This document shows positions 1 through 64,000 of a stretch of DNA of 64,000 nucleotides, piece by piece. This stretch comes from a virus (taxonomy: Duplodnaviria; Caudoviricetes): the IMG/VR virus record IMGVR_UViG_3300034071_001210, positions 32,001 through 96,000 of that record; one strand, 5' to 3'. The translations under genes and the position numbers were made by a program. Position 1 is the stretch's first letter. Each line of letters starts with the position of its first letter. Below the pieces are notes generated by a model. The model was not told the origin of the DNA. It saw only the letters and a program-made list of their open reading frames with translations, and did no database searches.

Positions 1-405
1 AAAGATGCATCTGTTGACTCCTCAGAACTAGGAAATGAGGCTATTAGAACTCCTCAGCTGCATAGTAAGTACCTGTGTCTTCATGCAGATTTTAAACTGA
101 TTCTGTGTAAACAGGTAAATGACTTAGCAATTCTTAAACTTCGTAAGTGGAAGATCTTTACTGGTAAGGCTAGTCGTGAAGAATTGGAAGCATGGGGAGA
201 GGACCCAAATGGACTAACTCTACTAAAGACTGATGTGGAAAAGTTTATTGAGGCAGATCCTAAGATTATTGAACTAAAATTAAAGATTGCTGTAATTGAA
301 GTTAAGGTTAAGATGGTTGAAGAATTTTTAAAAGTTCTCAATAATAGAAACTTCTCTATTAAGTCCGCTATTGAGTGGTTCAAGATGACGCAGGGTATCG
401 TCTAA
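1..405 (+). CDS. uvsY: UvsY recombination mediator (5' end outside window)
   Basis: Frame 1 is open from base 1 (KDASVDSSELGNEAIRTPQLHSKYL...RNFSIKSAIEWFK); T4-like UvsY motifs; directly upstream of uvsW. Confidence 0.9.
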   Translation, partial: KDASVDSSELGNEAIRTPQLHSKYLCLHADFKLILCKQVNDLAILKLRKWKIFTGKASREELEAWGEDPNGLTLLKTDVEKFIEADPKIIELKLKIAVIEVKVKMVEEFLKVLNNRNFSIKSAIEWFKMTQGIV

Positions 406-423
406 TCTTACCATAAATATTGA

Positions 424-1926
424 GTGGATGTAGAAGTTGAATCTGTAGACGAAGTTCGTTACTATATAAAAACAGAAAAGGGCGTTAAACAAGAACTGAG
501 AGATTATTTCTCGTTCATGATTCCCGGTGCTGAGTATATGCCATTGTTTAAACGGCGTATATGGGATGGTAAGATAAGATTATTTGATATTTTATCTTCT
601 ACCCTCCCAAGAGGTCTTAAACCTTACTTGAGTAAGTTTTGTAAAGACCGCCAATACACTTTAAATATTAAAGAGAGTAGGAATCCGCTATGCATAACGG
701 AGGAGAAACTTCTGGACTTCTACGATACCCTGAAAGTTTCTGTAAAGAAACAGCAGGTCAAAATGCATCCCCACCAAAGCCAAGCAATTCTACACGCTAT
801 CAACGCTCACCGGTGTGTAATAATATCTCCGACAGGTTCTGGAAAAAGTTTAATAATCTACGTCTTGCTCCGCTATCTACTATCCGTAATAAAATCAGAC
901 AGAAAGATTTTAGTTTTGGTTCCAACAGTAGGGCTGGTAACACAGATGGAAACAGACTTCTTTGATTACTCAAAGGCAGACCCTTCTTGGCTATCAAGAA
1001 AATATATTCATAAAATTAGTGCAGGACTTGAAAAAGACACCAACAAACAAGTAATTGTCTCTACATGGCAATCTATATACAAGTTGCCTAGAGAGTGGTT
1101 TGACCAATTTGATGCTATCTTCTTTGATGAGTGTCACCAAGCCAAGGCAGAATCAATAAATCTAATTGGTCAGAAGTTAACTAAAGCCTGGTTTCGTATT
1201 GGTACTACGGGCACACTAGATCAAACACAGGCACACCGTTTAAGCATAGAAGGCATTCTAGGACCTGCTATTCAGTTTATTCAGACAAAGAGCCTTATGA
1301 ACAAGGGATTGCTTGCTACTCTTGCTGTTGACTGTATTGTATTGAAATATACAGATCAAGAAAAACAGGATATGAAAAAACAAAAATATCCTGATGAAAT
1401 CAAGACTATAATAAGTAATAGTAGGAGGAATGAATTTGTCAAAGAACTCGCAATTCATACCAAAGGCAATACCCTCATCCTCTTCAACTATGTCGAGGGA
1501 CACGGGAAACCTCTCCACGCTCTCATTGAGGCAGCAGGAACAGATAAGAAGGTATATCTTATTCACGGAAAAACAGAAAGTGAAGCCCGAGAATCTATCC
1601 GGCGTATCGTGGATACACAAACTAATGCCATATTGGTTGCGAGTTACGGTACTACTAGTACTGGCATTAACATTGTCAACATTGATAATCTTATCCTTGC
1701 CTCTCCTACGAAATCTATAATTCGTTTACTACAGAGTATTGGTAGAGGTTTACGAGTATCTGCTAAAAAGAAAACTTTGAAAGTTTATGATATCGTTGAT
1801 GACCTTTGTTATATGTCATACAAGAACCATGTTTATAGGCATTTTGAAGAACGAATTAAAATTTATAAAAAAGAAAAGTTTGATTACAGGATAATGTCGA
1901 TGCCACTACCTACCGATGATAAATAA
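424..1926 (+). CDS. uvsW: UvsW SF2 DNA helicase
   Basis: SPTGSGKS, DECH, QSIGRGLR and WDGKIRLF motifs; GTG start after late-promoter-like CATAAATA. Confidence 0.95.
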   Translation: MDVEVESVDEVRYYIKTEKGVKQELRDYFSFMIPGAEYMPLFKRRIWDGKIRLFDILSSTLPRGLKPYLSKFCKDRQYTLNIKESRNPLCITEEKLLDFYDTLKVSVKKQQVKMHPHQSQAILHAINAHRCVIISPTGSGKSLIIYVLLRYLLSVIKSDRKILVLVPTVGLVTQMETDFFDYSKADPSWLSRKYIHKISAGLEKDTNKQVIVSTWQSIYKLPREWFDQFDAIFFDECHQAKAESINLIGQKLTKAWFRIGTTGTLDQTQAHRLSIEGILGPAIQFIQTKSLMNKGLLATLAVDCIVLKYTDQEKQDMKKQKYPDEIKTIISNSRRNEFVKELAIHTKGNTLILFNYVEGHGKPLHALIEAAGTDKKVYLIHGKTESEARESIRRIVDTQTNAILVASYGTTSTGINIVNIDNLILASPTKSIIRLLQSIGRGLRVSAKKKTLKVYDIVDDLCYMSYKNHVYRHFEERIKIYKKEKFDYRIMSMPLPTDDK

Positions 1927-1941
1927 ATTAGGAGGGTTACT

Positions 1942-2610
1942 ATGTCTGACGAAGTACAAGAAACTCCCTTTGGCGGTATTGTTAGAGTTGTTAAACTTAT
2001 AAATGGTGACGAACTAATTGGATTGGTTCGTGATGCTCAATTAGATAAAATCGTAATATCATTCCCAGCTAAAATCGAATGTGCATTATCAAGAGATCAG
2101 AATGGTGATCTTATTGAATATTTTAAATTAACCAATTATGCATCTAATTTACAACTATCAGAAATTTCAATTAATCGAACTTCTGTATTATATACAGGAG
2201 TTCCTACTGAAGATCTTTCTAAGATGTATGACGTATTCTTTCATACAATGCAAGTAGACCCAAAATCTGTAATGAATAATACTAATGAAGATTTGGTAGT
2301 GGGTCCAGAAGCTGGACTTATGATGCTCAATGAACTTTTTAATAATGAAGATTTTGTAAATTTTGTAAACGATATGATTGACAGTTTTGAGGGCTCAGAG
2401 GTCATACTTGATGATGAATTAGAAGAAATAGAAGAATCTGAGCAGCAGGAACCCTCTGTAGAGGATCTGTTAGTTGAGGAGGCTCCGAAGCCACCTAAGC
2501 CTGTAAAACGCCGCACAATGAATCCTGAAACTAAAAAGCTACCATTTAATCCAGAGAGCAGTCCAAATTCTGCTGAAAGCTGGTCTGATAATCCAGAAGA
2601 TTATATTTAA
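1942..2610 (+). CDS. Conserved T4-like hypothetical protein (Sm-like N-terminus, acidic tail)
   Basis: VVKLINGDELIG motif; AGGAGG RBS; usual position downstream of uvsW. Confidence 0.7.
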   Translation: MSDEVQETPFGGIVRVVKLINGDELIGLVRDAQLDKIVISFPAKIECALSRDQNGDLIEYFKLTNYASNLQLSEISINRTSVLYTGVPTEDLSKMYDVFFHTMQVDPKSVMNNTNEDLVVGPEAGLMMLNELFNNEDFVNFVNDMIDSFEGSEVILDDELEEIEESEQQEPSVEDLLVEEAPKPPKPVKRRTMNPETKKLPFNPESSPNSAESWSDNPEDYI

Positions 2611-3131
2611 ACAGTATTTTTAAGATTTTCTGGAGCATCGGGGTCAATTTCATAATATGAAAATTTAAAAGTACAAGATGCTTTTTGTATTACTGCATCA
2701 GATGTATCTGATTGAAATACAATACCGGTAAGTTTACTTGGAACAATATATCGAAATGTTACTGTAGTAACAACACAATTTGATATTGGGCTTATTATTG
2801 ATAATACAGCTTGATGGTGCCATTGTTGATATGGCAAATTATTTGTATTGTCATTTTGAATATTTGCTACATTACGCATCCAAGAATATAAACTTTTCCA
2901 ATTGGTTAATTCAGAGTCAACTATAAATTCTACATTTAAAGTTTCATAATTAAACTGCATAGTTGGTACTGGAATCGTTGTACCAAAGATCGTTGGTTGA
3001 TTTACATCAGGTACGGTACACCCTGGAAGATTGGCTTTCTGACAATTTAATTCAAATTGTTTTGTTCCACGACCAAAAATTAATGTAAAGTAACTATTGT
3101 ATAATGGATTTATATTTGAAATGCAGCTCAT
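2607..3131 (-). CDS. gp3: Tail tube terminator gp3-like
   Basis: CQKANLPG..., FIVDSELTNWKSLYSWM motif; synteny downstream of gp23. Confidence 0.8.
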   Translation of the reverse strand: MSCISNINPLYNSYFTLIFGRGTKQFELNCQKANLPGCTVPDVNQPTIFGTTIPVPTMQFNYETLNVEFIVDSELTNWKSLYSWMRNVANIQNDNTNNLPYQQWHHQAVLSIISPISNCVVTTVTFRYIVPSKLTGIVFQSDTSDAVIQKASCTFKFSYYEIDPDAPENLKNTV

Positions 3132-3152
3132 AGAAATATTTATCTAATAACA

Positions 3153-3181
3153 AAAGCCCTCCTCATTTCTGAGGAGGGCTT
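3153..3181 (-). terminator. Intrinsic terminator after gp23
   Basis: AAGCCCTCCTCA/TGAGGAGGGCTT stem with a T tract on the minus strand. Confidence 0.8.
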
Positions 3182-3211
3182 CGAAGTGTTACTTAAGTTC
3201 TAACCGATTAC

Positions 3212-4606
3212 TTAGATCGTGTTACCGTGTAGATGGGTAACTGCAGTGAGACGGTAGTATTGGTTAAGCCCTGTGGTCAACGAATCAGCATCAGGTGCTG
3301 CACCGTTAAGAACAAACGGATTAGCAACTACGCCGTAACGAGTCTTGAACGCAATACGTGGTTGGAACGTATTAGGATCAACTGCACGAACCATTTGGAG
3401 CGGAACGTATGGGCAGTAGAACAGACCTGCATCATACGGTGACTCGCCCTTATAACCTGCGCAGAAGAAGTTGTATCCTGCTGGGCTATATGGATCGATG
3501 TAAACGCGAATCTTGCCACTGAGAAGACCGGCAAAATTGCTTTGAGTATCGTCAACATTCATTTGTGGAGCAATACCAGGTGAAAGGCTCATGAAACCAG
3601 ACATTGCAAGTGCGGCAGCAGTATCGCTGTCGCAGATGATGAAGTTACCCTTACCACGGCGGGTTTCCTTGGCGATTGCGTTGCATTCACGCTCGATTTG
3701 GAAACTGAGACCACGGAAGCGTTCTGCTGACCAACGACCATCAGAATCTTGATCAAGGTCATATGTACCCTTGGCTGCAAGATCGTTCTGTTGTGAACCA
3801 GACTTAGCAACATAATAGATGGTCTTGACGAGTTCGCGGTTGATTTCAGCAAGAATTTCAGTGCTGAGAAGATTTGCGAGTTCGGCTTCGGCATCTAGAC
3901 CGTGAACAGCCTTCAAGTCTTGTGCAAGTTCAACAGTGTAATTACTGCTTAGTGCACGTGTACGAGCTTGAACAGCAACACGGTCAATACTAAAGGCCAT
4001 TTGATTCCAGTTAGCATAACCAGCAGCCTTGCCAATACCTTCACCGTTAGCGGTGAGGATACCACGCATTGCTGCAAGTTGTGCAGCAGACGAGCATACA
4101 CCAGATGTAGCATTCCAACCAGCAGAAAGACCCTTAGATGCCGCAAAGGCTGCATCGAGTGTCCAACCGCAACCACCGAAGGATGGTTGTGGCTCTTGGA
4201 ATTGTGCTTCGACATACGTGCCAGCGTAAGAAATGCCGGTACCACCGAATTGATAATTTGCACGCATTGCAAAGATCAAACCAGTTGGAGCGGTCATTGG
4301 TTGAACGCCGCAGATGTCGTAGGCCATCAAATTTGGCATAGAACGGCGAATGAGCGAGATGAGTACGGGATCGTAACCTGCAACGCCACCGGAGTTGGTG
4401 AACGATGAAGGCATACCGAGATTGGCACCAGATGCCATATCTTCAGTTAGATGCTGAGAACGAAGAGCTTGCTCTTGATTCTCTAAAAGAACGGCGGTTA
4501 CCTTGCGGCGGTAATCGTCTTTGATTGGAGCGAGTGCACCGTGACTGAGCACGGGATCCCACTTCTCGGTTAAAATGTCATACGGGGTGTTTTCTTGAAA
4601 ATTCAT
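3212..4606 (-). CDS. gp23: Major capsid protein
   Basis: LLENQE, DPVLISLIRRSMPNL, GVQPMTAPTGLIFAMR, ELAQDLKAVHGLDAEAEL, YCPYVPL, FKTRYG. Confidence 0.98.
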   Translation of the reverse strand: MNFQENTPYDILTEKWDPVLSHGALAPIKDDYRRKVTAVLLENQEQALRSQHLTEDMASGANLGMPSSFTNSGGVAGYDPVLISLIRRSMPNLMAYDICGVQPMTAPTGLIFAMRANYQFGGTGISYAGTYVEAQFQEPQPSFGGCGWTLDAAFAASKGLSAGWNATSGVCSSAAQLAAMRGILTANGEGIGKAAGYANWNQMAFSIDRVAVQARTRALSSNYTVELAQDLKAVHGLDAEAELANLLSTEILAEINRELVKTIYYVAKSGSQQNDLAAKGTYDLDQDSDGRWSAERFRGLSFQIERECNAIAKETRRGKGNFIICDSDTAAALAMSGFMSLSPGIAPQMNVDDTQSNFAGLLSGKIRVYIDPYSPAGYNFFCAGYKGESPYDAGLFYCPYVPLQMVRAVDPNTFQPRIAFKTRYGVVANPFVLNGAAPDADSLTTGLNQYYRLTAVTHLHGNTI

Positions 4607-4657
4607 GGTAAGTTATTAATCTCCTATTGATTAAAATTATTTAGTAAAAGTAAAAGT

Positions 4658-5677
4658 TTAGACTCTTTTATTGAGTCGTCCGATAGCACCAGCATATCCC
4701 TCTACGAGGTTTGTTGGTGTATTTTTGACTGGGGAAAAGGTTTGTTCAGGTTCGGCATTGCGAACGACTGGACGACCTCTGGATAGATAATTTTCACGAA
4801 TAGCAACTAGCTTTTCGCGGTATTCTTCTGGATTGCTAAAATTAACGCTTTCCATTAGATTTTGTAGTTTGGAAACTTGTGTGTCTGCGAGATCACGTGT
4901 TTCGGCAACAAAGATACCAGCACATTCAGTAAGTGAAACTTCTTTACGAAGATTCATATTGAATTGGAAGGATTCATTGAGCTTGGTTTCTAGTTCACGG
5001 TTTTGGGCATAAAGTTCATCAAGAACATTATACTTTTCTGCAGGAACATCGATGTAATGATTCTCGAAGAGATTCTTGAGACCACCGATGAAGTTTTCTG
5101 CAATTTGTGTCTTAACACCTTGCTCAACTGCAACAGCATTCTCGGTCATCCACTCTTCAACAACAAAGTCAAGATAATCATCAACCTTCTCTACAAGTGA
5201 TTCGGTTACATTATCAAGATATGTCTTTACATTACCATCAACATTTTGAACGATGTTGGCAACGGTTTTTTCAACACGGTCAGATACAGCGGCTTCAAAA
5301 ATTGCTTCTAGTTGGGATACAAGGGATGGTGAAACATCTTCACCTAAAAGAGAAACAAGAGCATTACGGAAATCTTGTTTGGTTTCCTCGTTGGTCTCTT
5401 CTTCTTCCATTTCCTCTTCGGTATCTTCGTCAGTATCTTCTTCGCTTTCTTCTTCATCTGCTGATGAAGAAGCCATAGCAGTTGGAGCTGCCATTCCAGC
5501 ACCAACTGGAACTTGGGCTTGAGCCATGGCTGCACCACCAAAATCAATTGGTTGCACGATGTTGGATCCACGTCCAGTCATATCAAAATCTGATTGACCG
5601 TTGGACATTGGGTATCCACCTAGACCCATGGCTTCGGCTGCTGCTTCTGAAATAGTTTTCTTGCTTTTTTGTTTCAT
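4658..5677 (-). CDS. gp22: Prohead core scaffold protein
   Basis: IFEAAV, LVEKVDDYLDFVVEEWMTEN, LFENHYIDVP; position upstream of gp23. Confidence 0.93.
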   Translation of the reverse strand: MKQKSKKTISEAAAEAMGLGGYPMSNGQSDFDMTGRGSNIVQPIDFGGAAMAQAQVPVGAGMAAPTAMASSSADEEESEEDTDEDTEEEMEEEETNEETKQDFRNALVSLLGEDVSPSLVSQLEAIFEAAVSDRVEKTVANIVQNVDGNVKTYLDNVTESLVEKVDDYLDFVVEEWMTENAVAVEQGVKTQIAENFIGGLKNLFENHYIDVPAEKYNVLDELYAQNRELETKLNESFQFNMNLRKEVSLTECAGIFVAETRDLADTQVSKLQNLMESVNFSNPEEYREKLVAIRENYLSRGRPVVRNAEPEQTFSPVKNTPTNLVEGYAGAIGRLNKRV

Positions 5678-5719
5678 AATAAAAGAATCCTTGTGTTAAT
5701 TATTTAGTAGTTTTTAAAA

Positions 5720-6445
5720 TTACGGAGTTATACCGTATGCTTTTTCTTGAGCTTCTAACTGTCTTTGTGATACTGCGCGTCTTCTTGCATCTAATGGATC
5801 AACTGGTTTAAATGCCGCACGCTTTGAGCCAACTAGTGGCACCCATGGACTTCCGGCTCCCTGTGCTGCTAAATTTTGAGCATTTTGACCTATCTTGCCA
5901 ATATTTGCATCAAACCAACTTGACCCAGATATATCTGCAGCCTGACCTAAAAGTGAATCTACTGCTCCTGGAACTTTATCTATTCCTGGAATTTTTTTAA
6001 GGATACTAGTTCCTGCAATTGCTGATGTTGCTTTATTTCCAAGCAAGTTACCCAACCAGTCTAATCCAGTACCAATAGCATATGCACCTGCAGCAGAACC
6101 GGCACCCAAATCATCTTTTTCCGTATCACCAAACAAAATATTATCTGGCTTACCTTCGGCATCAATGCCTTCACCCTTTCCACCACGACCGCCACCAACA
6201 CCATATGGTAATTTAATTTTAGAAGGATCTTCCATAGTATCAAGAGCATGACGATTAACAGGAATAACATCTTTACTTGGAGTTTTTGGTAATTTAGGTG
6301 CTTTTGTTTTATTATAAGAATCAACGGCTATACTTGGACCTTCGCCAAATTCTCTTAAGAATTCTTCATGCAAATCACCCGTTGAATGTTTATTAAACGA
6401 TTCAATTAAATAATTTCGAGCAAGATGGGAAATATCTTTATTCAT
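5720..6445 (-). CDS. Hypothetical protein in head operon (possible core/internal protein)
   Basis: 241-aa Gly/Ala-rich ORF between gp21 and gp22, ATGA-coupled to gp21. Confidence 0.65.
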   Translation of the reverse strand: MNKDISHLARNYLIESFNKHSTGDLHEEFLREFGEGPSIAVDSYNKTKAPKLPKTPSKDVIPVNRHALDTMEDPSKIKLPYGVGGGRGGKGEGIDAEGKPDNILFGDTEKDDLGAGSAAGAYAIGTGLDWLGNLLGNKATSAIAGTSILKKIPGIDKVPGAVDSLLGQAADISGSSWFDANIGKIGQNAQNLAAQGAGSPWVPLVGSKRAAFKPVDPLDARRRAVSQRQLEAQEKAYGITP

Positions 6446-7089
6446 TTAAGTTTATTAAAATATTCTTCAAACACTTTAACAATATTTTTGTTTAGATTTC
6501 GGCTTGATGAACCACTAATAAGTTTTCTTGCTGCATCAATTTGACGCTCTTGCCAAGAACCTTCTACGAGCATCCATTCTCTACCTTCCATGATTCCATT
6601 TACGAAAGCATGTGGTGCTGATGGATCAGCAACAATATCAACAGCAGCAAGCATAAAGTCTTCTTGTACTTCTTGGTATCCATTCTTAGACTTTAAAGAA
6701 CCCATACCACGAGTAGATACACCTAATTGTGCACCCTCATCAATAAGGTTCTTTACAATCTTTCCCATTGGGGTATCTAAGATTTTTGCTTTACCACAAA
6801 TAGAATTACCATCTTCATGGAGTTCTTTGATAATATGTGATACACGATCAAGGTTTACAGTTGGTCCTGTAGGATGATTAAGTTCACCTAAAGCACGACC
6901 TTTATTAACATATTCAGTAATATAACGGTTGGTCTCCTTGGCAAGGGTTCCTTGTGGATATACTCGACCATTCCGGTTCTTTACACCAGATTGCATAAAA
7001 ATACCTTCAATGAAATAATGCTTATCTCCATTACCAGCATTTTCCTTGATATACTTTATATCTTCAGTTAGTTCTGTAATCAGTTTCAT
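6442..7089 (-). CDS. gp21: Prohead protease
   Basis: MKLITE, KNRNGRVYP, ALGELNHP, GVSTRGMGS, DIVADPSAP. Confidence 0.96.
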   Translation of the reverse strand: MKLITELTEDIKYIKENAGNGDKHYFIEGIFMQSGVKNRNGRVYPQGTLAKETNRYITEYVNKGRALGELNHPTGPTVNLDRVSHIIKELHEDGNSICGKAKILDTPMGKIVKNLIDEGAQLGVSTRGMGSLKSKNGYQEVQEDFMLAAVDIVADPSAPHAFVNGIMEGREWMLVEGSWQERQIDAARKLISGSSSRNLNKNIVKVFEEYFNKLK

Positions 7090-7250
7090 TTAGGTTCTTT
7101 CTTTCCAAGAAAATCTTTAGCAATAACTTTATATTGTTCTTGTAGTCTGGTTCCAACTTTGCCATAGAGAACTTTGGTGGCTTGTTCTTTGAATGCAACA
7201 GCATTTTCTTCTACTACGGTCTTGAGCATTTGACGGATATTGTTTTTCAT
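7086..7250 (-). CDS. Small prohead core protein gp67-like (54 aa, not in ORF track)
   Basis: Read manually: MKNNIRQMLKTVVEENAVAFKEQATKVLYGKVGTRLQEQYKVIAKDFLGKKEPK; overlaps both neighbours by 4 nt. Confidence 0.65.
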   Translation of the reverse strand: MKNNIRQMLKTVVEENAVAFKEQATKVLYGKVGTRLQEQYKVIAKDFLGKKEPK

Positions 7251-7657
7251 AATAATTTTCTTACCTTCTGTGAAAATGTTAAATGTTGCTTAAATGTTGT
7301 TCCATCAGTAAATAATTCAGAAACCAGGTGTTCTCTATTTTTAACATTCAATGATTCAAATAAATTTTTAATGTGTAATATATCTGAATCAGTAATATTT
7401 ATATTTGAACCATTTTGAAACTTATAATTTCCTGGTTTAAAGTTAGTTACAAAATCTACAAATTCATTTAAAGTTGTATTTTCTGGAGTAATCGATTCTC
7501 TGTATAACAGTGCCTTTGACACCAGTAATTCAGTTTCTTTAATACTTTCGTTCAATTTAGTGGATAAAACTTTAATTATACTCTGCTTAAAACTTTCATC
7601 ATTTTTAAAAATGATGTTCTCTATTCCCGATTTTAATAATAATTTATTATTAGTCAT
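7247..7657 (-). CDS. Prohead core protein (gp67/gp68-like)
   Basis: Position between gp20 and gp21; 136 aa. Confidence 0.55.
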   Translation of the reverse strand: MTNNKLLLKSGIENIIFKNDESFKQSIIKVLSTKLNESIKETELLVSKALLYRESITPENTTLNEFVDFVTNFKPGNYKFQNGSNINITDSDILHIKNLFESLNVKNREHLVSELFTDGTTFKQHLTFSQKVRKLL

Positions 7658-7663
7658 GGAATA

Positions 7664-9226
7664 TTACTGTTGTCCACCTTCTTGAGCGGCTTGTTGGGCG
7701 GCTAAGGCTGCTTGTTCTTGTGCTATTCTTTGTCTGTCAACAACCATTTGTTTTTCCATAACCTTGAGTTGTTCTGGGAGTTGTTTGAGAATATCAGTCT
7801 TAACAAACTCAGTTGAGAAGTATTTACCAATGTATGGTTCAACAAACGAAAGCATCTTAAGACGTTCGGATAGAATTTCTGATTCTTTGAGATCCCAGAA
7901 ATAATTATCTGTGTTGAATACAAATTTAATATCGGTTTTTAAAACATCCCAGTCTTCTTGCGTCATTACACCCTTTAGAAGTAATTGAACTCTTAAGGTA
8001 TCCATGAATAGACGAGAAAACTGATATCGAATACGATCAACAAATTTATAGAATTTAATTTCTTCTCTGGTAATTTCAGTAGAACGTCCCATGTTAAAAC
8101 CAGTTGATTCAGCCGATAGACGGCTAATTGGAACATTCAAACATGCAAACAATTTCTTTTTAAAATATTCAATATCTTCAATTTGTGAAGTTGATTGTGC
8201 ACCAGGAATGGTTGTAATTTCAGTTCCACGTGAACCTTCTCTACGTGGAAGCCAGTAATCTTCAAGTACTGACATCATCTTTCGTTCATCTCTTACTTCA
8301 CCGGTATCTTGGTTGTAAGTAAGTTTTGTGCGGAATCTGCTCATCATGTCCCGCATATATTGTTCAGCTTTAGCTTTTGGTAGTTGACCAACGTCTACAT
8401 AAAAGATTTTACGTTCTGGAGCACGAGCAATGCGGTATACCAACATAGCATCTTCCATTTGACGCAACATGTTTAGCGGTCTAATGGCTTTGTGCAGATA
8501 TCCTAAAATACGTTTTGTATTAAGATCAACTAATCCAGATGGAACATATACAATGCTATCCAGAGATAAATGAAGCCCCTGTGGACCAGTCATTACTGGT
8601 GATTCTTTATCATTATTCGTATAGACATAATACTCTTCAACTTCTTTGATTAGTTGAATTGGTGTATTTGTCTGCTGAACATACTTATCCATTTCCTTTT
8701 TAAACTTACGAACTTTTTTAATCTTTAATGGATCTACGGCAACAATACTTTGAATACCCTGACCAGGAAGATCCTTGTCAATTACAATGTTATAAAACAA
8801 CTTTGAATCTACATACCATCTGCGAAAGATTTCGTATGATTTGTGATTAAAATCTAATAGATGAATTACAGTGTCAAACTCTTTATATATTTTTGTTTTA
8901 ATGTTATCAGAAATTGGGCACTTAGACAAATCTAATTTTACTGGTGTGTGGTCTGTACCGGGTACAATGGAGGCATTTACAATCTCGTCTACAGCAGCAT
9001 CGATTTCTGGATAGATTGATATATTTCTGTATTGAATGATTGACTGTGTTTCATCACGCATCGTGGCTGCGTAATCAAGGGCAGTGCCAAAGAATCCACC
9101 AGCCTCAACAGTTACAGTTCCATCAAATACTTCTGGAACTGCAAATGATGCCATTGCATCATTTTTTTGATCTTCCTTGGTGGTTTTCTTTTTTCCAAAC
9201 TGAAATCCAAATATATCAATTTCCAT
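7664..9226 (-). CDS. gp20: Portal vertex protein
   Basis: IFRRWYVD, YLHKAIRPLNMLRQMEDAMLVYRIARAPERKIFYVDVG, EDYWLPRREG. Confidence 0.97.
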   Translation of the reverse strand: MEIDIFGFQFGKKKTTKEDQKNDAMASFAVPEVFDGTVTVEAGGFFGTALDYAATMRDETQSIIQYRNISIYPEIDAAVDEIVNASIVPGTDHTPVKLDLSKCPISDNIKTKIYKEFDTVIHLLDFNHKSYEIFRRWYVDSKLFYNIVIDKDLPGQGIQSIVAVDPLKIKKVRKFKKEMDKYVQQTNTPIQLIKEVEEYYVYTNNDKESPVMTGPQGLHLSLDSIVYVPSGLVDLNTKRILGYLHKAIRPLNMLRQMEDAMLVYRIARAPERKIFYVDVGQLPKAKAEQYMRDMMSRFRTKLTYNQDTGEVRDERKMMSVLEDYWLPRREGSRGTEITTIPGAQSTSQIEDIEYFKKKLFACLNVPISRLSAESTGFNMGRSTEITREEIKFYKFVDRIRYQFSRLFMDTLRVQLLLKGVMTQEDWDVLKTDIKFVFNTDNYFWDLKESEILSERLKMLSFVEPYIGKYFSTEFVKTDILKQLPEQLKVMEKQMVVDRQRIAQEQAALAAQQAAQEGGQQ

Positions 9227-9228
9227 AA

Positions 9229-9777
9229 TTAACCTTGTATTCTCCTTGTAATATTCTTGATTTCCATAAAATCAAAAACAATCATTACAGTATAACTATT
9301 TAACACATTGGGAGAACCCATATTCATTTGAACTGGTTGAATTCCAGCAGGCCAGCATCCATGTAAAATGTATTCTTTTAATGGTTGATCATTACCATTT
9401 AAATCTAAGTGTTGGACTCTCCAATTATCTGCTTTATATTGTCTTGACGTTTGACCAGTTCCAACTCCAGGAGTAGATGATTGATTGTTATCATGGTCAT
9501 TAATTAAATTTTGCCATCTATTTAATTTACCCCATAAGTTGTTATTTCCAACATCATCCCATATGGTAATATTCCAAGTTCCATAATCTCTTTCACCTGG
9601 ATAATGAAATTTTCTACCAAAATAATCATAACTTAAAGTTTTACTAGTAACTCTTGGAAGAGTGGCAGAACGTATATGAAAATCTGTAAATCTACCACCG
9701 GTTGGAAATGAACCATCTATTCTAAACCTATTAGAACGAGTTCCACCAAAAAAGGTATTTTTAAAATCATTTAGCAT
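9229..9777 (-). CDS. gp19: Tail tube protein, paralogue 2
   Basis: GGTRSNRF, SATLP, YFGRKFHYPGER, W.ITIWDD, L.GCWP. Confidence 0.85.
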   Translation of the reverse strand: MLNDFKNTFFGGTRSNRFRIDGSFPTGGRFTDFHIRSATLPRVTSKTLSYDYFGRKFHYPGERDYGTWNITIWDDVGNNNLWGKLNRWQNLINDHDNNQSSTPGVGTGQTSRQYKADNWRVQHLDLNGNDQPLKEYILHGCWPAGIQPVQMNMGSPNVLNSYTVMIVFDFMEIKNITRRIQG

Positions 9778-9789
9778 GGTTAGTTAATC

Positions 9790-10338
9790 TTAAGTATTAT
9801 AGTTCTCTTTATCTTGAATTTTGACATAATCAAATGTAAGAGTGGTATTAAAACCAACAAATCCGGGCTCTGCCATATTCAAACTTATTTCATCTACTAC
9901 CGATGGCCAACATTTGTATAGAGTTATAGTTTTTAAAACTAAACCATTAGCATCTAATTGTTTCATTCTCCAAGTTGTTTGTAATCTTTTATATGAAAAA
10001 TCATCACCTTTTACTTTATGTGTGTAATGACCATCCATAAATTCTGCCCATTGATGCAAACCTTTCCATATACTGTTGGTATTATTATCATCGTATATAC
10101 CAACATTCCAAGGTGTGTACATTCTATCACCTGCAAAATTTATCAATCGTCCACGATATGGAACACTAATAGTATTGATTGTTGATGCAGGCAATGATGC
10201 GGATATCATTTTAAACGATGAATCTTCTGCAGGAACATTAATACCTGTAGGCCAAATTGGTTCAACGACAAATCTATTGGCACGAGTGCCACCCAAAAAA
10301 CCTTCTTTAAAAGTTGTTATTGAATTATTGTTTGCCAT
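9790..10338 (-). CDS. gp19: Tail tube protein, paralogue 1
   Basis: GGTRANRF, SASLPASTI, VPYRGRLINFAGDR, LYKCWPS. Confidence 0.9.
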   Translation of the reverse strand: MANNNSITTFKEGFLGGTRANRFVVEPIWPTGINVPAEDSSFKMISASLPASTINTISVPYRGRLINFAGDRMYTPWNVGIYDDNNTNSIWKGLHQWAEFMDGHYTHKVKGDDFSYKRLQTTWRMKQLDANGLVLKTITLYKCWPSVVDEISLNMAEPGFVGFNTTLTFDYVKIQDKENYNT

Positions 10339-11636
10339 TATTGTGTAAGACTAATATCAATTACAAAACTATCAATACTTAAAATTGGTTTAATTATGAC
10401 GGTCATATTTAATGTGCCGGAATTATCAATATTATTAGAACTATCACAAATAATTTGTGTTACGGCTGTATCAATAAATGTTAAATATGGATCTATTGCA
10501 CTTTCAATTTCAGAAGTAACTTGTGCTCTAGTTGTAGAATTGTTAATTTCAAAAAGATACTTTAGACCAATTGCATCCAAATCTTTTCTTAATGCTGAAC
10601 GTAAACGAGATGGTCCAACTCTGTCATAACTTGTAAGTGCTCCACTTGCAGTTGCACCAACAATATCTGAACCTAAGAACTTTGGATTGTAATTTACAAA
10701 GAAATTTACTTTATTATTTCTTAATGTGGTTTTTAATGAATCATTCCAGTCAATAGATGATGATACGTTTCCATTAAGAATTGTTGACCTATCAAGACCA
10801 GCCACTGAAAGATATAATTCATTTCTGTTTTTTGCTCTTGCAAAAAATCCACCAACATCTGTAGAAGTTGGTAGTTTGTATGTGATTTGAGTATTTGCTT
10901 GTAATGTAGAGGTATCTAAATTTGAAACATCTTTGACACCATAAACATTAAAGATTCGGTTGGCAACCGTTGTTCCGGTTACAAGAGACGCACTACCAAA
11001 CAAGGAAGCATAATTTGCCATTGTGTAACCACTACCAGTTACACCAGTAATATCTGCAATAGAAGGAAATATTCCTGTTGTGTATGGTTGGTCAATCAAC
11101 CAGGTGCACAGTGCACTATTGGCTTCTTGACCAATAATAACATCTAGATAATTTTCAGTAGTTGCAATATAGTTGTCAAAGCCAACTGGGTCACCAACAA
11201 TAACCAGTGTACCACCATAGGCTAGAAAATTAATTGCATTTAGAAAATCGTTTCCAGCGGGTCTTGCTACAAGTTGAACTTTGTCATCTATTGTTCCGGC
11301 TGTTTGGAAGAAACCAAATGTTCCACCAGCAGAAGGATCTGAAATCAAACATGATGTGATACCGGACAACTGGTTCAAATCACCAACAAGTTCCTGTGGT
11401 GTTGTGTATACAATATACGTAGATGAGGTATAACCCTTGGCAGGACTATATAAATTTGCTCTAGAATAGACTAACCATCCAAATAAACCACCTGGATCAT
11501 TACTGGCTGCACCACAAATACCATTAAAGGTAATTCCGGCATATGTTGAACCCAATTTCATACCACCTAATAGATCTAGAGTGGTGCTTTCAGTAGAATA
11601 TTGGCTGGCGTTAATAAAGGAGCTAAGTGATGGCAT
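10338..11636 (-). CDS. gp18: Tail sheath protein (short, 432 aa)
   Basis: AINFLAYGGTL, VAGLDRS, YLFEINNSTTRA, IICDSSNN, IKPILSIDSF; synteny gp17-gp18-gp19. Confidence 0.85.
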   Translation of the reverse strand: MPSLSSFINASQYSTESTTLDLLGGMKLGSTYAGITFNGICGAASNDPGGLFGWLVYSRANLYSPAKGYTSSTYIVYTTPQELVGDLNQLSGITSCLISDPSAGGTFGFFQTAGTIDDKVQLVARPAGNDFLNAINFLAYGGTLVIVGDPVGFDNYIATTENYLDVIIGQEANSALCTWLIDQPYTTGIFPSIADITGVTGSGYTMANYASLFGSASLVTGTTVANRIFNVYGVKDVSNLDTSTLQANTQITYKLPTSTDVGGFFARAKNRNELYLSVAGLDRSTILNGNVSSSIDWNDSLKTTLRNNKVNFFVNYNPKFLGSDIVGATASGALTSYDRVGPSRLRSALRKDLDAIGLKYLFEINNSTTRAQVTSEIESAIDPYLTFIDTAVTQIICDSSNNIDNSGTLNMTVIIKPILSIDSFVIDISLTQ

Positions 11637-11670
11637 TTATTTTCCTTATGATGTCAAAATATTTAGCATT

Positions 11671-13326
11671 TTAACTAGGATACCAAATCACCCCATCCTG
11701 GACATATTCACCTTCGTCATCTTCTGAATGTGTAGAAGGCATGAATAGAATATTATCATCTTCTGGTTTTTTGGCATCCTCGTAACTAAATTGTGCCTGT
11801 TCGATCAAATCAGAAAAATATTCTTGTCTGGTTAACCATGCAAAAAACACCAAACTCATTACTAAGTCGTCATGTTGACCATCTTCAGCCTTATAGGTAT
11901 TAGATTTGGAAATAAATGACATCAATTCAACAATAATACGCTCATCATTTAATATGATCTTATTTTCTTCAATTAACCGTTTAAGAATAGCACAACCAAT
12001 TTTTTTAGTTTGGGCAGTCGTTCTTATACCCATTTCATTTTTTCCAACCCCACCAAAGCCTTGAGACAAAATTTGTCCTTTTCGACCCATTACTTTTGTC
12101 ATCAATACATTTTCGTATTCTAGATCGGTGTGTAAAATATTGGAAACCTGTCCACCCAAGTCATTTGTTTCAATTAAAACATATGCATTATTATATGCTT
12201 TGGCTGAATTAAATATAACTGTTGGAAAATTAAATGGGCTAATAGTATTATTTCTATAGGTAGCAACCACTTTGTATGGTGTGCTAGTTCCATCAATTAC
12301 CGTAAATGCAGAATAGTCAGACCCCTGTCCACGAGATACGTCAGCCTGTAAAAAATAAATTTTATCGGTTTGTGGAATTTCATATACTCTATGACCTTCT
12401 ACATTTTCAGAAATTGGTTCTTCCGGAGCAAGAACATTTAATTTTGTTGATGAAATTAAAGTATTAGAAGATCCTAAGAAACTGCAACCATACTCTTGGT
12501 TAAACTGTTCTTGGCTTGTATTGGCAATCTGTTCTTCTGCCCATTCTTGATTGCGTCTAGGTCCACCTGGAGTTATTGGAACTTGAGTCCAATCAACTTC
12601 AACGGGTACAAATCTATTTTTTGATTTATGTCCTGCAGGTCTATTAGCATCTACCCAAAGTTTATGAAAATGATTCATACCATTTGGAGTTGAAACAATT
12701 ATTAATTTGGTAGTCAAACCTGCCGAAATGGTTGGATACGTGGAAGAATAGAATTCTTCCGCAATATGCGAAGGTAAGAACGCGTACTCATCCAACAACA
12801 ATAGGTTATAAGAGCCACCACGGATCGCTGAAGACGATGTTGCATCGCAGACGACTCTAGACCCGTTTTCCAATTTAAAACTCGTCTTGTTCCATTCTAC
12901 TACTCCTTGTTGCAGGAAATGTGGTAGATTTTCATAGGCTAATTGAAGTTTAGCAAACAATTCATCTTTTGCTGTTTTTAACTTATTGGCAAGAATAGCA
13001 ACATTTACGCTTTGATTAAAAGTAACATAATGGCAAATATACCCAATAACAGAAGTAGACTTGCCAGATTGCCGAGGCCATTTTGAGATTACAAAACGAT
13101 TTTGATGAATCTGTTTTACAAATTCTTCCTGATAATCATACAACTTGAAAGGCATGATACCCTTATCAAGAGTTTTAACTTTTACATATTTACTACAAAA
13201 ATATACAGGATCATTGGCACATTTAACATATTCTTCCAGTTGCTCTTTAGTATACTGAATATCAATGCCAGGTGGCTTTAGTTTTGGGTTATTTCTATAA
13301 CCTTGATTACCGTTGTTTAGACTCAT
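11671..13326 (-). CDS. gp17: Terminase large subunit
   Basis: PRQSGKS, LLLDEYAF, VSTPNG, ADVSRG, HDDLVMSL. Confidence 0.97.
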   Translation of the reverse strand: MSLNNGNQGYRNNPKLKPPGIDIQYTKEQLEEYVKCANDPVYFCSKYVKVKTLDKGIMPFKLYDYQEEFVKQIHQNRFVISKWPRQSGKSTSVIGYICHYVTFNQSVNVAILANKLKTAKDELFAKLQLAYENLPHFLQQGVVEWNKTSFKLENGSRVVCDATSSSAIRGGSYNLLLLDEYAFLPSHIAEEFYSSTYPTISAGLTTKLIIVSTPNGMNHFHKLWVDANRPAGHKSKNRFVPVEVDWTQVPITPGGPRRNQEWAEEQIANTSQEQFNQEYGCSFLGSSNTLISSTKLNVLAPEEPISENVEGHRVYEIPQTDKIYFLQADVSRGQGSDYSAFTVIDGTSTPYKVVATYRNNTISPFNFPTVIFNSAKAYNNAYVLIETNDLGGQVSNILHTDLEYENVLMTKVMGRKGQILSQGFGGVGKNEMGIRTTAQTKKIGCAILKRLIEENKIILNDERIIVELMSFISKSNTYKAEDGQHDDLVMSLVFFAWLTRQEYFSDLIEQAQFSYEDAKKPEDDNILFMPSTHSEDDEGEYVQDGVIWYPS

Positions 13327-13753
13327 TATTCACAACCTCTGCTTCGATTACTTTATCGGTGCTTCTATCTTTATTTAAGAGGTTCTGAAGATCCTTGGTC
13401 GATCCAACAAAAACTGAATTATTTGTTTGTGAAACTTTGGTATTAGATGAGGTAGTATCTTTGGCTTTCTTATGAACATCTAAAACATTGTTGTTTAGAT
13501 CTGCCATAGTTTTTAAGAGAATGGCAACAACTTCAAATGCTCTTGGACTATCAGATTCGGTAGCAACCTTTAATGCACTTTCAAGGGCTATAGTTCCATT
13601 CCCAAGCAAATCCTTTAAATTTGATTGAACCAACTCATAATCTTTTTGAAAATTATTATTGTCAAACGTACCACCAGATGTTGCTTTTGGTTCTGCGATT
13701 ATTGCAGTATCAGGAACATCAAACAATTTAACCAAATTTTTATTAATATTCAT
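13307..13753 (-). CDS. gp16: Terminase small subunit
   Basis: DYELVQSNL, SPRAFEVVA, NNSVFVGSTKDL. Confidence 0.9.
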   Translation of the reverse strand: MNINKNLVKLFDVPDTAIIAEPKATSGGTFDNNNFQKDYELVQSNLKDLLGNGTIALESALKVATESDSPRAFEVVAILLKTMADLNNNVLDVHKKAKDTTSSNTKVSQTNNSVFVGSTKDLQNLLNKDRSTDKVIEAEVVNNESKQR

Positions 13754-13755
13754 AT

Positions 13756-14418
13756 TTAATCTTCAAAAATTACACCACTGTTGGATGTAGTAACCGCTGT
13801 TGCTGCCTTTACTTCACCAAATATCCAAGATTTTGCTATAAATTGGAATGATGCAATATTTAATCTTCTGCTACTTAAATCACCTTCATATTTTTCAGTT
13901 AAACTATTTGTTACCATAACAATTGGTATCTGAACATCTTGTTGAGTTTCATTCATATTCATTGTTATAATATGGTCTGGAACAAAATATGGCATAATTT
14001 GTTCTACAATCTGCAACATATCATCTGTGTGTCTGGTATAAACAAACAAATTAAATGATACATTTACAGGAATCTTTGATCCAATTTGAGTTCCCGAAGA
14101 TTGACATGTTCCATTAACATTTGTTAAATTCAAGATTGGTGCAATACGATTTAAACGGCGAGTTGGATCTGGAACAATAGTATTAATAATATAACTAATA
14201 ATTGGTAATTGAGTTTCAATACGAGTACCATCAGTTATAGAAGAAGGTTGTAATAAACGTTGAATAAACTTTTCTTGAGGAGAATAGTGAATGGGAACAC
14301 GAATATTAAAACTAGTAGATGTATCTGGTTCAATGCGAGCAACTTCAATCTTGCTAAACAGTGAACCAAAACCAACTACAAGTTTTCTTAAATTTTCGTT
14401 GTAATAGTGTCCAAACAT
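13756..14418 (-). CDS. gp15: Tail sheath stabiliser / completion protein
   Basis: MFGHYYNE..RKLVVGFGSLF, VPIHYSPQEKF, QIVEQIMPYF. Confidence 0.92.
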   Translation of the reverse strand: MFGHYYNENLRKLVVGFGSLFSKIEVARIEPDTSTSFNIRVPIHYSPQEKFIQRLLQPSSITDGTRIETQLPIISYIINTIVPDPTRRLNRIAPILNLTNVNGTCQSSGTQIGSKIPVNVSFNLFVYTRHTDDMLQIVEQIMPYFVPDHIITMNMNETQQDVQIPIVMVTNSLTEKYEGDLSSRRLNIASFQFIAKSWIFGEVKAATAVTTSNSGVIFED

Positions 14419-14426
14419 ATTAATCC

Positions 14427-15101
14427 TTATGTGTTACCAGGTTGATCACATTCTGAAAACGGATCATTTGGATCAAATCCATAACAATTGCCTTCAGTCT
14501 GTAGTACGTCATTAATACCAAAGGTGGTACCAAGAACATTATTTAATGGAATATGCAAGGCTCCAGACAACCCTGTTGTAGATGTATATGGAACATTGAC
14601 TGCTGTATTATTTGTTTCAATTTTCTCATAACTGTAAGTGAAGAGTTCTGCAGTTATTTGATATGAATATAATTTTCCTAATGGATATAGGGGATTTTCA
14701 TGTTCAACAAAATTAATTTCAAACAATGATTTTGATAAAGGTAAATAGATAAGATCACCTTCACGGGGTCTAATGATAGTAGAATCGATATCCGTAACTT
14801 CTTGTTTAAATCTTTTACGTGCAAAAACTAAAGTAATCTTATCTTTAATTTCTAAACCAAATTGTGTAATGACATCTGTTCCGTCAAAGCTCTTATATGA
14901 CTGAATAAACATCTCTAACGTATATGCTTTTTTAAATGAAGATGATGGATCTTCACCAAAAATTTTATCTATTTGAAAATATTTACGAGGAACATATACC
15001 AAATCTTGACCAATACCTTGAATTAGTTCAACGGTAATATCTTCGATCAGAGTTTGTTCTGGTCCGTACCTGGTACTATTGATGTAAGGATTAATAGCCA
15101 T
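14427..15101 (-). CDS. gp14: Neck protein
   Basis: MAINPY, YVPR, FGEDPSSSF, RPREGDLIY, FEINFVEHENP; ATG at 15101 preferred. Confidence 0.92.
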   Translation of the reverse strand: MAINPYINSTRYGPEQTLIEDITVELIQGIGQDLVYVPRKYFQIDKIFGEDPSSSFKKAYTLEMFIQSYKSFDGTDVITQFGLEIKDKITLVFARKRFKQEVTDIDSTIIRPREGDLIYLPLSKSLFEINFVEHENPLYPLGKLYSYQITAELFTYSYEKIETNNTAVNVPYTSTTGLSGALHIPLNNVLGTTFGINDVLQTEGNCYGFDPNDPFSECDQPGNT

Positions 15102-15102
15102 A

Positions 15103-15933
15103 TTAACCAATCATTGGATCTACAGGTAGTTCCTGTGTTTTTAACAACATTGCTTCAATTGTATCAAGTTCGCGTACAGCATCTTGCATTATGGCTGGAG
15201 CATTTAATTGTGCGCCACCCGGTAAAGGCATACCAGTATACTTCATTAAATTCTGAGCCCATTGTTTTTTCAATAATGCGGCATAGTGTCTTTGGAAAAT
15301 ACGATCACTCCATATTTTTGGATAATATTCTGGATTTACTTGTACATATGCTTCTACCATAACATATTGATTTTGCTTAATATTTGCCCATTCACTTTCT
15401 AAAAATAAACGATCTGTTGTTTTTGTATATGTAAATGATGATGGGTAATTAAATACATCATTGATCATAGAAATATATGTCATTGCTTCCATATACAAAC
15501 CCATAGGACCCTGAGAATAACCACTTTGATTAAAATACAAACCAAAGAAGTCAAATAGAGTCATCTGGTATCTCAAATCAAACATATAATCACCAACAAC
15601 AGAACTTGGACTATATACTTTGCTAATAGTTCTAATATCTGCAGCTGCTGGCCAAAATGATGTAACCCCAGTAGTTGAAGATGTAACTGGTTGTGCACCA
15701 ATACTATATCCAAAGGTACTAACATCAAAATATTTATTTGCTATGATATTGGATGTGATAGGTACAACAAATTGTGCACGTTCATTAAAGTCAAAATGAC
15801 GTTCGTGCATGTATTCTAATGATTCATCTAAACGGTCTTCAGCTTGCTCAGAATCAATATTAATTTGAATTACTGGTGCACCTAGTCGTCTATATGTAAA
15901 ATCAATGAATTCTTGTCTAGTTGTAATTGCCAT
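15103..15933 (-). CDS. gp13: Neck protein
   Basis: RRLGAPVIQINI, KKQWAQNLMKY, LPGG. Confidence 0.93.
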   Translation of the reverse strand: MAITTRQEFIDFTYRRLGAPVIQINIDSEQAEDRLDESLEYMHERHFDFNERAQFVVPITSNIIANKYFDVSTFGYSIGAQPVTSSTTGVTSFWPAAADIRTISKVYSPSSVVGDYMFDLRYQMTLFDFFGLYFNQSGYSQGPMGLYMEAMTYISMINDVFNYPSSFTYTKTTDRLFLESEWANIKQNQYVMVEAYVQVNPEYYPKIWSDRIFQRHYAALLKKQWAQNLMKYTGMPLPGGAQLNAPAIMQDAVRELDTIEAMLLKTQELPVDPMIG

Positions 15934-15941
15934 AGAAATAT

Positions 15942-16397
15942 TTATGAATTCTCAATGATTTTATTTATTTTTTCAATCATCTCTTCTTTTTCTTCACTTG
16001 AACCTATTGTTACTTGAATAAGTTCCAATTCCTTTGGATCAATTGTTTCAATCATTTCTTTTCGCAATTTAACTTCAATGGGTTTAAAATTTGGGTCATA
16101 ATTACTAAATCCTGGCATTTTCATTGGACAATTTAAAACTGGATAATCTAATTTTGAATAATCATCCGAACTCTGTATCAACCATGTGTGTGCCTTATCC
16201 CCACAGCCACACCCACCACAGTAACTTTTGGTTGAATCTACTGCACTAGTTTTTAAAAATACACATGGAGTGGTAATACTACTACTACCACCAAAACAAG
16301 ACAGCACTCTAAGCTGTTTTGTTTGAATATCCGTTTTTTTATTGCCAATTCCTCTAGATGTTAGAGAAGCAGCAAACATCATCATTTTTTGAAACAT
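15942..16397 (-). CDS. Cys-rich hypothetical protein (R..SC...C...CGGCGC...KL...CP)
   Basis: ATG at 16397 just after the upstream stop; Cys pattern resembles 30556..31230. Confidence 0.7.
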   Translation of the reverse strand: MFQKMMMFAASLTSRGIGNKKTDIQTKQLRVLSCFGGSSSITTPCVFLKTSAVDSTKSYCGGCGCGDKAHTWLIQSSDDYSKLDYPVLNCPMKMPGFSNYDPNFKPIEVKLRKEMIETIDPKELELIQVTIGSSEEKEEMIEKINKIIENS

Positions 16398-16401
16398 AAT
16401 C

Positions 16402-17037
16402 TTATAAAGTTGTATAGTTAACAGCCATACCAGCAGGAACAACATACAAAGCAATAAATGGTTTAAATTTTTCTATATCTGAAAGCAATGCACTTGTTAC
16501 TTTAATGTCTATGTTAGTAAAATTGGAAGTGGTAACAGTAACATCACTGATTGAAAACCCAAGAAGTGAACAGATCAAATATTTAATTGCACTTGGTGTA
16601 CCTTTAATATCAAAATAATTTGAATCAGATTTTACTAAAAATCTTCTTATATTAGGAAGTATTGGGCTTAAATGTGATTGAGAAAAATCAGCATTTGGAA
16701 AATAAAAATCAGCAACTGCTTCTAAAAATATAGAATTCATAAACAATGGAACTCTAATATTTTCCCAATTTAGTTGTGCACCATACCCGTATTCTTGACT
16801 TAATAACCATCTTAAATAATTTTTAATTATTGGAATAATTGCAACATTATTTGGATCAGATTGATATGACTTTATAATCCATTGTGGAAATAAAGATTCT
16901 ATTGTAAGATTGTCTCCTAACCATTTAGAATCATTTCTATCTTGAAAATCACTACCATATAGACTGCTAGCTCTCGCAGTGGTAATTGCATTTTTTACAT
17001 TATAAGAAACAGGTTGTTCTTTAAGAAAGAAAATCAT
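16402..17037 (-). CDS. Baseplate wedge subunit (gp7-like, short)
   Basis: FPQW, YLRWL, KGTPSAIKYL, VVPAGM; follows gp6. Confidence 0.6.
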   Translation of the reverse strand: MIFFLKEQPVSYNVKNAITTARASSLYGSDFQDRNDSKWLGDNLTIESLFPQWIIKSYQSDPNNVAIIPIIKNYLRWLLSQEYGYGAQLNWENIRVPLFMNSIFLEAVADFYFPNADFSQSHLSPILPNIRRFLVKSDSNYFDIKGTPSAIKYLICSLLGFSISDVTVTTSNFTNIDIKVTSALLSDIEKFKPFIALYVVPAGMAVNYTTL

Positions 17038-18113
17038 AGTCGATATACCAAGTTTATACCAGCTACAGATCTAGCATTTAAATATGATAGTAGTAGCGAT
17101 TGATTATTAGAAGATAAACCAGTAACATAAATATTAACTGTTCCAGGAACACAGCAATCCGTTGCTACAGTAATAAGTGAAGAATCCGATGTTCCTGAAA
17201 TACCAGAAGATAAAATGGCATTAACAAAATCGTTAATTGTTACACATCTATCTTGTCCCGTGGCTTTAAATAATAGTCTACATCTGGCTTCTGTTACAGA
17301 AATTTGACTATATCCACCGGAAGGTGTTGCATTTGTTACAAACGTAACGTCAGATCTTGCGGTTATAGCAGCGTTATTACCAGAGGTTCCATTTGATGTT
17401 ACTGCTTTAATTAATACTGAGTTTGATGTTTGTATTTCCAATGCAGATACAAAATTATTTGTAACAATAAAACCTTTAGGACCATTGATTACTGTAAATG
17501 TTTTATTATTTCCAACAATACCCGTAGAACTTTTATCTACTCTAGTCCATTCAGAGTATGTGGATCCACCGTTTACATTTTCATAAAAAGAAATAGTATC
17601 TGGATCAACGGTGTATGGTAGTTCACATGATTGAGTATCGTAGTTATAATTTGTATAAGACACTACTTCAGATCCAGAATACAATTTTAAAGATTTGCTT
17701 ACACCAGAATTTACAGTATCGATATTAAAAAAGAACGTATCAGCACCGGTTGTAGTTTTTGCTTTAAATGAAGTATATGGGTATAAGGTTGCACCAGCAG
17801 CAGTAACGGTTCTAGTACACGTAGCACTTTGAGATGGTGCTATAAGTACAGAATTATTTGCAGCAATTCCCAAAATACTTGGTAATAAAGTTGTGGTAGT
17901 AGCAAAAGAATTTACATAACCATATTGAGCATATATTCCATTATAAGCGGTAACAGTAGAAAGAATATTTAATATTAAATTTGCAGTACTAGCATTATTT
18001 GTAAAATCAATATCCTGTAATTCTGGTTGATTATTAAAAAATGTTGTGAGTGATGATTTAATCTCACTAAAATCCAAAGAGGCAACATTGAGGTTTTTGA
18101 GTTGGTATGTCAT
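17034..18113 (-). CDS. gp6: Baseplate wedge subunit (short)
   Basis: LNVASLDFSEIKSSL, QDRCVTINDF. Confidence 0.85.
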   Translation of the reverse strand: MTYQLKNLNVASLDFSEIKSSLTTFFNNQPELQDIDFTNNASTANLILNILSTVTAYNGIYAQYGYVNSFATTTTLLPSILGIAANNSVLIAPSQSATCTRTVTAAGATLYPYTSFKAKTTTGADTFFFNIDTVNSGVSKSLKLYSGSEVVSYTNYNYDTQSCELPYTVDPDTISFYENVNGGSTYSEWTRVDKSSTGIVGNNKTFTVINGPKGFIVTNNFVSALEIQTSNSVLIKAVTSNGTSGNNAAITARSDVTFVTNATPSGGYSQISVTEARCRLLFKATGQDRCVTINDFVNAILSSGISGTSDSSLITVATDCCVPGTVNIYVTGLSSNNQSLLLSYLNARSVAGINLVYRL

Positions 18114-18493
18114 TATAGTTCGACTTCAATAAATGTAGAGGTATTTGATTGTTTTATGATGCCATCAGAAGTTGAAAAGTAAATTAAAAATTGAAATACT
18201 GTATCTGATGCATATTGTACATTTACTTTAACATTTGTTAAAGATGGTATAGCAGAATTTATATATGCTGCCATATTATTTTCTAAAAGCCCAATATTTG
18301 CTTGTCCATCAAAAATATAACTAAAATAATCAGATCCAAGATTAATATCGGAAACCAATTCACCTTTTTGTGTTTTACATACATTTTCAATATATTGTGA
18401 ATATGCATTAAAGCCACTAACCAAACCAATATCTTTTTTGGTTGATGAAGAGTTTATCTTTTCCAATAATATTGAAAAATCTTTAATAGCCAT
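18113..18493 (-). CDS. gp25: Baseplate wedge/sheath initiator gp25-like
   Basis: KDFSI, TQKGELV..INLGSD; ATG at 18493 just after TATAAATA. Confidence 0.75.
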   Translation of the reverse strand: MAIKDFSILLEKINSSSTKKDIGLVSGFNAYSQYIENVCKTQKGELVSDINLGSDYFSYIFDGQANIGLLENNMAAYINSAIPSLTNVKVNVQYASDTVFQFLIYFSTSDGIIKQSNTSTFIEVEL

Positions 18494-18506
18494 TAGAATA
18501 TTTATA

Positions 18507-19307
18507 TCATGGGTAAATTGGGACATCTAGTGTTATCCCAGTGTAATCGCCAGCAATCGTTGTTAACGCTAATGCGGATTCATGTGTACCAGAACTAGTA
18601 ACGACATGTTTAATTCCTGTAATATAATAAACACCATTTAATATAGCACTTTTTGATGCATATGGGTATCCACTTATACCATTAGAATTTAAACGAATTG
18701 TTTGTCCAACTTTTAACTTAAAATCACCCGGAATAGTTACATCTATTTTTCTTCCATATTGCAGAGCATCTGTAAATTCTGCTCTTTTTACTGGAGTTTC
18801 TACTGGAGTATTCCAAAAAGATGCTACATTTAATCTAAGTTTGATATATGCTTCATACTTCGGTCCTATATCCGGACAACTGCAACTATATGGTGCGGAA
18901 GGAGTTCCCCAAAGACATCCTAACCACTGTTCACCCAACCCTTCTGTGCTATTAATTTTATCACACTCTTCATTAGAAGTATCAAAATACACATCTACTG
19001 GTAGTGACGAATTTAATCTATTGAGTGCTGGTGGACACCCAGTTGGTCCTTCCCACAATGATACACCACCGGAACTTCCAGAAACACCTTCAGATTCTTC
19101 TATGGCTGGTTTATAGAATCCAACTGCTTCTGCAATTTCTTTAACTCCAGGAAAACTTTGAAAACATTCTTCAATAGTTCCCGGTGTGCTTGTAACACCA
19201 CGTGTAATAGAGGAATTAGCACATTCATAACTATCACGACTAATAACCGGATAGAATGATTCTTGTCCTTGGTTTGTACCGTATGTGTATATTTGTTTTG
19301 ATGACAT
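18507..19307 (-). CDS. Baseplate hub protein, C-terminal part (gp27-like)
   Basis: IPGDFKLKVGQTI and GVYYITGIKH motifs typical of hub/VgrG-like C-termini. Confidence 0.6.
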   Translation of the reverse strand: MSSKQIYTYGTNQGQESFYPVISRDSYECANSSITRGVTSTPGTIEECFQSFPGVKEIAEAVGFYKPAIEESEGVSGSSGGVSLWEGPTGCPPALNRLNSSLPVDVYFDTSNEECDKINSTEGLGEQWLGCLWGTPSAPYSCSCPDIGPKYEAYIKLRLNVASFWNTPVETPVKRAEFTDALQYGRKIDVTIPGDFKLKVGQTIRLNSNGISGYPYASKSAILNGVYYITGIKHVVTSSGTHESALALTTIAGDYTGITLDVPIYP

Positions 19308-19321
19308 CTAATATCCTACCT

Positions 19322-21277
19322 TTAACAGGTTCCATCCAAGACATTTTCAATCCAGAAAGAGGTTACACGTGTTTTTGCATCAATTTGTTCAATGCAAACT
19401 CTGGCAATATGGTTTATATCACCACCACTAACCCCGATAGTAGAACTTGTAGTGGCACCAATAGGTCTAAACTTAAATGATGCTGATGTTGGGCTAACCC
19501 ATCCTGGTGGTAAATAAGAACCAGATAAACCTCGTTCATTTAAGTTGATTGCCCAAGTATCATCTTGTGTTGAACTAGATTTTTTACTGGGATCCAAACA
19601 CCATTTTTCTAATTGGTGACTATATGTTGTACATCCAGATATACCAGCTACAACAGCTGCACCGGAACTACCACATGTTCCACAAGTTACACCTTCATGT
19701 CCTGGTTCAAATAATATTTTATTCCACTTATATCTGTAAAATTTAGCAGAACCTGGTAATGTTGGATCTGGTGCACACGTTACTCCATAATAGGTATTAT
19801 CTGGTTCATATCTTTGAAGAACAGCAAAGAAACAATCTTCATTTTTACCCATACAACATAATGAATACATTACAAAATTTTGTGCTTCGATTTCTCTAAT
19901 TTTTTCTAATCTACCAGCAGCGGCTGATGCTCCAGATGCTCCACCAGAAAATATATCATATCTAATATCCACTACCTTTTGTAAATTTGTTTCAGCTCCA
20001 GGAAGGTCATCATTATCAGGATAATCTGGATGTATGGGTGTAACATCAAACATGTTTTTCCACATATCTGGACTATCCAAAAATGGCATAAATCCATCAA
20101 GACCCATTAAACTTAATGATTTATAATTATTTTCAACACCATATTGATTATAAATTGTATTCGTAATAGATTTACTATTACTAGGAACTTGTCCATCATA
20201 ATACCCCCATGAGTTTTCTGGAATTAGTTGATCACCGCCCTGTGGTGCATCGGTTCCTCGCCCCGATACAGTTACAACATCAATATTGTATTTTTGTCCA
20301 TCATCTTGAAATTGAAATGTAAGATTTTTTAATGCTGTATTTTTTGTAGTATTTTCTGCATCTAATTCGGCATTTATTTTTGCATCACCTGTTAACCCAT
20401 CTGGGATTGTTATCGTTGGAAGTGTGTCCAAATATTTTGGTGTTTTTCTAATATAATAATAGTTTTTAGAAATCCATTGGTATGCTGGATTAGATGCTAA
20501 AAAATATGCTTTTCTGTATTGTTTTTTATCAGACAATTTTTGAATAACTGCATCACCTTTAAATATACCAACATTTCTTACATCAGCATCCATCGAGGCA
20601 TATGATGCGTCATCTAGAATATTTCGTTTAAATGATTTAAAATTAACATCACCAGCCATACCAGTCCAAAATATAAAATTTGGTTCCCCAAAGTCGTCAA
20701 CAGCACCAGTAGAAAGATAATTAAACAACTCAATTGCATTATCTGGAATACTTTCTTCACCAGAATTATATGGTGACAGTGGTTTATATAAAAAATAATT
20801 TGATGCAGAATCATTCCACCCAGATCCAGAGGTTACTCCAAAAGTAAATCTTAATTGTTCTACAAGTTCATTTATATGGAATACTTTAGGTTTCTTAAAA
20901 CCTAAAAGCGAATTTAATGAATTTGTAGAAAAATATTTATAATAATGATTTGTAAAATTTATAGAAACTAGCGTATCGTCACTATCTGATCCCGCATTAT
21001 TAATATAAGAAACGCTAGTAACATCACAATCCCATTTTTTACCATCAAAAAATTCAATAATAACTTTATCAATAGAATTAGTGTTAACATAACTAACAAT
21101 ATCTTTTAAATCTGTAACAACCACGGTTCCACGTGGTAAAACCTCTGTAATATTTTCTACTATTTCTATTTTTTCAAATCTGCATTCTGTGTTTTGTTTG
21201 CTTATTTCTAAACCACCAACAAAAACCGATTTAATAGTAGAATATGCTGGGTTAAACTGTGATTGTGTATTTGGCAT
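19322..21277 (-). CDS. Baseplate hub protein, N-terminal part (gp27-like) with Cys-containing extension
   Basis: IEIVENI...PRGTVVVTD, FIFW....VNFKSF motifs; follows gp53. Confidence 0.55.
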   Translation of the reverse strand: MPNTQSQFNPAYSTIKSVFVGGLEISKQNTECRFEKIEIVENITEVLPRGTVVVTDLKDIVSYVNTNSIDKVIIEFFDGKKWDCDVTSVSYINNAGSDSDDTLVSINFTNHYYKYFSTNSLNSLLGFKKPKVFHINELVEQLRFTFGVTSGSGWNDSASNYFLYKPLSPYNSGEESIPDNAIELFNYLSTGAVDDFGEPNFIFWTGMAGDVNFKSFKRNILDDASYASMDADVRNVGIFKGDAVIQKLSDKKQYRKAYFLASNPAYQWISKNYYYIRKTPKYLDTLPTITIPDGLTGDAKINAELDAENTTKNTALKNLTFQFQDDGQKYNIDVVTVSGRGTDAPQGGDQLIPENSWGYYDGQVPSNSKSITNTIYNQYGVENNYKSLSLMGLDGFMPFLDSPDMWKNMFDVTPIHPDYPDNDDLPGAETNLQKVVDIRYDIFSGGASGASAAAGRLEKIREIEAQNFVMYSLCCMGKNEDCFFAVLQRYEPDNTYYGVTCAPDPTLPGSAKFYRYKWNKILFEPGHEGVTCGTCGSSGAAVVAGISGCTTYSHQLEKWCLDPSKKSSSTQDDTWAINLNERGLSGSYLPPGWVSPTSASFKFRPIGATTSSTIGVSGGDINHIARVCIEQIDAKTRVTSFWIENVLDGTC

Positions 21278-21284
21278 AAATGTA

Positions 21285-22133
21285 TCACTTATACTTAGTA
21301 GCAACAAAAGAAGATTGAATTAAACCAAGTTGTTTTGGTACATATGCTTGAATATTTTTAGAAGCAGTTGTAATTTCTTGTTGTGCAGTATATGTTGTAT
21401 ATGGTACAACTCCACCCAATGGTGTTGATTGTGTTATAATTGTATCAAGAGTTGGTTCACCATCCAAAGCCCTCACGTTTTTATATATTGTTTTTCCATC
21501 AGTTTTATTAACTTGTTTAACCACTTTAGTATTGGCTGTTTGAACAGAAGTTACATATCTGTTATATGGTGCAGCATATGTTCCGTCTGGATTTAAAGGA
21601 ACAACAGTAACATATGCATCCTTAATTAAAAAATTATTTCCACTCGTTACTACACTCGCTGTCATGGTAAGATCATAATAAGAAGAATCCACTATAACTG
21701 CCATTGCCCCATTCATATTATAAGATCCAGTACTACCATAGAAAGTATCAGTTCCACTATTAGCAATATATGGAAATATTAAACTACCAATTGGAAATGC
21801 CAAATTTGGTCCAAGTATATCTAATGTAGTATCATTTATTGATAAAACAAAACAAGTATTATTTTTATTAGCATTAGTAAAAATATTTACATTACTTTCA
21901 ACTAATGTAAATGGATTGATTACATTATTAGCAGCAACAATAGCCCAGAAACTATCGGGATCTTGATATGTTGCAGCAGCAGCCTCTAATAAAGTCGTTT
22001 TACTATCTATCGATATATTGCTTTCCTGTATTGGGGCATTTTCTACATCAAGGTATGTAAAAAAATCAGAGATATCAAATGTACCAATTGTAGTTTCAAA
22101 AGAAGTTTTAGGTAAATTTTCAAAGAATTTCAT
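21285..22133 (-). CDS. gp53: Baseplate wedge subunit
   Basis: MKFFENLP, YQDPDSFWAIVAANNVINPF. Confidence 0.85.
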   Translation of the reverse strand: MKFFENLPKTSFETTIGTFDISDFFTYLDVENAPIQESNISIDSKTTLLEAAAATYQDPDSFWAIVAANNVINPFTLVESNVNIFTNANKNNTCFVLSINDTTLDILGPNLAFPIGSLIFPYIANSGTDTFYGSTGSYNMNGAMAVIVDSSYYDLTMTASVVTSGNNFLIKDAYVTVVPLNPDGTYAAPYNRYVTSVQTANTKVVKQVNKTDGKTIYKNVRALDGEPTLDTIITQSTPLGGVVPYTTYTAQQEITTASKNIQAYVPKQLGLIQSSFVATKYK

Positions 22134-22951
22134 GCTGATGGACCAAAATAATAATTTGAGATTTCTGATTTAGACCAAACAGCATTTGCTTCTGGAACAT
22201 ATGTACCTGTTTCAAATTCACTAAAAAGTAATCCTAATAGAGTAATAGATGATGCGCCGTTTGGTAGATATCTAATGACTGGATCTATTTCATCATTTTT
22301 TTGAACCTTAACAGTTTCTAAAACACATACTAAAGGTTCTCCCATCCAGTTTGCTGTTAAGTTTTCTTCACCACCTAATGCAACACCATTACCTTTGGAT
22401 ATTTTTAATGCCCATAAATTTTGAGGATATGATCGTTCAGGTAAACCGGTGGCTACTGCTGGATAAGATGCTTTTCTAAATGTTCCTATAATTTCTTCAA
22501 CTTGAATGGTTTCTGCAGCATTTTTGGGAACAAAAACATATTGAAAAAAGTATTTTTTACGTCCTTCGGATACCATTGTTGCTTCAGCAATATTACTAAA
22601 ACGTCTATAAGTTGAGGTTGCAAACATTCTTTCCCAATAAAATGTTGCTGGTTGTATGTTTCTTTTTAATAGATTTATTGCACCTTTCATTCCTCCACCA
22701 CTATTAGCTAGTCCAGCTCTATTAATCATAGGTCCAACTGGATTATTATTACTTTCACCATATTCATGTGCAACTTGATAGCCAGGTTCCTTTGGCATAG
22801 GTAATGAAATTTGAGCAAATGCTCTGTTTATAACTCCTACTCTAGTACGTTCATTGTTTTTTAATGAATAATTGGCAGCATAAAAATTCAACCAAAGAGG
22901 TTGTTCTGCTTGAGCCAAGCCATATGGATATCTAAAGTTATATTGTGCCAT
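22130..22951 (-). CDS. gp48: Baseplate tail-tube cap gp48-like
   Basis: ISLPMP, RKKYFFQYVFVPKNAAE, CVLETV, FSEFE. Confidence 0.75.
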   Translation of the reverse strand: MAQYNFRYPYGLAQAEQPLWLNFYAANYSLKNNERTRVGVINRAFAQISLPMPKEPGYQVAHEYGESNNNPVGPMINRAGLANSGGGMKGAINLLKRNIQPATFYWERMFATSTYRRFSNIAEATMVSEGRKKYFFQYVFVPKNAAETIQVEEIIGTFRKASYPAVATGLPERSYPQNLWALKISKGNGVALGGEENLTANWMGEPLVCVLETVKVQKNDEIDPVIRYLPNGASSITLLGLLFSEFETGTYVPEANAVWSKSEISNYYFGPSA

Positions 22952-22986
22952 GTAATAATATTTAGATAATTTAACTAAATATTATA

Positions 22987-23424
22987 ATGGCGTACAGAAC
23001 AATTTTTAATCCTAAAAATCCAAGAAAATACGCAGGAGATGTATCCAAAATTGTCTGTAGATCTATGTGGGAACGAAATGTATGTGTGTTTTGTGATGAA
23101 CACTCAAGTATACTGAAATGGTCATCTGAAGAAATTGCCATACCATATATGAGTCCTATAGATAAAAAGATGCACAATTACTACCCGGATTTTTTAATAC
23201 AGTTTGAAAATACAAATGGTATACAAAATTGGATGGTTGAGGTAAAACCAAAGAAGCAAACTATGTTAAAGGAAAATGCTTCTAAAAAAGACAAGTTTAC
23301 TTGGATTGTAAATAATTGTAAATGGAACGCAGCTAAAGCATATTGTGATAAGAACAATATAGTTTTTAAAATTATAACAGAAAAAGAACTTTTTTCAAAT
23401 GGCAACACCACCAAATCAAACTAA
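22987..23424 (+). CDS. gp4: Head completion protein (TnsA-like nuclease fold)
   Basis: PKNPRKYAGD, RSMWER, WSSEEIAIPY, YYPDF, EVKPKKQT. Confidence 0.93.
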   Translation: MAYRTIFNPKNPRKYAGDVSKIVCRSMWERNVCVFCDEHSSILKWSSEEIAIPYMSPIDKKMHNYYPDFLIQFENTNGIQNWMVEVKPKKQTMLKENASKKDKFTWIVNNCKWNAAKAYCDKNNIVFKIITEKELFSNGNTTKSN

Positions 23425-23986
23425 TTCAATAACAGCAATCAAAGACTTTTTTGATAGACACAGAGGATTACAAAGACCTAATAGATTTTCTATGTCATTT
23501 AATGGACTACCACCGGCATTAAGTGGTTTAGTGCCAGCCAATGACTTTCAACCAATCGGAGTAATGATTGGTGCAAGGGCTATTGATTCTGTTGCAGATA
23601 ATCTTGCAGGATACGGTTTAGGTAGAAGTGTTCCAAGATCACAAAAGTTTCCACAGGGTATTATGTTAACCTTTGCAGTAACCAATGATCATTTTATAAC
23701 AGATTTCTATGATACATGGTTTAATTTAATTTACTCTGGAGGAAGACAAAAAGGCACATATAAAACACCTTTTCAACTTTCATACTATGATGACATAATT
23801 GCACCAACACAAATGAAGATTAATATACTTGATCCCAACGGCAACATTAATAGAATATATACATTTTTTGAAATATATCCCATTGAATGTTTACCTTTAA
23901 AGTTAGATATGATGGAAACTAATACTTACTTAACATATCAGGTTTTGATGATGTTCCGAGATTTTACTTTTAAACCAGGTACATAA
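23399..23986 (+). CDS. gp54: Baseplate tail-tube initiator gp54-like
   Basis: GLQRPNRF, FYDTWFNLI, YYDD, EIYP; tube-like fold. Confidence 0.75.
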   Translation: MATPPNQTNSITAIKDFFDRHRGLQRPNRFSMSFNGLPPALSGLVPANDFQPIGVMIGARAIDSVADNLAGYGLGRSVPRSQKFPQGIMLTFAVTNDHFITDFYDTWFNLIYSGGRQKGTYKTPFQLSYYDDIIAPTQMKINILDPNGNINRIYTFFEIYPIECLPLKLDMMETNTYLTYQVLMMFRDFTFKPGT

Positions 23987-23987
23987 T

Positions 23988-24650
23988 ATGGATATACTTA
24001 ATTCGTTGGAAAGTCTTTTACCAAAATATCAGACTACTCTTCCCTTTTCGAAACAAACTGTTTCGTTTGTTCCATTCCGAGTAAAGGATGCTAAAAACAT
24101 CTCTATTATTTTACAGGAAGAGAATAGAAAATTAGCATTAACTAGTTTAGTTGATATTTTAAAAACTAATGTTAAAGATATTAATATTTTAGATTTGTGT
24201 ATGGCAGATGCTGAATTTCTTTTTTTACAAATAAGATCAAAGAGTGTAGATGAACAATTAAATTTGATTCATAATAAAGAAAGAATTCAAGTTTCTATTT
24301 CTGAGATATATGGAAAAAATGACATATCTTCACAAACAATAACTTTAACTAATAATGTTAATATAGTACTAGAAACACCAACTGTAAAAGATTTATTAAA
24401 ATTAAATACACTTAATAAAGAAGATGTTATTCAAGCTTGTATTAAAAAGGTTATTTTTAATGGTGAGATATTTCATGTTAGTAAATATGTAACAGAAGAA
24501 ATTAAATTAATTTTAGATAATTTACCAATGACAGTTCTTCCAAAATTTGAAGAGTTTTTAAAGACACAACCTGATTTGTTTTTAATTATAAAAACTGAAG
24601 AAGGGGATAAAGAGGTAAACGGATTTCTAACTTTTTTTACTTATCGGTAA
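23988..24650 (+). CDS. gp26: Baseplate hub assembly protein gp26-like
   Basis: LPKY..TLP, PFRVKD, DAEFLFLQIRSKSVDE, C-terminal GFLTFF. Confidence 0.85.
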   Translation: MDILNSLESLLPKYQTTLPFSKQTVSFVPFRVKDAKNISIILQEENRKLALTSLVDILKTNVKDINILDLCMADAEFLFLQIRSKSVDEQLNLIHNKERIQVSISEIYGKNDISSQTITLTNNVNIVLETPTVKDLLKLNTLNKEDVIQACIKKVIFNGEIFHVSKYVTEEIKLILDNLPMTVLPKFEEFLKTQPDLFLIIKTEEGDKEVNGFLTFFTYR

Positions 24651-24841
24651 AGTTTTTTGATTTAAAAGATTACTATGTTACAAACTTTACCCTAATAAAT
24701 AATTTTAATTGGAATCTGTTTGATTTAGAAAATATGATATGGTGGGAACGCGAAGTCTATGTTAAATTGCTTGTAGATTATCAAGATCAAAAGAACCAAG
24801 AAAATATGTCACATACACCAAACATGCAAGGATTTAATTAA
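24632..24841 (+). CDS. gp51: gp51-like hub assembly catalyst segment, probably reached by -1 frameshift from gp26
   Basis: -1 frame reads FFYLSVKFFDLKDYYVTNFTLINNFNWNLFDLENMIWWEREVYVKLL; no start codon ahead of the conserved part; T7 run at 24632-24638. Confidence 0.7.
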   Translation, partial: FFYLSVKFFDLKDYYVTNFTLINNFNWNLFDLENMIWWEREVYVKLLVDYQDQKNQENMSHTPNMQGFN

Positions 24842-25311
24842 TGGTAGACGATAATAATATTTCATTAGATGTAACTGCAGAACAGCAGCTATTTGCTCCT
24901 TCTATTAAACCATCAGATCTTAGATCTGCCCAACTTGATAGTAGTATGCCTGAAGATATGGCCTTACCTGAAAGCGTTGTGTTTAAAACTATTGTTGATC
25001 CACCTTTAATGGAATCAATTGTTTATCAAGCAACAAAAGTAGATATATCTGAAAAAACAAGTGCAGAAGTTGCTGACGTTGGAATAAAATTACAAGTTAA
25101 ATTTGATCCAGAAGCATCATATAAAAAATTAGAAGAAAATGTAGATGGTATACGAGATAGTGTAACAAGTATAGCAGACAATGCTCAGAATAAATGGATA
25201 CCCAATCCAAGTCCTGCTTCAAAATTTGAAGAACGACCAACATTAGAACCAACAAATTTGATATTTGATGCTAGAGCAGAAAGATTTGCTCAGTATCCTA
25301 ACTGGGCATAA
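24841..25311 (+). CDS. Hypothetical protein (at the position where a tape measure gene might be expected)
   Basis: 156-aa ORF coupled by TAATG to the gp51-like frame. Confidence 0.7.
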   Translation: MVDDNNISLDVTAEQQLFAPSIKPSDLRSAQLDSSMPEDMALPESVVFKTIVDPPLMESIVYQATKVDISEKTSAEVADVGIKLQVKFDPEASYKKLEENVDGIRDSVTSIADNAQNKWIPNPSPASKFEERPTLEPTNLIFDARAERFAQYPNWA

Positions 25312-25335
25312 AAAAAGCCCCTTACGGGGCTTTTC
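25311..25335. terminator. Bidirectional intrinsic terminator
   Basis: AAAAGCCCC-TTAC-GGGGCTTTT between convergent genes. Confidence 0.85.
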
Positions 25336-26193
25336 TCAATCATTCTCCATTTCGGAGAAGTACTTTAGAGGATCCTTTTCCTCAATGTCTTCACGGACTA
25401 CAGTATCCGTGACATCATCTTCAATACTCTTAGAATCGGTAAACTGAGCACGAATATCGTCTCCGGTTGCCTTCTTGAGTCGAGCCTTGAGTTCATCATA
25501 ACTCTTGAACTGACTCTTGTCAGTAAACTCCTTGAGAGCATATTGCTTCTTCCAAAGTTCCTCTAACTTCTTATCATCTCCACCAAGGAGAGGAGCAGGA
25601 GCAGCAAACTCTGAACGATCATAGTTCACATATCCACCAACATTGCGAATCTTGATCTTGAAGTCTGCACCAGTCCAAAAGTTAAATGGATCAACAGCAG
25701 TTTCATCCTGATACTCTGGGTGAGCAAGCCCCTGAATCTTCTGGAAGATCTTAGTACCATACTGATAAAGAAAAACCTTTCCCTTATTCTCTGGGTTTGC
25801 AGGATCTTCCAGAACAAGAATGTTAGAGATGTAAGTCAACTTACGTTTACGGTTTCTTGCAATGTTCTTGTCATCCTCAATTCCACTATTCCATAGTTCC
25901 GTGTTTGCTTCACAAACTGGGCACTTCTCTCCAAGAGTAGTTGGGCAGTTTTCAAACAACCATCCACCCTTGCCCTTGAAGGCATGACTGTAAACTGAAA
26001 CAAAGGGAGTATCTTCTCCTGCAATCTCAGGAAGGAATCGAATTACTGCATAACCGTTTCCAGCCTTGTCGATACCAGGCTTCCAAATACGGTCATCTTT
26101 GTAACTCTCCTTTGACGTGAGCTTATCCATACGCTCGGTTAGGGATGCGACTGAGTTCTTACTCTTCTTCTTAAAATCTGAAAAATTTGCCAT
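25336..26193 (-). CDS. gp32: Single-stranded DNA-binding protein
   Basis: DKAGNGYAVIRFLP, ENCPTTLGEKCPVC, PFNFWTGADFKIKIR, NYDRSEF. Confidence 0.96.
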   Translation of the reverse strand: MANFSDFKKKSKNSVASLTERMDKLTSKESYKDDRIWKPGIDKAGNGYAVIRFLPEIAGEDTPFVSVYSHAFKGKGGWLFENCPTTLGEKCPVCEANTELWNSGIEDDKNIARNRKRKLTYISNILVLEDPANPENKGKVFLYQYGTKIFQKIQGLAHPEYQDETAVDPFNFWTGADFKIKIRNVGGYVNYDRSEFAAPAPLLGGDDKKLEELWKKQYALKEFTDKSQFKSYDELKARLKKATGDDIRAQFTDSKSIEDDVTDTVVREDIEEKDPLKYFSEMEND

Positions 26194-26243
26194 ATGTGTC
26201 TTTCTTTCCCCAAGGATCTACCTTGGCCTAACAGTTCTCTATC

Positions 26244-26271
26244 ACTATACACTCTGATTTAGATTAGTCAA
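26244..26271 (-). promoter_or_regulatory. Sigma70-type promoter of gp32 (TTGACT-16-TATAGT)
   Basis: Hexamers read directly. Confidence 0.7.
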
Positions 26272-26497
26272 TCGGTAACTTCTTAGATTTAGACTTTTTC
26301 ATCAAATGTAAACTTTGGGCTTCTTGTTGAATTTTTTCAATAATTGGCTTGGTTAAAAGTTTACCAGAAGCACTTGGATCTAAACCCATTTCTTCTGTAA
26401 TTTCTAAAACACAATCCATAAAAGTCATATTGGTCAATTTGACTCTTGATATTACCTTATTTGAAAATTGTTCTTTGGCAGAGTCATCTATATACAT
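26264..26497 (-). CDS. gp33: Late promoter co-activator
   Basis: MDCVLEI.EE..LDP....KLL.KPIIEKIQQEA...LMK; upstream of gp32; TATAAT-N6-ATG. Confidence 0.85.
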   Translation of the reverse strand: MYIDDSAKEQFSNKVISRVKLTNMTFMDCVLEITEEMGLDPSASGKLLTKPIIEKIQQEAQSLHLMKKSKSKKLPID

Positions 26498-26581
26498 AAT
26501 GTTATTATATCATGGATTTATATTAAATCCAATAAATATAAGAGTATAAATATTGGAGAACAAGGAACACAAGGATAAATT

Positions 26582-27568
26582 ATGTCATTATCACCATATT
26601 TTGGAAGCACGTATGTTGTTATCGAAACAAGTGGAGTAACCTTTGCTGTTTCGGCTGATCCTGTATTAGTCAGTGGTATAACTAATTACACCCAAATTTA
26701 TAAAATGGCATATGGTCCTACTGGATCACTTACAGTAGTAGATACGGCTACCCCCCTTCCTGTCACGGTAGCTGGTGGTATGACTGCTACAATTTCTGGT
26801 TTCTCTGGAACAATCAATATTCAGGGTGTTGGATCAGGAACTCCAGTTCCAGTATCTGGTACTGTCAATGTTATGGGTCTTACCGCATCTCCTGTATATG
26901 TACAGACTACAACTGGTTGCAGAGTTGAAGTTACTGGTGGACGATATTTAAATAAACTTACAGACAATGTTTCTGTATTTGGTCCAAGTGGAAATACTTG
27001 GATTTATTCTAATATAGTCAATGCCAGTGGTGTTGCTATCGGAACTACTTCAAATCCGATGCAAGTAAGTTTTAGTGGTGTTACAATCACTGCAAACATT
27101 GCATCAACGATTGGTGTAACAAATGACTCTGCTGGTAATGGATTACGCATTCAAGGTATGTCCGGTGGTCTGAGTGTTGCAGTAACAGTAGGAAATACAG
27201 TTGGTATTAATGATACAGCCATTCTTGCTGGTATGACTAGTGTATATGGACAACTGGTTACTCTCAATGCACAAATATTAAGCATTGCTGGGAGTGTTCC
27301 TTCTAGTATTAAGTCAAGTAGAACAGCTCCAACTGCCGTTGTATCACAAATGGATCCAACTGGGTTTACATGCTCATATGGTATAAATCTTAAAGCTGCC
27401 GCAACTAATACAAATTTAGTTTATTTTGCAGGTAATACTGGAGTATCTTCAACAACATCATACGGATTAGATCCAGGTGAAGAAATATTTGTTAAAGTAA
27501 ATAATACTAATACAATTTGGACTGTTACTGGAAGTGGTACACAAGCACTATTTTATAATGCATCGTGA
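26582..27568 (+). CDS. Virion structural protein (Thr/Gly/Val-rich, fibre-like)
   Basis: Late promoter TATAAATA upstream; repeated PLPV/PVPV/PMQV motifs. Confidence 0.65.
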   Translation: MSLSPYFGSTYVVIETSGVTFAVSADPVLVSGITNYTQIYKMAYGPTGSLTVVDTATPLPVTVAGGMTATISGFSGTINIQGVGSGTPVPVSGTVNVMGLTASPVYVQTTTGCRVEVTGGRYLNKLTDNVSVFGPSGNTWIYSNIVNASGVAIGTTSNPMQVSFSGVTITANIASTIGVTNDSAGNGLRIQGMSGGLSVAVTVGNTVGINDTAILAGMTSVYGQLVTLNAQILSIAGSVPSSIKSSRTAPTAVVSQMDPTGFTCSYGINLKAAATNTNLVYFAGNTGVSSTTSYGLDPGEEIFVKVNNTNTIWTVTGSGTQALFYNAS

Positions 27569-27575
27569 ATAAAAA

Positions 27576-28859
27576 ATGGCAGAAACAGAATCAGCATATA
27601 CATTAAATAAAGTTAGAACTTTAAAAAATTATGGTTTGTACGTTACTGGATTAACCGTAGACCCTATTTTTACAAAAGGAATTTTAAATTCCAAACCAAA
27701 TATTTTAATAAGTGGTTCCACATGTACAATTGATTATTCGCATGTATATGATGTGTCTGATTCATTATATTTAAAAAGAACTTTTGGTGGATTTTCTGGT
27801 GCAGGAGAAACATTCTCTATATCAGCATCACAATATTTTGATGAATATAACAATGTTACTACAACGTTAAGTGGAACTTGTAGGTTATCAACTACTATTA
27901 ATGATAATCATATTATTATTGCTACTATTGTTTCCGGTCTTACTGCAACAACTGATTACAATTATTATGGAAAAGATAATTTTGTAGATAGTCCACAATA
28001 TACATTCACATCTACAGGAGGAACTATTGGGTATTTTTTAGTAAATTCTCTTCCAAATCTTTCTAAAATAACATTCAATAGTATGGGTATTCTTGGATCA
28101 GCATATGGTTTTGAAGAATATATTGAAATATCAGGTGGTACTTCAAATAATAGTGAACGTATTTTAATAAGTGGAACTACACAACTAAAAGACTCTACTG
28201 AACTATTATATTTTGCGTCAGGTGGAACCTTTCAAAATTTTTCAACTACTAATACTTCAGTTGATTTATATTTGCGTGGGTATCCATCTTTGATGACATT
28301 TCCACAACAGTCTAATGTAACCGGAATATATACGATAACTGATGCTTCAACTAAAGATTTAAGAAACTGTTATGAAAACCAAACTCTAAATCAAGCACAA
28401 TTAAGAAATTCAAAAATAGCAGCTGGATACTTATCTAGTTTTGTAAATTGTAAATCATGTTATGATTTGGTGTATGGAAGTGGTATATCAACTCCATTTA
28501 GTGTAATATCTCCCGCATTTAATAATTTAATTTATATTACAATAAGTTCACCAACATCAACTACAAATGTTGCTGCGTTAAATGTAAATGTTACAACTTC
28601 AGTATCATCAGTAACATTAACACAACCAAGTGGTAATACAACTTTAAAAATTGATTTAAGTCATCCATCTATATTAGGATATTCGTTAGAAACCTATAGT
28701 GATGCTGCTAGAGAAATTCCACTAGGATCATCTTATAAGAGTTATGGTGTTGCCGGATATAATGGAGCATATGCAATCATAGATTCATACGTTGTATCCA
28801 CACCAATATATTGTGTATTGAGTGGACTATCTACAATATACTTTAGTATAAAAACATAA
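27576..28859 (+). CDS. Hypothetical Ser/Thr-rich (probably virion) protein
   Basis: 427-aa ORF co-oriented with the late gene upstream. Confidence 0.65.
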   Translation: MAETESAYTLNKVRTLKNYGLYVTGLTVDPIFTKGILNSKPNILISGSTCTIDYSHVYDVSDSLYLKRTFGGFSGAGETFSISASQYFDEYNNVTTTLSGTCRLSTTINDNHIIIATIVSGLTATTDYNYYGKDNFVDSPQYTFTSTGGTIGYFLVNSLPNLSKITFNSMGILGSAYGFEEYIEISGGTSNNSERILISGTTQLKDSTELLYFASGGTFQNFSTTNTSVDLYLRGYPSLMTFPQQSNVTGIYTITDASTKDLRNCYENQTLNQAQLRNSKIAAGYLSSFVNCKSCYDLVYGSGISTPFSVISPAFNNLIYITISSPTSTTNVAALNVNVTTSVSSVTLTQPSGNTTLKIDLSHPSILGYSLETYSDAAREIPLGSSYKSYGVAGYNGAYAIIDSYVVSTPIYCVLSGLSTIYFSIKT

Positions 28860-28881
28860 GACCTCCAGTAATGGAGGTCTT
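28858..28881. terminator. Hairpin/terminator between convergent genes
   Basis: AAGACCTCCA-GTAA-TGGAGGTCTT. Confidence 0.7.
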
Positions 28882-28906
28882 AGGTCTAACAAAAATTTTA
28901 CAAATT

Positions 28907-29143
28907 TTACCGACTACGTGAGCGAACAACTCGGTAGTGTGCACGACCCTTAACGGTCTCACGAACTACGGTGTACTTTAGGTCCATACGATCAAAAGCC
29001 TCGCGAAGATTGCTCATCGTTGCGCGCATATTTGCAACCTTAAAACGCTTACGGGCTTCACATGCATTCAGCGGAGTACCATTTCGCATATAATCAAACA
29101 CTCTCTGAATCTTTGTCGGACGGTCAACAGTAGTAATATCCAT
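28907..29143 (-). CDS. Small winged-HTH-like DNA-binding protein
   Basis: RVFDYMRNGTPLNACEARKRFKVANMRATMSNLR; AAGGA RBS; own promoter TTGACA-16-TATAGT at 29175-29202. Confidence 0.65.
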   Translation of the reverse strand: MDITTVDRPTKIQRVFDYMRNGTPLNACEARKRFKVANMRATMSNLREAFDRMDLKYTVVRETVKGRAHYRVVRSRSR

Positions 29144-29221
29144 AGAACTTTCCTTTCTTATAAGAAGTTACTACACTATACACTCTATATCTAACCTGTC
29201 AAGTGATTATTATAAATAATA

Positions 29222-29839
29222 GTGACTGAGGAGGACTTTATGGAACAGACGAGTCATCAGTTTATAAAATTTGTACGTAAACAACTTGCCCAATATGGTA
29301 TGAAACTTATTATTGGACGTGGTAAATGCGTTAATGTAGACGGTTTTCGCTGTTCTGGGTGCTTTGACGAGTCTGGAAAGGCTATTCGGATAGCCAGACA
29401 CTGTAATCAATTTTTACATGTGCTAGTTCATGAATATTGTCATTTTTTACAATACATCAATAGCAGTAAAGTCTATGAAAAGTCATATAAAGCATCAAAT
29501 ATTGTAGATGGATGGTTAAAAGGTAAAAATTATGCGGCTAAAGATGTTAAAAGGGCATTTTTTATCGTTCGTTCAATGGAAAGAGACTGTGAAAAACGAG
29601 CAGTTCGTTTAATAAATGAATTTAAATTAAAAATTGATACAAAAATGTATTCAAAACGGGCACACGTATACATCTATAGCCATTTCATGATGGAAAAATC
29701 ACGAAAGTTCTACTCCTTTAAACAAGATCCATATTATAGCAAATGCGTTTTACGCATTATGCCTTCTAACATGGCTGTTTTAAGTCATGTGTCTATTCCA
29801 ACAAAGGTCTATTCTGTTTTAGAATCTTTGATGAAATGA
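29222..29839 (+). CDS. Putative zinc metallopeptidase (HExxH)
   Basis: LVHEYCHFLQ, downstream MERDCE; late promoter TATAAATA just upstream. Confidence 0.65.
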   Translation: MTEEDFMEQTSHQFIKFVRKQLAQYGMKLIIGRGKCVNVDGFRCSGCFDESGKAIRIARHCNQFLHVLVHEYCHFLQYINSSKVYEKSYKASNIVDGWLKGKNYAAKDVKRAFFIVRSMERDCEKRAVRLINEFKLKIDTKMYSKRAHVYIYSHFMMEKSRKFYSFKQDPYYSKCVLRIMPSNMAVLSHVSIPTKVYSVLESLMK

Positions 29840-30174
29840 CTCTGAGCATATTTTGCAACAAACTTAGTAAATGGTTGTTCACCATAAGGCCAGCGATCAA
29901 TAGGATCCATAAACCCATGTTGAATAAGATCATCAATGTGTTCATCCATCATTGATAGAGTTACATCATCTACATTCCATTTAAGGTCACCATCATAATC
30001 AATCGATGGTTCATCTGCAGCATTGTGTTCTGCAACAGCAAGATCGGATATCTTTGCAAGATTTCCAAGAATTTCTAATGATTTAGCACATTGATAAAAA
30101 AGATCCTTGTTGATAGGATCTTCTTCTTTGCGTGCTAGTTTTCGGACTTCGTAAACTAGTTCTGAAATTTTCAT
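29809..30174 (-). CDS. Hypothetical protein
   Basis: AGGAG RBS, 121 aa. Confidence 0.7.
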   Translation of the reverse strand: MKISELVYEVRKLARKEEDPINKDLFYQCAKSLEILGNLAKISDLAVAEHNAADEPSIDYDGDLKWNVDDVTLSMMDEHIDDLIQHGFMDPIDRWPYGEQPFTKFVAKYAQSHFIKDSKTE

Positions 30175-30182
30175 ATTAACTC

Positions 30183-30545
30183 CTAGGACAAGGTTAGTAA
30201 GTACTTGGTTTGTTGTACCAAAGCAAGCATCTCATCCCTTATATTTAACAATGCAGTTTGATCCCCACCAAGTTCTTTTGGTACTTCTTCGGTTAAATAA
30301 TCTTCAAATGAACTCAACACCTGCATAGCAGTTGTTTTATATGGTCCGTTTAAAGTTAACTCATTAATATCTCTTAATTCATCCTTACCAAGCGTTCCCA
30401 TATAAGTCTCGGCAAAGGTATCAAGAAGAGCATCAATGCCTGTGTAGGCAGCTCCTAGTGCTATGTGTGCGGAATATGACTTAGTTCCCCAGTGATGAAG
30501 GCGTAATTCATTTTGAAAATTTAAGATTGTTTTAATGCATGACAT
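30183..30545 (-). CDS. Ferritin/Dps-like four-helix protein
   Basis: LHHWGTKSYSAHIALG..Y..ID...D.FAE, LLNIRDEM...KYLLTL. Confidence 0.8.
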   Translation of the reverse strand: MSCIKTILNFQNELRLHHWGTKSYSAHIALGAAYTGIDALLDTFAETYMGTLGKDELRDINELTLNGPYKTTAMQVLSSFEDYLTEEVPKELGGDQTALLNIRDEMLALVQQTKYLLTLS

Positions 30546-30555
30546 AGTATACTAT

Positions 30556-31230
30556 TTATTCTTTCTGCTCTGTATTGATTTCTTCATCAGATTCTTTTTT
30601 CTTAAAAAGGTCACCAACAGATTGAATAATACCTTTAACAGAATCTAATGCATCTGCTGTATTAAATCCTTCACCAACCTCTTTAGTAAATTTCTTTAAA
30701 GGACATTCAAGATCCGGCATCCACAATTTGTGTGAAAGGGCTGCTCTTGGATTTTTTGCACTACAACCACAACTAGAACACCAACCAATAGATTCTGAAT
30801 CTGGTTTAAAATTGTTTCTTCTTGGACATCCCATACACAAGGCTTTTCTTTTTTCAAAAACTTCTTCAGATACTTTACCAGTTAATAACTGAGATCCTTC
30901 AACTTTTGAATATTGTGCTGCCTTAGATAAAAAACTTTGATCAACATTATTTGGTACAGGTACAGCTGTATAAAGATTTTGTTGAGGTATTAAACTTTGC
31001 ATATCTTTTATTACATTAGATTTATTGGCTGGTTCTGCAGTTTCAACTAATAGAGTTCTTACATCACATTTAGAACAATCACTTGCTGATACATGCTTAG
31101 ATTTTAAATTACAATATGGAACACATTTTCCAGCATTTTCTACAACCCATTGAGTACAATTAATTCTATAAAAAGCTTTAGATTTATTTGTTTCACAGTA
31201 AACAATTTGTTTTAAAGAAATATTTTGCAT
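30556..31230 (-). CDS. Cys-rich hypothetical protein (R..LC..C...C..CGC...K.....CP)
   Basis: 224-aa ORF with two Cys clusters, directly downstream of the large Cys-rich gene. Confidence 0.75.
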   Translation of the reverse strand: MQNISLKQIVYCETNKSKAFYRINCTQWVVENAGKCVPYCNLKSKHVSASDCSKCDVRTLLVETAEPANKSNVIKDMQSLIPQQNLYTAVPVPNNVDQSFLSKAAQYSKVEGSQLLTGKVSEEVFEKRKALCMGCPRRNNFKPDSESIGWCSSCGCSAKNPRAALSHKLWMPDLECPLKKFTKEVGEGFNTADALDSVKGIIQSVGDLFKKKESDEEINTEQKE

Positions 31231-31233
31231 ATA

Positions 31234-34200
31234 TTAATATGGACCTTGTGCGTTTATTATAATATGATTTCTACCATATGTCAATCCACTTCTTGCTGAA
31301 TTTGGTTCATATGTTGTATCCCATGGACACAATTCTGTATCTCTGTTTATTTGATCAAATACAGCATCAAACTGTATATTATATTTTTCAAATTTAACAT
31401 GATAATTTGGATCCAGATTACTAACCTCTTTAAGTCGATCTATTGTAGTAGATAGTGAATTAATTGGTATATTTGCTTGAACACAATCTGCTACTGACCA
31501 TGCTACATCGCATCCGTTTGCAGTTGTGCTTCCCGTGATTCCATCTTTTGCACCACATCCCCATTCAAATTTTCCCATAATATCAGGTGGAATTTTATAA
31601 CCATCTACTGAACGTTGGTGACATAAATATTTTTTCCAATTAATCATCATATTTCTTGGAAAACCAAATCCAATACCACTTCCAGCACCTGCACAAAATT
31701 TACATGATCCATCGTCATTATAACAACCAGTTGGTGGATCGGGTGCTGGGCAAGAACACCTTGCAGCACATCCTAACTCGCCAAGACCAGTATACGCATT
31801 TACTTGTCCAAATGCTGTAAAATAAAATCTTTCAGAGTCCAATCCAAATCTATGTGGTATAGCGTCATTATCTGTACATGTAGCTTCATATACCCCCTGT
31901 GGAATTGCAGGAAAACAAGTATAATTGAAATCTGCTGCGCCATATCCGTTTATTCGTGATAAATTAGTATTACATCCATAACTTGGAAATAGTTTTGGAA
32001 GATCATCGCATGGGCATTGTTGAAACCCACCAGCACCAGCACAGTATCCACCGTTACCTAAACCAATACATGGTTTACCAGGAGATGGAAAGGATCCATC
32101 CCAACATGGTTGACCTGGTTCTGGTTGTTCTGGTTCTTCTGTAGTATTTGATGCACCACACGGACAGTTTATATAACAATAACCCACTTGCGCTCTAGTT
32201 GGCCACTTATCTACAAATATTCTTGCATTTTCAAAAATATACTTTATGGGTGCAGTAGATTCATAACCACATATAGCTGCAGAACTACATATATAATCTT
32301 CATATTGATGAGTATATGTACCATATACATTACTTCCATCTTGGTATTGTGCTATGAGTTCTGTTTCCCTTGCAGATTCTGATTGATATATTGGCATATA
32401 AGAACTTCTATATCTTAATATACCAACATAACCTTTATGTCCACCAGCGCGTGGAACATCAGCAATCGCATCATCAAATCGTGCTCCATGTTCTTTAAAG
32501 ATTGCATATACACTGTCTGGTGGTTGAATTATTTTACCACCATCGGTATCATAAATTAAAGCAGGAGAACATCCTGCACCCAAGAAAGTCCAACATTTAG
32601 TAATACATGTTTGTACCGGTGCCGTAGGCCAAGTACCCCATTTAGGAAATTCAATCGGACATTCGGTTGGACATGCAACACTAGAACTATTGACAATCAT
32701 CAATTGTCCACCCTTTGGGTTTATATTATCTATTGGATGTGTTCTTGATCCAAATTTTTCTGCACATACTGTATATTCTTGATCATTTGGTCCAGAACAA
32801 TTAGAACATCCTGTTTCATCAGTTTCAACTATTGCTCTAATAATAATTGGACCACGTTCAGCAAAAGATACACGTCCACCAACATTAGTAGAATTTGGTC
32901 CATCTATATTAGATTGCCAACAAGAAGCAAATGGTGATTCTTCATACTCACCAAATATAACATGATCATCACATGCATCCTCGATGCTTACAATTTTACC
33001 ATCTTCATTTATTGTAGTTCCTGATGGGCAATCACAACCAAGGCTTGAAAACTGAACTTCTTCTACTTTTTGTTTTAAACTAACTCTAAATTTAGTTTCT
33101 TGTGGAGTACCTACATTAAACGTCTTTACTCTATTACATACTGTAACATCCCAATCTCTAAAAACTCTCCACACTTTTCCTGGAGCTATATCACTATGAT
33201 CTAAAGTAAATAATACTCTTAATGCACTTGTTGGTGTTTGATGAATCCATATACCATCCGCTTCTCTTCCATTAGACCACTGATATCCAGCAAGTTCTAG
33301 TGCAATAATTTCATCAGTTGCTTCATAATCCATACCAAAACACCATTCACCAAATCCTAAACCTTGTATAGATGAATCTGGGCTACAAAAAGCATTTTTG
33401 CCCATTTCAGCTGATCCGAAATCATATTGAGTTGGGACAATTACGTTTAAACTTACTTTTTTGCTTGATAAACCTAAAGTATATCCTTGAGGACCACATG
33501 CTCCACAAAATCCAGATGGCGCACATGTATAACCAGTTCCATCACAACTACAAATAGTTGTAGTACTTGATCCTGTTGGACCCTCATATAAATCCCACTC
33601 AGGTGTGGTGTATCTATTGAAAGGATTCATCCAACCAAAGAAATGCATATTGGCTGTACTACCATCAAACGGTATACTTCCTACAAAGTTTGGATTTGAA
33701 TTTGAATATGGTGCACAATCGGCTGGAATGTCTTCCCAACCAAAAGGAGTTCCATTATCTGGGTCTAATTGAGTACATAATTGATCAGTATCTAAAAAAT
33801 CAGTATTACAACAACCATCAGCATCTTGACCAAATGTACCAGAACATTTAGTTTGAACGAATGGGCATTGTCTTATCCATGGAGTGTCGGGATATGACTC
33901 TGGATCTGCAAGAGCTTCTTCAACCTGTTCTTTAGTAAATAAGGATCCATCAAAAACTGCATTATTAGAATAACATGCTGCAGCATTTTTATCTACATCC
34001 ATATATTTTTTAAATCTATATGGCCAGGGTCCACGAGGCATACGAGCAAAATCACGTGTACATATAGCAGGAATTCCATCATCATTAAATGTATCAAAAA
34101 ATACTTCACAATTTGATAATTCTCTCCAAGGATAATTTTCATTTACATTGAATGAGTGGCAAGCATCTGGATGTGGTCTTACATTTCTAGCAGGACCAGT

Positions 34201-34821
34201 ACGTTTAATATCAATAACTGTTGAATATGTATTTCCTTGAATATTATATTTTTCTATTTTTAATTCAAATGTAAAATTAAAAAAATGATTATCATTATAA
34301 TATAATGATTGGCAACATCCAGTAGGTCCAGCTGGTCCCGGACCAGATGTCCCAGAACACCCTGGATTCCCAGAAAAAAGATCAACATTTGTCATATTGA
34401 TCCCATTAAACCAACATGGAGAAATATCTCCATAGAATATAGCATCACCCCATCCAAATGATGGTATATCTAATATGTTAGAAGGAGTTCTGAAAGAACT
34501 TGTAAAACCTGCATTTGGATTTTCTGGATCTATTATTCTTACTTGAGCAACATCTTCCGTAGGACCAATATCACAACAACTTTGAAAATCTTGTCCTTGA
34601 GATGTACATTCATCACAATTAATTAACCTTACAAAAGGCATTGGATGACCAACACTTGGTAACTCTGTAGTAATAGTACCGGTAGATGCCCAATTTGGTT
34701 GAGTTGGTTGTTCTAATATGCCTTCATTTGCAAAAGGATCTTGTGGATCATATGTATTTCGATACCAATGATCTCTATCGCACCAACTACATTTATTACA
34801 ACAGCACGCTTTTTTTGGCAT
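31234..34821 (-). CDS. Large Cys-rich protein (possible virion appendage/receptor-binding protein)
   Basis: 1195 aa, starts MPKKACCCNKC, many Cys/Gly/Pro; TATAAATA late promoter upstream. Confidence 0.8.
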   Translation of the reverse strand: MPKKACCCNKCSWCDRDHWYRNTYDPQDPFANEGILEQPTQPNWASTGTITTELPSVGHPMPFVRLINCDECTSQGQDFQSCCDIGPTEDVAQVRIIDPENPNAGFTSSFRTPSNILDIPSFGWGDAIFYGDISPCWFNGINMTNVDLFSGNPGCSGTSGPGPAGPTGCCQSLYYNDNHFFNFTFELKIEKYNIQGNTYSTVIDIKRTGPARNVRPHPDACHSFNVNENYPWRELSNCEVFFDTFNDDGIPAICTRDFARMPRGPWPYRFKKYMDVDKNAAACYSNNAVFDGSLFTKEQVEEALADPESYPDTPWIRQCPFVQTKCSGTFGQDADGCCNTDFLDTDQLCTQLDPDNGTPFGWEDIPADCAPYSNSNPNFVGSIPFDGSTANMHFFGWMNPFNRYTTPEWDLYEGPTGSSTTTICSCDGTGYTCAPSGFCGACGPQGYTLGLSSKKVSLNVIVPTQYDFGSAEMGKNAFCSPDSSIQGLGFGEWCFGMDYEATDEIIALELAGYQWSNGREADGIWIHQTPTSALRVLFTLDHSDIAPGKVWRVFRDWDVTVCNRVKTFNVGTPQETKFRVSLKQKVEEVQFSSLGCDCPSGTTINEDGKIVSIEDACDDHVIFGEYEESPFASCWQSNIDGPNSTNVGGRVSFAERGPIIIRAIVETDETGCSNCSGPNDQEYTVCAEKFGSRTHPIDNINPKGGQLMIVNSSSVACPTECPIEFPKWGTWPTAPVQTCITKCWTFLGAGCSPALIYDTDGGKIIQPPDSVYAIFKEHGARFDDAIADVPRAGGHKGYVGILRYRSSYMPIYQSESARETELIAQYQDGSNVYGTYTHQYEDYICSSAAICGYESTAPIKYIFENARIFVDKWPTRAQVGYCYINCPCGASNTTEEPEQPEPGQPCWDGSFPSPGKPCIGLGNGGYCAGAGGFQQCPCDDLPKLFPSYGCNTNLSRINGYGAADFNYTCFPAIPQGVYEATCTDNDAIPHRFGLDSERFYFTAFGQVNAYTGLGELGCAARCSCPAPDPPTGCYNDDGSCKFCAGAGSGIGFGFPRNMMINWKKYLCHQRSVDGYKIPPDIMGKFEWGCGAKDGITGSTTANGCDVAWSVADCVQANIPINSLSTTIDRLKEVSNLDPNYHVKFEKYNIQFDAVFDQINRDTELCPWDTTYEPNSARSGLTYGRNHIIINAQGPY

Positions 34822-34848
34822 AGATAATCACCCTTACGAACTTAATAT

Positions 34849-35223
34849 TTATAGAATATGTACACCCTCATCATCGGTGTAGTATATTTTATGAAAAGCT
34901 TCGTTGCACCACTTGGCACACACTGGACAGGGCTTAGAATTTCTATAGTTACCAAATCTATTAAAACGAAAATTAAGAAGAGTTAATTTTTCTCCTCTTA
35001 ACGATTTTGGAATTTTTCGGTAGGCATCGAGTTCTGAGTGCATATCAGAACCACGATATCCCAAACGAAAAGTATCGGGGTGGGTCTTGAATACATTTTG
35101 ACCCACCGCGATAATTTTGCGCTTATAGATTACTAATGAGATATGTTTTTTTTGTCTCTCCATTGCCATCGAAAGTGGCTTGGCAATAGGAACAAAATTT
35201 TCAATCACATGATCTATATTCAT
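34849..35223 (-). CDS. Cytidine/dCMP deaminase-like zinc protein
   Basis: HSELDA...SKPCPVC (HxE...PCxxC). Confidence 0.8.
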   Translation of the reverse strand: MNIDHVIENFVPIAKPLSMAMERQKKHISLVIYKRKIIAVGQNVFKTHPDTFRLGYRGSDMHSELDAYRKIPKSLRGEKLTLLNFRFNRFGNYRNSKPCPVCAKWCNEAFHKIYYTDDEGVHIL

Positions 35224-35226
35224 AAT

Positions 35227-35538
35227 TTACACAGATAACTTCAGCTGAGATAGTGGATCCACTCCCTTGCCAGAAGTAATAATTCCCTTATTGAGACTAC
35301 TATCATACTGAGCCTTGAGTTCATCAAGTGGCTCAACAGTAAAGGCAATAAATGCATTAGGAATTGTTACACCCTTTGCAGCCTTACTGTACATCATCCA
35401 AGGCATAAGACCAATTTGACCTTGTTGCATAGGTACAAGAATTGCAGGATCCTTTAAAGTCCACGATGTTTCATTTTCAGTAAACCGTGATAAAATCTCT
35501 TCGCCAGAATTAAGTCTAAATATTTTTACATTACTCAT
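35227..35538 (-). CDS. Conserved T4-like small protein (Sm-like)
   Basis: VKIFRLNSGEEIL...IGLMPW; promoter TTGCTA-16-TATAAT at 35562-35589. Confidence 0.75.
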   Translation of the reverse strand: MSNVKIFRLNSGEEILSRFTENETSWTLKDPAILVPMQQGQIGLMPWMMYSKAAKGVTIPNAFIAFTVEPLDELKAQYDSSLNKGIITSGKGVDPLSQLKLSV

Positions 35539-35600
35539 AGTGGGTTCCTTTGTATAATATAATTATATCACTCTTATTACTAATAGCAAGCAACAATAAT

Positions 35601-36197
35601 ATGAAAACATTTAAACAATATTTGGCAGAAGAAAATCAAAATATGCAATGTGATATTAATGGAATATGCAAGGTTATTAAAGGATATGAGTCTGCTGGAA
35701 ATGAAAAGAAAATTTTAGGTGTATATAAAGATAGTAAAAAATTAGATACTATTGGTCATGGACATTTAGTTACACCACAATCAGAAAAAATTTTTAAAGA
35801 AGTGTTTGCAGATGAACACAAAAAAGATCCAAATTTTGGATCTACTGTTTTGCGTAAAGGTGGAAGAATAACACCAGAACAAGCTGACCGATTATTAGCA
35901 AGAGATGTTACTGTACGAATTCCACAAGTTGAAAAACTTGTTCCAAATTTTAAAACCTATTCTCCTGAACTACAAGCTCAATTAGCATCAGAACAATTTA
36001 GAGGAATGTTAGGTAAATCACCAACTGCATTAAAACATTTAAATGCTGGTAAATTTGCTGAAGCAGGTAAAGAATTTTTAAATGCATCCGATTATAGAAA
36101 TTCTATAAAAGAAAAAACCGGTATTGCCGCAAGAATGCAAGCATTATCAGATGCTATGGTGTCTGAACCAACTCGTCAGAAGAAACCTGCGAAGTAA
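35601..36197 (+). CDS. GH24 (T4-type) lysozyme with N-terminal capsid-targeting-like leader
   Basis: MKTFKQYLAEE leader; YE...VYKDSKKLDTIGHGHL, ITPEQADRLLARD. Confidence 0.85.
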   Translation: MKTFKQYLAEENQNMQCDINGICKVIKGYESAGNEKKILGVYKDSKKLDTIGHGHLVTPQSEKIFKEVFADEHKKDPNFGSTVLRKGGRITPEQADRLLARDVTVRIPQVEKLVPNFKTYSPELQAQLASEQFRGMLGKSPTALKHLNAGKFAEAGKEFLNASDYRNSIKEKTGIAARMQALSDAMVSEPTRQKKPAK

Positions 36198-36666
36198 ACC
36201 ACTCAGGTGCATTACCGAGTTTCCATTTAGCAAATCTGGCTTTCTCTCCAAGGTAATATGCCCGATATGCGGCTACACCATCAACGTTCTTATATTGTTC
36301 TGGCATTGCTTGTGCAAAGTCAGTACAAATAGTATTTGGAAGATTGCTTGGTGCGTTGTGTTTAAACCAATGTGCCATACTAGTAGACTTATGAACCTTT
36401 TCATATCTAGCAGTATATTCTTCTGTCAATTCAAAAGTATGGTTGGCTAACCAGTAATAATTGGACTTAGATGCTCTTGCCCAAATAGTACATGGGTGAT
36501 TATGAAAACATGGCTTGTATAACGTAGGCTTATTGTCTTGTACAACATCTAAAGAATGAACCGTTGAAAGCATCTGACAGCCTTCAAGAATCATTTTTAC
36601 AACATGCTTGTCACACATCATTTGTGCAGCAACATACGGATCTTTATCTAAAACAAAAATGTTCAT
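36154..36666 (-). CDS. Pyrimidine dimer DNA glycosylase / endonuclease V family
   Basis: MNIFVLD, CDKHVVKMILE..QMLST, HNHPCTIW, AYRAYY. Confidence 0.85.
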   Translation of the reverse strand: MNIFVLDKDPYVAAQMMCDKHVVKMILEGCQMLSTVHSLDVVQDNKPTLYKPCFHNHPCTIWARASKSNYYWLANHTFELTEEYTARYEKVHKSTSMAHWFKHNAPSNLPNTICTDFAQAMPEQYKNVDGVAAYRAYYLGEKARFAKWKLGNAPEWFTSQVSSDELVQTP

Positions 36667-37697
36667 ATTTCATGTTCCTCAAAAATGTTATTGATTGTAC
36701 GATTAACCTTTACCAATGTACCATTGGAGTATAGAGAAGGCAAATCAAAAGCACCAACATAAGAACAAGCCGAGCGCAAACCACCAAGAATTTCTTGTAT
36801 CGTATTGTATACAGGTCCACGGTAAGGAACCTCCACTGTGCGTCCCTCTGACGCACGATATGTGGATAGACCACCATTGTATTTGTCATTTGCAGTTTTG
36901 CTGCTCATTCCATAATGCAACATTGTGAGCTGTCCATGCTCTTTATTACGAATTTCACCACCACACTCATCGTGCCCTGCAAACATTCCACCAACCATAA
37001 CAAATGCTGCACCGGCAACGAATGCTTTTGCAATATCTCCGGAGTGTACTACGCCACCATCAGCAACGATCCCAATATCTAATGCTGCCGCGGTTTCTGC
37101 ACACTCTACTACTGCGGACAACTGGGGGTATCCCACTCCCGCTATTCTCCGTGTCAGACACATTGATCCGGCTCCGATTCCTATCTTCACTAAGTCTGCA
37201 CCAGCAAGCGACAAGGCTTCCACTCCTTCTGGTGTCACCACATTCCCTGCTACAATTATTGACGTTGGACATTTCTCTCTTACCTTTCTAACAAAAGAAT
37301 GAAACTCTTTCATATAACCATTTGCTACATCTAAGCAAATAAACGTTGGATCATTTGTGATCGGTGTATCTAACCACAATTTACTTTGTGCATCTAGTCC
37401 CAGACTTAGTGCAACATTATGTTCTTTATCGGAATATTGTGTTACAAAGGAATCATAATAATCAAAACCTTTTTTAAGACAAGTTACCATGTTATACTTG
37501 GAAAGAGCAAGTGCCATCTCATGTGTACCAATTGTAGACATGTTAGCAGCCATGACGGGCGTACCTTTCCAAACTCTACCACATTTAAAAGTTGTTGAAA
37601 CTTCTAAACTTACATCGTTTCTAGATTTTACCTCAGAAAGTTGTGGAACAATCAGAACATCAGAATAATCTAGTTTTGGTTCGTAATTAATAGTCAT
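36663..37697 (-). CDS. guaC: GMP reductase
   Basis: KLDYSDVLIVP, CLDVANGY, AGNVVT, GIGAGSMCLTR, YRASEGRTV, GGLRSACSYVGA; leaderless (TTGACA-16-TATACT-N7-ATG). Confidence 0.93.
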   Translation of the reverse strand: MTINYEPKLDYSDVLIVPQLSEVKSRNDVSLEVSTTFKCGRVWKGTPVMAANMSTIGTHEMALALSKYNMVTCLKKGFDYYDSFVTQYSDKEHNVALSLGLDAQSKLWLDTPITNDPTFICLDVANGYMKEFHSFVRKVREKCPTSIIVAGNVVTPEGVEALSLAGADLVKIGIGAGSMCLTRRIAGVGYPQLSAVVECAETAAALDIGIVADGGVVHSGDIAKAFVAGAAFVMVGGMFAGHDECGGEIRNKEHGQLTMLHYGMSSKTANDKYNGGLSTYRASEGRTVEVPYRGPVYNTIQEILGGLRSACSYVGAFDLPSLYSNGTLVKVNRTINNIFEEHEI

Positions 37698-37732
37698 CTG
37701 CGTTAGTATATCACCAACACAATATATGTCAA

Positions 37733-37912
37733 TTATTTATTTGAGTCTTCTATACGAAGTACTGCATCTCGAAGAATTAACATCTTTTGTGCCAATTCTT
37801 TAGATGTGATTTTTTCTTTTAAATATTTTTCGTAACTGGAGACAATAATCTTTGACTCACGAAAGAGTATTGCATACAGATGATCAATACGTTTTTGTTC
37901 TTCCGTGGACAT
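37733..37912 (-). CDS. Small hypothetical protein (59 aa, not in ORF track)
   Basis: MSTEEQKRIDHLYAILFRESKIIVSSYEKYLKEKITSKELAQKMLILRDAVLRIEDSNK read manually. Confidence 0.6.
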   Translation of the reverse strand: MSTEEQKRIDHLYAILFRESKIIVSSYEKYLKEKITSKELAQKMLILRDAVLRIEDSNK

Positions 37913-37923
37913 GATATTATTAT

Positions 37924-38496
37924 TTATTCTAATCCAGTTGTGTCATCACGAATAAACTTAATAACCGAAGACATGTAAAAAGATTTCCAACCTTGAGCAT
38001 TTATATCCCATACAACTACACGATCACCTTTTTGTGGAGAAAAGAAATTTTGTCTTGTATTTGATTGAGATGTTGGAATACTATTTTGCTGTAATGTACA
38101 GGTCAAACGCCTAGATGCTCCGTTTGATTTTTTATTAAAATATACAGTACAAAGACCTGTCAAATTTTCCATTATAACTTCTTGTGTGGAAATATGATCT
38201 GTTTTGTATGAAGTATCTTTTGTAATAACAGTAACATCCATGATATAATCAGTCATTGGATCAAATACATTGATGTTTTGATTAATTTTGTTTTGTGCAA
38301 GATAATTTTCATATGAACCATAGGTACGTGTAATAAATTGTTTATATGCAAGATCATCATTTTCTAGTGATGCATATGTTTCTTTTTGTAAATCCGAACC
38401 TCGATACAAAGTTTGTAATTTACTGGTACTGGTACCAGAACTTAATAGTTGATTAAGAATCTGATCATTAAAACTTAATTCGTTCTCTTCTGCCAT
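37924..38496 (-). CDS. Protein with C-terminal SH3/WYL_2-like (DUF2693-like) domain
   Basis: TVYFNKKSNGASRRLTCTL...VVWDINAQGWKSF. Confidence 0.65.
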   Translation of the reverse strand: MAEENELSFNDQILNQLLSSGTSTSKLQTLYRGSDLQKETYASLENDDLAYKQFITRTYGSYENYLAQNKINQNINVFDPMTDYIMDVTVITKDTSYKTDHISTQEVIMENLTGLCTVYFNKKSNGASRRLTCTLQQNSIPTSQSNTRQNFFSPQKGDRVVVWDINAQGWKSFYMSSVIKFIRDDTTGLE

Positions 38497-38738
38497 TAGA
38501 ACTCCAGTATGTAATTTTGATTATCGCTAACCATATTTTTTACTTTTAATTTTGTAGTTTGTATATACTCCATGACGGGCTGAATATATGGAGGAGGAAT
38601 CAATACAAAAATTTGAGCAAAGGGTTCTTTCTTTTTCACAGCAATTTTACAAATTAACTCAGATAAAGTCTTTGGACCATTGTTTTCCATGGTCAGAGTA
38701 TAGAAAGTTTTAAGCAATTTGCTTTTTTCAAGAATCAT
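38496..38738 (-). CDS. Hypothetical protein (start uncertain)
   Basis: ORF coupled to the downstream gene by TAATG. Confidence 0.5.
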   Translation of the reverse strand: MILEKSKLLKTFYTLTMENNGPKTLSELICKIAVKKKEPFAQIFVLIPPPYIQPVMEYIQTTKLKVKNMVSDNQNYILEF

Positions 38739-38750
38739 ATTATTATTTAT

Positions 38751-38905
38751 TTGACTATTAAAGTTCAGTTGATATACTTACAGAAACTTTAAGTTGTTAG
38801 AGGGACTAAGTTCTCTAGAGAACTATAAAGTAAACTATAAAAGAATATATAAAAGAATATCTTAAGTACCTTTAAAGTACTAGTACTATAAAGACTCTTA
38901 GAGTA
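38751..38905 (+). other. Promoter (TTGACT-16-TATACT) followed by AT-rich, palindrome-rich non-coding tract; candidate replication origin
   Basis: AGTTCTCTAGAGAACT, AGTACTAGTACT, CTTAAG, repeated ACTATAAA; no ORF. Confidence 0.4.
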
Positions 38906-38907
38906 TA

Positions 38908-39117
38908 TTAACTAAATCTAGAATTTGTTGGTATAAAATTATTCAAGAGTTGATCTCGAATATTTGGAGCCTGTCTCATGTTATCTGGAATCTGAGTAGG
39001 ACTCATATGAATATTACTGTCTTCTCGAATCATTAAGAGTGGACTTGGACGATTTTTGTGCTGATTATGGACAGCACGAATAGTATCTTCTAAACTAAGA
39101 GGTTTATTATTTCTCAT
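38908..39117 (-). CDS. Hypothetical late protein
   Basis: CATAAATA late-promoter-like sequence upstream. Confidence 0.6.
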   Translation of the reverse strand: MRNNKPLSLEDTIRAVHNQHKNRPSPLLMIREDSNIHMSPTQIPDNMRQAPNIRDQLLNNFIPTNSRFS

Positions 39118-39167
39118 ACATTTATTTATGCCTTTTTTCGGGTTTGTTTGTTTTTATAAATAATTTC

Positions 39168-39860
39168 ATGGCATACTCATTTTTCCCAAACGACTTTCAC
39201 AATCTTCCAAATTTACAGGACAATGCAACTATGAATTACCTAACACAACATTACAAAAATTTATCGGAACAACTTCAAGCCAAAGTTAATCACCTTCAGA
39301 ACCTTCTAGAGGCATATCCAGGTGGAATGACTCCAGCAAGAATGGATGTATTTAATAAAGGAGTTAGAATACCATTCACTAATGCTACTCCAGAACAGGA
39401 AGCAAGAGCTGATCGTGCACGTGGCCTACGAAACCGAGCAAATGCAACAGATCGCCGAAGAGCCGCAGAAGACCAGGCAAGAGACGAAGCAACCGTATCG
39501 GGTATGCCAGACTTCCATAATACTGTTATTGCTCACATGGCTACTGCCTTTGGTGATAGATATGGACAAAACACAGGACACGGACGAAAGCTTACTCTAC
39601 AGGTTGCCGAAGACCTTCACAAAAGGGCTGGAGAAGGTGGATTCAGAGATTATGCTCATGCAAGTGGTGTCTTGCATGATTACATGCAAGATAGTGATCA
39701 CGTAAGAGATCACAAAGAAGAACAAGCAATTTTAGATCCAACAAAATATGGTGTTCATTCTGACGATATTATGGATGTTGATATGTCAGATGAAATTAGT
39801 GAAGATCATGCAGAGATTTCAGATGATATTATGCAAGGATTGTTAAGAAAGAAACCGTAA
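39168..39860 (+). CDS. Hypothetical late protein (possible internal head protein)
   Basis: TATAAATA just upstream; MAYSFFPND start; NYLTQHYKNLSEQLQ motif shared with 60369..61208. Confidence 0.75.
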   Translation: MAYSFFPNDFHNLPNLQDNATMNYLTQHYKNLSEQLQAKVNHLQNLLEAYPGGMTPARMDVFNKGVRIPFTNATPEQEARADRARGLRNRANATDRRRAAEDQARDEATVSGMPDFHNTVIAHMATAFGDRYGQNTGHGRKLTLQVAEDLHKRAGEGGFRDYAHASGVLHDYMQDSDHVRDHKEEQAILDPTKYGVHSDDIMDVDMSDEISEDHAEISDDIMQGLLRKKP

Positions 39861-39967
39861 CCTTTTCGAGGCTCTCACAGCCTTTCACAATACATAAGGG
39901 GTTCTGACTCAGATAATGAATCAGAACCCCTTATAACCAATCGTAGGGCTATTGGAAGCCCTTTCAG

Positions 39968-40126
39968 TTACTTGGCAGGAGCAACTACAGGTGTCTCTTG
40001 AGGATACCCAGGATGACCCTTGGCTTCCGAGACCTTGAAGATGATGAGAGCAGCAAGAACTACTCCAACAACAACCCAACCGATAAGTGGCACATTCTTA
40101 ACAAACTTTTTAATTTTTAGTAGCAT
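39968..40126 (-). CDS. Small membrane protein (52 aa, not in ORF track)
   Basis: MLLKIKKFVKNVPLIGWVVVGVVLAALIIFKVSEAK...; AAGGAGA RBS; late promoter. Confidence 0.65.
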   Translation of the reverse strand: MLLKIKKFVKNVPLIGWVVVGVVLAALIIFKVSEAKGHPGYPQETPVVAPAK

Positions 40127-40140
40127 AGTATCTCCTTACA

Positions 40141-40156
40141 ATTATTTATAAATAAT
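40141..40156. promoter_or_regulatory. Bidirectional T4-type late promoter
   Basis: Perfect palindrome ATTATTTATAAATAAT carrying TATAAATA on both strands between divergent ORFs. Confidence 0.7.
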
Positions 40157-40158
40157 CT

Positions 40159-41070
40159 ATGCACGATTCCTTCTTCCCATCCGACAAATTTTTTGGTCCT
40201 GACAACATGTATTTTCAACAAAACCGTCAAAACCTTGAAGAAGGTATGATGGGAGATTTAAGACGAGGAGCCGGAAATATGCTCACAGGTCTTGGACGGA
40301 GACTTGCTGGTGGAGCTCCGGTTGATAATGTCGTAGACCCACAAATTGCCATAGACACCAAAAATAAAGAAATGGCCAGATCCACTCATATTGGTAGAAC
40401 TATTAAAAAATTGAGTACAGTATTTGCACTGAATAAAAATACCATTCCTATGGCAATTGCTCACCATAAGAAAAATAGTGAAAATGCACTATACTATGAC
40501 AGTTCTGAGGTTCCAGACACAGGTATGCCGACAACCAAAAAAGAATATAAACAAGCCAGCAAAGAGAATGCTGCTTATGAGAAGTCTCAAGCCGGAAGGG
40601 TATTATCAAGTGGACATAATTCTATTTTGGGACATTTAGCATCTATGATACATAGATCTTCACAGTCTGCTGCACAACATCCAGATAATAAACCAGACGT
40701 AGTAATGGATCCAGTACACATAGGACATGGATTTGATTCAGAAAATGTTGCACTTCACAATATGTCAGATGGAGCAAATGGTCGAGGTAGTATTTCACAC
40801 CCGGATCATGAAGCCTATCACAGATGGCAGAGCCGTCCACAAAATGCAAATTATCCATCAGTTCAATCATTCTTCGGACCAAACTCTGGTACCTACCATG
40901 TAGGAGAAGATTTTGAGCATCTCTTACCGGCTGGTGGTGGTAAGAGTGGTATTCGTGCAGTGAATGCAGCTAACCGTGAAAGGTATCGTGCAAGAATGCA
41001 GGATATCAATACTTTGATGAACCCACAGGATATTCCAGCCGAGTGGAGAGCACCCGGACGAATGGGATAA
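40159..41070 (+). CDS. Hypothetical late protein (possible internal head protein)
   Basis: MHDSFFPSD start similar to the 39168 ORF; NLEE gp21-type site. Confidence 0.75.
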   Translation: MHDSFFPSDKFFGPDNMYFQQNRQNLEEGMMGDLRRGAGNMLTGLGRRLAGGAPVDNVVDPQIAIDTKNKEMARSTHIGRTIKKLSTVFALNKNTIPMAIAHHKKNSENALYYDSSEVPDTGMPTTKKEYKQASKENAAYEKSQAGRVLSSGHNSILGHLASMIHRSSQSAAQHPDNKPDVVMDPVHIGHGFDSENVALHNMSDGANGRGSISHPDHEAYHRWQSRPQNANYPSVQSFFGPNSGTYHVGEDFEHLLPAGGGKSGIRAVNAANRERYRARMQDINTLMNPQDIPAEWRAPGRMG

Positions 41071-41124
41071 AAATACTTTAAAATTTTTGAATAAACTTTC
41101 TGGGTCTCTTTGGGGCCCAGAATT

Positions 41125-41202
41125 TTTTATGGCATATCGTGTATTTTGAGGTATGGGGTACATACCCCCTGCAAAAATTTTATGGCATATCGAGTGTTTT
41201 GA
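41125..41202. repeat. 25-bp direct repeat x2 (TTTTATGGCATATCG.GT.TTTTGA)
   Basis: Copies at 41125-41149 and 41178-41202, 2 mismatches. Confidence 0.8.
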
Positions 41203-41326
41203 AGATATTTGAGAAAATTTGAGGGCGATCTAGCCGAACCCATGTCCGGTATTTCTAGTGTGTCCAAATTCACTGTTTGGACACTCTGAAATTCTCACAA
41301 ATAATAATTTAAATTTATTTAATAAA

Positions 41327-41354
41327 CAACACAGCCCCTTGCGGGGCTGTGTTG
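41327..41354 (-). terminator. Intrinsic terminator ending the leftward early arm
   Basis: AACACAGCCCC-TTGC-GGGGCTGTGTT. Confidence 0.75.
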
Positions 41355-41360
41355 GGTCAC

Positions 41361-41618
41361 TCATTGCACCTCGGGTGGTTCGTATCCCTTGCGGTAATCG
41401 CCCCCGCCGTTGCGGTCCGAGTCATCCTCGGGTGCCGAGTAGTCGAATGGGGGATCGATGTCGCTATCGTCCCCCCACACATCGTGCATGTCATACCGCA
41501 TCTTCTCGCGTTCCATAGCTTCAACCTCCCTATCCCAACAGGCAGGGCAGGCGCATGCAGCGGAACCCAGTGTGCAGGTGCGAGGAGTTTGATCGTTATT
41601 GGCGTTGGTGCAGCTCAT
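41361..41618 (-). CDS. Small acidic Cys-containing early protein (leaderless)
   Basis: ATG 6 nt after the -10 box; MSCTNAN...CACPACWDRE... Confidence 0.75.
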   Translation of the reverse strand: MSCTNANNDQTPRTCTLGSAACACPACWDREVEAMEREKMRYDMHDVWGDDSDIDPPFDYSAPEDDSDRNGGGDYRKGYEPPEVQ

Positions 41619-41624
41619 ACGAGA

Positions 41625-41652
41625 ATTATACACGAATTTGTCGTGACTGCAG
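41625..41652 (-). promoter_or_regulatory. Island promoter P1 (CTGCAGTCACGACA...TATAAT)
   Basis: Conserved 13-copy motif. Confidence 0.85.
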
Positions 41653-41719
41653 CATAGCAGCACGAATAAATTTATATTCGCGTAACCTGGCAAACCTGGC
41701 CCCACCTGGCAAACACAGG

Positions 41720-41747
41720 CAACAGCCCCCCTTTCGGGGGGCTGTTG
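41720..41747 (-). terminator. Hairpin/terminator
   Basis: CAACAGCCCCCC-TTTC-GGGGGGCTGTTG. Confidence 0.7.
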
Positions 41748-41769
41748 GTTCCCTTCCCTCCCTCGAGGG

Positions 41770-42066
41770 TTATCCGCGGTTCAGGTAGCGTTCGTATGAC
41801 TCGTCGTCCATCCGTTCGCCTGTACCGCTGTAGTAGCGGTCATCATCCCCTTCGCGGGGTTCATCCTCATCGTGGCAGGCGGGACCTGCATCACAGGCAC
41901 CCTCGCATGACTCACGATCCGCCTGTGCGTCCAAGTGTTCCTTCAAGTCCGCATCGCGGTCTGCGGCTTCGGTGCATCCGGGGCATAGCCCGTCTACGTA
42001 TTGATCCATGCTCGTGCAGGTGCAGGGTAGGTCTGAGTGATTGACGGTGGTGGTGGTGTTTGCCAT
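41770..42066 (-). CDS. Small acidic Cys-containing early protein (leaderless)
   Basis: MANTTTTV...CTC...CPGC...CEGAC; ATG 6 nt after the -10 box. Confidence 0.75.
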   Translation of the reverse strand: MANTTTTVNHSDLPCTCTSMDQYVDGLCPGCTEAADRDADLKEHLDAQADRESCEGACDAGPACHDEDEPREGDDDRYYSGTGERMDDESYERYLNRG

Positions 42067-42072
42067 GTCGGT

Positions 42073-42100
42073 ATTGTACTCGATCTTGTCGTGACTGCAG
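42073..42100 (-). promoter_or_regulatory. Island promoter P2
   Basis: CTGCAGTCACGACAAGATCGAGTACAAT. Confidence 0.85.
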
Positions 42101-42115
42101 CGCAGGGGGTGAAAT

Positions 42116-42316
42116 TTATTTGTTGCAGCGCAGGGTTTCGCAGAACGCATCGTTGTCTGCCAAGTTCGCAGCGAGTTGATCGAGTTCCTGCGGAGTCATC
42201 GCGGCAAACTTAAACGCGGCAACTTCGGCTTCCAATTTGTTGATGCGAGCGTGCAGCGCAGCGATATTGTCCTGATTGACTTTCCATTCCGAGGGTATGT
42301 AGTTCTTTGGGTGCAT
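42116..42316 (-). CDS. Small early coiled-coil protein (leaderless)
   Basis: ATG 6 nt after the -10 box. Confidence 0.75.
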   Translation of the reverse strand: MHPKNYIPSEWKVNQDNIAALHARINKLEAEVAAFKFAAMTPQELDQLAANLADNDAFCETLRCNK

Positions 42317-42322
42317 GGCGGT

Positions 42323-42350
42323 ATTGTACGATACTTTGTTGTGACTGCAG
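42323..42350 (-). promoter_or_regulatory. Island promoter P3
   Basis: CTGCAGTCACAACAAAGTATCGTACAAT. Confidence 0.85.
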
Positions 42351-42396
42351 GCCGCAGGCCGTCACCAATTTATCTAAATTTATTTGTGCTCCCCAT

Positions 42397-42424
42397 CTGC
42401 AGTCACAACAAACTATCGTACAAT
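42397..42424 (+). promoter_or_regulatory. Island promoter P4 (divergent from P3)
   Basis: CTGCAGTCACAACAAACTATCGTACAAT. Confidence 0.85.
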
Positions 42425-42430
42425 ACACTC

Positions 42431-42820
42431 GTGCTACAGAACACCACCTCCACCCGTCCGATCCACTTCCACCTCCAAGCCTCGACTTTGCCGCTCTCCG
42501 CAATTCTGCTCGACCTGCCTGCTAACCTCCCTGCACGCTCCGCGTTCTTGTACAGCGTTCTCGACTCCGGTTGGATTCGTGTTGCGTTCCGCAAGGATGA
42601 CGGCACCTGCACGATTCGACTCTGCACTCGCAACCCTACGCTTGTTGCCAAGTTCGGTTCGCGTTACGATGTTCAGGGTATCAAGAATTCGGAGTTCAAT
42701 TCAAACGGTCTTGAAACCATCGTGTACTTCGACCATGCGGCAGGTGCGCTCCGGTGCTTCCGTGTGATGCGAGTCGATGGCTGCGGCATCGATGCCGTCA
42801 GTATCGAGAACAACCACTAA
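42431..42820 (+). CDS. SH3/WYL_2-like (DUF2693-like) early protein (leaderless, GTG)
   Basis: IRVAFRKDDGTCTIRLCTRN...IVYFDHAAGALRCFRV. Confidence 0.7.
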   Translation: MLQNTTSTRPIHFHLQASTLPLSAILLDLPANLPARSAFLYSVLDSGWIRVAFRKDDGTCTIRLCTRNPTLVAKFGSRYDVQGIKNSEFNSNGLETIVYFDHAAGALRCFRVMRVDGCGIDAVSIENNH

Positions 42821-42864
42821 CCCGAACGGGGGGGAGAATTTAAATATTCTCTCCCCCTCCGCGG

Positions 42865-42892
42865 CTGCAGTCACAACAAGATCGCGTATAAT
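42865..42892 (+). promoter_or_regulatory. Island promoter P5 (no start codon at +1)
   Basis: CTGCAGTCACAACAAGATCGCGTATAAT. Confidence 0.85.
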
Positions 42893-42900
42893 GCACTCAT

Positions 42901-42979
42901 ACCTACCCCGCCCGAAGCACCGCCCCTAAGTGGACAACCCCACTTCGAATGACAATGGGCACGCAGAGGCGGGGTAGGT
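42901..42979 (+). ncRNA. Candidate structured small RNA / 5' leader
   Basis: 12-bp closing stem ACCTACCCCGCC/GGCGGGGTAGGT starting near the predicted +1; inner AAGTGG/CCACTT and GCCC/GGGC stems. Confidence 0.45.
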
Positions 42980-43016
42980 TTCCCGGTCACTCAAACTTAA
43001 CTGAAAGGTCACAACA

Positions 43017-43214
43017 ATGCTCAAGATGATTATCGATGGTGGCTACCAAATGGTTTATGACGCTCAAGGATTGTGGGCTACCCTTGCTCACGGGTACACG
43101 ATTGCCCCGGGACAAGAGTTGCAGTTTGCAGAACTCTTTCACTCCGGTACGGACGAGGAACGATTGCTGATCCGCAACAACTTGCTTCACCAGAAGCAGA
43201 TGGAACTAATCTAA
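43017..43214 (+). CDS. Small early hypothetical protein
   Basis: GAAAGG RBS; 65 aa. Confidence 0.7.
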   Translation: MLKMIIDGGYQMVYDAQGLWATLAHGYTIAPGQELQFAELFHSGTDEERLLIRNNLLHQKQMELI

Positions 43215-43270
43215 CGAGGTGGTGCTCGAGACAAGATCCACGCCCCTTCGGGGGCGTGGATCTCATTGAT

Positions 43271-43355
43271 CTACTATCAGCACAGCCCTCTGGGGCTGTG
43301 CTGATAGTTGTGGTGGACGGTATGGATGCCGCCGATAACAAGAATATGAAATAAA
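43271..43355 (+). repeat. Hairpin module H1 (CTACTATCAG...CTGATAGTTG + GGA tract + CCGATAA + UP-like element)
   Basis: Hairpin 43271-43310, inner stem CACAGCCC/GGGCTGTG. Confidence 0.9.
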
Positions 43356-43369
43356 TTGTACACCCTACC

Positions 43370-43397
43370 CTGCAGTCACGACAATATCGCTTACAAT
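43370..43397 (+). promoter_or_regulatory. Island promoter P6
   Basis: CTGCAGTCACGACAATATCGCTTACAAT. Confidence 0.85.
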
Positions 43398-43403
43398 ACG
43401 CCC

Positions 43404-43856
43404 ATGCTCTGCACCACTTTCAACAGCGTCTTTGACCTCTTCGCCTCTAACTTCCGTTTCGCCGAGTGCCTGCGTTCCCCCCTCAAGACTGAGGTCGTGG
43501 ATGAATTCACGATCCGCAACCGTTCCAACTACACTCGTGTTGAGTGTGGCAATACTTGGGGTTGGGTTGCAGACCTGAATGTCGGTGGCTTGCGTATCGC
43601 TCACACGAACGGATCGAACATGGCTGATGTGTCCACCCGTTCGCTCGATACCGATCACCAAGTGCGTTGCTCATATACTGCGGACGAACTCCGCAAGATG
43701 GCGTACACGATGTTGGCTGCGGCTAACCACATCGACACTCGCGATTCGGAGAAGAATCAACTACTTCGCCGTCCGAACGGTCAACCGCTCCGTAAGGAGT
43801 TCGTATCGTCCCCCGACTTTGACGAATACCTGAAGTACGAACTGAAGGCAGTCTGA
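43404..43856 (+). CDS. Early hypothetical protein (leaderless)
   Basis: ATG 6 nt after the -10 box; 150 aa. Confidence 0.8.
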   Translation: MLCTTFNSVFDLFASNFRFAECLRSPLKTEVVDEFTIRNRSNYTRVECGNTWGWVADLNVGGLRIAHTNGSNMADVSTRSLDTDHQVRCSYTADELRKMAYTMLAAANHIDTRDSEKNQLLRRPNGQPLRKEFVSSPDFDEYLKYELKAV

Positions 43857-43908
43857 ACCCTGGAAGGGAGGGACTAGAAAGAAATGAATAATTTCTAGTC
43901 CCCCCCGT

Positions 43909-43936
43909 TTGCAGTCACGACAAACTAAGGTACAAT
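43909..43936 (+). promoter_or_regulatory. Island promoter P7
   Basis: TTGCAGTCACGACAAACTAAGGTACAAT. Confidence 0.85.
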
Positions 43937-43942
43937 ACGCAC

Positions 43943-44080
43943 ATGGCAGAGAACACCACCAAACCGGATGAAACCCCCCGCAAACCAATTCGCTGCAACG
44001 AAGGCACAGCCCGGGAAGCACGGCTGCGCGACTGCATTCGACTGCTCACCCCAATGAAAGTTCGCAAGGTATCGACATGA
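43943..44080 (+). CDS. Small early protein (45 aa, leaderless, not in ORF track)
   Basis: MAENTTKPDETPRKPIRCNEGTAREARLRDCIRLLTPMKVRKVST; ATGA overlap with the next gene. Confidence 0.7.
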   Translation: MAENTTKPDETPRKPIRCNEGTAREARLRDCIRLLTPMKVRKVST

Positions 44081-44313
44081 ACAGCACCCTCGAAATTACC
44101 CGGATCCGAAAGACAACCCGGACAATTGAACTGAACCCCAAAGAAATCGCCATCCTCCAGGATATGATCTTTCGCAGGAAGGTAGAGACAAGATTGGAAA
44201 TGAACGGTTACACCTACCGTGATGAATACGGTTCAGACTTTCAAATCGAAGCGGACTTCTACTATAAAGCGTTGGGATTTCTTCAGACCAAACTTGACAA
44301 CCTCACCAAGTAA
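44077..44313 (+). CDS. Early hypothetical protein
   Basis: ATGA-coupled, 78 aa. Confidence 0.75.
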   Translation: MNSTLEITRIRKTTRTIELNPKEIAILQDMIFRRKVETRLEMNGYTYRDEYGSDFQIEADFYYKALGFLQTKLDNLTK

Positions 44314-44328
44314 AGGTAGACTACCAAC

Positions 44329-44592
44329 ATGAAACACGTTCCCAAGTCTCTGCTGTATGCTCAAGTGGACAACATCAACGCCGTATTGCAGACCAAGCCC
44401 GGTAACCGATTAGTTCTGCAACACGCCTTCGGCGGGTTTCAGTTGCAGCAAGAGGTTATGTACCCTCCGTCATGTAGTGTAGGATTCATTTCAATCTCGA
44501 CCGACTATGTGAGCAAGCGTGAAATGAACGATTATCTGAACGCACTTGTGGTGGGCATGGCACTCCGTGCTAACCAAGTGCAACCGATCTAA
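44329..44592 (+). CDS. Early hypothetical protein
   Basis: AAAGG RBS; LQHAFGGFQL motif. Confidence 0.75.
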   Translation: MKHVPKSLLYAQVDNINAVLQTKPGNRLVLQHAFGGFQLQQEVMYPPSCSVGFISISTDYVSKREMNDYLNALVVGMALRANQVQPI

Positions 44593-44664
44593 CGAGGTGG
44601 TGCTCGCAACAACTGAAGAGGATTCGTCCCTGCCCACCCTTCGGGGTGGGCTAGGTTGTTATAT

Positions 44665-44757
44665 CTACTATCAGATTTGGCCCCCCCAAATCTGATAGTT
44701 GTGGATGGGACGGGACGGCCTGTGGATAACTTGTGGATAAGTATTTCAAATAATTTT
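44665..44757 (+). repeat. Hairpin module H2 containing two tandem DnaA boxes
   Basis: Hairpin 44665-44701; TGTGGATAA at 44721-44729 and 44732-44740. Confidence 0.9.
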
Positions 44758-44768
44758 ATGCTCACTTG

Positions 44769-44796
44769 CTGCAGTCACGACAATATCGCTTACAAT
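44769..44796 (+). promoter_or_regulatory. Island promoter P8
   Basis: CTGCAGTCACGACAATATCGCTTACAAT. Confidence 0.85.
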
Positions 44797-44802
44797 ACCG
44801 AC

Positions 44803-45387
44803 ATGAACACCACCACCACCACCAACGTCCGAAACCGAGCCTACTACGCCGCAGAGAATGCTATCCTCAACTGCCGTGCTACTATGAACTTCCGCTCTCT
44901 TGCCGAGTGTGCTACGCCCGATGTCCGTGCTGCTGCCGAGACATGGTACGCCGAGGCGGGTCAGTTTGCTCGAGACCTCCCGCGTCACGATTGGTCATTC
45001 GAAACTGCCTGCGCTGTAGTCGCGGCATTCTCGCCTCGGATCCGATGGGATCAGAATAAGCGTAAGGCGTTCCAATACGCTCATGGCATCATGCCAAAGG
45101 GTCTGCGCTCCCATATTGCCGCCGCAGACCGATGCGTAGCCAAAGGATTCGATGGCTTGGATGGTCTGAAGACAAACGCCTTTGCCCGGGCTATTGCCGG
45201 GGATCTGAATGCGGTCGTGATCGACATTTGGATGTGTCGGGCTGCGGGGCTCGGTAAGGATTCGCTGACAACCGGACAGTACCGTGCAATTTCCGATGCC
45301 GTGCGAACGGTAGCCCGGGAGCACAACATGGCTCCCGCCGTTATGCAGGCACTGATTTGGATCGTGGTCAGGGGGAAGGCACAATGA
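44803..45387 (+). CDS. Helical protein resembling the HhH-GPD glycosylase-like phage family (leaderless)
   Basis: WY..A, AVVAAFSP..RW..N, GLKT.AF, VVIDIWM, MQALIW. Confidence 0.6.
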   Translation: MNTTTTTNVRNRAYYAAENAILNCRATMNFRSLAECATPDVRAAAETWYAEAGQFARDLPRHDWSFETACAVVAAFSPRIRWDQNKRKAFQYAHGIMPKGLRSHIAAADRCVAKGFDGLDGLKTNAFARAIAGDLNAVVIDIWMCRAAGLGKDSLTTGQYRAISDAVRTVAREHNMAPAVMQALIWIVVRGKAQ

Positions 45388-45521
45388 ACCACCGCCCCGG
45401 CAAATTCGTCCACGATGCCTTTCGCGAAGGGATTCGCCTGCGCTCCAAAACCTGGGGCAAGAAAACGCGGGATCCCCGGAAGGCTCGGAGGGACGGGAAA
45501 CAGGAACTCCGTTCAATCTAA
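45384..45521 (+). CDS. Small basic protein (45 aa, not in ORF track)
   Basis: MNHRPGKFVHDAFREGIRLRSKTWGKKTRDPRKARRDGKQELRSI; ATGA overlap. Confidence 0.65.
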   Translation: MNHRPGKFVHDAFREGIRLRSKTWGKKTRDPRKARRDGKQELRSI

Positions 45522-45522
45522 C

Positions 45523-45550
45523 AATATCACCGGAAACGGTGATATTTTTT
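45523..45550 (+). terminator. Intrinsic terminator
   Basis: AATATCACCG-GAAA-CGGTGATATT + T tract. Confidence 0.8.
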
Positions 45551-45555
45551 ATTAT

Positions 45556-45641
45556 CTACTATCAGGATTTGGCCCATCTAAATCCTGATAGTTGTCCAGG
45601 ACGGGATGGACTTGACCGATAATAATAATATGAAATAATTT
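45556..45641 (+). repeat. Hairpin module H3
   Basis: Hairpin 45556-45594; inner GATTTGG/CTAAATC with a G-T pair. Confidence 0.9.
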
Positions 45642-45653
45642 GTACACCCTGTG

Positions 45654-45681
45654 CTGCAGTCACGACAATTTGTATTACAAT
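45654..45681 (+). promoter_or_regulatory. Island promoter P9
   Basis: CTGCAGTCACGACAATTTGTATTACAAT. Confidence 0.85.
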
Positions 45682-45687
45682 ACCGAC

Positions 45688-46083
45688 ATGAAGAACGCCA
45701 CCTCCATCATCTCCGTCCTCCTCATTCCCGCAGACCTCACCAAGCCATGCAGCATGGTCAACATCCGTAAGGGTGACTACGCTCTGATCGATATGTACAA
45801 GTGGATGGACTGCGACTATGTGCAACGCCTCGAAACTCCCAAGAAGAACATGATTCTGTGGGTTGACGAAGAGGGAAGCATCGAGTCGCTCAAGCGCAAG
45901 CCTGTACTCAATGTTCGCGGCAGTATTCTTGCCGGACAGCCAATCATGGGCAACGTGATTCTTGCCGGACAAGATTCCCTGTACGGTGTTGACGGTATCG
46001 AGTTTGGTACCGTCAAGGAAATGATCAAGCGTCTTGAGAACAGCGCACAGCAAGTGATTGCCGAACATCCTTCCCTGAAATAA
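45688..46083 (+). CDS. DUF3846-like early protein (leaderless)
   Basis: LWVDEEG....LN..S....IMGNVILAG. Confidence 0.75.
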   Translation: MKNATSIISVLLIPADLTKPCSMVNIRKGDYALIDMYKWMDCDYVQRLETPKKNMILWVDEEGSIESLKRKPVLNVRGSILAGQPIMGNVILAGQDSLYGVDGIEFGTVKEMIKRLENSAQQVIAEHPSLK

Positions 46084-46154
46084 TGAGGTGGTGCTCAGGG
46101 GGATGGGATTCGTTCCCATCCCCTACCGCCCTCAAATAAATCTTTCTTTCTTCT

Positions 46155-46182
46155 GTGCAGTCACAACAAACCCAGGTATAAT
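46155..46182 (+). promoter_or_regulatory. Island promoter P10
   Basis: GTGCAGTCACAACAAACCCAGGTATAAT. Confidence 0.8.
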
Positions 46183-46188
46183 ACTCAT

Positions 46189-46488
46189 ATGACAATGACA
46201 ACCACCGACATCTCTGAACTTCGTACTCTCCTCTCAGGAGGATATGTCGTAAATGTTTCCTTCACAAAGAAGGACAGGACAATACGCGAAGCCCAGATCA
46301 CTCGTAACCTGCGATTGATGCCGATGACATCTCATCCAAAGAATGTTCGTAAGGTGGATCCGAAATACATCTTCGCGTTTGATATTGATAAGCAAGATTG
46401 GATTTGCTTTCACGAATCACAGTTCGTTTCATTGTCTCATCCTTGGCGCTTGGAGAACGAACAACTAGCATTATGCCAGGGGGCTTGA
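46189..46488 (+). CDS. SH3/WYL_2-like (DUF2693-like) early protein (leaderless)
   Basis: VNVSFTKKDRTIREAQITRN...FDIDKQDWICF. Confidence 0.75.
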   Translation: MTMTTTDISELRTLLSGGYVVNVSFTKKDRTIREAQITRNLRLMPMTSHPKNVRKVDPKYIFAFDIDKQDWICFHESQFVSLSHPWRLENEQLALCQGA

Positions 46489-46599
46489 TCAGCCCTATAA
46501 CCGCCATCGGTGCAACGAGAAGCGGCAGTATGAGAGTCTCAATAGAGTCCTGGGCTTATACTAATAGCCACCCTTCTTTAAGGGTGGTTATTTTATTAT

Positions 46600-46683
46600 C
46601 TACTATCAGGAAGTCGCCCCCTCGACTTCCTGATAGTTGTGGACGGCATGGACGGTACCGATAACAAGAATATAAAATAATTT
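46600..46683 (+). repeat. Hairpin module H4
   Basis: Hairpin 46600-46639; inner GAAGTCG/CGACTTC; preceded by a terminator at about 46565-46597. Confidence 0.9.
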
Positions 46684-46694
46684 GATATACCTGT

Positions 46695-46722
46695 TTGCAG
46701 TCACGACAGGATCGTATACAAT
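46695..46722 (+). promoter_or_regulatory. Island promoter P11
   Basis: TTGCAGTCACGACAGGATCGTATACAAT. Confidence 0.85.
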
Positions 46723-46728
46723 ACCGTC

Positions 46729-46920
46729 ATGACCACACCCGAACCTTATAACACCGTTGAAGACTTCATGGATACCGATGAACCCACCGAGGCTGAAATG
46801 ATTGCCGAACTGATGGAGGAAGGCTACACACAGGACGAAGCCAAGCGTATGATCGGTGACGAGTACGATGCCGATGATGAAGACTCCTACGAGCCACTCG
46901 AAGACGAGGATTCAGAATGA
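46729..46920 (+). CDS. Extremely acidic small early protein (leaderless)
   Basis: 63 aa dominated by D/E. Confidence 0.75.
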   Translation: MTTPEPYNTVEDFMDTDEPTEAEMIAELMEEGYTQDEAKRMIGDEYDADDEDSYEPLEDEDSE

Positions 46921-47231
46921 GTTACAAGATGACCATCCATATGAAGAAAGCCAGGGCAAGCCCCTTTGAGAAGACCTTTGAAAGACGAGCAGAGAGAATG
47001 CTCGCTCTTGTGATGCGTACTCTTGTCAGAGTAGACTTTGGTGACAAGGATGTAGGAATCTTTATTGAGAACTGCCCTATGGTTAACATCCCGATGGGAT
47101 TTCTAAAGTTTGATGACAAGCGTTGGACGGGAAAAGAAATTGCTCAGTTTTGCAAATATATTGATCTTTCTTCTGAGTTTGGCGTTAATGTCACCTTCCT
47201 CGACCCCGAACCTGTTACAATACCAACATGA
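46917..47231 (+). CDS. Early hypothetical protein
   Basis: ATGA-coupled operon. Confidence 0.75.
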   Translation: MSYKMTIHMKKARASPFEKTFERRAERMLALVMRTLVRVDFGDKDVGIFIENCPMVNIPMGFLKFDDKRWTGKEIAQFCKYIDLSSEFGVNVTFLDPEPVTIPT

Positions 47232-47446
47232 TCCCATCCACCACCAACATCTCCGACCTGATTGAAACCATTCGCAAGTTTGTCGATGAGACTCCGGATT
47301 GGATGGAGAGCGACAAATATGTTGCTAGGCTTGGAGTTGCATACCACATTCTCACAACAATGTCTGACCCGGATATGGTCACAGACGAAGAGTACGAGTT
47401 CATCATCGCCATTCACAACACCATCAAGGAACGGAACGCACAATGA
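47228..47446 (+). CDS. Early hypothetical protein
   Basis: ATGA-coupled operon. Confidence 0.75.
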   Translation: MIPSTTNISDLIETIRKFVDETPDWMESDKYVARLGVAYHILTTMSDPDMVTDEEYEFIIAIHNTIKERNAQ

Positions 47447-47787
47447 GTACAAACAAGTTTGAAGGATTCTTCGAGAGTGACAACCACCCCGCCATGAAGA
47501 TGGTTGTTCCAACACCATCACAGATCATTGAGACTCTGATGATGATCTGCGGACAGAATCATCAGTTCTACAAGGATGCAAGCATTCGCCTTATCATCTG
47601 TGGTGGACTTGATGTTGTCGAGAAGCACATCATCAAGGCTCGTGATGAAGGACGGGATCCCGGCATTCATGTTGGCTACGCAGCCTTTATGATGCTTCTT
47701 GCGGATCGCATGGTGGATTCGTATGATGACTACGCAGGTGACAAAGAACGCGAACTGTTTCCTCTTCAGTATGATGAGGATGAATGA
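47443..47787 (+). CDS. Early hypothetical protein
   Basis: ATGA-coupled operon. Confidence 0.75.
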   Translation: MSTNKFEGFFESDNHPAMKMVVPTPSQIIETLMMICGQNHQFYKDASIRLIICGGLDVVEKHIIKARDEGRDPGIHVGYAAFMMLLADRMVDSYDDYAGDKERELFPLQYDEDE

Positions 47788-47946
47788 TTTCAATACACAG
47801 CCTCACATAAGTCAGTTAAATTAGAGCGCAGTAGATGCTTCGAAATTACGACTGCCGTGGGGCAACCGTAGCAGCCAATTTCCTGGCTTGCCGTATGAAA
47901 AAAGGTATGCGGGTGGAGACCCGGCTACAACAGGGTCTCCAAGTTT

Positions 47947-48019
47947 GGGAACGTAGCGCAGTTGGTAGCGCAAATGACTTTTAATCATTTGGTCGTGGGT
48001 TCGAGCCCCACCGTTCCCA
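47947..48019 (+). tRNA. tRNA-Lys(TTT)
   Basis: GGGAACG/CGTTCCC acceptor stem; anticodon loop CT-TTT-AA; GTTCGAG T-loop. Confidence 0.93.
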
Positions 48020-48029
48020 CTAAGGAGAT

Positions 48030-48275
48030 ATGATGAAAACGGCAGAAATTAAAACCTTGCAGAAGACATTGAAAGCCATCAAAGACAATGACGTTAAAGA
48101 TGCTGTTCACTATATGATTAAGTTTCTACATGAACACGGTCATGCAGTTGCCATCTTCACGCCAGAGGAAATGGTTGAAACTACAGCCACAGATGAGGAG
48201 ATTGAAGAGTCGATGATTACTGCTGGGTTTATGACAATGGATTGCTTTAAGATCAACAAAGAAGAAGACGAATAA
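48030..48275 (+). CDS. Hypothetical protein
   Basis: AAGGAG RBS. Confidence 0.75.
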   Translation: MMKTAEIKTLQKTLKAIKDNDVKDAVHYMIKFLHEHGHAVAIFTPEEMVETTATDEEIEESMITAGFMTMDCFKINKEEDE

Positions 48276-48284
48276 GGAAACATC

Positions 48285-48581
48285 ATGACAGATCGAGATC
48301 ATTGTATGGAAGTCGTGAAGGCGTATGACAAAGTAACCATCGTGATGGATTGCATCATGGAGCATTGGTTAGAAGGCAACTGCAATCCACCCAAGGAACT
48401 GATCGATGAGTACTTCGAGACAAAGGATGCAGCCCTTCAGGCGTTGTATAATGACTTCGAGAACATCAAAGCGAATCAAGTCTTTGCTGAACGAACTCGT
48501 GGTATGAACAGAGCATTTTATAAAAAAATTGATAAACAATTTGGAGTAACTGAAACGCCCATGTTGTTTGAAGAGGATTGA
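48285..48581 (+). CDS. Hypothetical protein
   Basis: AAGGA RBS. Confidence 0.75.
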   Translation: MTDRDHCMEVVKAYDKVTIVMDCIMEHWLEGNCNPPKELIDEYFETKDAALQALYNDFENIKANQVFAERTRGMNRAFYKKIDKQFGVTETPMLFEED

Positions 48582-48586
48582 TTTAC

Positions 48587-48659
48587 GGCACGGTAGTCCA
48601 AAGGCAGAGACAAACGACTTAAAATCGTTCAAGTGTGGGTTCGACTCCCACTCGTGCTA
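48587..48659 (+). tRNA. tRNA-Leu(TAA), short variable loop
   Basis: GGCACGG/TCGTGCT acceptor stem; AACGA-CT-TAA-AA-TCGTT; GTTCGAC. Confidence 0.85.
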
Positions 48660-48664
48660 CATCT

Positions 48665-48738
48665 ATTCCCGTAACTCAGTTGGATAGAGTAACAGATTTC
48701 TAATCTGTAGGTCGTTGGTTCGAATCCAACCGGGAATG
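48665..48738 (+). tRNA. tRNA-Arg(TCT)
   Basis: ATTCCCG/CGGGAAT acceptor stem; ACAGA-TT-TCT-AA-TCTGT; GTTCGAAT. Confidence 0.93.
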
Positions 48739-48739
48739 C

Positions 48740-48767
48740 TTGACTTGATTGAAAGGAGAGACATAAT
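48740..48767 (+). promoter_or_regulatory. Sigma70-type promoter (TTGACT-16-CATAAT)
   Basis: Hexamers read directly, upstream of tRNA-Ile. Confidence 0.55.
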
Positions 48768-48869
48768 GTATTCAATACCATATTTTATGTTTGACGGTGT
48801 TCATAAAACCGTATAGCGGTAACCTACGGTTGCACGGACAAAGAGGCATCCGTATGAAGGCTTCATTAC

Positions 48870-48944
48870 AGAAGGGTGGCTGAAATTAGATATAGCGCAC
48901 ACCTTATAAGTGTGAGTATATGGGTGCAATTCCCATCCCTTCTA
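48870..48944 (+). tRNA. tRNA-Ile(TAT)
   Basis: AGAAGGG/CCCTTCT acceptor stem; CACAC-CT-TAT-AA-GTGTG; non-canonical T-loop TGCAATT. Confidence 0.8.
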
Positions 48945-48946
48945 TT

Positions 48947-49258
48947 ATGAAAACTATTAAAACTCATATTCCCCAATTTCACTTTGAACCATTACTAATG
49001 ATGTCTTGGCAAGTAGACCATGATGTGATCCATTTCAAGATGGAAGATGCTTTTGACATTGAAGAAATTGATCTTCGTTTAGTCGTTGGTCTTACTGATG
49101 ATGGGATGCCTTCTGTTGATGAAGATGACATCATTGAGGCTGTTGCTGAATCCGTTTACGGTCATGAGTATGAGGTGTATCCGTACAAGGCAATTCGTTT
49201 TCTGAAAAACGATTTGATTCCATATATAAACGAACATTTTCCAAAACCCATTTCATAA
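48947..49258 (+). CDS. Acidic hypothetical protein
   Basis: ATG 2 nt after the tRNA-Ile 3' end; 103 aa. Confidence 0.7.
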   Translation: MKTIKTHIPQFHFEPLLMMSWQVDHDVIHFKMEDAFDIEEIDLRLVVGLTDDGMPSVDEDDIIEAVAESVYGHEYEVYPYKAIRFLKNDLIPYINEHFPKPIS

Positions 49259-49358
49259 GTTCCTGCCCGTGAGAGTCGTCTGGGTCATACCATCTTAATC
49301 TTCTTTAAGATTAAGATAACATGGGATATGACGCTCCTACACGGGCAGGAACTTTTTT
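49257..49358 (+). other. Long rod-like hairpin ending in a T tract (terminator and/or ncRNA)
   Basis: AAGTTCCTGCCCGTG/CACGGGCAGGAACTT outer stem; ATCTTAATCTT/AAGATTAAGAT inner stem. Confidence 0.65.
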
Positions 49359-49367
49359 ATTAATAAT

Positions 49368-49451
49368 CTACTATCAGGAGTTCCTTTATTGGAACTCCTG
49401 ATAGTTGTGGATGGGACAGGACGTGACCGATAATAATAATGTCAAATATTT
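49368..49451 (+). repeat. Hairpin module H5
   Basis: Hairpin 49368-49407; inner GAGTTCC/GGAACTC. Confidence 0.9.
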
Positions 49452-49464
49452 GCTCAACCCAATC

Positions 49465-49492
49465 TTGCAGTCACAACATTTGCGGTTACAAT
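49465..49492 (+). promoter_or_regulatory. Island promoter P12
   Basis: TTGCAGTCACAACATTTGCGGTTACAAT. Confidence 0.85.
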
Positions 49493-49498
49493 GTACAT

Positions 49499-50443
49499 AT
49501 GAACAGCGACAACTACAATTTCTTATCGTCTGATGTCTCCCTCGTCCCTGCCAAGAACGACACCTTCGTTCCGTGGGGTCACTTCGAGGACATCGCAACC
49601 ATCCTCGCCTCCAAGCACTTTGCTCCCGTGTACATCACGGGTATGTCGGGCAACGGCAAGACCACTATGGTCGAGCAGATCTGTGCGTCTGCCGGACGCG
49701 AGATCATTCGCGTCAACATCACCGCCGAGACTGATGAAGATGACCTCATCGGTGGATTTCGTCTTATCAACGGTGAAACCAAGTTCGTGTTCGGTGGCGT
49801 GATTCAAGCCATGCAGCGTGGAGCGATTCTGCTCTTGGATGAGATCGACCTTGGTTCGGAGCGCATGATGTGCTTGCAGCCTGTGCTTGAAGGCAAGGGC
49901 ATCTATGTGAAGAAGATCAGTCAGTATGTGCGTCCTGCTGCCGGGTTCAACATTGTTGCTACTGCCAACACCAAGGGCAAGGGCGAGTCTGATCGGTTTG
50001 TCGGTACTCGTGTTATGAACGAAGCGTACCTTGATCGGTTCTCGTATTGGTTCGAGCAGGACTACGCGGACAAGACCATCGAAGCCCGTATCATCATTCG
50101 CAAGATGGGTGCATTCGGCAAGGTGGACAAGGAGTTTGCTCAGTACCTCACGAAGTGGGCGGATACAATTCGTCTTGGCTTCAAGGAAGGTGGACTCGAT
50201 GACATTATCACGACTCGCCGACTCGAAGAGATCTGCAAGGCATTCGCCATCTTCGGCAACAAGGAGAAGGCAATCAAGTTGACTCTGACGCGATTCGATG
50301 CGTCAACCAAGGAGGCGTTCTACAATTTGTACACGAAGATCGACCCAACAATTCTGCCCGTGCCTGAAGGCATGGACAAGCCAATTCAGTATGCAGGACA
50401 GCAGCCTGTTGCTCCGGACACTAACTACGCCGTTAACGCCTAA
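49499..50443 (+). CDS. cobS: CobS-like / MoxR-type AAA+ ATPase (leaderless)
   Basis: GMSGNGKT, RVNITAETDEDDLIGGFRL, LLLDEID, ATANTKGKG, NEAYLDRF, ITTRRL. Confidence 0.88.
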   Translation: MNSDNYNFLSSDVSLVPAKNDTFVPWGHFEDIATILASKHFAPVYITGMSGNGKTTMVEQICASAGREIIRVNITAETDEDDLIGGFRLINGETKFVFGGVIQAMQRGAILLLDEIDLGSERMMCLQPVLEGKGIYVKKISQYVRPAAGFNIVATANTKGKGESDRFVGTRVMNEAYLDRFSYWFEQDYADKTIEARIIIRKMGAFGKVDKEFAQYLTKWADTIRLGFKEGGLDDIITTRRLEEICKAFAIFGNKEKAIKLTLTRFDASTKEAFYNLYTKIDPTILPVPEGMDKPIQYAGQQPVAPDTNYAVNA

Positions 50444-50461
50444 CCGAAAGAGGACACTACC

Positions 50462-50740
50462 ATGCCATATCTTAACAAGCGCAATCGTTTCATCGCAGCC
50501 GCAAAGCAGTACGCCGAGGATCACAAGAAGAATAATTTCTTCTTCACCAAGGACGAACTCAGGACAATCGCTTCTTCCATCAACATGAAAGGCGCACCAA
50601 CCTGGGTGTTGAATGAATGCAAATGTGATGTTCGTACTCTTGCTCACAGCAAGAAGTGCTACGACATGAGTGCTTTGATTCAGCCTGTTTCAGTTCCCGT
50701 GATGGTTCCAAGTATTGTGGTTCACCCAGTCTCAGTCTGA
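50462..50740 (+). CDS. Early hypothetical protein
   Basis: GAGGA RBS; 92 aa. Confidence 0.75.
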   Translation: MPYLNKRNRFIAAAKQYAEDHKKNNFFFTKDELRTIASSINMKGAPTWVLNECKCDVRTLAHSKKCYDMSALIQPVSVPVMVPSIVVHPVSV

Positions 50741-50807
50741 CGCTGTTTGTAGTGTTTAATGTGACATAGACACGACCTCTCCCACTCGTTGTGGGTGAGG
50801 TTGCTGT

Positions 50808-50893
50808 CTACTATCAGGATTCGGCCCCTCTGAATCCTGATAGTTGTGAAGGACAGGATGGGACTGGCTGATAATAATAATATGAAATAATTT
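50808..50893 (+). repeat. Hairpin module H6
   Basis: Hairpin 50808-50846; inner GATTCGG/CTGAATC with a G-T pair. Confidence 0.9.
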
Positions 50894-50905
50894 GGTGGGT
50901 ATGGT

Positions 50906-50933
50906 TTGCAGTCACGACAGTATCGGTTACAAT
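50906..50933 (+). promoter_or_regulatory. Island promoter P13
   Basis: TTGCAGTCACGACAGTATCGGTTACAAT. Confidence 0.85.
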
Positions 50934-50939
50934 ATGCAC

Positions 50940-53018
50940 ATGAACACATCTCTCTCCATCTTCGCCAAGGCACTCGCGTCCGAAAACCTCTCGTTCTCCT
51001 TTAGCAACAAGGCTGAGACTGCATCGTTCGATGTCAAGTCCCGGCACCTCGTCATGCCCATTTGGAAGGTTTCCGAAACGGTGCAGACCATGTTGATCGC
51101 CCATGAGATCAGTCACGCCCTGTGGACTCCTTACGAGTTGTCCCGTACTCTCCTTGATGCTGCCGAAGCCGAGGGGTACAAGATCGACAAGTTGCAGCGT
51201 ATCGCCAACATGATCGAGGATGTTCGTATTGAGAAGTTGATGAAGCAGAAGTTCCCCGGTACTCGCCGTGACTTCTTCTTGGGGTACAAGGAGATCAACG
51301 ACCTTGACCTCTTTCAGTTCAACACCTTGGACTTGAGTGCCATGACTCTCAACTCTCGCCTCAACATTCACTTCAAGTGGGGTGTTCCGGGATTCATTGA
51401 TGTTCAACTCTCTGCCCAAGAGCAGGAGATCGCGGATATGGTGGACAGCGTTGTCACTTTCGAGCAGTGCATCGAATTGGCAAAGTACCTGTACGGTGAT
51501 CCGGATGCTGATGGCAAGAAGCATGAAGTCGAGGACAACAACAAGGGTTTGGCATTAGGAAACTCTATCGATGGTTCTCAAGATCCTTCGTTTGAGAATA
51601 TGTTGAGTGGATTGGCAAGTCGCAAGGGTTCGCCGTTGGCTTCCACGACTGTGGTCATCGGTGGAGTGAAGGACTTGAACCGACAGATCATCAGCACCGA
51701 GCAGGTGTTGGAATCGTTCACCATTCATCCTTGGGCAGAAGAGACTCTCAACAACACCCCTGACCTCACGGCATACCGTACCTTCGTCCGTGAGTCTGAT
51801 GCATTCGTTCGTCAGTTGGTTGCTCAGTTCGAGCGCAAGAAGGCAGCGGACGAGATTCGCCGTGAACGCCCAAAGCAGACGGGTCAGTTGAACCTTGATC
51901 GTCTTCATCAATACCGCACCCATGACGATATCTTCCTGTCGAAGATCGTTAAGAAGGATGGCAAGAATCACGGGGTCATCTTTATGATCGACTTCTCCGG
52001 TTCGATGCAGCCTACGCTCAATCACGCAATCCTTCAGGTTCTTCAGTTGGTTTGGTTCTGTGAGAAGGCAAAGATTCCGTTTGAGGTGTTTGGCTTCACC
52101 GATGTTGGTGAGCATTACATTCCGAACCAACCCGGTTTCGTCAAGGGTCAGGATTCACTTGCGAATGAAGCGCATACTTGCCGTAACAGTATTCGCTACG
52201 GTGATGCTCGACTGATTACGCTTGCTTCATCCCGTGACGATGCGGCAAAGCGTGAACAACTTCTTGCCCTTGTCTACGAGACTTTCGTAACCAACACCCG
52301 TATGACTCCTGCAACGCTTCGTCTGAGCGGAACCCCAACGGTGGAAACTGTGGCTGTTGCTTCACAGTTTATGAAAGAGTGGATTGTGGCAAACAATGTG
52401 CAGATTCCTACGCTCATGGTTGTCACGGACGGTGAGCCAAATGGTTTCAACCTTGTGAACGATGCCACAGATTACACCACCTATGGTGATGCAGGAAGTC
52501 TGACTGTGGTGAACCATGTTGCCGATACCGTGACTCGAACTACGATTACGAATCGTGACAATCTGTCGAACGCAGTCATCAGTACGATGCTTGATTCGAT
52601 GCGGACAAAGTTTGGTGCGAGAATCGTTGGAATGTTTGTTGGTGGTAACAAGGCATTGCCTACCGGGATTTACAATAAGTTCTGCATTGCATACAACGAG
52701 AACAACTCGTACCAAGATCACGAACGATACTTGGCTGCAAGTGAGATGTACAAGTCTGAAGGTTGCATTCTTGCTCACTCCGAATGCTCACAAGGATACG
52801 ATGAGTTCTTCATCATCAAGACTCCGCAGATCGTCAAGGACGAGGACGCGATTGCCGATAGCGGAACCTTCACCAAGATCAAGAACACCTTCATTCGTAC
52901 AATGGGTAAGCGTTCTTGCAGTCGAGTGTTCCTCTCACGGTATGTGGACATTGTGTCCGGACAGCCTATTCGTAAGGGGGCTGATGCTCTCTACGGAAAG
53001 AAGACGGCTAATGCATAA
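50940..53018 (+). CDS. CobT-like metallopeptidase + vWA domain protein (leaderless)
   Basis: AHEISHALWT, NMIEDVRIE, MIDAS IDFSGSM, SGTP, VVTDGE. Confidence 0.88.
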   Translation: MNTSLSIFAKALASENLSFSFSNKAETASFDVKSRHLVMPIWKVSETVQTMLIAHEISHALWTPYELSRTLLDAAEAEGYKIDKLQRIANMIEDVRIEKLMKQKFPGTRRDFFLGYKEINDLDLFQFNTLDLSAMTLNSRLNIHFKWGVPGFIDVQLSAQEQEIADMVDSVVTFEQCIELAKYLYGDPDADGKKHEVEDNNKGLALGNSIDGSQDPSFENMLSGLASRKGSPLASTTVVIGGVKDLNRQIISTEQVLESFTIHPWAEETLNNTPDLTAYRTFVRESDAFVRQLVAQFERKKAADEIRRERPKQTGQLNLDRLHQYRTHDDIFLSKIVKKDGKNHGVIFMIDFSGSMQPTLNHAILQVLQLVWFCEKAKIPFEVFGFTDVGEHYIPNQPGFVKGQDSLANEAHTCRNSIRYGDARLITLASSRDDAAKREQLLALVYETFVTNTRMTPATLRLSGTPTVETVAVASQFMKEWIVANNVQIPTLMVVTDGEPNGFNLVNDATDYTTYGDAGSLTVVNHVADTVTRTTITNRDNLSNAVISTMLDSMRTKFGARIVGMFVGGNKALPTGIYNKFCIAYNENNSYQDHERYLAASEMYKSEGCILAHSECSQGYDEFFIIKTPQIVKDEDAIADSGTFTKIKNTFIRTMGKRSCSRVFLSRYVDIVSGQPIRKGADALYGKKTANA

Positions 53019-53040
53019 GGCTTAGTAATACAAAGCACAG

Positions 53041-53076
53041 ACCCCGTACCTGGAAGGAGAGAGCCAGGTACGGGGT
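53041..53076 (+). terminator. Hairpin/terminator
   Basis: ACCCCGTACCTGG/CCAGGTACGGGGT. Confidence 0.7.
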
Positions 53077-53089
53077 TATGTCATTGCAG

Positions 53090-53160
53090 CTACTATCAGA
53101 TCCTTCTTTTCAGGATCTGATAGTTGTTATCGGACGGGATGGACGGTACGGACGATAACC
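53090..53160 (+). repeat. Hairpin module H7 (no island promoter downstream)
   Basis: Hairpin 53090-53126 followed by CGGACGGGATGGACGGTACGGACGATAAC. Confidence 0.9.
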
Positions 53161-53220
53161 GCGGATGGCCTCAAAGATTCTGTAATAAATTCGAGCTAAT
53201 CTGAATTGTGGTACAGTTGC

Positions 53221-53248
53221 TTGACTACCCCCATATATGGTGTATAGT
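53221..53248 (+). promoter_or_regulatory. Sigma70-type promoter (TTGACT-16-TATAGT) facing a non-coding region
   Basis: Hexamers read directly. Confidence 0.6.
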
Positions 53249-53511
53249 ATAAGTCTGTTCATGCGCCCTATAATCCCCGAGTCCTACGTGAAATATTCTC
53301 GTCCTTATAGGACTCGGGGTTATGGGACGTTACATGTTATCGGTATGTCATTTCTTCTCAGTATTCTGAGCCTTGCATTGGTTATAGGCTGTGCTATACT
53401 ATTCATGATACTCGCAGGTATTATTCACCCTTCCAGAATACTCGGACAGTATTCAGCTGGACAAGATTCTCAAAAAATTCTGAATATTTCTGAGGGCCCA
53501 GAAGAAAAAAT

Positions 53512-53625
53512 CTACTATCAGGGCTTCCTGGATGTCTACCGTATGCGTAGGCCGGACGGGATCTAGACTCGGACGGGACCTGGAGAGGGTTCGGCTACTC
53601 TCCTCTCTGGGTCCTGGACGGGATA
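53512..53625 (+). repeat. Degenerate module H8 (CTACTATCAG + three GGACGGGA)
   Basis: Left foot present, right foot lost; GGACGGGA at about 53554, 53571 and 53616. Confidence 0.6.
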
Positions 53626-53964
53626 TAGCGTTTTGTAAGGCTATTGCAGTTTTTTAAGAATATTTGCGTACTTCCAGGTACTTCCTGGATGGCGTTTGTC
53701 AAATTCTCTAAGAAATTGCAAATATTTAATAAAATTTGTAGTATTTACTTGACTCGTAGAATCGATTCTAAGCCCTTGGGGGGTCTTGGACGCGATTTGA
53801 TGCCTTGAAGGTGCTCAAAGGGCTCTAAGGGGGGTTCAGAGACGATTAGAGGGGGTTTGGGTGACACTCACTAACTGTACATCCCTCAAATTTTCTTTAA
53901 ATTTCTTCACCCACTTAGTAATTTTCATTCCCCACAATGCCCCATAATACCCCACTCCATTATT

Positions 53965-54366
53965 TTAATCTTTTTTCTTCTCTTCTCCATCAATATTTTC
54001 TAAATCTTTTTGAGTAATTACATATGCCTTGATACTCTTCTTATGTTCTATATCGTGTGCTTTCTTTACTCTATTCAATCCGTCTGCTACTGATATGGTT
54101 CCATCCTTGAGTTTGATTCCCAATATTGGATAACTGGTATCTGCATCCATCATTCTTTTCTTGTGATTCTTATTATCCATATCGTATTGCTTGTTCCACC
54201 ATTTTAATGCGTCTGTATCTTTGATGTCTACAGTTACTTGTTTAGTATGTTTTTTAGCCCATGCGTATACATCAGCAACTTTGTAATCCTTATTGGTTAC
54301 ATCAGAATGCATTTTCTGATCTTTCCAATTTTCTGCTTCTGCTAAAAATTCTTTAAATTTCTTCAT
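53965..54366 (-). CDS. ParB/Srx-like protein with capsid-targeting leader
   Basis: MKKFKEFLAE start; DTSYPILG...VADGLNRVKKA. Confidence 0.7.
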   Translation of the reverse strand: MKKFKEFLAEAENWKDQKMHSDVTNKDYKVADVYAWAKKHTKQVTVDIKDTDALKWWNKQYDMDNKNHKKRMMDADTSYPILGIKLKDGTISVADGLNRVKKAHDIEHKKSIKAYVITQKDLENIDGEEKKKD

Positions 54367-54370
54367 GGTA

Positions 54371-54568
54371 TTACTCTCCTCCACCACCATCTCCACCACC
54401 TTCACCACCACTCTCTCCCTCTGTATTATGTTCATGTCCATAGAAATTAAACCCATAATATGGTGATGTATATCTCTTTGCTTTCTTCTTGGTTCTTTTC
54501 TTTTTCTTTTTGGGCATATCAAGATAAACATCATAGTTTTCTTCTAAAAATTCTTTAAATTTCTTCAT
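54371..54568 (-). CDS. Small protein with capsid-targeting leader
   Basis: MKKFKEFLEE; basic patch; Gly/Glu tail. Confidence 0.7.
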   Translation of the reverse strand: MKKFKEFLEENYDVYLDMPKKKKKRTKKKAKRYTSPYYGFNFYGHEHNTEGESGGEGGGDGGGGE

Positions 54569-55101
54569 TGTTTTGTTCCGTGTATAATTCCCTTTTCCAA
54601 TTTTGCATCAGGAAATGTTACTTGTACTGTCTTTAAATAATCTCTTAATCTTTGATTTCGTTGCCATGAGTCTTTTCCAGTCTGCTTTCCTGCTCCCGAT
54701 CTATCTCCTTCGTAAACATCAACATAGACTCTTCCACCCGGTTTCAGGGCATCGTGGGCTTGTTGAAGTACTGTATGATGATCTGTCTCATCCTGTATGA
54801 CATTCAGTACATTGAAGAGTGATGCGGTATCTGCCTGCCCTGATCCGGCTGTTTGTAATACTCTTTCATTGTGGTCGGCTGGTCGATTGTATGGATCATA
54901 AACATAAGCACGTACTTGACGATCTCCCAAGAAGTCTGTTCCCATATCATGTTTACCACCACCAATGTCAATATGAGTCGTATCTTTTTGCCAACCATGA
55001 AGTTTCTCTACAGTTTTAAAGGCTTGGGCTACTTGAGGTCTTGAAGTTGCCGCAGAAGTAATATTCTGGTCTTCTAACAAAAATTCTTTAAATTTCTTCA
55101 T
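54565..55101 (-). CDS. Class I SAM-dependent methyltransferase-like protein with capsid-targeting leader
   Basis: MKKFKEFLLE; IDIGGG, YDPYN, NVLNVI, LKPGG. Confidence 0.8.
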   Translation of the reverse strand: MKKFKEFLLEDQNITSAATSRPQVAQAFKTVEKLHGWQKDTTHIDIGGGKHDMGTDFLGDRQVRAYVYDPYNRPADHNERVLQTAGSGQADTASLFNVLNVIQDETDHHTVLQQAHDALKPGGRVYVDVYEGDRSGAGKQTGKDSWQRNQRLRDYLKTVQVTFPDAKLEKGIIHGTKQ

Positions 55102-55157
55102 GGTATAATATTTATTGAATAGTTGACTTATTGGTATTATGTTCTATAATTAATCCC

Positions 55158-55697
55158 ATGAGAAATGCAAATTTACCTTATCACCTATATGTAAATGTTA
55201 AAAATTCATTTCTTGGGCAGAATATGCCTGATGGGTATACACCTGCCATGTGGCACGCTGTGTATTCTCGTCCCGGTCAGTTGATCTGCTGCCATGTGAT
55301 TCTTCAATCAGGTGCTCATTGGTCAGGTCTTCCGTTGTCTGCCTTATCGACTACTGATGTATTTGATGATAATAGTAATATTAACATTCAACCTTGGGGT
55401 GGAATGGGAAATAATATTGAAACTTTTATGGCAACCTACTTAGAAGGGCTTTCCGTGAATGTCTTTCGTGCAGAAAAAGAGGGTAGGCACACCGGAATTA
55501 TACTTGATTGGGAAGATGGGTATTCTCGTTACCCTGCTGAACATAAGCCTCTAAGTCTTATTGCTCTTGACTGTGGATACTTTGCTCTCGTTCCCAATAA
55601 TTACTTTACGGTGAAGGATAAGCATTTTGTGAATGATAAACATTCAAATAATTTAAAATTTTATAAACGTGGTGAGACTGTCTATTGGGAGCGTTAA
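55158..55697 (+). CDS. Conserved phage hypothetical protein (leaderless)
   Basis: TTGACT-16-TATAAT-N7-ATG; SGAHWSGLP, EHKPL, LVPNN. Confidence 0.8.
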   Translation: MRNANLPYHLYVNVKNSFLGQNMPDGYTPAMWHAVYSRPGQLICCHVILQSGAHWSGLPLSALSTTDVFDDNSNINIQPWGGMGNNIETFMATYLEGLSVNVFRAEKEGRHTGIILDWEDGYSRYPAEHKPLSLIALDCGYFALVPNNYFTVKDKHFVNDKHSNNLKFYKRGETVYWER

Positions 55698-56098
55698 GTA
55701 TTTCTCTTTGTAGGGGATACTTTGTTTCCTGATGCTCCATGCATTCCTACTCTTGACTTCTCTGCCTTCTTACTCTTGAGTTCCTTTGATGACATCTCTG
55801 AGGCTGTCTTTGGGGTCTTCTTGCTGACTCTCTTGCTTGGTCTGCAATACTCATTCTTTCCCCCTGCACCACAATCCTTGCCAGTCTTGGTATCTTTCCA
55901 CTCCTCTGCCTCCCAGCGTTTCAGATTGGCTCCCTCTTTCGACTTCTTGACATCACCCTTGCCTTTGCGGCATTTGGCGGTTGCTTGGGCTGCTCTGGCT
56001 GACCACTTACCATATGAGTTCATGGCTTGTCGGTAACAGGCATCCTTCTCTTCATAGAGATCATTTGATTCTGCTAAAAATTCTTTAAATTTCTTCAT
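55694..56098 (-). CDS. Basic conserved phage protein (DUF5872-like) with capsid-targeting leader
   Basis: MKKFKEFLAE; WSARAAQ, LKRWEAEEW, CRPSKRVSKKTPKT. Confidence 0.75.
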   Translation of the reverse strand: MKKFKEFLAESNDLYEEKDACYRQAMNSYGKWSARAAQATAKCRKGKGDVKKSKEGANLKRWEAEEWKDTKTGKDCGAGGKNEYCRPSKRVSKKTPKTASEMSSKELKSKKAEKSRVGMHGASGNKVSPTKRNT

Positions 56099-56154
56099 GG
56101 TACAATATTTATTGATTTAATTGACACACATCTTGAGTGTGTTATACTACATCA

Positions 56155-56613
56155 ATGCCAAATCCATATTACTCTTTAAATAAACAAAGCACGACTGTTG
56201 CTTTGCCATTTGATGATGATGATACACAAAACACAAATGTAATATACAGAGTATGTAGCAATTGCAACACCAGAAAACCATTGCAAGATTTTTATAAAGA
56301 TCGTGATGGGCATTCTTTAAAATGCAAAATCTGTAGTCACAGAATTAATAAAATTACTAAAAATCTTCATAAGACTGCTCCCCCAAGACCACAAGCCTGT
56401 GAATGTTGTGGCAAAGTTTCAGACTCTCCATTGGTATTAGACCATGACCATGAGACTGGAAAGTTTCGTGGTTGGATATGTGCAAAGTGCAATCTAGGTT
56501 TGGGAAGACTGGGAGATACCGTTGAGTCTCTGTTGAGAGCCGTAGAATATTTGAAAAAAAGTGCTTCTAGAATTTATGGCACTTCTTTGTTTGATGAAGA
56601 ACCTACAGAGTAA
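56155..56613 (+). CDS. Endonuclease VII-like HNH nuclease (leaderless)
   Basis: CECCG...LDHDHETGKFRGWICAKCNLGLG; TTGACA-16-TATACT-N6-ATG. Confidence 0.85.
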   Translation: MPNPYYSLNKQSTTVALPFDDDDTQNTNVIYRVCSNCNTRKPLQDFYKDRDGHSLKCKICSHRINKITKNLHKTAPPRPQACECCGKVSDSPLVLDHDHETGKFRGWICAKCNLGLGRLGDTVESLLRAVEYLKKSASRIYGTSLFDEEPTE

Positions 56614-56650
56614 TACTTTACTGTTGGTGATCTTGATGTATACTAACTCT

Positions 56651-57085
56651 ATGATTTCTAGACTCTACTCTGCTGGTCAGATGTTTCATGATTCTGTATA
56701 TGAGGGATCTATGTATGTGGAAGTTTCATATACAAACAGACTTACATTTGATTCTGCGTATACCATGATGGAACCTTGGGCTGAAGCCATTGAGCCTCCT
56801 ACTGTTGCCGTTACAAGTTTTTCATCAAATTTGTTCATGGGAACGGCTGATGGTCTATGGATCTATAAAATCTACAATGGTGGAGTGTTGGTCAAGACCA
56901 TTCAAATGGTTGATCAGCAGTTTGCTATTCCTATCATGTATGATCGAATCGAGAGTATCGCAATGGGTTCATTACAGATGACAGAATCGAGTGGTGTTGC
57001 TCCTACTCCCGTTCCTTCTCCGGGTATGGGGTTGATTTTAGGAATGGCTGCACTTATTTCATTAAAACGTAAACGAGTTGTTTGA
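56651..57085 (+). CDS. Protein with PEP-CTERM-like C-terminal sorting motif
   Basis: C-terminus VPSPG-MGLILGMAALISL-KRKR; TTTACT-16-TATACT-N6-ATG. Confidence 0.7.
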   Translation: MISRLYSAGQMFHDSVYEGSMYVEVSYTNRLTFDSAYTMMEPWAEAIEPPTVAVTSFSSNLFMGTADGLWIYKIYNGGVLVKTIQMVDQQFAIPIMYDRIESIAMGSLQMTESSGVAPTPVPSPGMGLILGMAALISLKRKRVV

Positions 57086-57115
57086 CATTTACCCTACATA
57101 AGGTATCATATTGGT

Positions 57116-57352
57116 ATGAACACGACAATCAAGACATCAAAGATTGGGAGTAACCATGCCACCTTTAGCGGCAATGAATATATGTTCATTGAGTGGATGT
57201 ATAAGGTGAAGCCTGAGTTTGAATACAACTACATTAGGCTTGAAGATTCCTTCACCATTCTTTTTGATGGTAACAAGAAGTTTGCTGATGACATTCTTAA
57301 GTTCATTCGTAATGACGGACACTATACTCTTATCAACAAGAATTGGAACTAA
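57116..57352 (+). CDS. Hypothetical protein (leaderless)
   Basis: TTGACA-16-TATCAT-N6-ATG. Confidence 0.75.
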   Translation: MNTTIKTSKIGSNHATFSGNEYMFIEWMYKVKPEFEYNYIRLEDSFTILFDGNKKFADDILKFIRNDGHYTLINKNWN

Positions 57353-57354
57353 AA

Positions 57355-57618
57355 ATGATTACTAAAACAATTAAAAAAGTTAAAGCCAAGAAGTATTACT
57401 ACTCATTCATCTACAATCGTGGAAATTATTTTCAAATTTCTCGAGGACTTGAGAATCGTTATCCAAAACAATTTATGGGTTCGGGTATGATGATGGGTAA
57501 GAATAGTTTTGATCTTGGTTTTGAATGTACTGCTCTAGAGTACAAGAAGATCGTTGCATGTGCTCGCCGCCGTTATGGAAGAATTCAAAAAATCAGAAGG
57601 AATAAAATTGACTACTAA
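57355..57618 (+). CDS. Basic hypothetical protein
   Basis: Tightly packed operon. Confidence 0.65.
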   Translation: MITKTIKKVKAKKYYYSFIYNRGNYFQISRGLENRYPKQFMGSGMMMGKNSFDLGFECTALEYKKIVACARRRYGRIQKIRRNKIDY

Positions 57619-57619
57619 A

Positions 57620-57802
57620 ATGAAAAAGAAAACTACCAAGACTGCTCCTAGACGTTATACTCTATCACTAATGCCCCCACCGGGTACGTTCTCTGTACTG
57701 CTTGACGTGGCTATTCTAGCCATGCTCACGTTTGCTGCAAGTACATTGTTTCTCATGAGTCTGCAACTTTGTCAGAAGGTTACCATTACAGTAGGTAAGT
57801 AA
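57620..57802 (+). CDS. Small membrane protein
   Basis: MKKKTTK + hydrophobic segment. Confidence 0.6.
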   Translation: MKKKTTKTAPRRYTLSLMPPPGTFSVLLDVAILAMLTFAASTLFLMSLQLCQKVTITVGK

Positions 57803-57803
57803 T

Positions 57804-57923
57804 ATGACTAACTTTGTAAGTTTTGTTGCTATTATGGCTGCTCTTGTACTTGGACTTGCAATACTTTCAATTGGTTTTGCCGTTGTATTATCAATTGCTA
57901 TTCGTGCATTTGAAGCAAATTAA
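57804..57923 (+). CDS. Small membrane protein (39 aa, not in ORF track)
   Basis: MTNFVSFVAIMAALVLGLAILSIGFAVVLSIAIRAFEAN. Confidence 0.55.
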   Translation: MTNFVSFVAIMAALVLGLAILSIGFAVVLSIAIRAFEAN

Positions 57924-57934
57924 TAAGGATTCTA

Positions 57935-58354
57935 ATGGCTATTAACTTTGTAGGCGACAATGATCACGGTGATAAAGTTCTTCCTCTCTCAGATTTGTTA
58001 TGGGTAGAGGTTACAAAACTTCGTCAAGAGGTTGTCAGACTTAACAATGTAATCACAGAAATCAAAGAGGGCTTTGAGGGTTGCTGCAACGCCTGCGAAC
58101 CTGTTGGATTGATGAACAAGAAGTTGCGAGAAGAGCGTGATGAGGCTAGGTTAAATCTTTGTGATATGTATACACGAACACAACCAACAGGTTGCCAAAT
58201 GAAAGCAGAAGATTATGCCCATGACAATGACTGGGATTGCTTCAAAGCGTTAGATGAACGCAATAAATCTATAGCCAATATTCACAAAAGTATTATGACT
58301 AACCACAACGATCTTTTTCAAAAGTTAGCACAGAAAGAAAAGACCAATGGCTGA
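57935..58354 (+). CDS. Hypothetical protein
   Basis: AAGGA RBS; GCCNACE, ERDEAR, WDCF. Confidence 0.7.
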   Translation: MAINFVGDNDHGDKVLPLSDLLWVEVTKLRQEVVRLNNVITEIKEGFEGCCNACEPVGLMNKKLREERDEARLNLCDMYTRTQPTGCQMKAEDYAHDNDWDCFKALDERNKSIANIHKSIMTNHNDLFQKLAQKEKTNG

Positions 58355-58583
58355 TGGAGAATTTATAAAACACGGAATGACTCAAGCACGATTTGACTTT
58401 CTGATGCAGCCATTTGACGATGAAGATTTTATCGTCATGCTCACAGCAGAGGAACTCAAAAATGGATGGCATTGGTGTGATGAATGGGATGGTCTTCTCA
58501 TTCACACTGATGACGTTGAGTTTCAGCATTGTAAGTGTGAATTTATGAATAAGTTTCGAAAGGAAAATACCAATGAGAATTAA
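58347..58583 (+). CDS. Hypothetical protein
   Basis: GWHWCDEWDGL...C.C. Confidence 0.7.
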   Translation: MADGEFIKHGMTQARFDFLMQPFDDEDFIVMLTAEELKNGWHWCDEWDGLLIHTDDVEFQHCKCEFMNKFRKENTNEN

Positions 58584-58899
58584 ACCCCCTACTGTTGGAG
58601 AAAAGATTGCTATGACAATGACAAACGACAATGCGCCTATTGCTGATGCATCAACTCTTGTGGCTCGGTTGGAGGAACACTCCGACTTTGCTCACAAGGT
58701 AGTTCGTGATCTGTTGCGTGAAGCATCAGAACGAATTCAGTTTCTCACAAAGGAACGGGATTACTATGAGATGAAGATGACTTTCTATGCCAAGGATGCA
58801 CAGCGTGAAGCTGATGGCAGCTCAGGGAATGCATGTAAAAAAGATATTATTAATAATTATAAACATGGAACAGGATGGGGTAAAGGCAGTGATGAGTAA
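58573..58899 (+). CDS. Hypothetical protein
   Basis: AAGGA RBS, overlapping operon. Confidence 0.7.
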   Translation: MRIKPPTVGEKIAMTMTNDNAPIADASTLVARLEEHSDFAHKVVRDLLREASERIQFLTKERDYYEMKMTFYAKDAQREADGSSGNACKKDIINNYKHGTGWGKGSDE

Positions 58900-59335
58900 T
58901 AATATTAAAAAACTTGCAGATAAGCATCCACTCATATTTGCAAATATGTCAGAAGCAATGTGGTCTGATCTACCTGATGGTTGGGTAGATCTTGTGGATG
59001 AACTATGTTCTAAACTGACTCCACTACTTGTTGAGTCATATGCCAAGTATCCACCGAATGAAGAAAACTTTATGATTGGTATCACTATTGATCAGATTAA
59101 AGAAAAGTTTGGTGGACTTCGATTCTATTGTAGTTTTCTCACCGAAGATACTGATCTGTGGGGCAAGGCTACTGATATAATCAATGAATATGAAAATAGA
59201 TCATATAGTGTCTGCCAGATAACAGGAAAATCTGGAACACAATGTTCTGCAGGAAGCCAAGTTATTACTCTCTGCGAAGAAGAACGTGTTCGTATGAAGG
59301 CTATAACTATGAAGGAAGCACCGTTCAGATTTTGA
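58892..59335 (+). CDS. Conserved phage hypothetical protein
   Basis: GW..LV..L, QIKEKFGGLRFY, CQITG. Confidence 0.75.
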   Translation: MSNNIKKLADKHPLIFANMSEAMWSDLPDGWVDLVDELCSKLTPLLVESYAKYPPNEENFMIGITIDQIKEKFGGLRFYCSFLTEDTDLWGKATDIINEYENRSYSVCQITGKSGTQCSAGSQVITLCEEERVRMKAITMKEAPFRF

Positions 59336-59343
59336 GAAAATAT

Positions 59344-59601
59344 ATGGCAAATTTTAAACCTATCGGCAAATACATTTGGGTCAAGACTACTTTTGGTGGA
59401 GAGAAGACCAACGAGTTTGGTATCATTTACCAAGAGCGTTCTAAGTCTAAGTTCATTTGGAGTACTGTGCTTGCCATCGGTGATAAGTTAACCGAAGACA
59501 TCAAGGTTGGTGATGATATTCTTTGGGATGTCTCACAACTCAAAGGTGGATATGGTGGAAACCATTTAGTACATCAAGATTGGGTTCAAGCAACCAATTA
59601 A
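59344..59601 (+). CDS. GroES-like co-chaperonin
   Basis: FKPIGKYIWVK...GIIY...VLAIGD...IKVGDDIL. Confidence 0.65.
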   Translation: MANFKPIGKYIWVKTTFGGEKTNEFGIIYQERSKSKFIWSTVLAIGDKLTEDIKVGDDILWDVSQLKGGYGGNHLVHQDWVQATN

Positions 59602-59990
59602 GGTTGTTGAGCATCAAACATATCTCTCAACTCATCATGTCGTTTTCTAAGAGAATCTCTTACTTCTCTTGGAGCATCTACATTGTGTGCATGTAGTGTA
59701 TTCATATTTAATTGATCAAATATTTCTTGAGGACTAACTCCCATTAGTCCATCAAGTACTGTTGCCTTTTCAATAAAAGAATCAAAATGTTTTTTATTTT
59801 CTGGTTTTAATAGTGTATCAATTTGAGATACCATATTTTGATCATGTGGATGAATATCACCTGTTTGACCTGTGATAAATTTCTTTAAAGAGCCAAGCAT
59901 AGTAGCAACTGGGTGCACTTCTTGTTTCACACTTGGGTTTGCTGGAACTATATCATTTTCTTCACGTAAATATTGTTTAAAACTTTTCAT
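59598..59990 (-). CDS. Hypothetical protein with capsid-targeting leader
   Basis: MKSFKQYLREE start, TAATG-coupled to the upstream gene. Confidence 0.7.
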   Translation of the reverse strand: MKSFKQYLREENDIVPANPSVKQEVHPVATMLGSLKKFITGQTGDIHPHDQNMVSQIDTLLKPENKKHFDSFIEKATVLDGLMGVSPQEIFDQLNMNTLHAHNVDAPREVRDSLRKRHDELRDMFDAQQP

Positions 59991-60283
59991 TAGCAATTCC
60001 ACTTTCTCAAAGACAATGCTTTTCTAGTTGGTCTACCCTTTTCATCCTTCATTGGTCCGGGCATTCCACCCATTCTTGCACAAAAAGATTTTCTTCTTTT
60101 TGCTGCTTTTGATCCAGGCTTAAGTTTAGATGGTTTGGTGGTAACTGCTGTTTGTAATTTAGAACCAGGATTCTCTTTACGATATGATGCAACACCTTTA
60201 GCATTCAATCCACCTTCGGGATTCTTGCCTTCTTTGCGTTGCCATGCAGCAGATTCTTCTAGAAATTCTTTAAATCGTTTCAT
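59990..60283 (-). CDS. Basic conserved phage protein (DUF6321-like) with capsid-targeting leader
   Basis: MKRFKEFLEE; AWQRKEGKNPEGGLN, RRKSFCARM, LRKWNC. Confidence 0.8.
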   Translation of the reverse strand: MKRFKEFLEESAAWQRKEGKNPEGGLNAKGVASYRKENPGSKLQTAVTTKPSKLKPGSKAAKRRKSFCARMGGMPGPMKDEKGRPTRKALSLRKWNC

Positions 60284-60368
60284 ACTATATTATTTATTAA
60301 AAGAAACAACCCCCGAACTTCTCGGGGGCTGACATACTAAAGGTTCAAATTTTAGTAAGATTTTATAT

Positions 60369-61208
60369 TTACGATCCCAAGTTTCCACGAGTACCATAAA
60401 CTGAATCTGACGTTGATTGGGCTCGTTTCATGAATTCTTCATGATCTGGGTGTGATCGTCTTGCTTGGTATGCTGCATCTGAAGCAGCACGTGAAGTCTC
60501 TATAGTCGCTCTTAACTCTCTCATATCTGGATCTCTAAGCATTCTATGTGGCAACTCTAACATATGTTTACCTCTATCTGCGAATCCAGCTCTTCTGCGA
60601 CCACTGTTACCCAATGCTCTATTATATGCTGGAGCATTATCAAATATTGCACCCCATTCTTTGGCTGCATTTTGATGAAATTTTGAAGCCGCTGTCTGAG
60701 CGACAGAAAGAGCCTGACCTGCAGCATCAGATGCTTGAGCTAATTTGGCATATTCTACACTTGGATACATCGTACCATCTCTACTACGCATGATAACATC
60801 TTCTACATCAGCATCACCATCACCATCAACATCTGTTGGTTCATTATCTGGTGTTTCATTTAAAAAAATTTTTGGGAATCCACCATAAGTGAATTGACCA
60901 CCAGAAATTTCTCTACCTTCTTTGAGGTTCTTCTTTTTCTTCTTATCGGCAATAGACTTCTTAATAGCCTTATCCTTGGATCCAAAGTATTCATCCTTTG
61001 ATGATTCTACTTCACCATCGCCATCGTAGTCCTTGTCAGACTTTTTATCGGCTTTTTTGCCAGACTTCTTGTCGTCTTTCTTCTCATCCTTCTTGTCACC
61101 CTTTTTGGATTTCTTGAATTTACTAATATCAAATCGCTTCTCTAGAAGGTCGATTTGGGACTGAAGTTGTTCGCATAAATTTTTGTAGTATTGTTCTAAG
61201 TAATTCAT
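60369..61208 (-). CDS. Late hypothetical protein (possible internal head protein)
   Basis: TATAAATA upstream; MNYLEQYYKNLCEQLQ; DYDGDGEVE and DVDGDGDAD EF-loop-like motifs; LKE and LNE sites. Confidence 0.75.
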   Translation of the reverse strand: MNYLEQYYKNLCEQLQSQIDLLEKRFDISKFKKSKKGDKKDEKKDDKKSGKKADKKSDKDYDGDGEVESSKDEYFGSKDKAIKKSIADKKKKKNLKEGREISGGQFTYGGFPKIFLNETPDNEPTDVDGDGDADVEDVIMRSRDGTMYPSVEYAKLAQASDAAGQALSVAQTAASKFHQNAAKEWGAIFDNAPAYNRALGNSGRRRAGFADRGKHMLELPHRMLRDPDMRELRATIETSRAASDAAYQARRSHPDHEEFMKRAQSTSDSVYGTRGNLGS

Positions 61209-61216
61209 ATTATTAT

Positions 61217-62062
61217 TTATAAACTTAATCGTTTATCCTGTGTTGATTTGATGTACGCATTCATTTTATCCAGGTAACCCCTATTTCGGAGTTCCTTGAA
61301 TACCATATTCTCAATACTCACTTCTCCAGACTTCTTGAGTCCAGAACTTCTCATATTTCTAATTTTTTCTTTTAATTTATCAAAAGATTCATCTTCGGCT
61401 GTTGAAGCAATAAGGTCATCAATTTTTTCAATATATTCATTGACCTTCTTTTCAATACTAGGATCATTCAAATTTACCTCTTGATGCTTCGGCTCAGTGA
61501 TCCATTGGTCGTTATTAAGGCTATAAACCCCCTGGTCAGGTGGCACAGGTTCTTTGATGTCTTGAGCGTATACTTCAACATCATGTCCTAGAATGGTTAT
61601 ATCGTGTGTAAGTGACCAAAGTTGTTTCTTATCTTTAAGATAGTCATCTATTAAATTTGGGCAATTATCAATTTTTCTTTTATCAACAAGAATATGAAGA
61701 TCAATATCTGAATATGATGTATATGCGTAACTTGCATTACCACCAACAAGAATATAATCTTTTACAGCACTTTGGGGAAGTCCAACCCATTCAACCCATG
61801 TTTGTCCGATATCGATAAGTTTAGATCTAATGTCTTTCTTCAATTGCATACCATCCCAGATCTGTGGGTTTAGTTCAGTATGATATGCTAATGTTAGAGA
61901 AGTTCCTTCTTCAAGATGTTCCTTGAATGATTTTCTCTTTTTCTTTGAAATTTCAATAGCCGCAAGTTGAGCTTGGGCTTCTTGTTGAGAACTGTGTGTT
62001 CCCAATACTTTCGTACCAGTAGAGTTTTTTACAACCCATTTTTTACCTTCATGGGATATCAT
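61217..62062 (-). CDS. Pol-beta-type nucleotidyltransferase
   Basis: GGNASY.Y..YSDIDLHI, DVEVYAQD, GVYSL, ENMVFKELR; internal KSFKEHLEE. Confidence 0.8.
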   Translation of the reverse strand: MISHEGKKWVVKNSTGTKVLGTHSSQQEAQAQLAAIEISKKKRKSFKEHLEEGTSLTLAYHTELNPQIWDGMQLKKDIRSKLIDIGQTWVEWVGLPQSAVKDYILVGGNASYAYTSYSDIDLHILVDKRKIDNCPNLIDDYLKDKKQLWSLTHDITILGHDVEVYAQDIKEPVPPDQGVYSLNNDQWITEPKHQEVNLNDPSIEKKVNEYIEKIDDLIASTAEDESFDKLKEKIRNMRSSGLKKSGEVSIENMVFKELRNRGYLDKMNAYIKSTQDKRLSL

Positions 62063-62068
62063 TAAAGA

Positions 62069-62284
62069 TTATTTTTTAATTGTTGGAAAACCACCATAAA
62101 CAGTATTCTCAGATAGATTTTGGATACGTGATCCTTCGCTACCTTCAACATGCTTACTTGGGGTATTTACTTTTTTATTCTCAAGATAACTAGCAGCCAT
62201 GGTTACAAAATTACTTGTACCATTTTTCTTGATATCTTGGGCAATCTTTGAAACACCGTAATTGAATTGTTGTGAGTTACTCAT
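62069..62284 (-). CDS. Small late hypothetical protein
   Basis: CTAAATA upstream; YGGFP motif shared with the 60369 ORF. Confidence 0.6.
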   Translation of the reverse strand: MSNSQQFNYGVSKIAQDIKKNGTSNFVTMAASYLENKKVNTPSKHVEGSEGSRIQNLSENTVYGGFPTIKK

Positions 62285-62317
62285 AAAAATATTTAGTATT
62301 TTATTATTGTAGTAATA

Positions 62318-64000
62318 TTATGAAAGGGGGTCATATGAAGATGTGGGGATATACTGGAATGGAATATCAACAAATGTTGGTAATACCGCTTGAATATTCG
62401 CTAAACCCTGTGGGGTTAATTTAAAGTTTAAAGCAGTGTAACCAATAAATCCAGGATCAGTAGCAGTAATCATTTCTAATCCCATGCTAAATCCACCAAC
62501 TGTAAGTCCTGCACCTACAAAAGTTGCGGATCCTGTTGGACCTTTAACTAGAACATTTGTCGAAATAGTATTTTTAATTGTATTAATGAAATTAACATCA
62601 GTTGTTAATGATATTCCACCACCCGATACATTGTACATAGTTGTATAATATGGGTTTGCTGTTGTGTAAACATCACTTTTTAAGTTTACCGTAGGCATTA
62701 TACCATTTCGATTTGCATCAGTTTGATATCCAAAACCCCCATAATTAGTTTGATTATATGTATAGGGATTATATCCTGTGGCAAAACAGATACCTCCACT
62801 CGGACCGAATGGACCACCATCTACATCATACCATGTAAAATTTTCTGGATTTATAATACCCCATTTTTGTGAATCCAATGATGTATTCCAATATGATGTA
62901 GTATATTGTGTTGCATTAACTGAGTTACTACATTCAATAAAAATATTATTTGTTATGGTATGAAATACTCCACCATTAAAGAATATTGCGCCACCACTAC
63001 CCGCTCCACAATTATAAAATACATTACCATATATATTTGAATAACTTTCTAAATCATCATAGTAAATAGCCATCGTAAGAGCTGTTCTTGGTCCAGTACA
63101 TCCTGTCGCATCAGAATAATACGTTCCACCCGGCAATTGACTTTTTATATTATTAAAAAAATTATATCTTATAGTTTTTCCAAAATGAGACGCATTTCTT
63201 CCAGAATATATTCCACCAGCATCATCGCTTTCAGATATTAAATTATATAAATGGTTGTATTCAATGACATGATTATTTCCACTTTGTAGAATACCATATG
63301 TTCCTTCTCCAATTAAATTATAAGATGCAACATTTCCAACACCATTGATACAAAGTCCAAAATGTTTTGTGTTATTCTTAAGTCCAAAGCGTTTTATTGA
63401 ACACCCTGTTACAATATTATTAGCTGGAACCAATGTTTGTCTATTACCACCAATATTAACAATACCAACCATTCCAATATCATGTATCTTGCAACGATCA
63501 ATGATATTATTTCGCCCACCCATACATTGAATACCAGTATGATTAATATTATAGATATGACAGTTTTTTATTGTAACATTTTGACACAGATTTAATTCTA
63601 TACCAGAACCAGCACTATCTCTAAAAATTAACCCATCAATAGTAAGATTTTTAACTTTATAAAATTTAAATAATGATGTTATTGCATTTTTAGTATTCTG
63701 TGCATATCTAGATTGCAATCCAGAAACTGACGAATAACCAACTCCCTGTATGTCTGCACCTGTCCATCCAACATATGGAAATATACCAGTACCAGTTGTA
63801 GCTGGATTTCCAACCAATGGATTAAAGCCAATTTCACCGGTATTTCCAGTAGTGGTTGTAAATTCTCCTTCAGTATATGCAGCTGCTCCATTTAATGCTC
63901 TATGTGTTAATTTAATCGATGAAGTCGAACCAATTGTAGCGGGAGGCCAAAAATATAACATTTTGGTTGTGCGATCAATATAATATTCTTTAGGAGAATC
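62318..64000 (-). CDS. Right-handed beta-helix (pectate-lyase-like) protein, probable tailspike/depolymerase; 5' end outside window
   Basis: Frame open to the window end (DSPKELYIDRTTKMLYFWPP); Asn-ladder repeats, DAGGIY, AIYYDD. Confidence 0.8.
   Translation of the reverse strand, partial: DSPKEYYIDRTTKMLYFWPPATIGSTSSIKLTHRALNGAAAYTEGEFTTTTGNTGEIGFNPLVGNPATTGTGIFPYVGWTGADIQGVGYSSVSGLQSRYAQNTKNAITSLFKFYKVKNLTIDGLIFRDSAGSGIELNLCQNVTIKNCHIYNINHTGIQCMGGRNNIIDRCKIHDIGMVGIVNIGGNRQTLVPANNIVTGCSIKRFGLKNNTKHFGLCINGVGNVASYNLIGEGTYGILQSGNNHVIEYNHLYNLISESDDAGGIYSGRNASHFGKTIRYNFFNNIKSQLPGGTYYSDATGCTGPRTALTMAIYYDDLESYSNIYGNVFYNCGAGSGGAIFFNGGVFHTITNNIFIECSNSVNATQYTTSYWNTSLDSQKWGIINPENFTWYDVDGGPFGPSGGICFATGYNPYTYNQTNYGGFGYQTDANRNGIMPTVNLKSDVYTTANPYYTTMYNVSGGGISLTTDVNFINTIKNTISTNVLVKGPTGSATFVGAGLTVGGFSMGLEMITATDPGFIGYTALNFKLTPQGLANIQAVLPTFVDIPFQYIPTSSYDPLS

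Follow-up and report, generated by a model that had tools for sequence, protein, structure and literature searches.

A hairpin with an invariant closing helix between terminator-like hairpins and leaderless promoters in the early island of an uncultured T4-like phage

The DNA analyzed here (the window) comprises 64,000 nucleotides of a virus (IMG/VR record IMGVR_UViG_3300034071_001210, positions 32,001 to 96,000). Its gp23-like capsid protein shares 54% identity with cyanophage gp23, and portal, terminase, sheath, baseplate, gp32 and gp33 genes are also present: the source is an uncultured T4-like phage. Within this AT-rich contig lies a GC-rich early island, which is a hyperplastic region resembling those formed by promoter-early stem-loop (PeSL) cassettes in T4-type phages (Arbiol et al., 2010, PMC2839356; Comeau et al., 2014, PMC4122927) and whose content varies between relatives. 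A pattern search of the window for a 5' foot and a 3' foot separated by 15-25 nt returned exactly seven matches, all intergenic and on the + strand, while shuffles of the window gave 0.00 matches expected by chance. These hairpins, and a 5' foot without partner, are located as follows:

43271..43310, + strand, hairpin A: 10-nt feet, 20-nt interior
44665..44701, + strand, hairpin B: 17-nt interior; DUF7178 gene downstream
45556..45594, + strand, hairpin C: 19-nt interior with one G-T pair
46600..46639, + strand, hairpin D: 20-nt interior
49368..49407, + strand, hairpin E: 20-nt interior; MoxR-like ATPase gene downstream
50808..50846, + strand, hairpin F: 19-nt interior with one G-T pair; VWA/CobT-like gene downstream
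53090..53126, + strand, hairpin G: 17-nt interior; right edge of the island
53512..53521, + strand, solitary 5' foot (half copy): followed by three GGACGGGA repeats; no fold (z -0.87)

Each full copy is predicted to form a single hairpin of 13-16 pairs, with z-scores of -7.0 to -11.2 under DNA parameters and no equally stable fold among 200 shuffles. The constant element is the closing helix, in which the core ACTATCAG pairs with CTGATAGT, whereas the interiors differ in all seven copies and yet always pair with themselves. The original prediction, made from the letters of the window, had described precisely this set of seven copies and one half copy, with self-pairing interiors and G-T pairs in two of them, and the search and the folds bear it out. 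Its account of the feet fared less well: the T/T position and the outer C-G, proposed as the closing pair, are both unpaired in the predicted folds, the latter adding nothing, and the T/T mismatch, although invariant within the window, varies across the family, where the 39 distinct members carry T.T (30), T-A (5), A-T (2) or A.A (2) and the position is therefore paired in seven.

A terminator-like hairpin was found upstream of all seven copies, the foot hairpins lying 4-21 nt past that of the preceding cassette:

43234..43263, + strand, terminator-like hairpin before A: UUCG loop, weak T tail; gap to A 7 nt
44632..44651, + strand, terminator-like hairpin before B: UUCG loop, weak T tail
45523..45546, + strand, intrinsic-terminator-like hairpin before C: T-run; gap to C 9 nt
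46563..46592, + strand, intrinsic-terminator-like hairpin before D: T-run; gap to D 7 nt
49259..49352, + strand, long hairpin before E: 13-bp closing helix, then T-run, as read from the sequence
50773..50803, + strand, terminator-like hairpin before F: weak T tail; gap to F 4 nt
53037..53081, + strand, terminator-like hairpin before G: weak T tail; gap to G 8 nt

Downstream, each foot hairpin is followed by a promoter module:

43311..43406, + strand, module A: GGAY repeats, GATAAYAA box, AT-rich stretch, promoter (-35 at 43370, -10 at 43392), leaderless ATG at 43404
44702..44805, + strand, module B: GGAY repeats, two DnaA-box-like repeats, AT-rich stretch, promoter, leaderless ATG at 44803
45595..45690, + strand, module C: leaderless ATG at 45688
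46640..46731, + strand, module D: leaderless ATG at 46729
49408..49501, + strand, module E: leaderless ATG at 49499
50847..50942, + strand, module F: leaderless ATG at 50940
53127..53250, + strand, module G: GGAC repeats, then a different sigma70-like promoter (53221-53248)

The grammar that had been proposed for all copies (terminator-like hairpin, foot hairpin, GGAY tract, box, AT-rich stretch, promoter, ATG) is shared by six, with the GATAAYAA box present in five and replaced by the DnaA-box-like repeats at 44665, whereas the copy at 53090 precedes a promoter unlike that of the other six. The early promoter (TTGCAG, 17 nt, TACAAT, preceded by an AT-rich stretch) was recognized by consensus match in 13 copies, and since the ATG lies 6-7 nt past the -10 hexamer, the mRNAs are predicted to be leaderless. 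The foot hairpins are 55-67 nt from the -35 element of the next promoter. By consensus, they are not intrinsic terminators: they end in TGTGG-type tails instead of a T-run and none of the seven was called by the terminator scan. Moreover, their loops are pyrimidine loops of 5-7 nt, as compared to UUCG or GNRA tetraloops in the adjacent terminators. The same scan found a good T-run in only two of the seven upstream hairpins, which makes a role of the foot hairpin as a backup to the upstream terminator plausible.

The same element was detected in about 20 related metagenome contigs. In 38 distinct copies, nine foot pairs are invariant and all seven interior pairs covary, each with double changes; 99.7% of the cells are paired, a level reached by none of 500 shuffles, and G-U pairs occur seldom, in 6 of 580 cells. 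Variants of the feet change together with their partner (ATCAG/CTGAT, ATCAA/TTGAT, ATCCG/CGGAT). On the sense strand, pyrimidines make up 73% of the loops and G-T is the sole wobble type; however, loop inversions between close relatives and flips of the whole element show that there is little constraint on strand. In a 91.8-kb relative the hairpins are confined to the early island. An Rfam covariance-model search of 40000-56000 (E up to 1) returned only four tRNAs and chance-level matches, in line with the earlier statement that no described family was recognized, and a search of 185,579 species genomes gave only four single matches, at chance level, and hence no host copies.

Between relatives, only the interior of the hairpin is swapped while both flanks remain orthologous, and an interior present at one site in one genome can reappear at another site in another genome. 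Palindrome-templated repair, together with very short gene-conversion tracts between copies, offers the best explanation for an interior that changes fast and yet stays perfectly paired. Such processes might even account for the whole element, which would then be a palindromic linker repeat that takes no part in expression: the very active T4-type recombination system would homogenize short conserved patches, and template-switch repair rather than selection would keep the arms complementary. Quasi-palindrome template switching was first described in T4. The reappearance of the interiors agrees with this explanation, as do the lineage-specific feet and the promoter spacers, which are likewise genome-specific and homogenized (TGCAGTCACGACA in the window, with L191 and L145 differing at the same sites). 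Nevertheless, we consider it rather unlikely, since lineages with only about 50% protein identity keep the position relative to terminators, the feet are identical even where the neighbouring intergenic DNA cannot be aligned, and unselected palindromes tend toward deletion and not toward retention at seven or more sites.

Further layouts of the closing helix were found in other lineages. In relatives with a DUF7178 protein of 56-66% identity, the helix encloses a terminator, in the order 5' foot, variable stem-loop, first five bases of the 3' foot, T-rich stretch, GGAC stretch and full 3' foot; at one such site the 5' foot follows the stop codon directly, and no other terminator of the upstream gene is present. 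A distant T4-like lineage (G004/G005) carries a compact form just after terminators, namely a palindrome of 25-27 bp in which the core closes a loop of 5-7 nt. In a more distant lineage, stop codons are followed at once by different feet (CTTGACA.../...TGTCAAG), which surround a GC hairpin and a T-rich stretch.

The compact form resembles an operator for a dimeric protein, and this bears on a second explanation, according to which the palindrome would extrude as a hairpin or cruciform, helped by the AT-rich flanks and by negative supercoiling upstream of a strong promoter, and a sequence-specific phage or host protein would bind the foot duplex. The site could form a roadblock just past the T-run, it could act with the GGAC direct repeats in regulating the promoter downstream, or it could be a loading site. 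Near-perfect Watson-Crick pairing with rare G-T, a conserved stem with free loops and tolerance of either orientation relative to the promoter are consistent with such a DNA site, and candidate nucleic-acid binders are encoded in the window, namely a conserved small winged-HTH protein (28907-29143) and three conserved WYL_2 paralogues (37924-38496, 42431-42820 and 46189-46488). On the other hand, the 15-25 nt insert on one side of the terminator-enclosing forms should block cruciform extrusion, and foot-to-foot spacing varies from 5 to about 45 nt across lineages, which fits a folded helix and excludes a single binding mode on straight duplex DNA. Furthermore, the distance from hairpin to -35 ranges from 47 to 70 nt across lineages, so that the element is not in helical phase with the promoter. 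A protein site in DNA is therefore a possibility that we regard as doubtful. REP/BIME elements are short palindromes dispersed between genes, just past them and in either orientation, for which mRNA 3'-end protection and protein binding have been proposed; unlike the element described here they are conserved over their whole sequence and not at the base alone, and the present element is phage-specific, with no RAYT/Y1 transposase (PF01797) found in the partial phage genomes.

The window was compared with 17 related contigs, and 13 structural differences were counted. None of their insertion, deletion or replacement breakpoints lies inside a foot hairpin; seven lie within a few bases of the promoters 42099(-), 42866, 43371, 43910 and 46156, and one, that of a single translocated gene, lies at a small hairpin just past a stop codon. 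Consequently, the view of the island as a modular cassette system comparable to PeSLs was upheld, whereas the proposal that the hairpin serves cassette excision or shuffling was not: the foot hairpin is most probably not a site of cassette excision or exchange, nor a cut-and-paste recombination site. As originally noted, no recombinase is visible: no integron integrase was found among about 58 scanned window ORFs (the ten largest structural ORFs, shared core genes and island ORFs), and neither tyrosine, serine nor HUH-Y1 recombinases (PF00589, PF00239, PF01797) were matched in 237 kb of related partial genomes (for PF00589, G001-G005).

Accordingly, a structure-specific site of the attC or HUH-hairpin type, at which a dedicated enzyme would read the folded strand via the mismatch and excise, insert or convert cassettes, seems very unlikely. 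The replacement of interiors between orthologous flanks would fit an exchange confined between the feet, and the T.T/A.A asymmetry of most copies could mark the strand; 13 contig ends also fall inside hairpins, although these are explained by assembly breaks at repeats. Integron attC sites and the element are both imperfect palindromes whose ends are conserved while the tip varies, both lie at cassette boundaries, and most copies here share the strand asymmetry. This analogy did not hold further, since the cassettes carry their own promoters and terminators, and the helix has neither extrahelical bases nor an unpaired central spacer, its sole irregularity being the dispensable mismatch at position 2. 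A bolder version, to which we assign an equally low likelihood, is that the closing helix is recognized by a dedicated, structure- and sequence-specific candidate factor that nicks or cuts the hairpin, drives local replacement of interiors and only rarely leads to cassette exchange between co-infecting phages. If true, lytic T4-type phages would possess a boundary system resembling that of integrons, in which the lineage-specific feet would serve as compatibility labels.

PeSLs were proposed as linkers for the shuffling of host-takeover genes in T4-type phages (PMC2839356). Like the cassettes in the window, they occur in T4-type myoviruses in a hyperplastic region of small early genes, combine an intergenic stem-loop or terminator with an AT-rich stretch and a sigma70-like promoter, exist in lineage-specific versions of the motifs and show crossovers inside the repeated promoter part in indels and replacements between close relatives. 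In addition, the polyG...polyC stem-loop described for RB49 is present at three window junctions (before 42866, 43910 and 46156). By contrast, two hairpins are found here instead of one, the second of which combines an invariant base of 8-10 bp with a freely covarying top and lacks a T-run; hairpin and AT-rich stretch are separated by GGAC direct repeats; and PeSLs are defined as including a Shine-Dalgarno sequence, whereas the genes here are predicted to be leaderless. The element is thus a previously undescribed variant of the terminator-plus-promoter PeSL cassettes. Whether the stem-loop is a protein target was left open in the PeSL work.

We tentatively favour the reading, to which we give somewhat less than an even chance, that the hairpin is a PeSL-type transcriptional insulator at the cassette boundary, derived from or backing up the upstream terminator, which could act in RNA or in DNA. 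The window form is read as terminator-derived because in the sister phages the closing helix encloses the actual terminator of the upstream gene, with stem-loop and T-run. When RNA polymerase passes the first, often weak, terminator, the nucleic acid, in the simplest case the read-through RNA, would become single-stranded and the hairpin would fold; the folded hairpin may then stop or mark read-through, so that each leaderless gene would be expressed solely from its own promoter. The fixed helix sequence might be due to a recognizing factor or to homogenization via recombination among cassettes. Every copy lies between a terminator-like hairpin and a promoter module, and the insulator is further supported by the family-wide pairing, the terminator-containing relatives, the covarying feet, their variable spacing, the same layout with different feet, the restriction to the early island, the strand bias of loops and wobbles and the breakpoints at promoters, as in PeSLs. 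Like intrinsic or tandem terminators, the element is a stable, GC-containing hairpin located where a transcription unit has its 3' end, and sister-lineage copies have the T-run and are the sole terminator of the upstream gene; the window copies differ in the missing T-run, which counts against the insulator, in their loops and in the sequence-conserved base of the stem. Since they are situated past another terminator, most transcripts may never include them. Moreover, a stem conserved in sequence beneath a free loop is uncommon where proteins recognize RNA and is rather what DNA hairpin sites tend to show, the near-perfect complementarity with few G-U pairs looks like a DNA palindrome, and the weak strand constraint is likewise unfavourable.

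An RNA signal of the opposite sense, i.e., a nut/put-like antitermination site or an RNase III-type processing site as between the early genes of T7, is improbable. A hairpin with a conserved single-stranded G-rich motif recalls boxB/boxA, the uninterrupted helices, at 15-18 bp, have the length that RNase III requires, and in T7 the sites lie between every few early genes, as here. However, cassettes with their own promoter and terminator need neither processing nor antitermination, the loops, which N-type proteins read, vary freely and even invert, and the low sequence specificity of RNase III leaves the invariant feet unexplained.

Taken together, this lineage provides an unusually clean natural experiment in which the conserved part of a stem-loop is separated from its variable part, with one closing helix in three layouts (compact palindrome, extended hairpin and terminator-enclosing form), to which a sister lineage with different feet and dozens of natural variants add. 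The 13 near-identical leaderless promoters, in a GC-rich block of an AT-rich phage, offer a model for the tuning of early genes to the host. Transcription insulation, factor binding and local gene conversion by the closing helix are directly testable on this lineage.

The GC-rich early-gene island of the window carries seven full copies of a hairpin in which a 5' foot, a variable interior and a 3' foot follow each other (the foot hairpin), and one half copy:

43271, + strand, foot hairpin at site A
44665, + strand, foot hairpin at site B
45556, + strand, foot hairpin at site C
46600, + strand, foot hairpin at site D
49368, + strand, foot hairpin at site E
50808, + strand, foot hairpin at site F
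53090, + strand, foot hairpin at site G
53512, 5' foot without a partner

In agreement with the original prediction, CTACTATCAG (5' foot), 15-25 nt and CTGATAGTTG (3' foot) matched exactly seven times, all on the + strand, as compared to 0.00 matches expected from shuffles, and the half copy proposed at 53512 was present in a stretch that does not fold. Each full copy forms one uninterrupted helix of 13-16 pairs, with z values of -7 to -11 (DNA parameters) and energies of -18.7 to -30.6 kcal/mol (RNA parameters). In the folds neither the T/T position nor the outer C-G was paired, so that the closing C-G pair assumed for the feet was not recovered; the T/T mismatch, thought to be invariant, varies across the family at position 2 (distinct forms: T.T 30, T-A 5, A-T 2, A.A 2). 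Pattern scans of IMG/VR and the JGI/ENA metagenomes detected the same feet in about 20 related contigs, and the capsid proteins of the two largest relatives are 78% identical to that of the window. With a covariance model trained on eight copies, 41 copies were retrieved on the sense strand; across the 38 distinct ones, nine foot pairs showed zero variation. The expectation that the interior differs and yet always pairs was borne out, as double-sided changes (117 cells) were seen in each of the seven interior pairs; pairing holds in 99.7% of cells, a level approached neither by shuffles nor by slid registers. G-T is the sole wobble type and is rare (6 of 580 cells), and the loops are 73% pyrimidine on the sense strand.

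The family was described as unfamiliar, and indeed an Rfam search found no family matching the hairpin. The island and one downstream module gave no match among 50,697 phage records (megablast and distant blastn), and a loose core pattern gave, in IMG/VR, largely isolated hits attributable to chance, the real ones being limited to L024, L058 and the relatives; a match in L061 was a coding repeat. The foot hairpin is not a host repeat, with just four single matches among 185,579 species genomes, and in a 91.8-kb relative the hairpins are confined to the island. The relatives are metagenome fragments throughout, many of which terminate inside the repeat: 13 contig ends lie within a foot hairpin (L119, L125, L128, L139, L145, L150, L180, L191, L194, L207, L255). 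These ends were read as assembly breaks at repeats and not as physical DNA ends; the foot hairpins thus interrupt the short-read assemblies obtained for this phage group. L154 starts with a perfect palindrome of 84 nt surrounding a hairpin, which was likewise treated as an assembly artefact.

The window covers part of a T4-like myovirus genome; its gp23-type capsid protein is 54% identical to cyanophage gp23, and it also encodes portal, large terminase, sheath, baseplate wedge, gp32 and gp33. GC content is 44-53% in the island (40-54 kb) as compared to 31-39% over most of the window, which may reflect early genes tuned to a higher-GC host or avoidance of silencers of AT-rich DNA. Besides mostly small genes of unknown function and a MoxR-type ATPase/VWA protein pair, the island contains four tRNA genes reading A-ending codons (Lys-UUU, Leu-UAA, Arg-UCU, Ile-UAU), which may serve the AT-rich late genes. 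Three paralogues of the WYL_2 (Sm-like beta-barrel) type, at 37924-38496, 42431-42820 and 46189-46488, the latter two inside the island, are possible nucleic-acid binders; the first is conserved in the distant lineage of the partial genomes G004 and G005. A winged-HTH protein encoded at 28907-29143 is a further candidate of this kind. One promoter is present in 13 near-identical copies between 41618 and 50940, 10 on the + strand and 3 on the - strand, diverging from about 42370. In 12 of the 13 copies the -10 hexamer is followed after 6-7 nt by a start codon (GTG in one case, otherwise ATG), so that the mRNAs are predicted to be leaderless; the copy at 42866 is the exception, with no start codon identified. 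Between -35 and -10 each genome has its own version of the sequence, and L191 and L145 differ at these sites from the single version present in the window; this stretch is thus kept uniform by homogenisation within genomes and not by a sequence requirement.

Each site shows the same order: upstream stop codon, terminator-like hairpin, 4-21 nt, foot hairpin, invariant T, two to five GGAY repeats, GATAAYAA box (five copies), AT-rich stretch, -35 (55-67 nt beyond the foot hairpin), -10 hexamer and ATG, with a different promoter downstream of hairpin G. The upstream terminator-like hairpins frequently have a UUCG or GAAA loop, and a good T-run follows only two of the seven; by the same consensus scan the foot hairpins in the window are not intrinsic terminators. 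Upstream of hairpin E lies a 94-nt hairpin (49259-49352) with a closing helix of 13 bp and a T-run behind it; in L191 and L150 a 312-bp deletion breaks at the 5' edge of this hairpin. At the right island edge (53130-53960), about 800 nt of apparently non-coding DNA hold GGACGGGA repeats, the solitary 5' foot and several short inverted repeats. The promoters at 42866, 43910 and 46156 lack a foot hairpin; directly upstream of them are polyG...polyC stem-loops with an AT-rich loop (42820-42866, 43860-43910 and 46095-46156), and a stem-loop of this kind together with a promoter is the layout described for the promoter-early stem-loop (PeSL) cassettes of RB49 (PMC2839356; PMC4122927).

Chained blastn blocks of the window against 17 related contigs revealed 13 structural differences in the island, and seven breakpoints fall within a few bases of promoters, including the following:

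42099 (-) and 43371 (+), promoters, breakpoint in L191 and L143
43910, end of the promoter, breakpoint in six contigs
42866 and 46156, promoters, breakpoints in L189

Others are at tRNA ends or mutually similar terminators. Cassette content varies among relatives, but not with breakpoints at the hairpin: none of the 13 differences breaks in a foot hairpin, which speaks against its proposed role as a site of cassette excision or shuffling. Nor is the foot hairpin an attC site. Tyrosine, serine and Y1-HUH recombinases were not found in 237 kb of relatives, which is weak evidence because these genomes are partial. The distribution of breakpoints is the PeSL pattern, in which recombination takes place in short repeated regulatory sequences and crossovers were mapped between the -10 and the start codon (PMC2839356; PMC4122927). 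The sole translocated gene is the L145 homologue of 43017-43214, and its junction coincides exactly with a small hairpin (YGAG, GTGGTG loop, CTCR) that follows the stop codons of three genes (43215-43232, 44593-44610 and 46084-46101); this hairpin covaries in relatives (CTGG...CCAG in L003 and L272) and its loop resembles a Shine-Dalgarno sequence. On the - strand, the terminators at 41720-41747 and 41327-41354 are similar to each other and to the interior of hairpin A, and the cassette between them is absent in L189 and L128, as if the terminators had recombined.

A different kind of exchange became apparent when the copies in relatives were assigned to sites A-G by flank mapping. Both flanks of a site, the end of the upstream gene and the complete downstream module, are orthologous at about 85-95% identity, whereas the interior can differ entirely: at site F, the window and L180/L191/L222 have the module in common and unalignable interiors. 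The F interior of the window recurs at site C in L176, L180 and L189, that of L191/L222 recurs in L145 beside a different gene, and at site A the loop is exactly inverted between close relatives (TCTG in the window, CAGA in L189). Interiors are hence replaced, moved and inverted between orthologous flanks, so exchange occurs at the hairpin and is confined between the feet.

Furthermore, the DUF7178 gene downstream of site B served as an anchor to collect 77 loci. In the group with 56-66% DUF7178 identity a compound form is usual: the 5' foot leads into a variable stem-loop and the five initial bases of the 3' foot, and the complete 3' foot comes only after a T-rich and then a GGAC-containing segment. 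G-runs before this form and C-runs after it often lengthen the long-range helix. Foot variants covary (ATCAG/CTGAT, ATCAA/TTGAT, ATCCG/CGGAT), and in two loci the distal foot copy changes too. In these relatives the 5' foot follows the DUF7178 stop codon without a gap, so that the hairpin and its T-run are the only terminator there. In G004/G005, which have about 20 core proteins in common with the window (25-67% identity, same order), the same core forms a compact 25-27 bp palindrome with a 5-7 nt centre, placed directly after strong terminators at every junction, including that upstream of the DUF7178 gene. In the 40-50% identity group the feet have another sequence (CTTGACA.../...TGTCAAG); they flank a GC hairpin that varies and a T-rich stretch, and stop codons immediately precede the element. 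As this layout is the same across lineages with differing feet, it is old and general in the phage group, and the foot sequence is lineage-specific. Loci of the sister lineage with different feet (L292, L293, L296, L302, L305, L317, L322, L324) have a TTGACA hexamer in the inverted repeat, and in several of them a downstream C-rich stretch followed by a T-run could offer the G-rich arm of the inner hairpin a second partner, an alternative pairing that could provide an attenuator-like choice right at the stop codon.

Anything from 5 to about 45 nt separates the feet, and what the forms share is hence the folded helix and not a site on straight duplex DNA. Across lineages the place of the element relative to the terminator is constant, while distance and sequence to the promoter change, and in many relatives the terminator lies inside the helix. 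Because this position is kept, and the helix folds and often contains the terminator, we tentatively favour, judging from sequence, that the foot hairpin would act as a boundary or insulator at the end of the upstream transcription unit. A protein site at the DNA level is rather improbable in itself and is nevertheless a strong rival, since the arms are almost perfectly complementary, wobble pairs are few, inversion is tolerated and the stem is conserved while the loop is free, all of which resembles a DNA palindrome more than a functional RNA. Template-switch repair of quasi-palindromes was classically described in T4 and would copy a change from one hairpin arm to the other. The covariation may therefore be partly mechanical, and is weaker evidence for selection than in an ordinary RNA. 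Similarly, the invariance of the feet could be due to a recognising factor or to homogenisation of a recombination linker, and lineage-specific feet fit both explanations.

Other candidate functions were discarded. Pairing of the C-rich loop with the GGA tract in a pseudoknot was inconsistent across copies, four G-runs for a G-quadruplex in the GGAY tract were present in some copies only, and a 10-codon mini-ORF starting in the GGATGG motif kept its frame in four copies, with differing codons that gave no sign of purifying selection. DnaA boxes were limited to the copy at 44665, the feet contain a WATCAR-like core but not the TTR part of an IHF site, and the TACTAT -10-like sequence in the feet has no consistent -35. 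The feet may also resemble a Tet operator half-site.

The cassette system of the island is PeSL-like, although the Shine-Dalgarno element of the PeSL definition is missing, because the island genes are leaderless. Relative to PeSLs, it adds the second hairpin, with its fixed base and free top, and the GGAC repeats.
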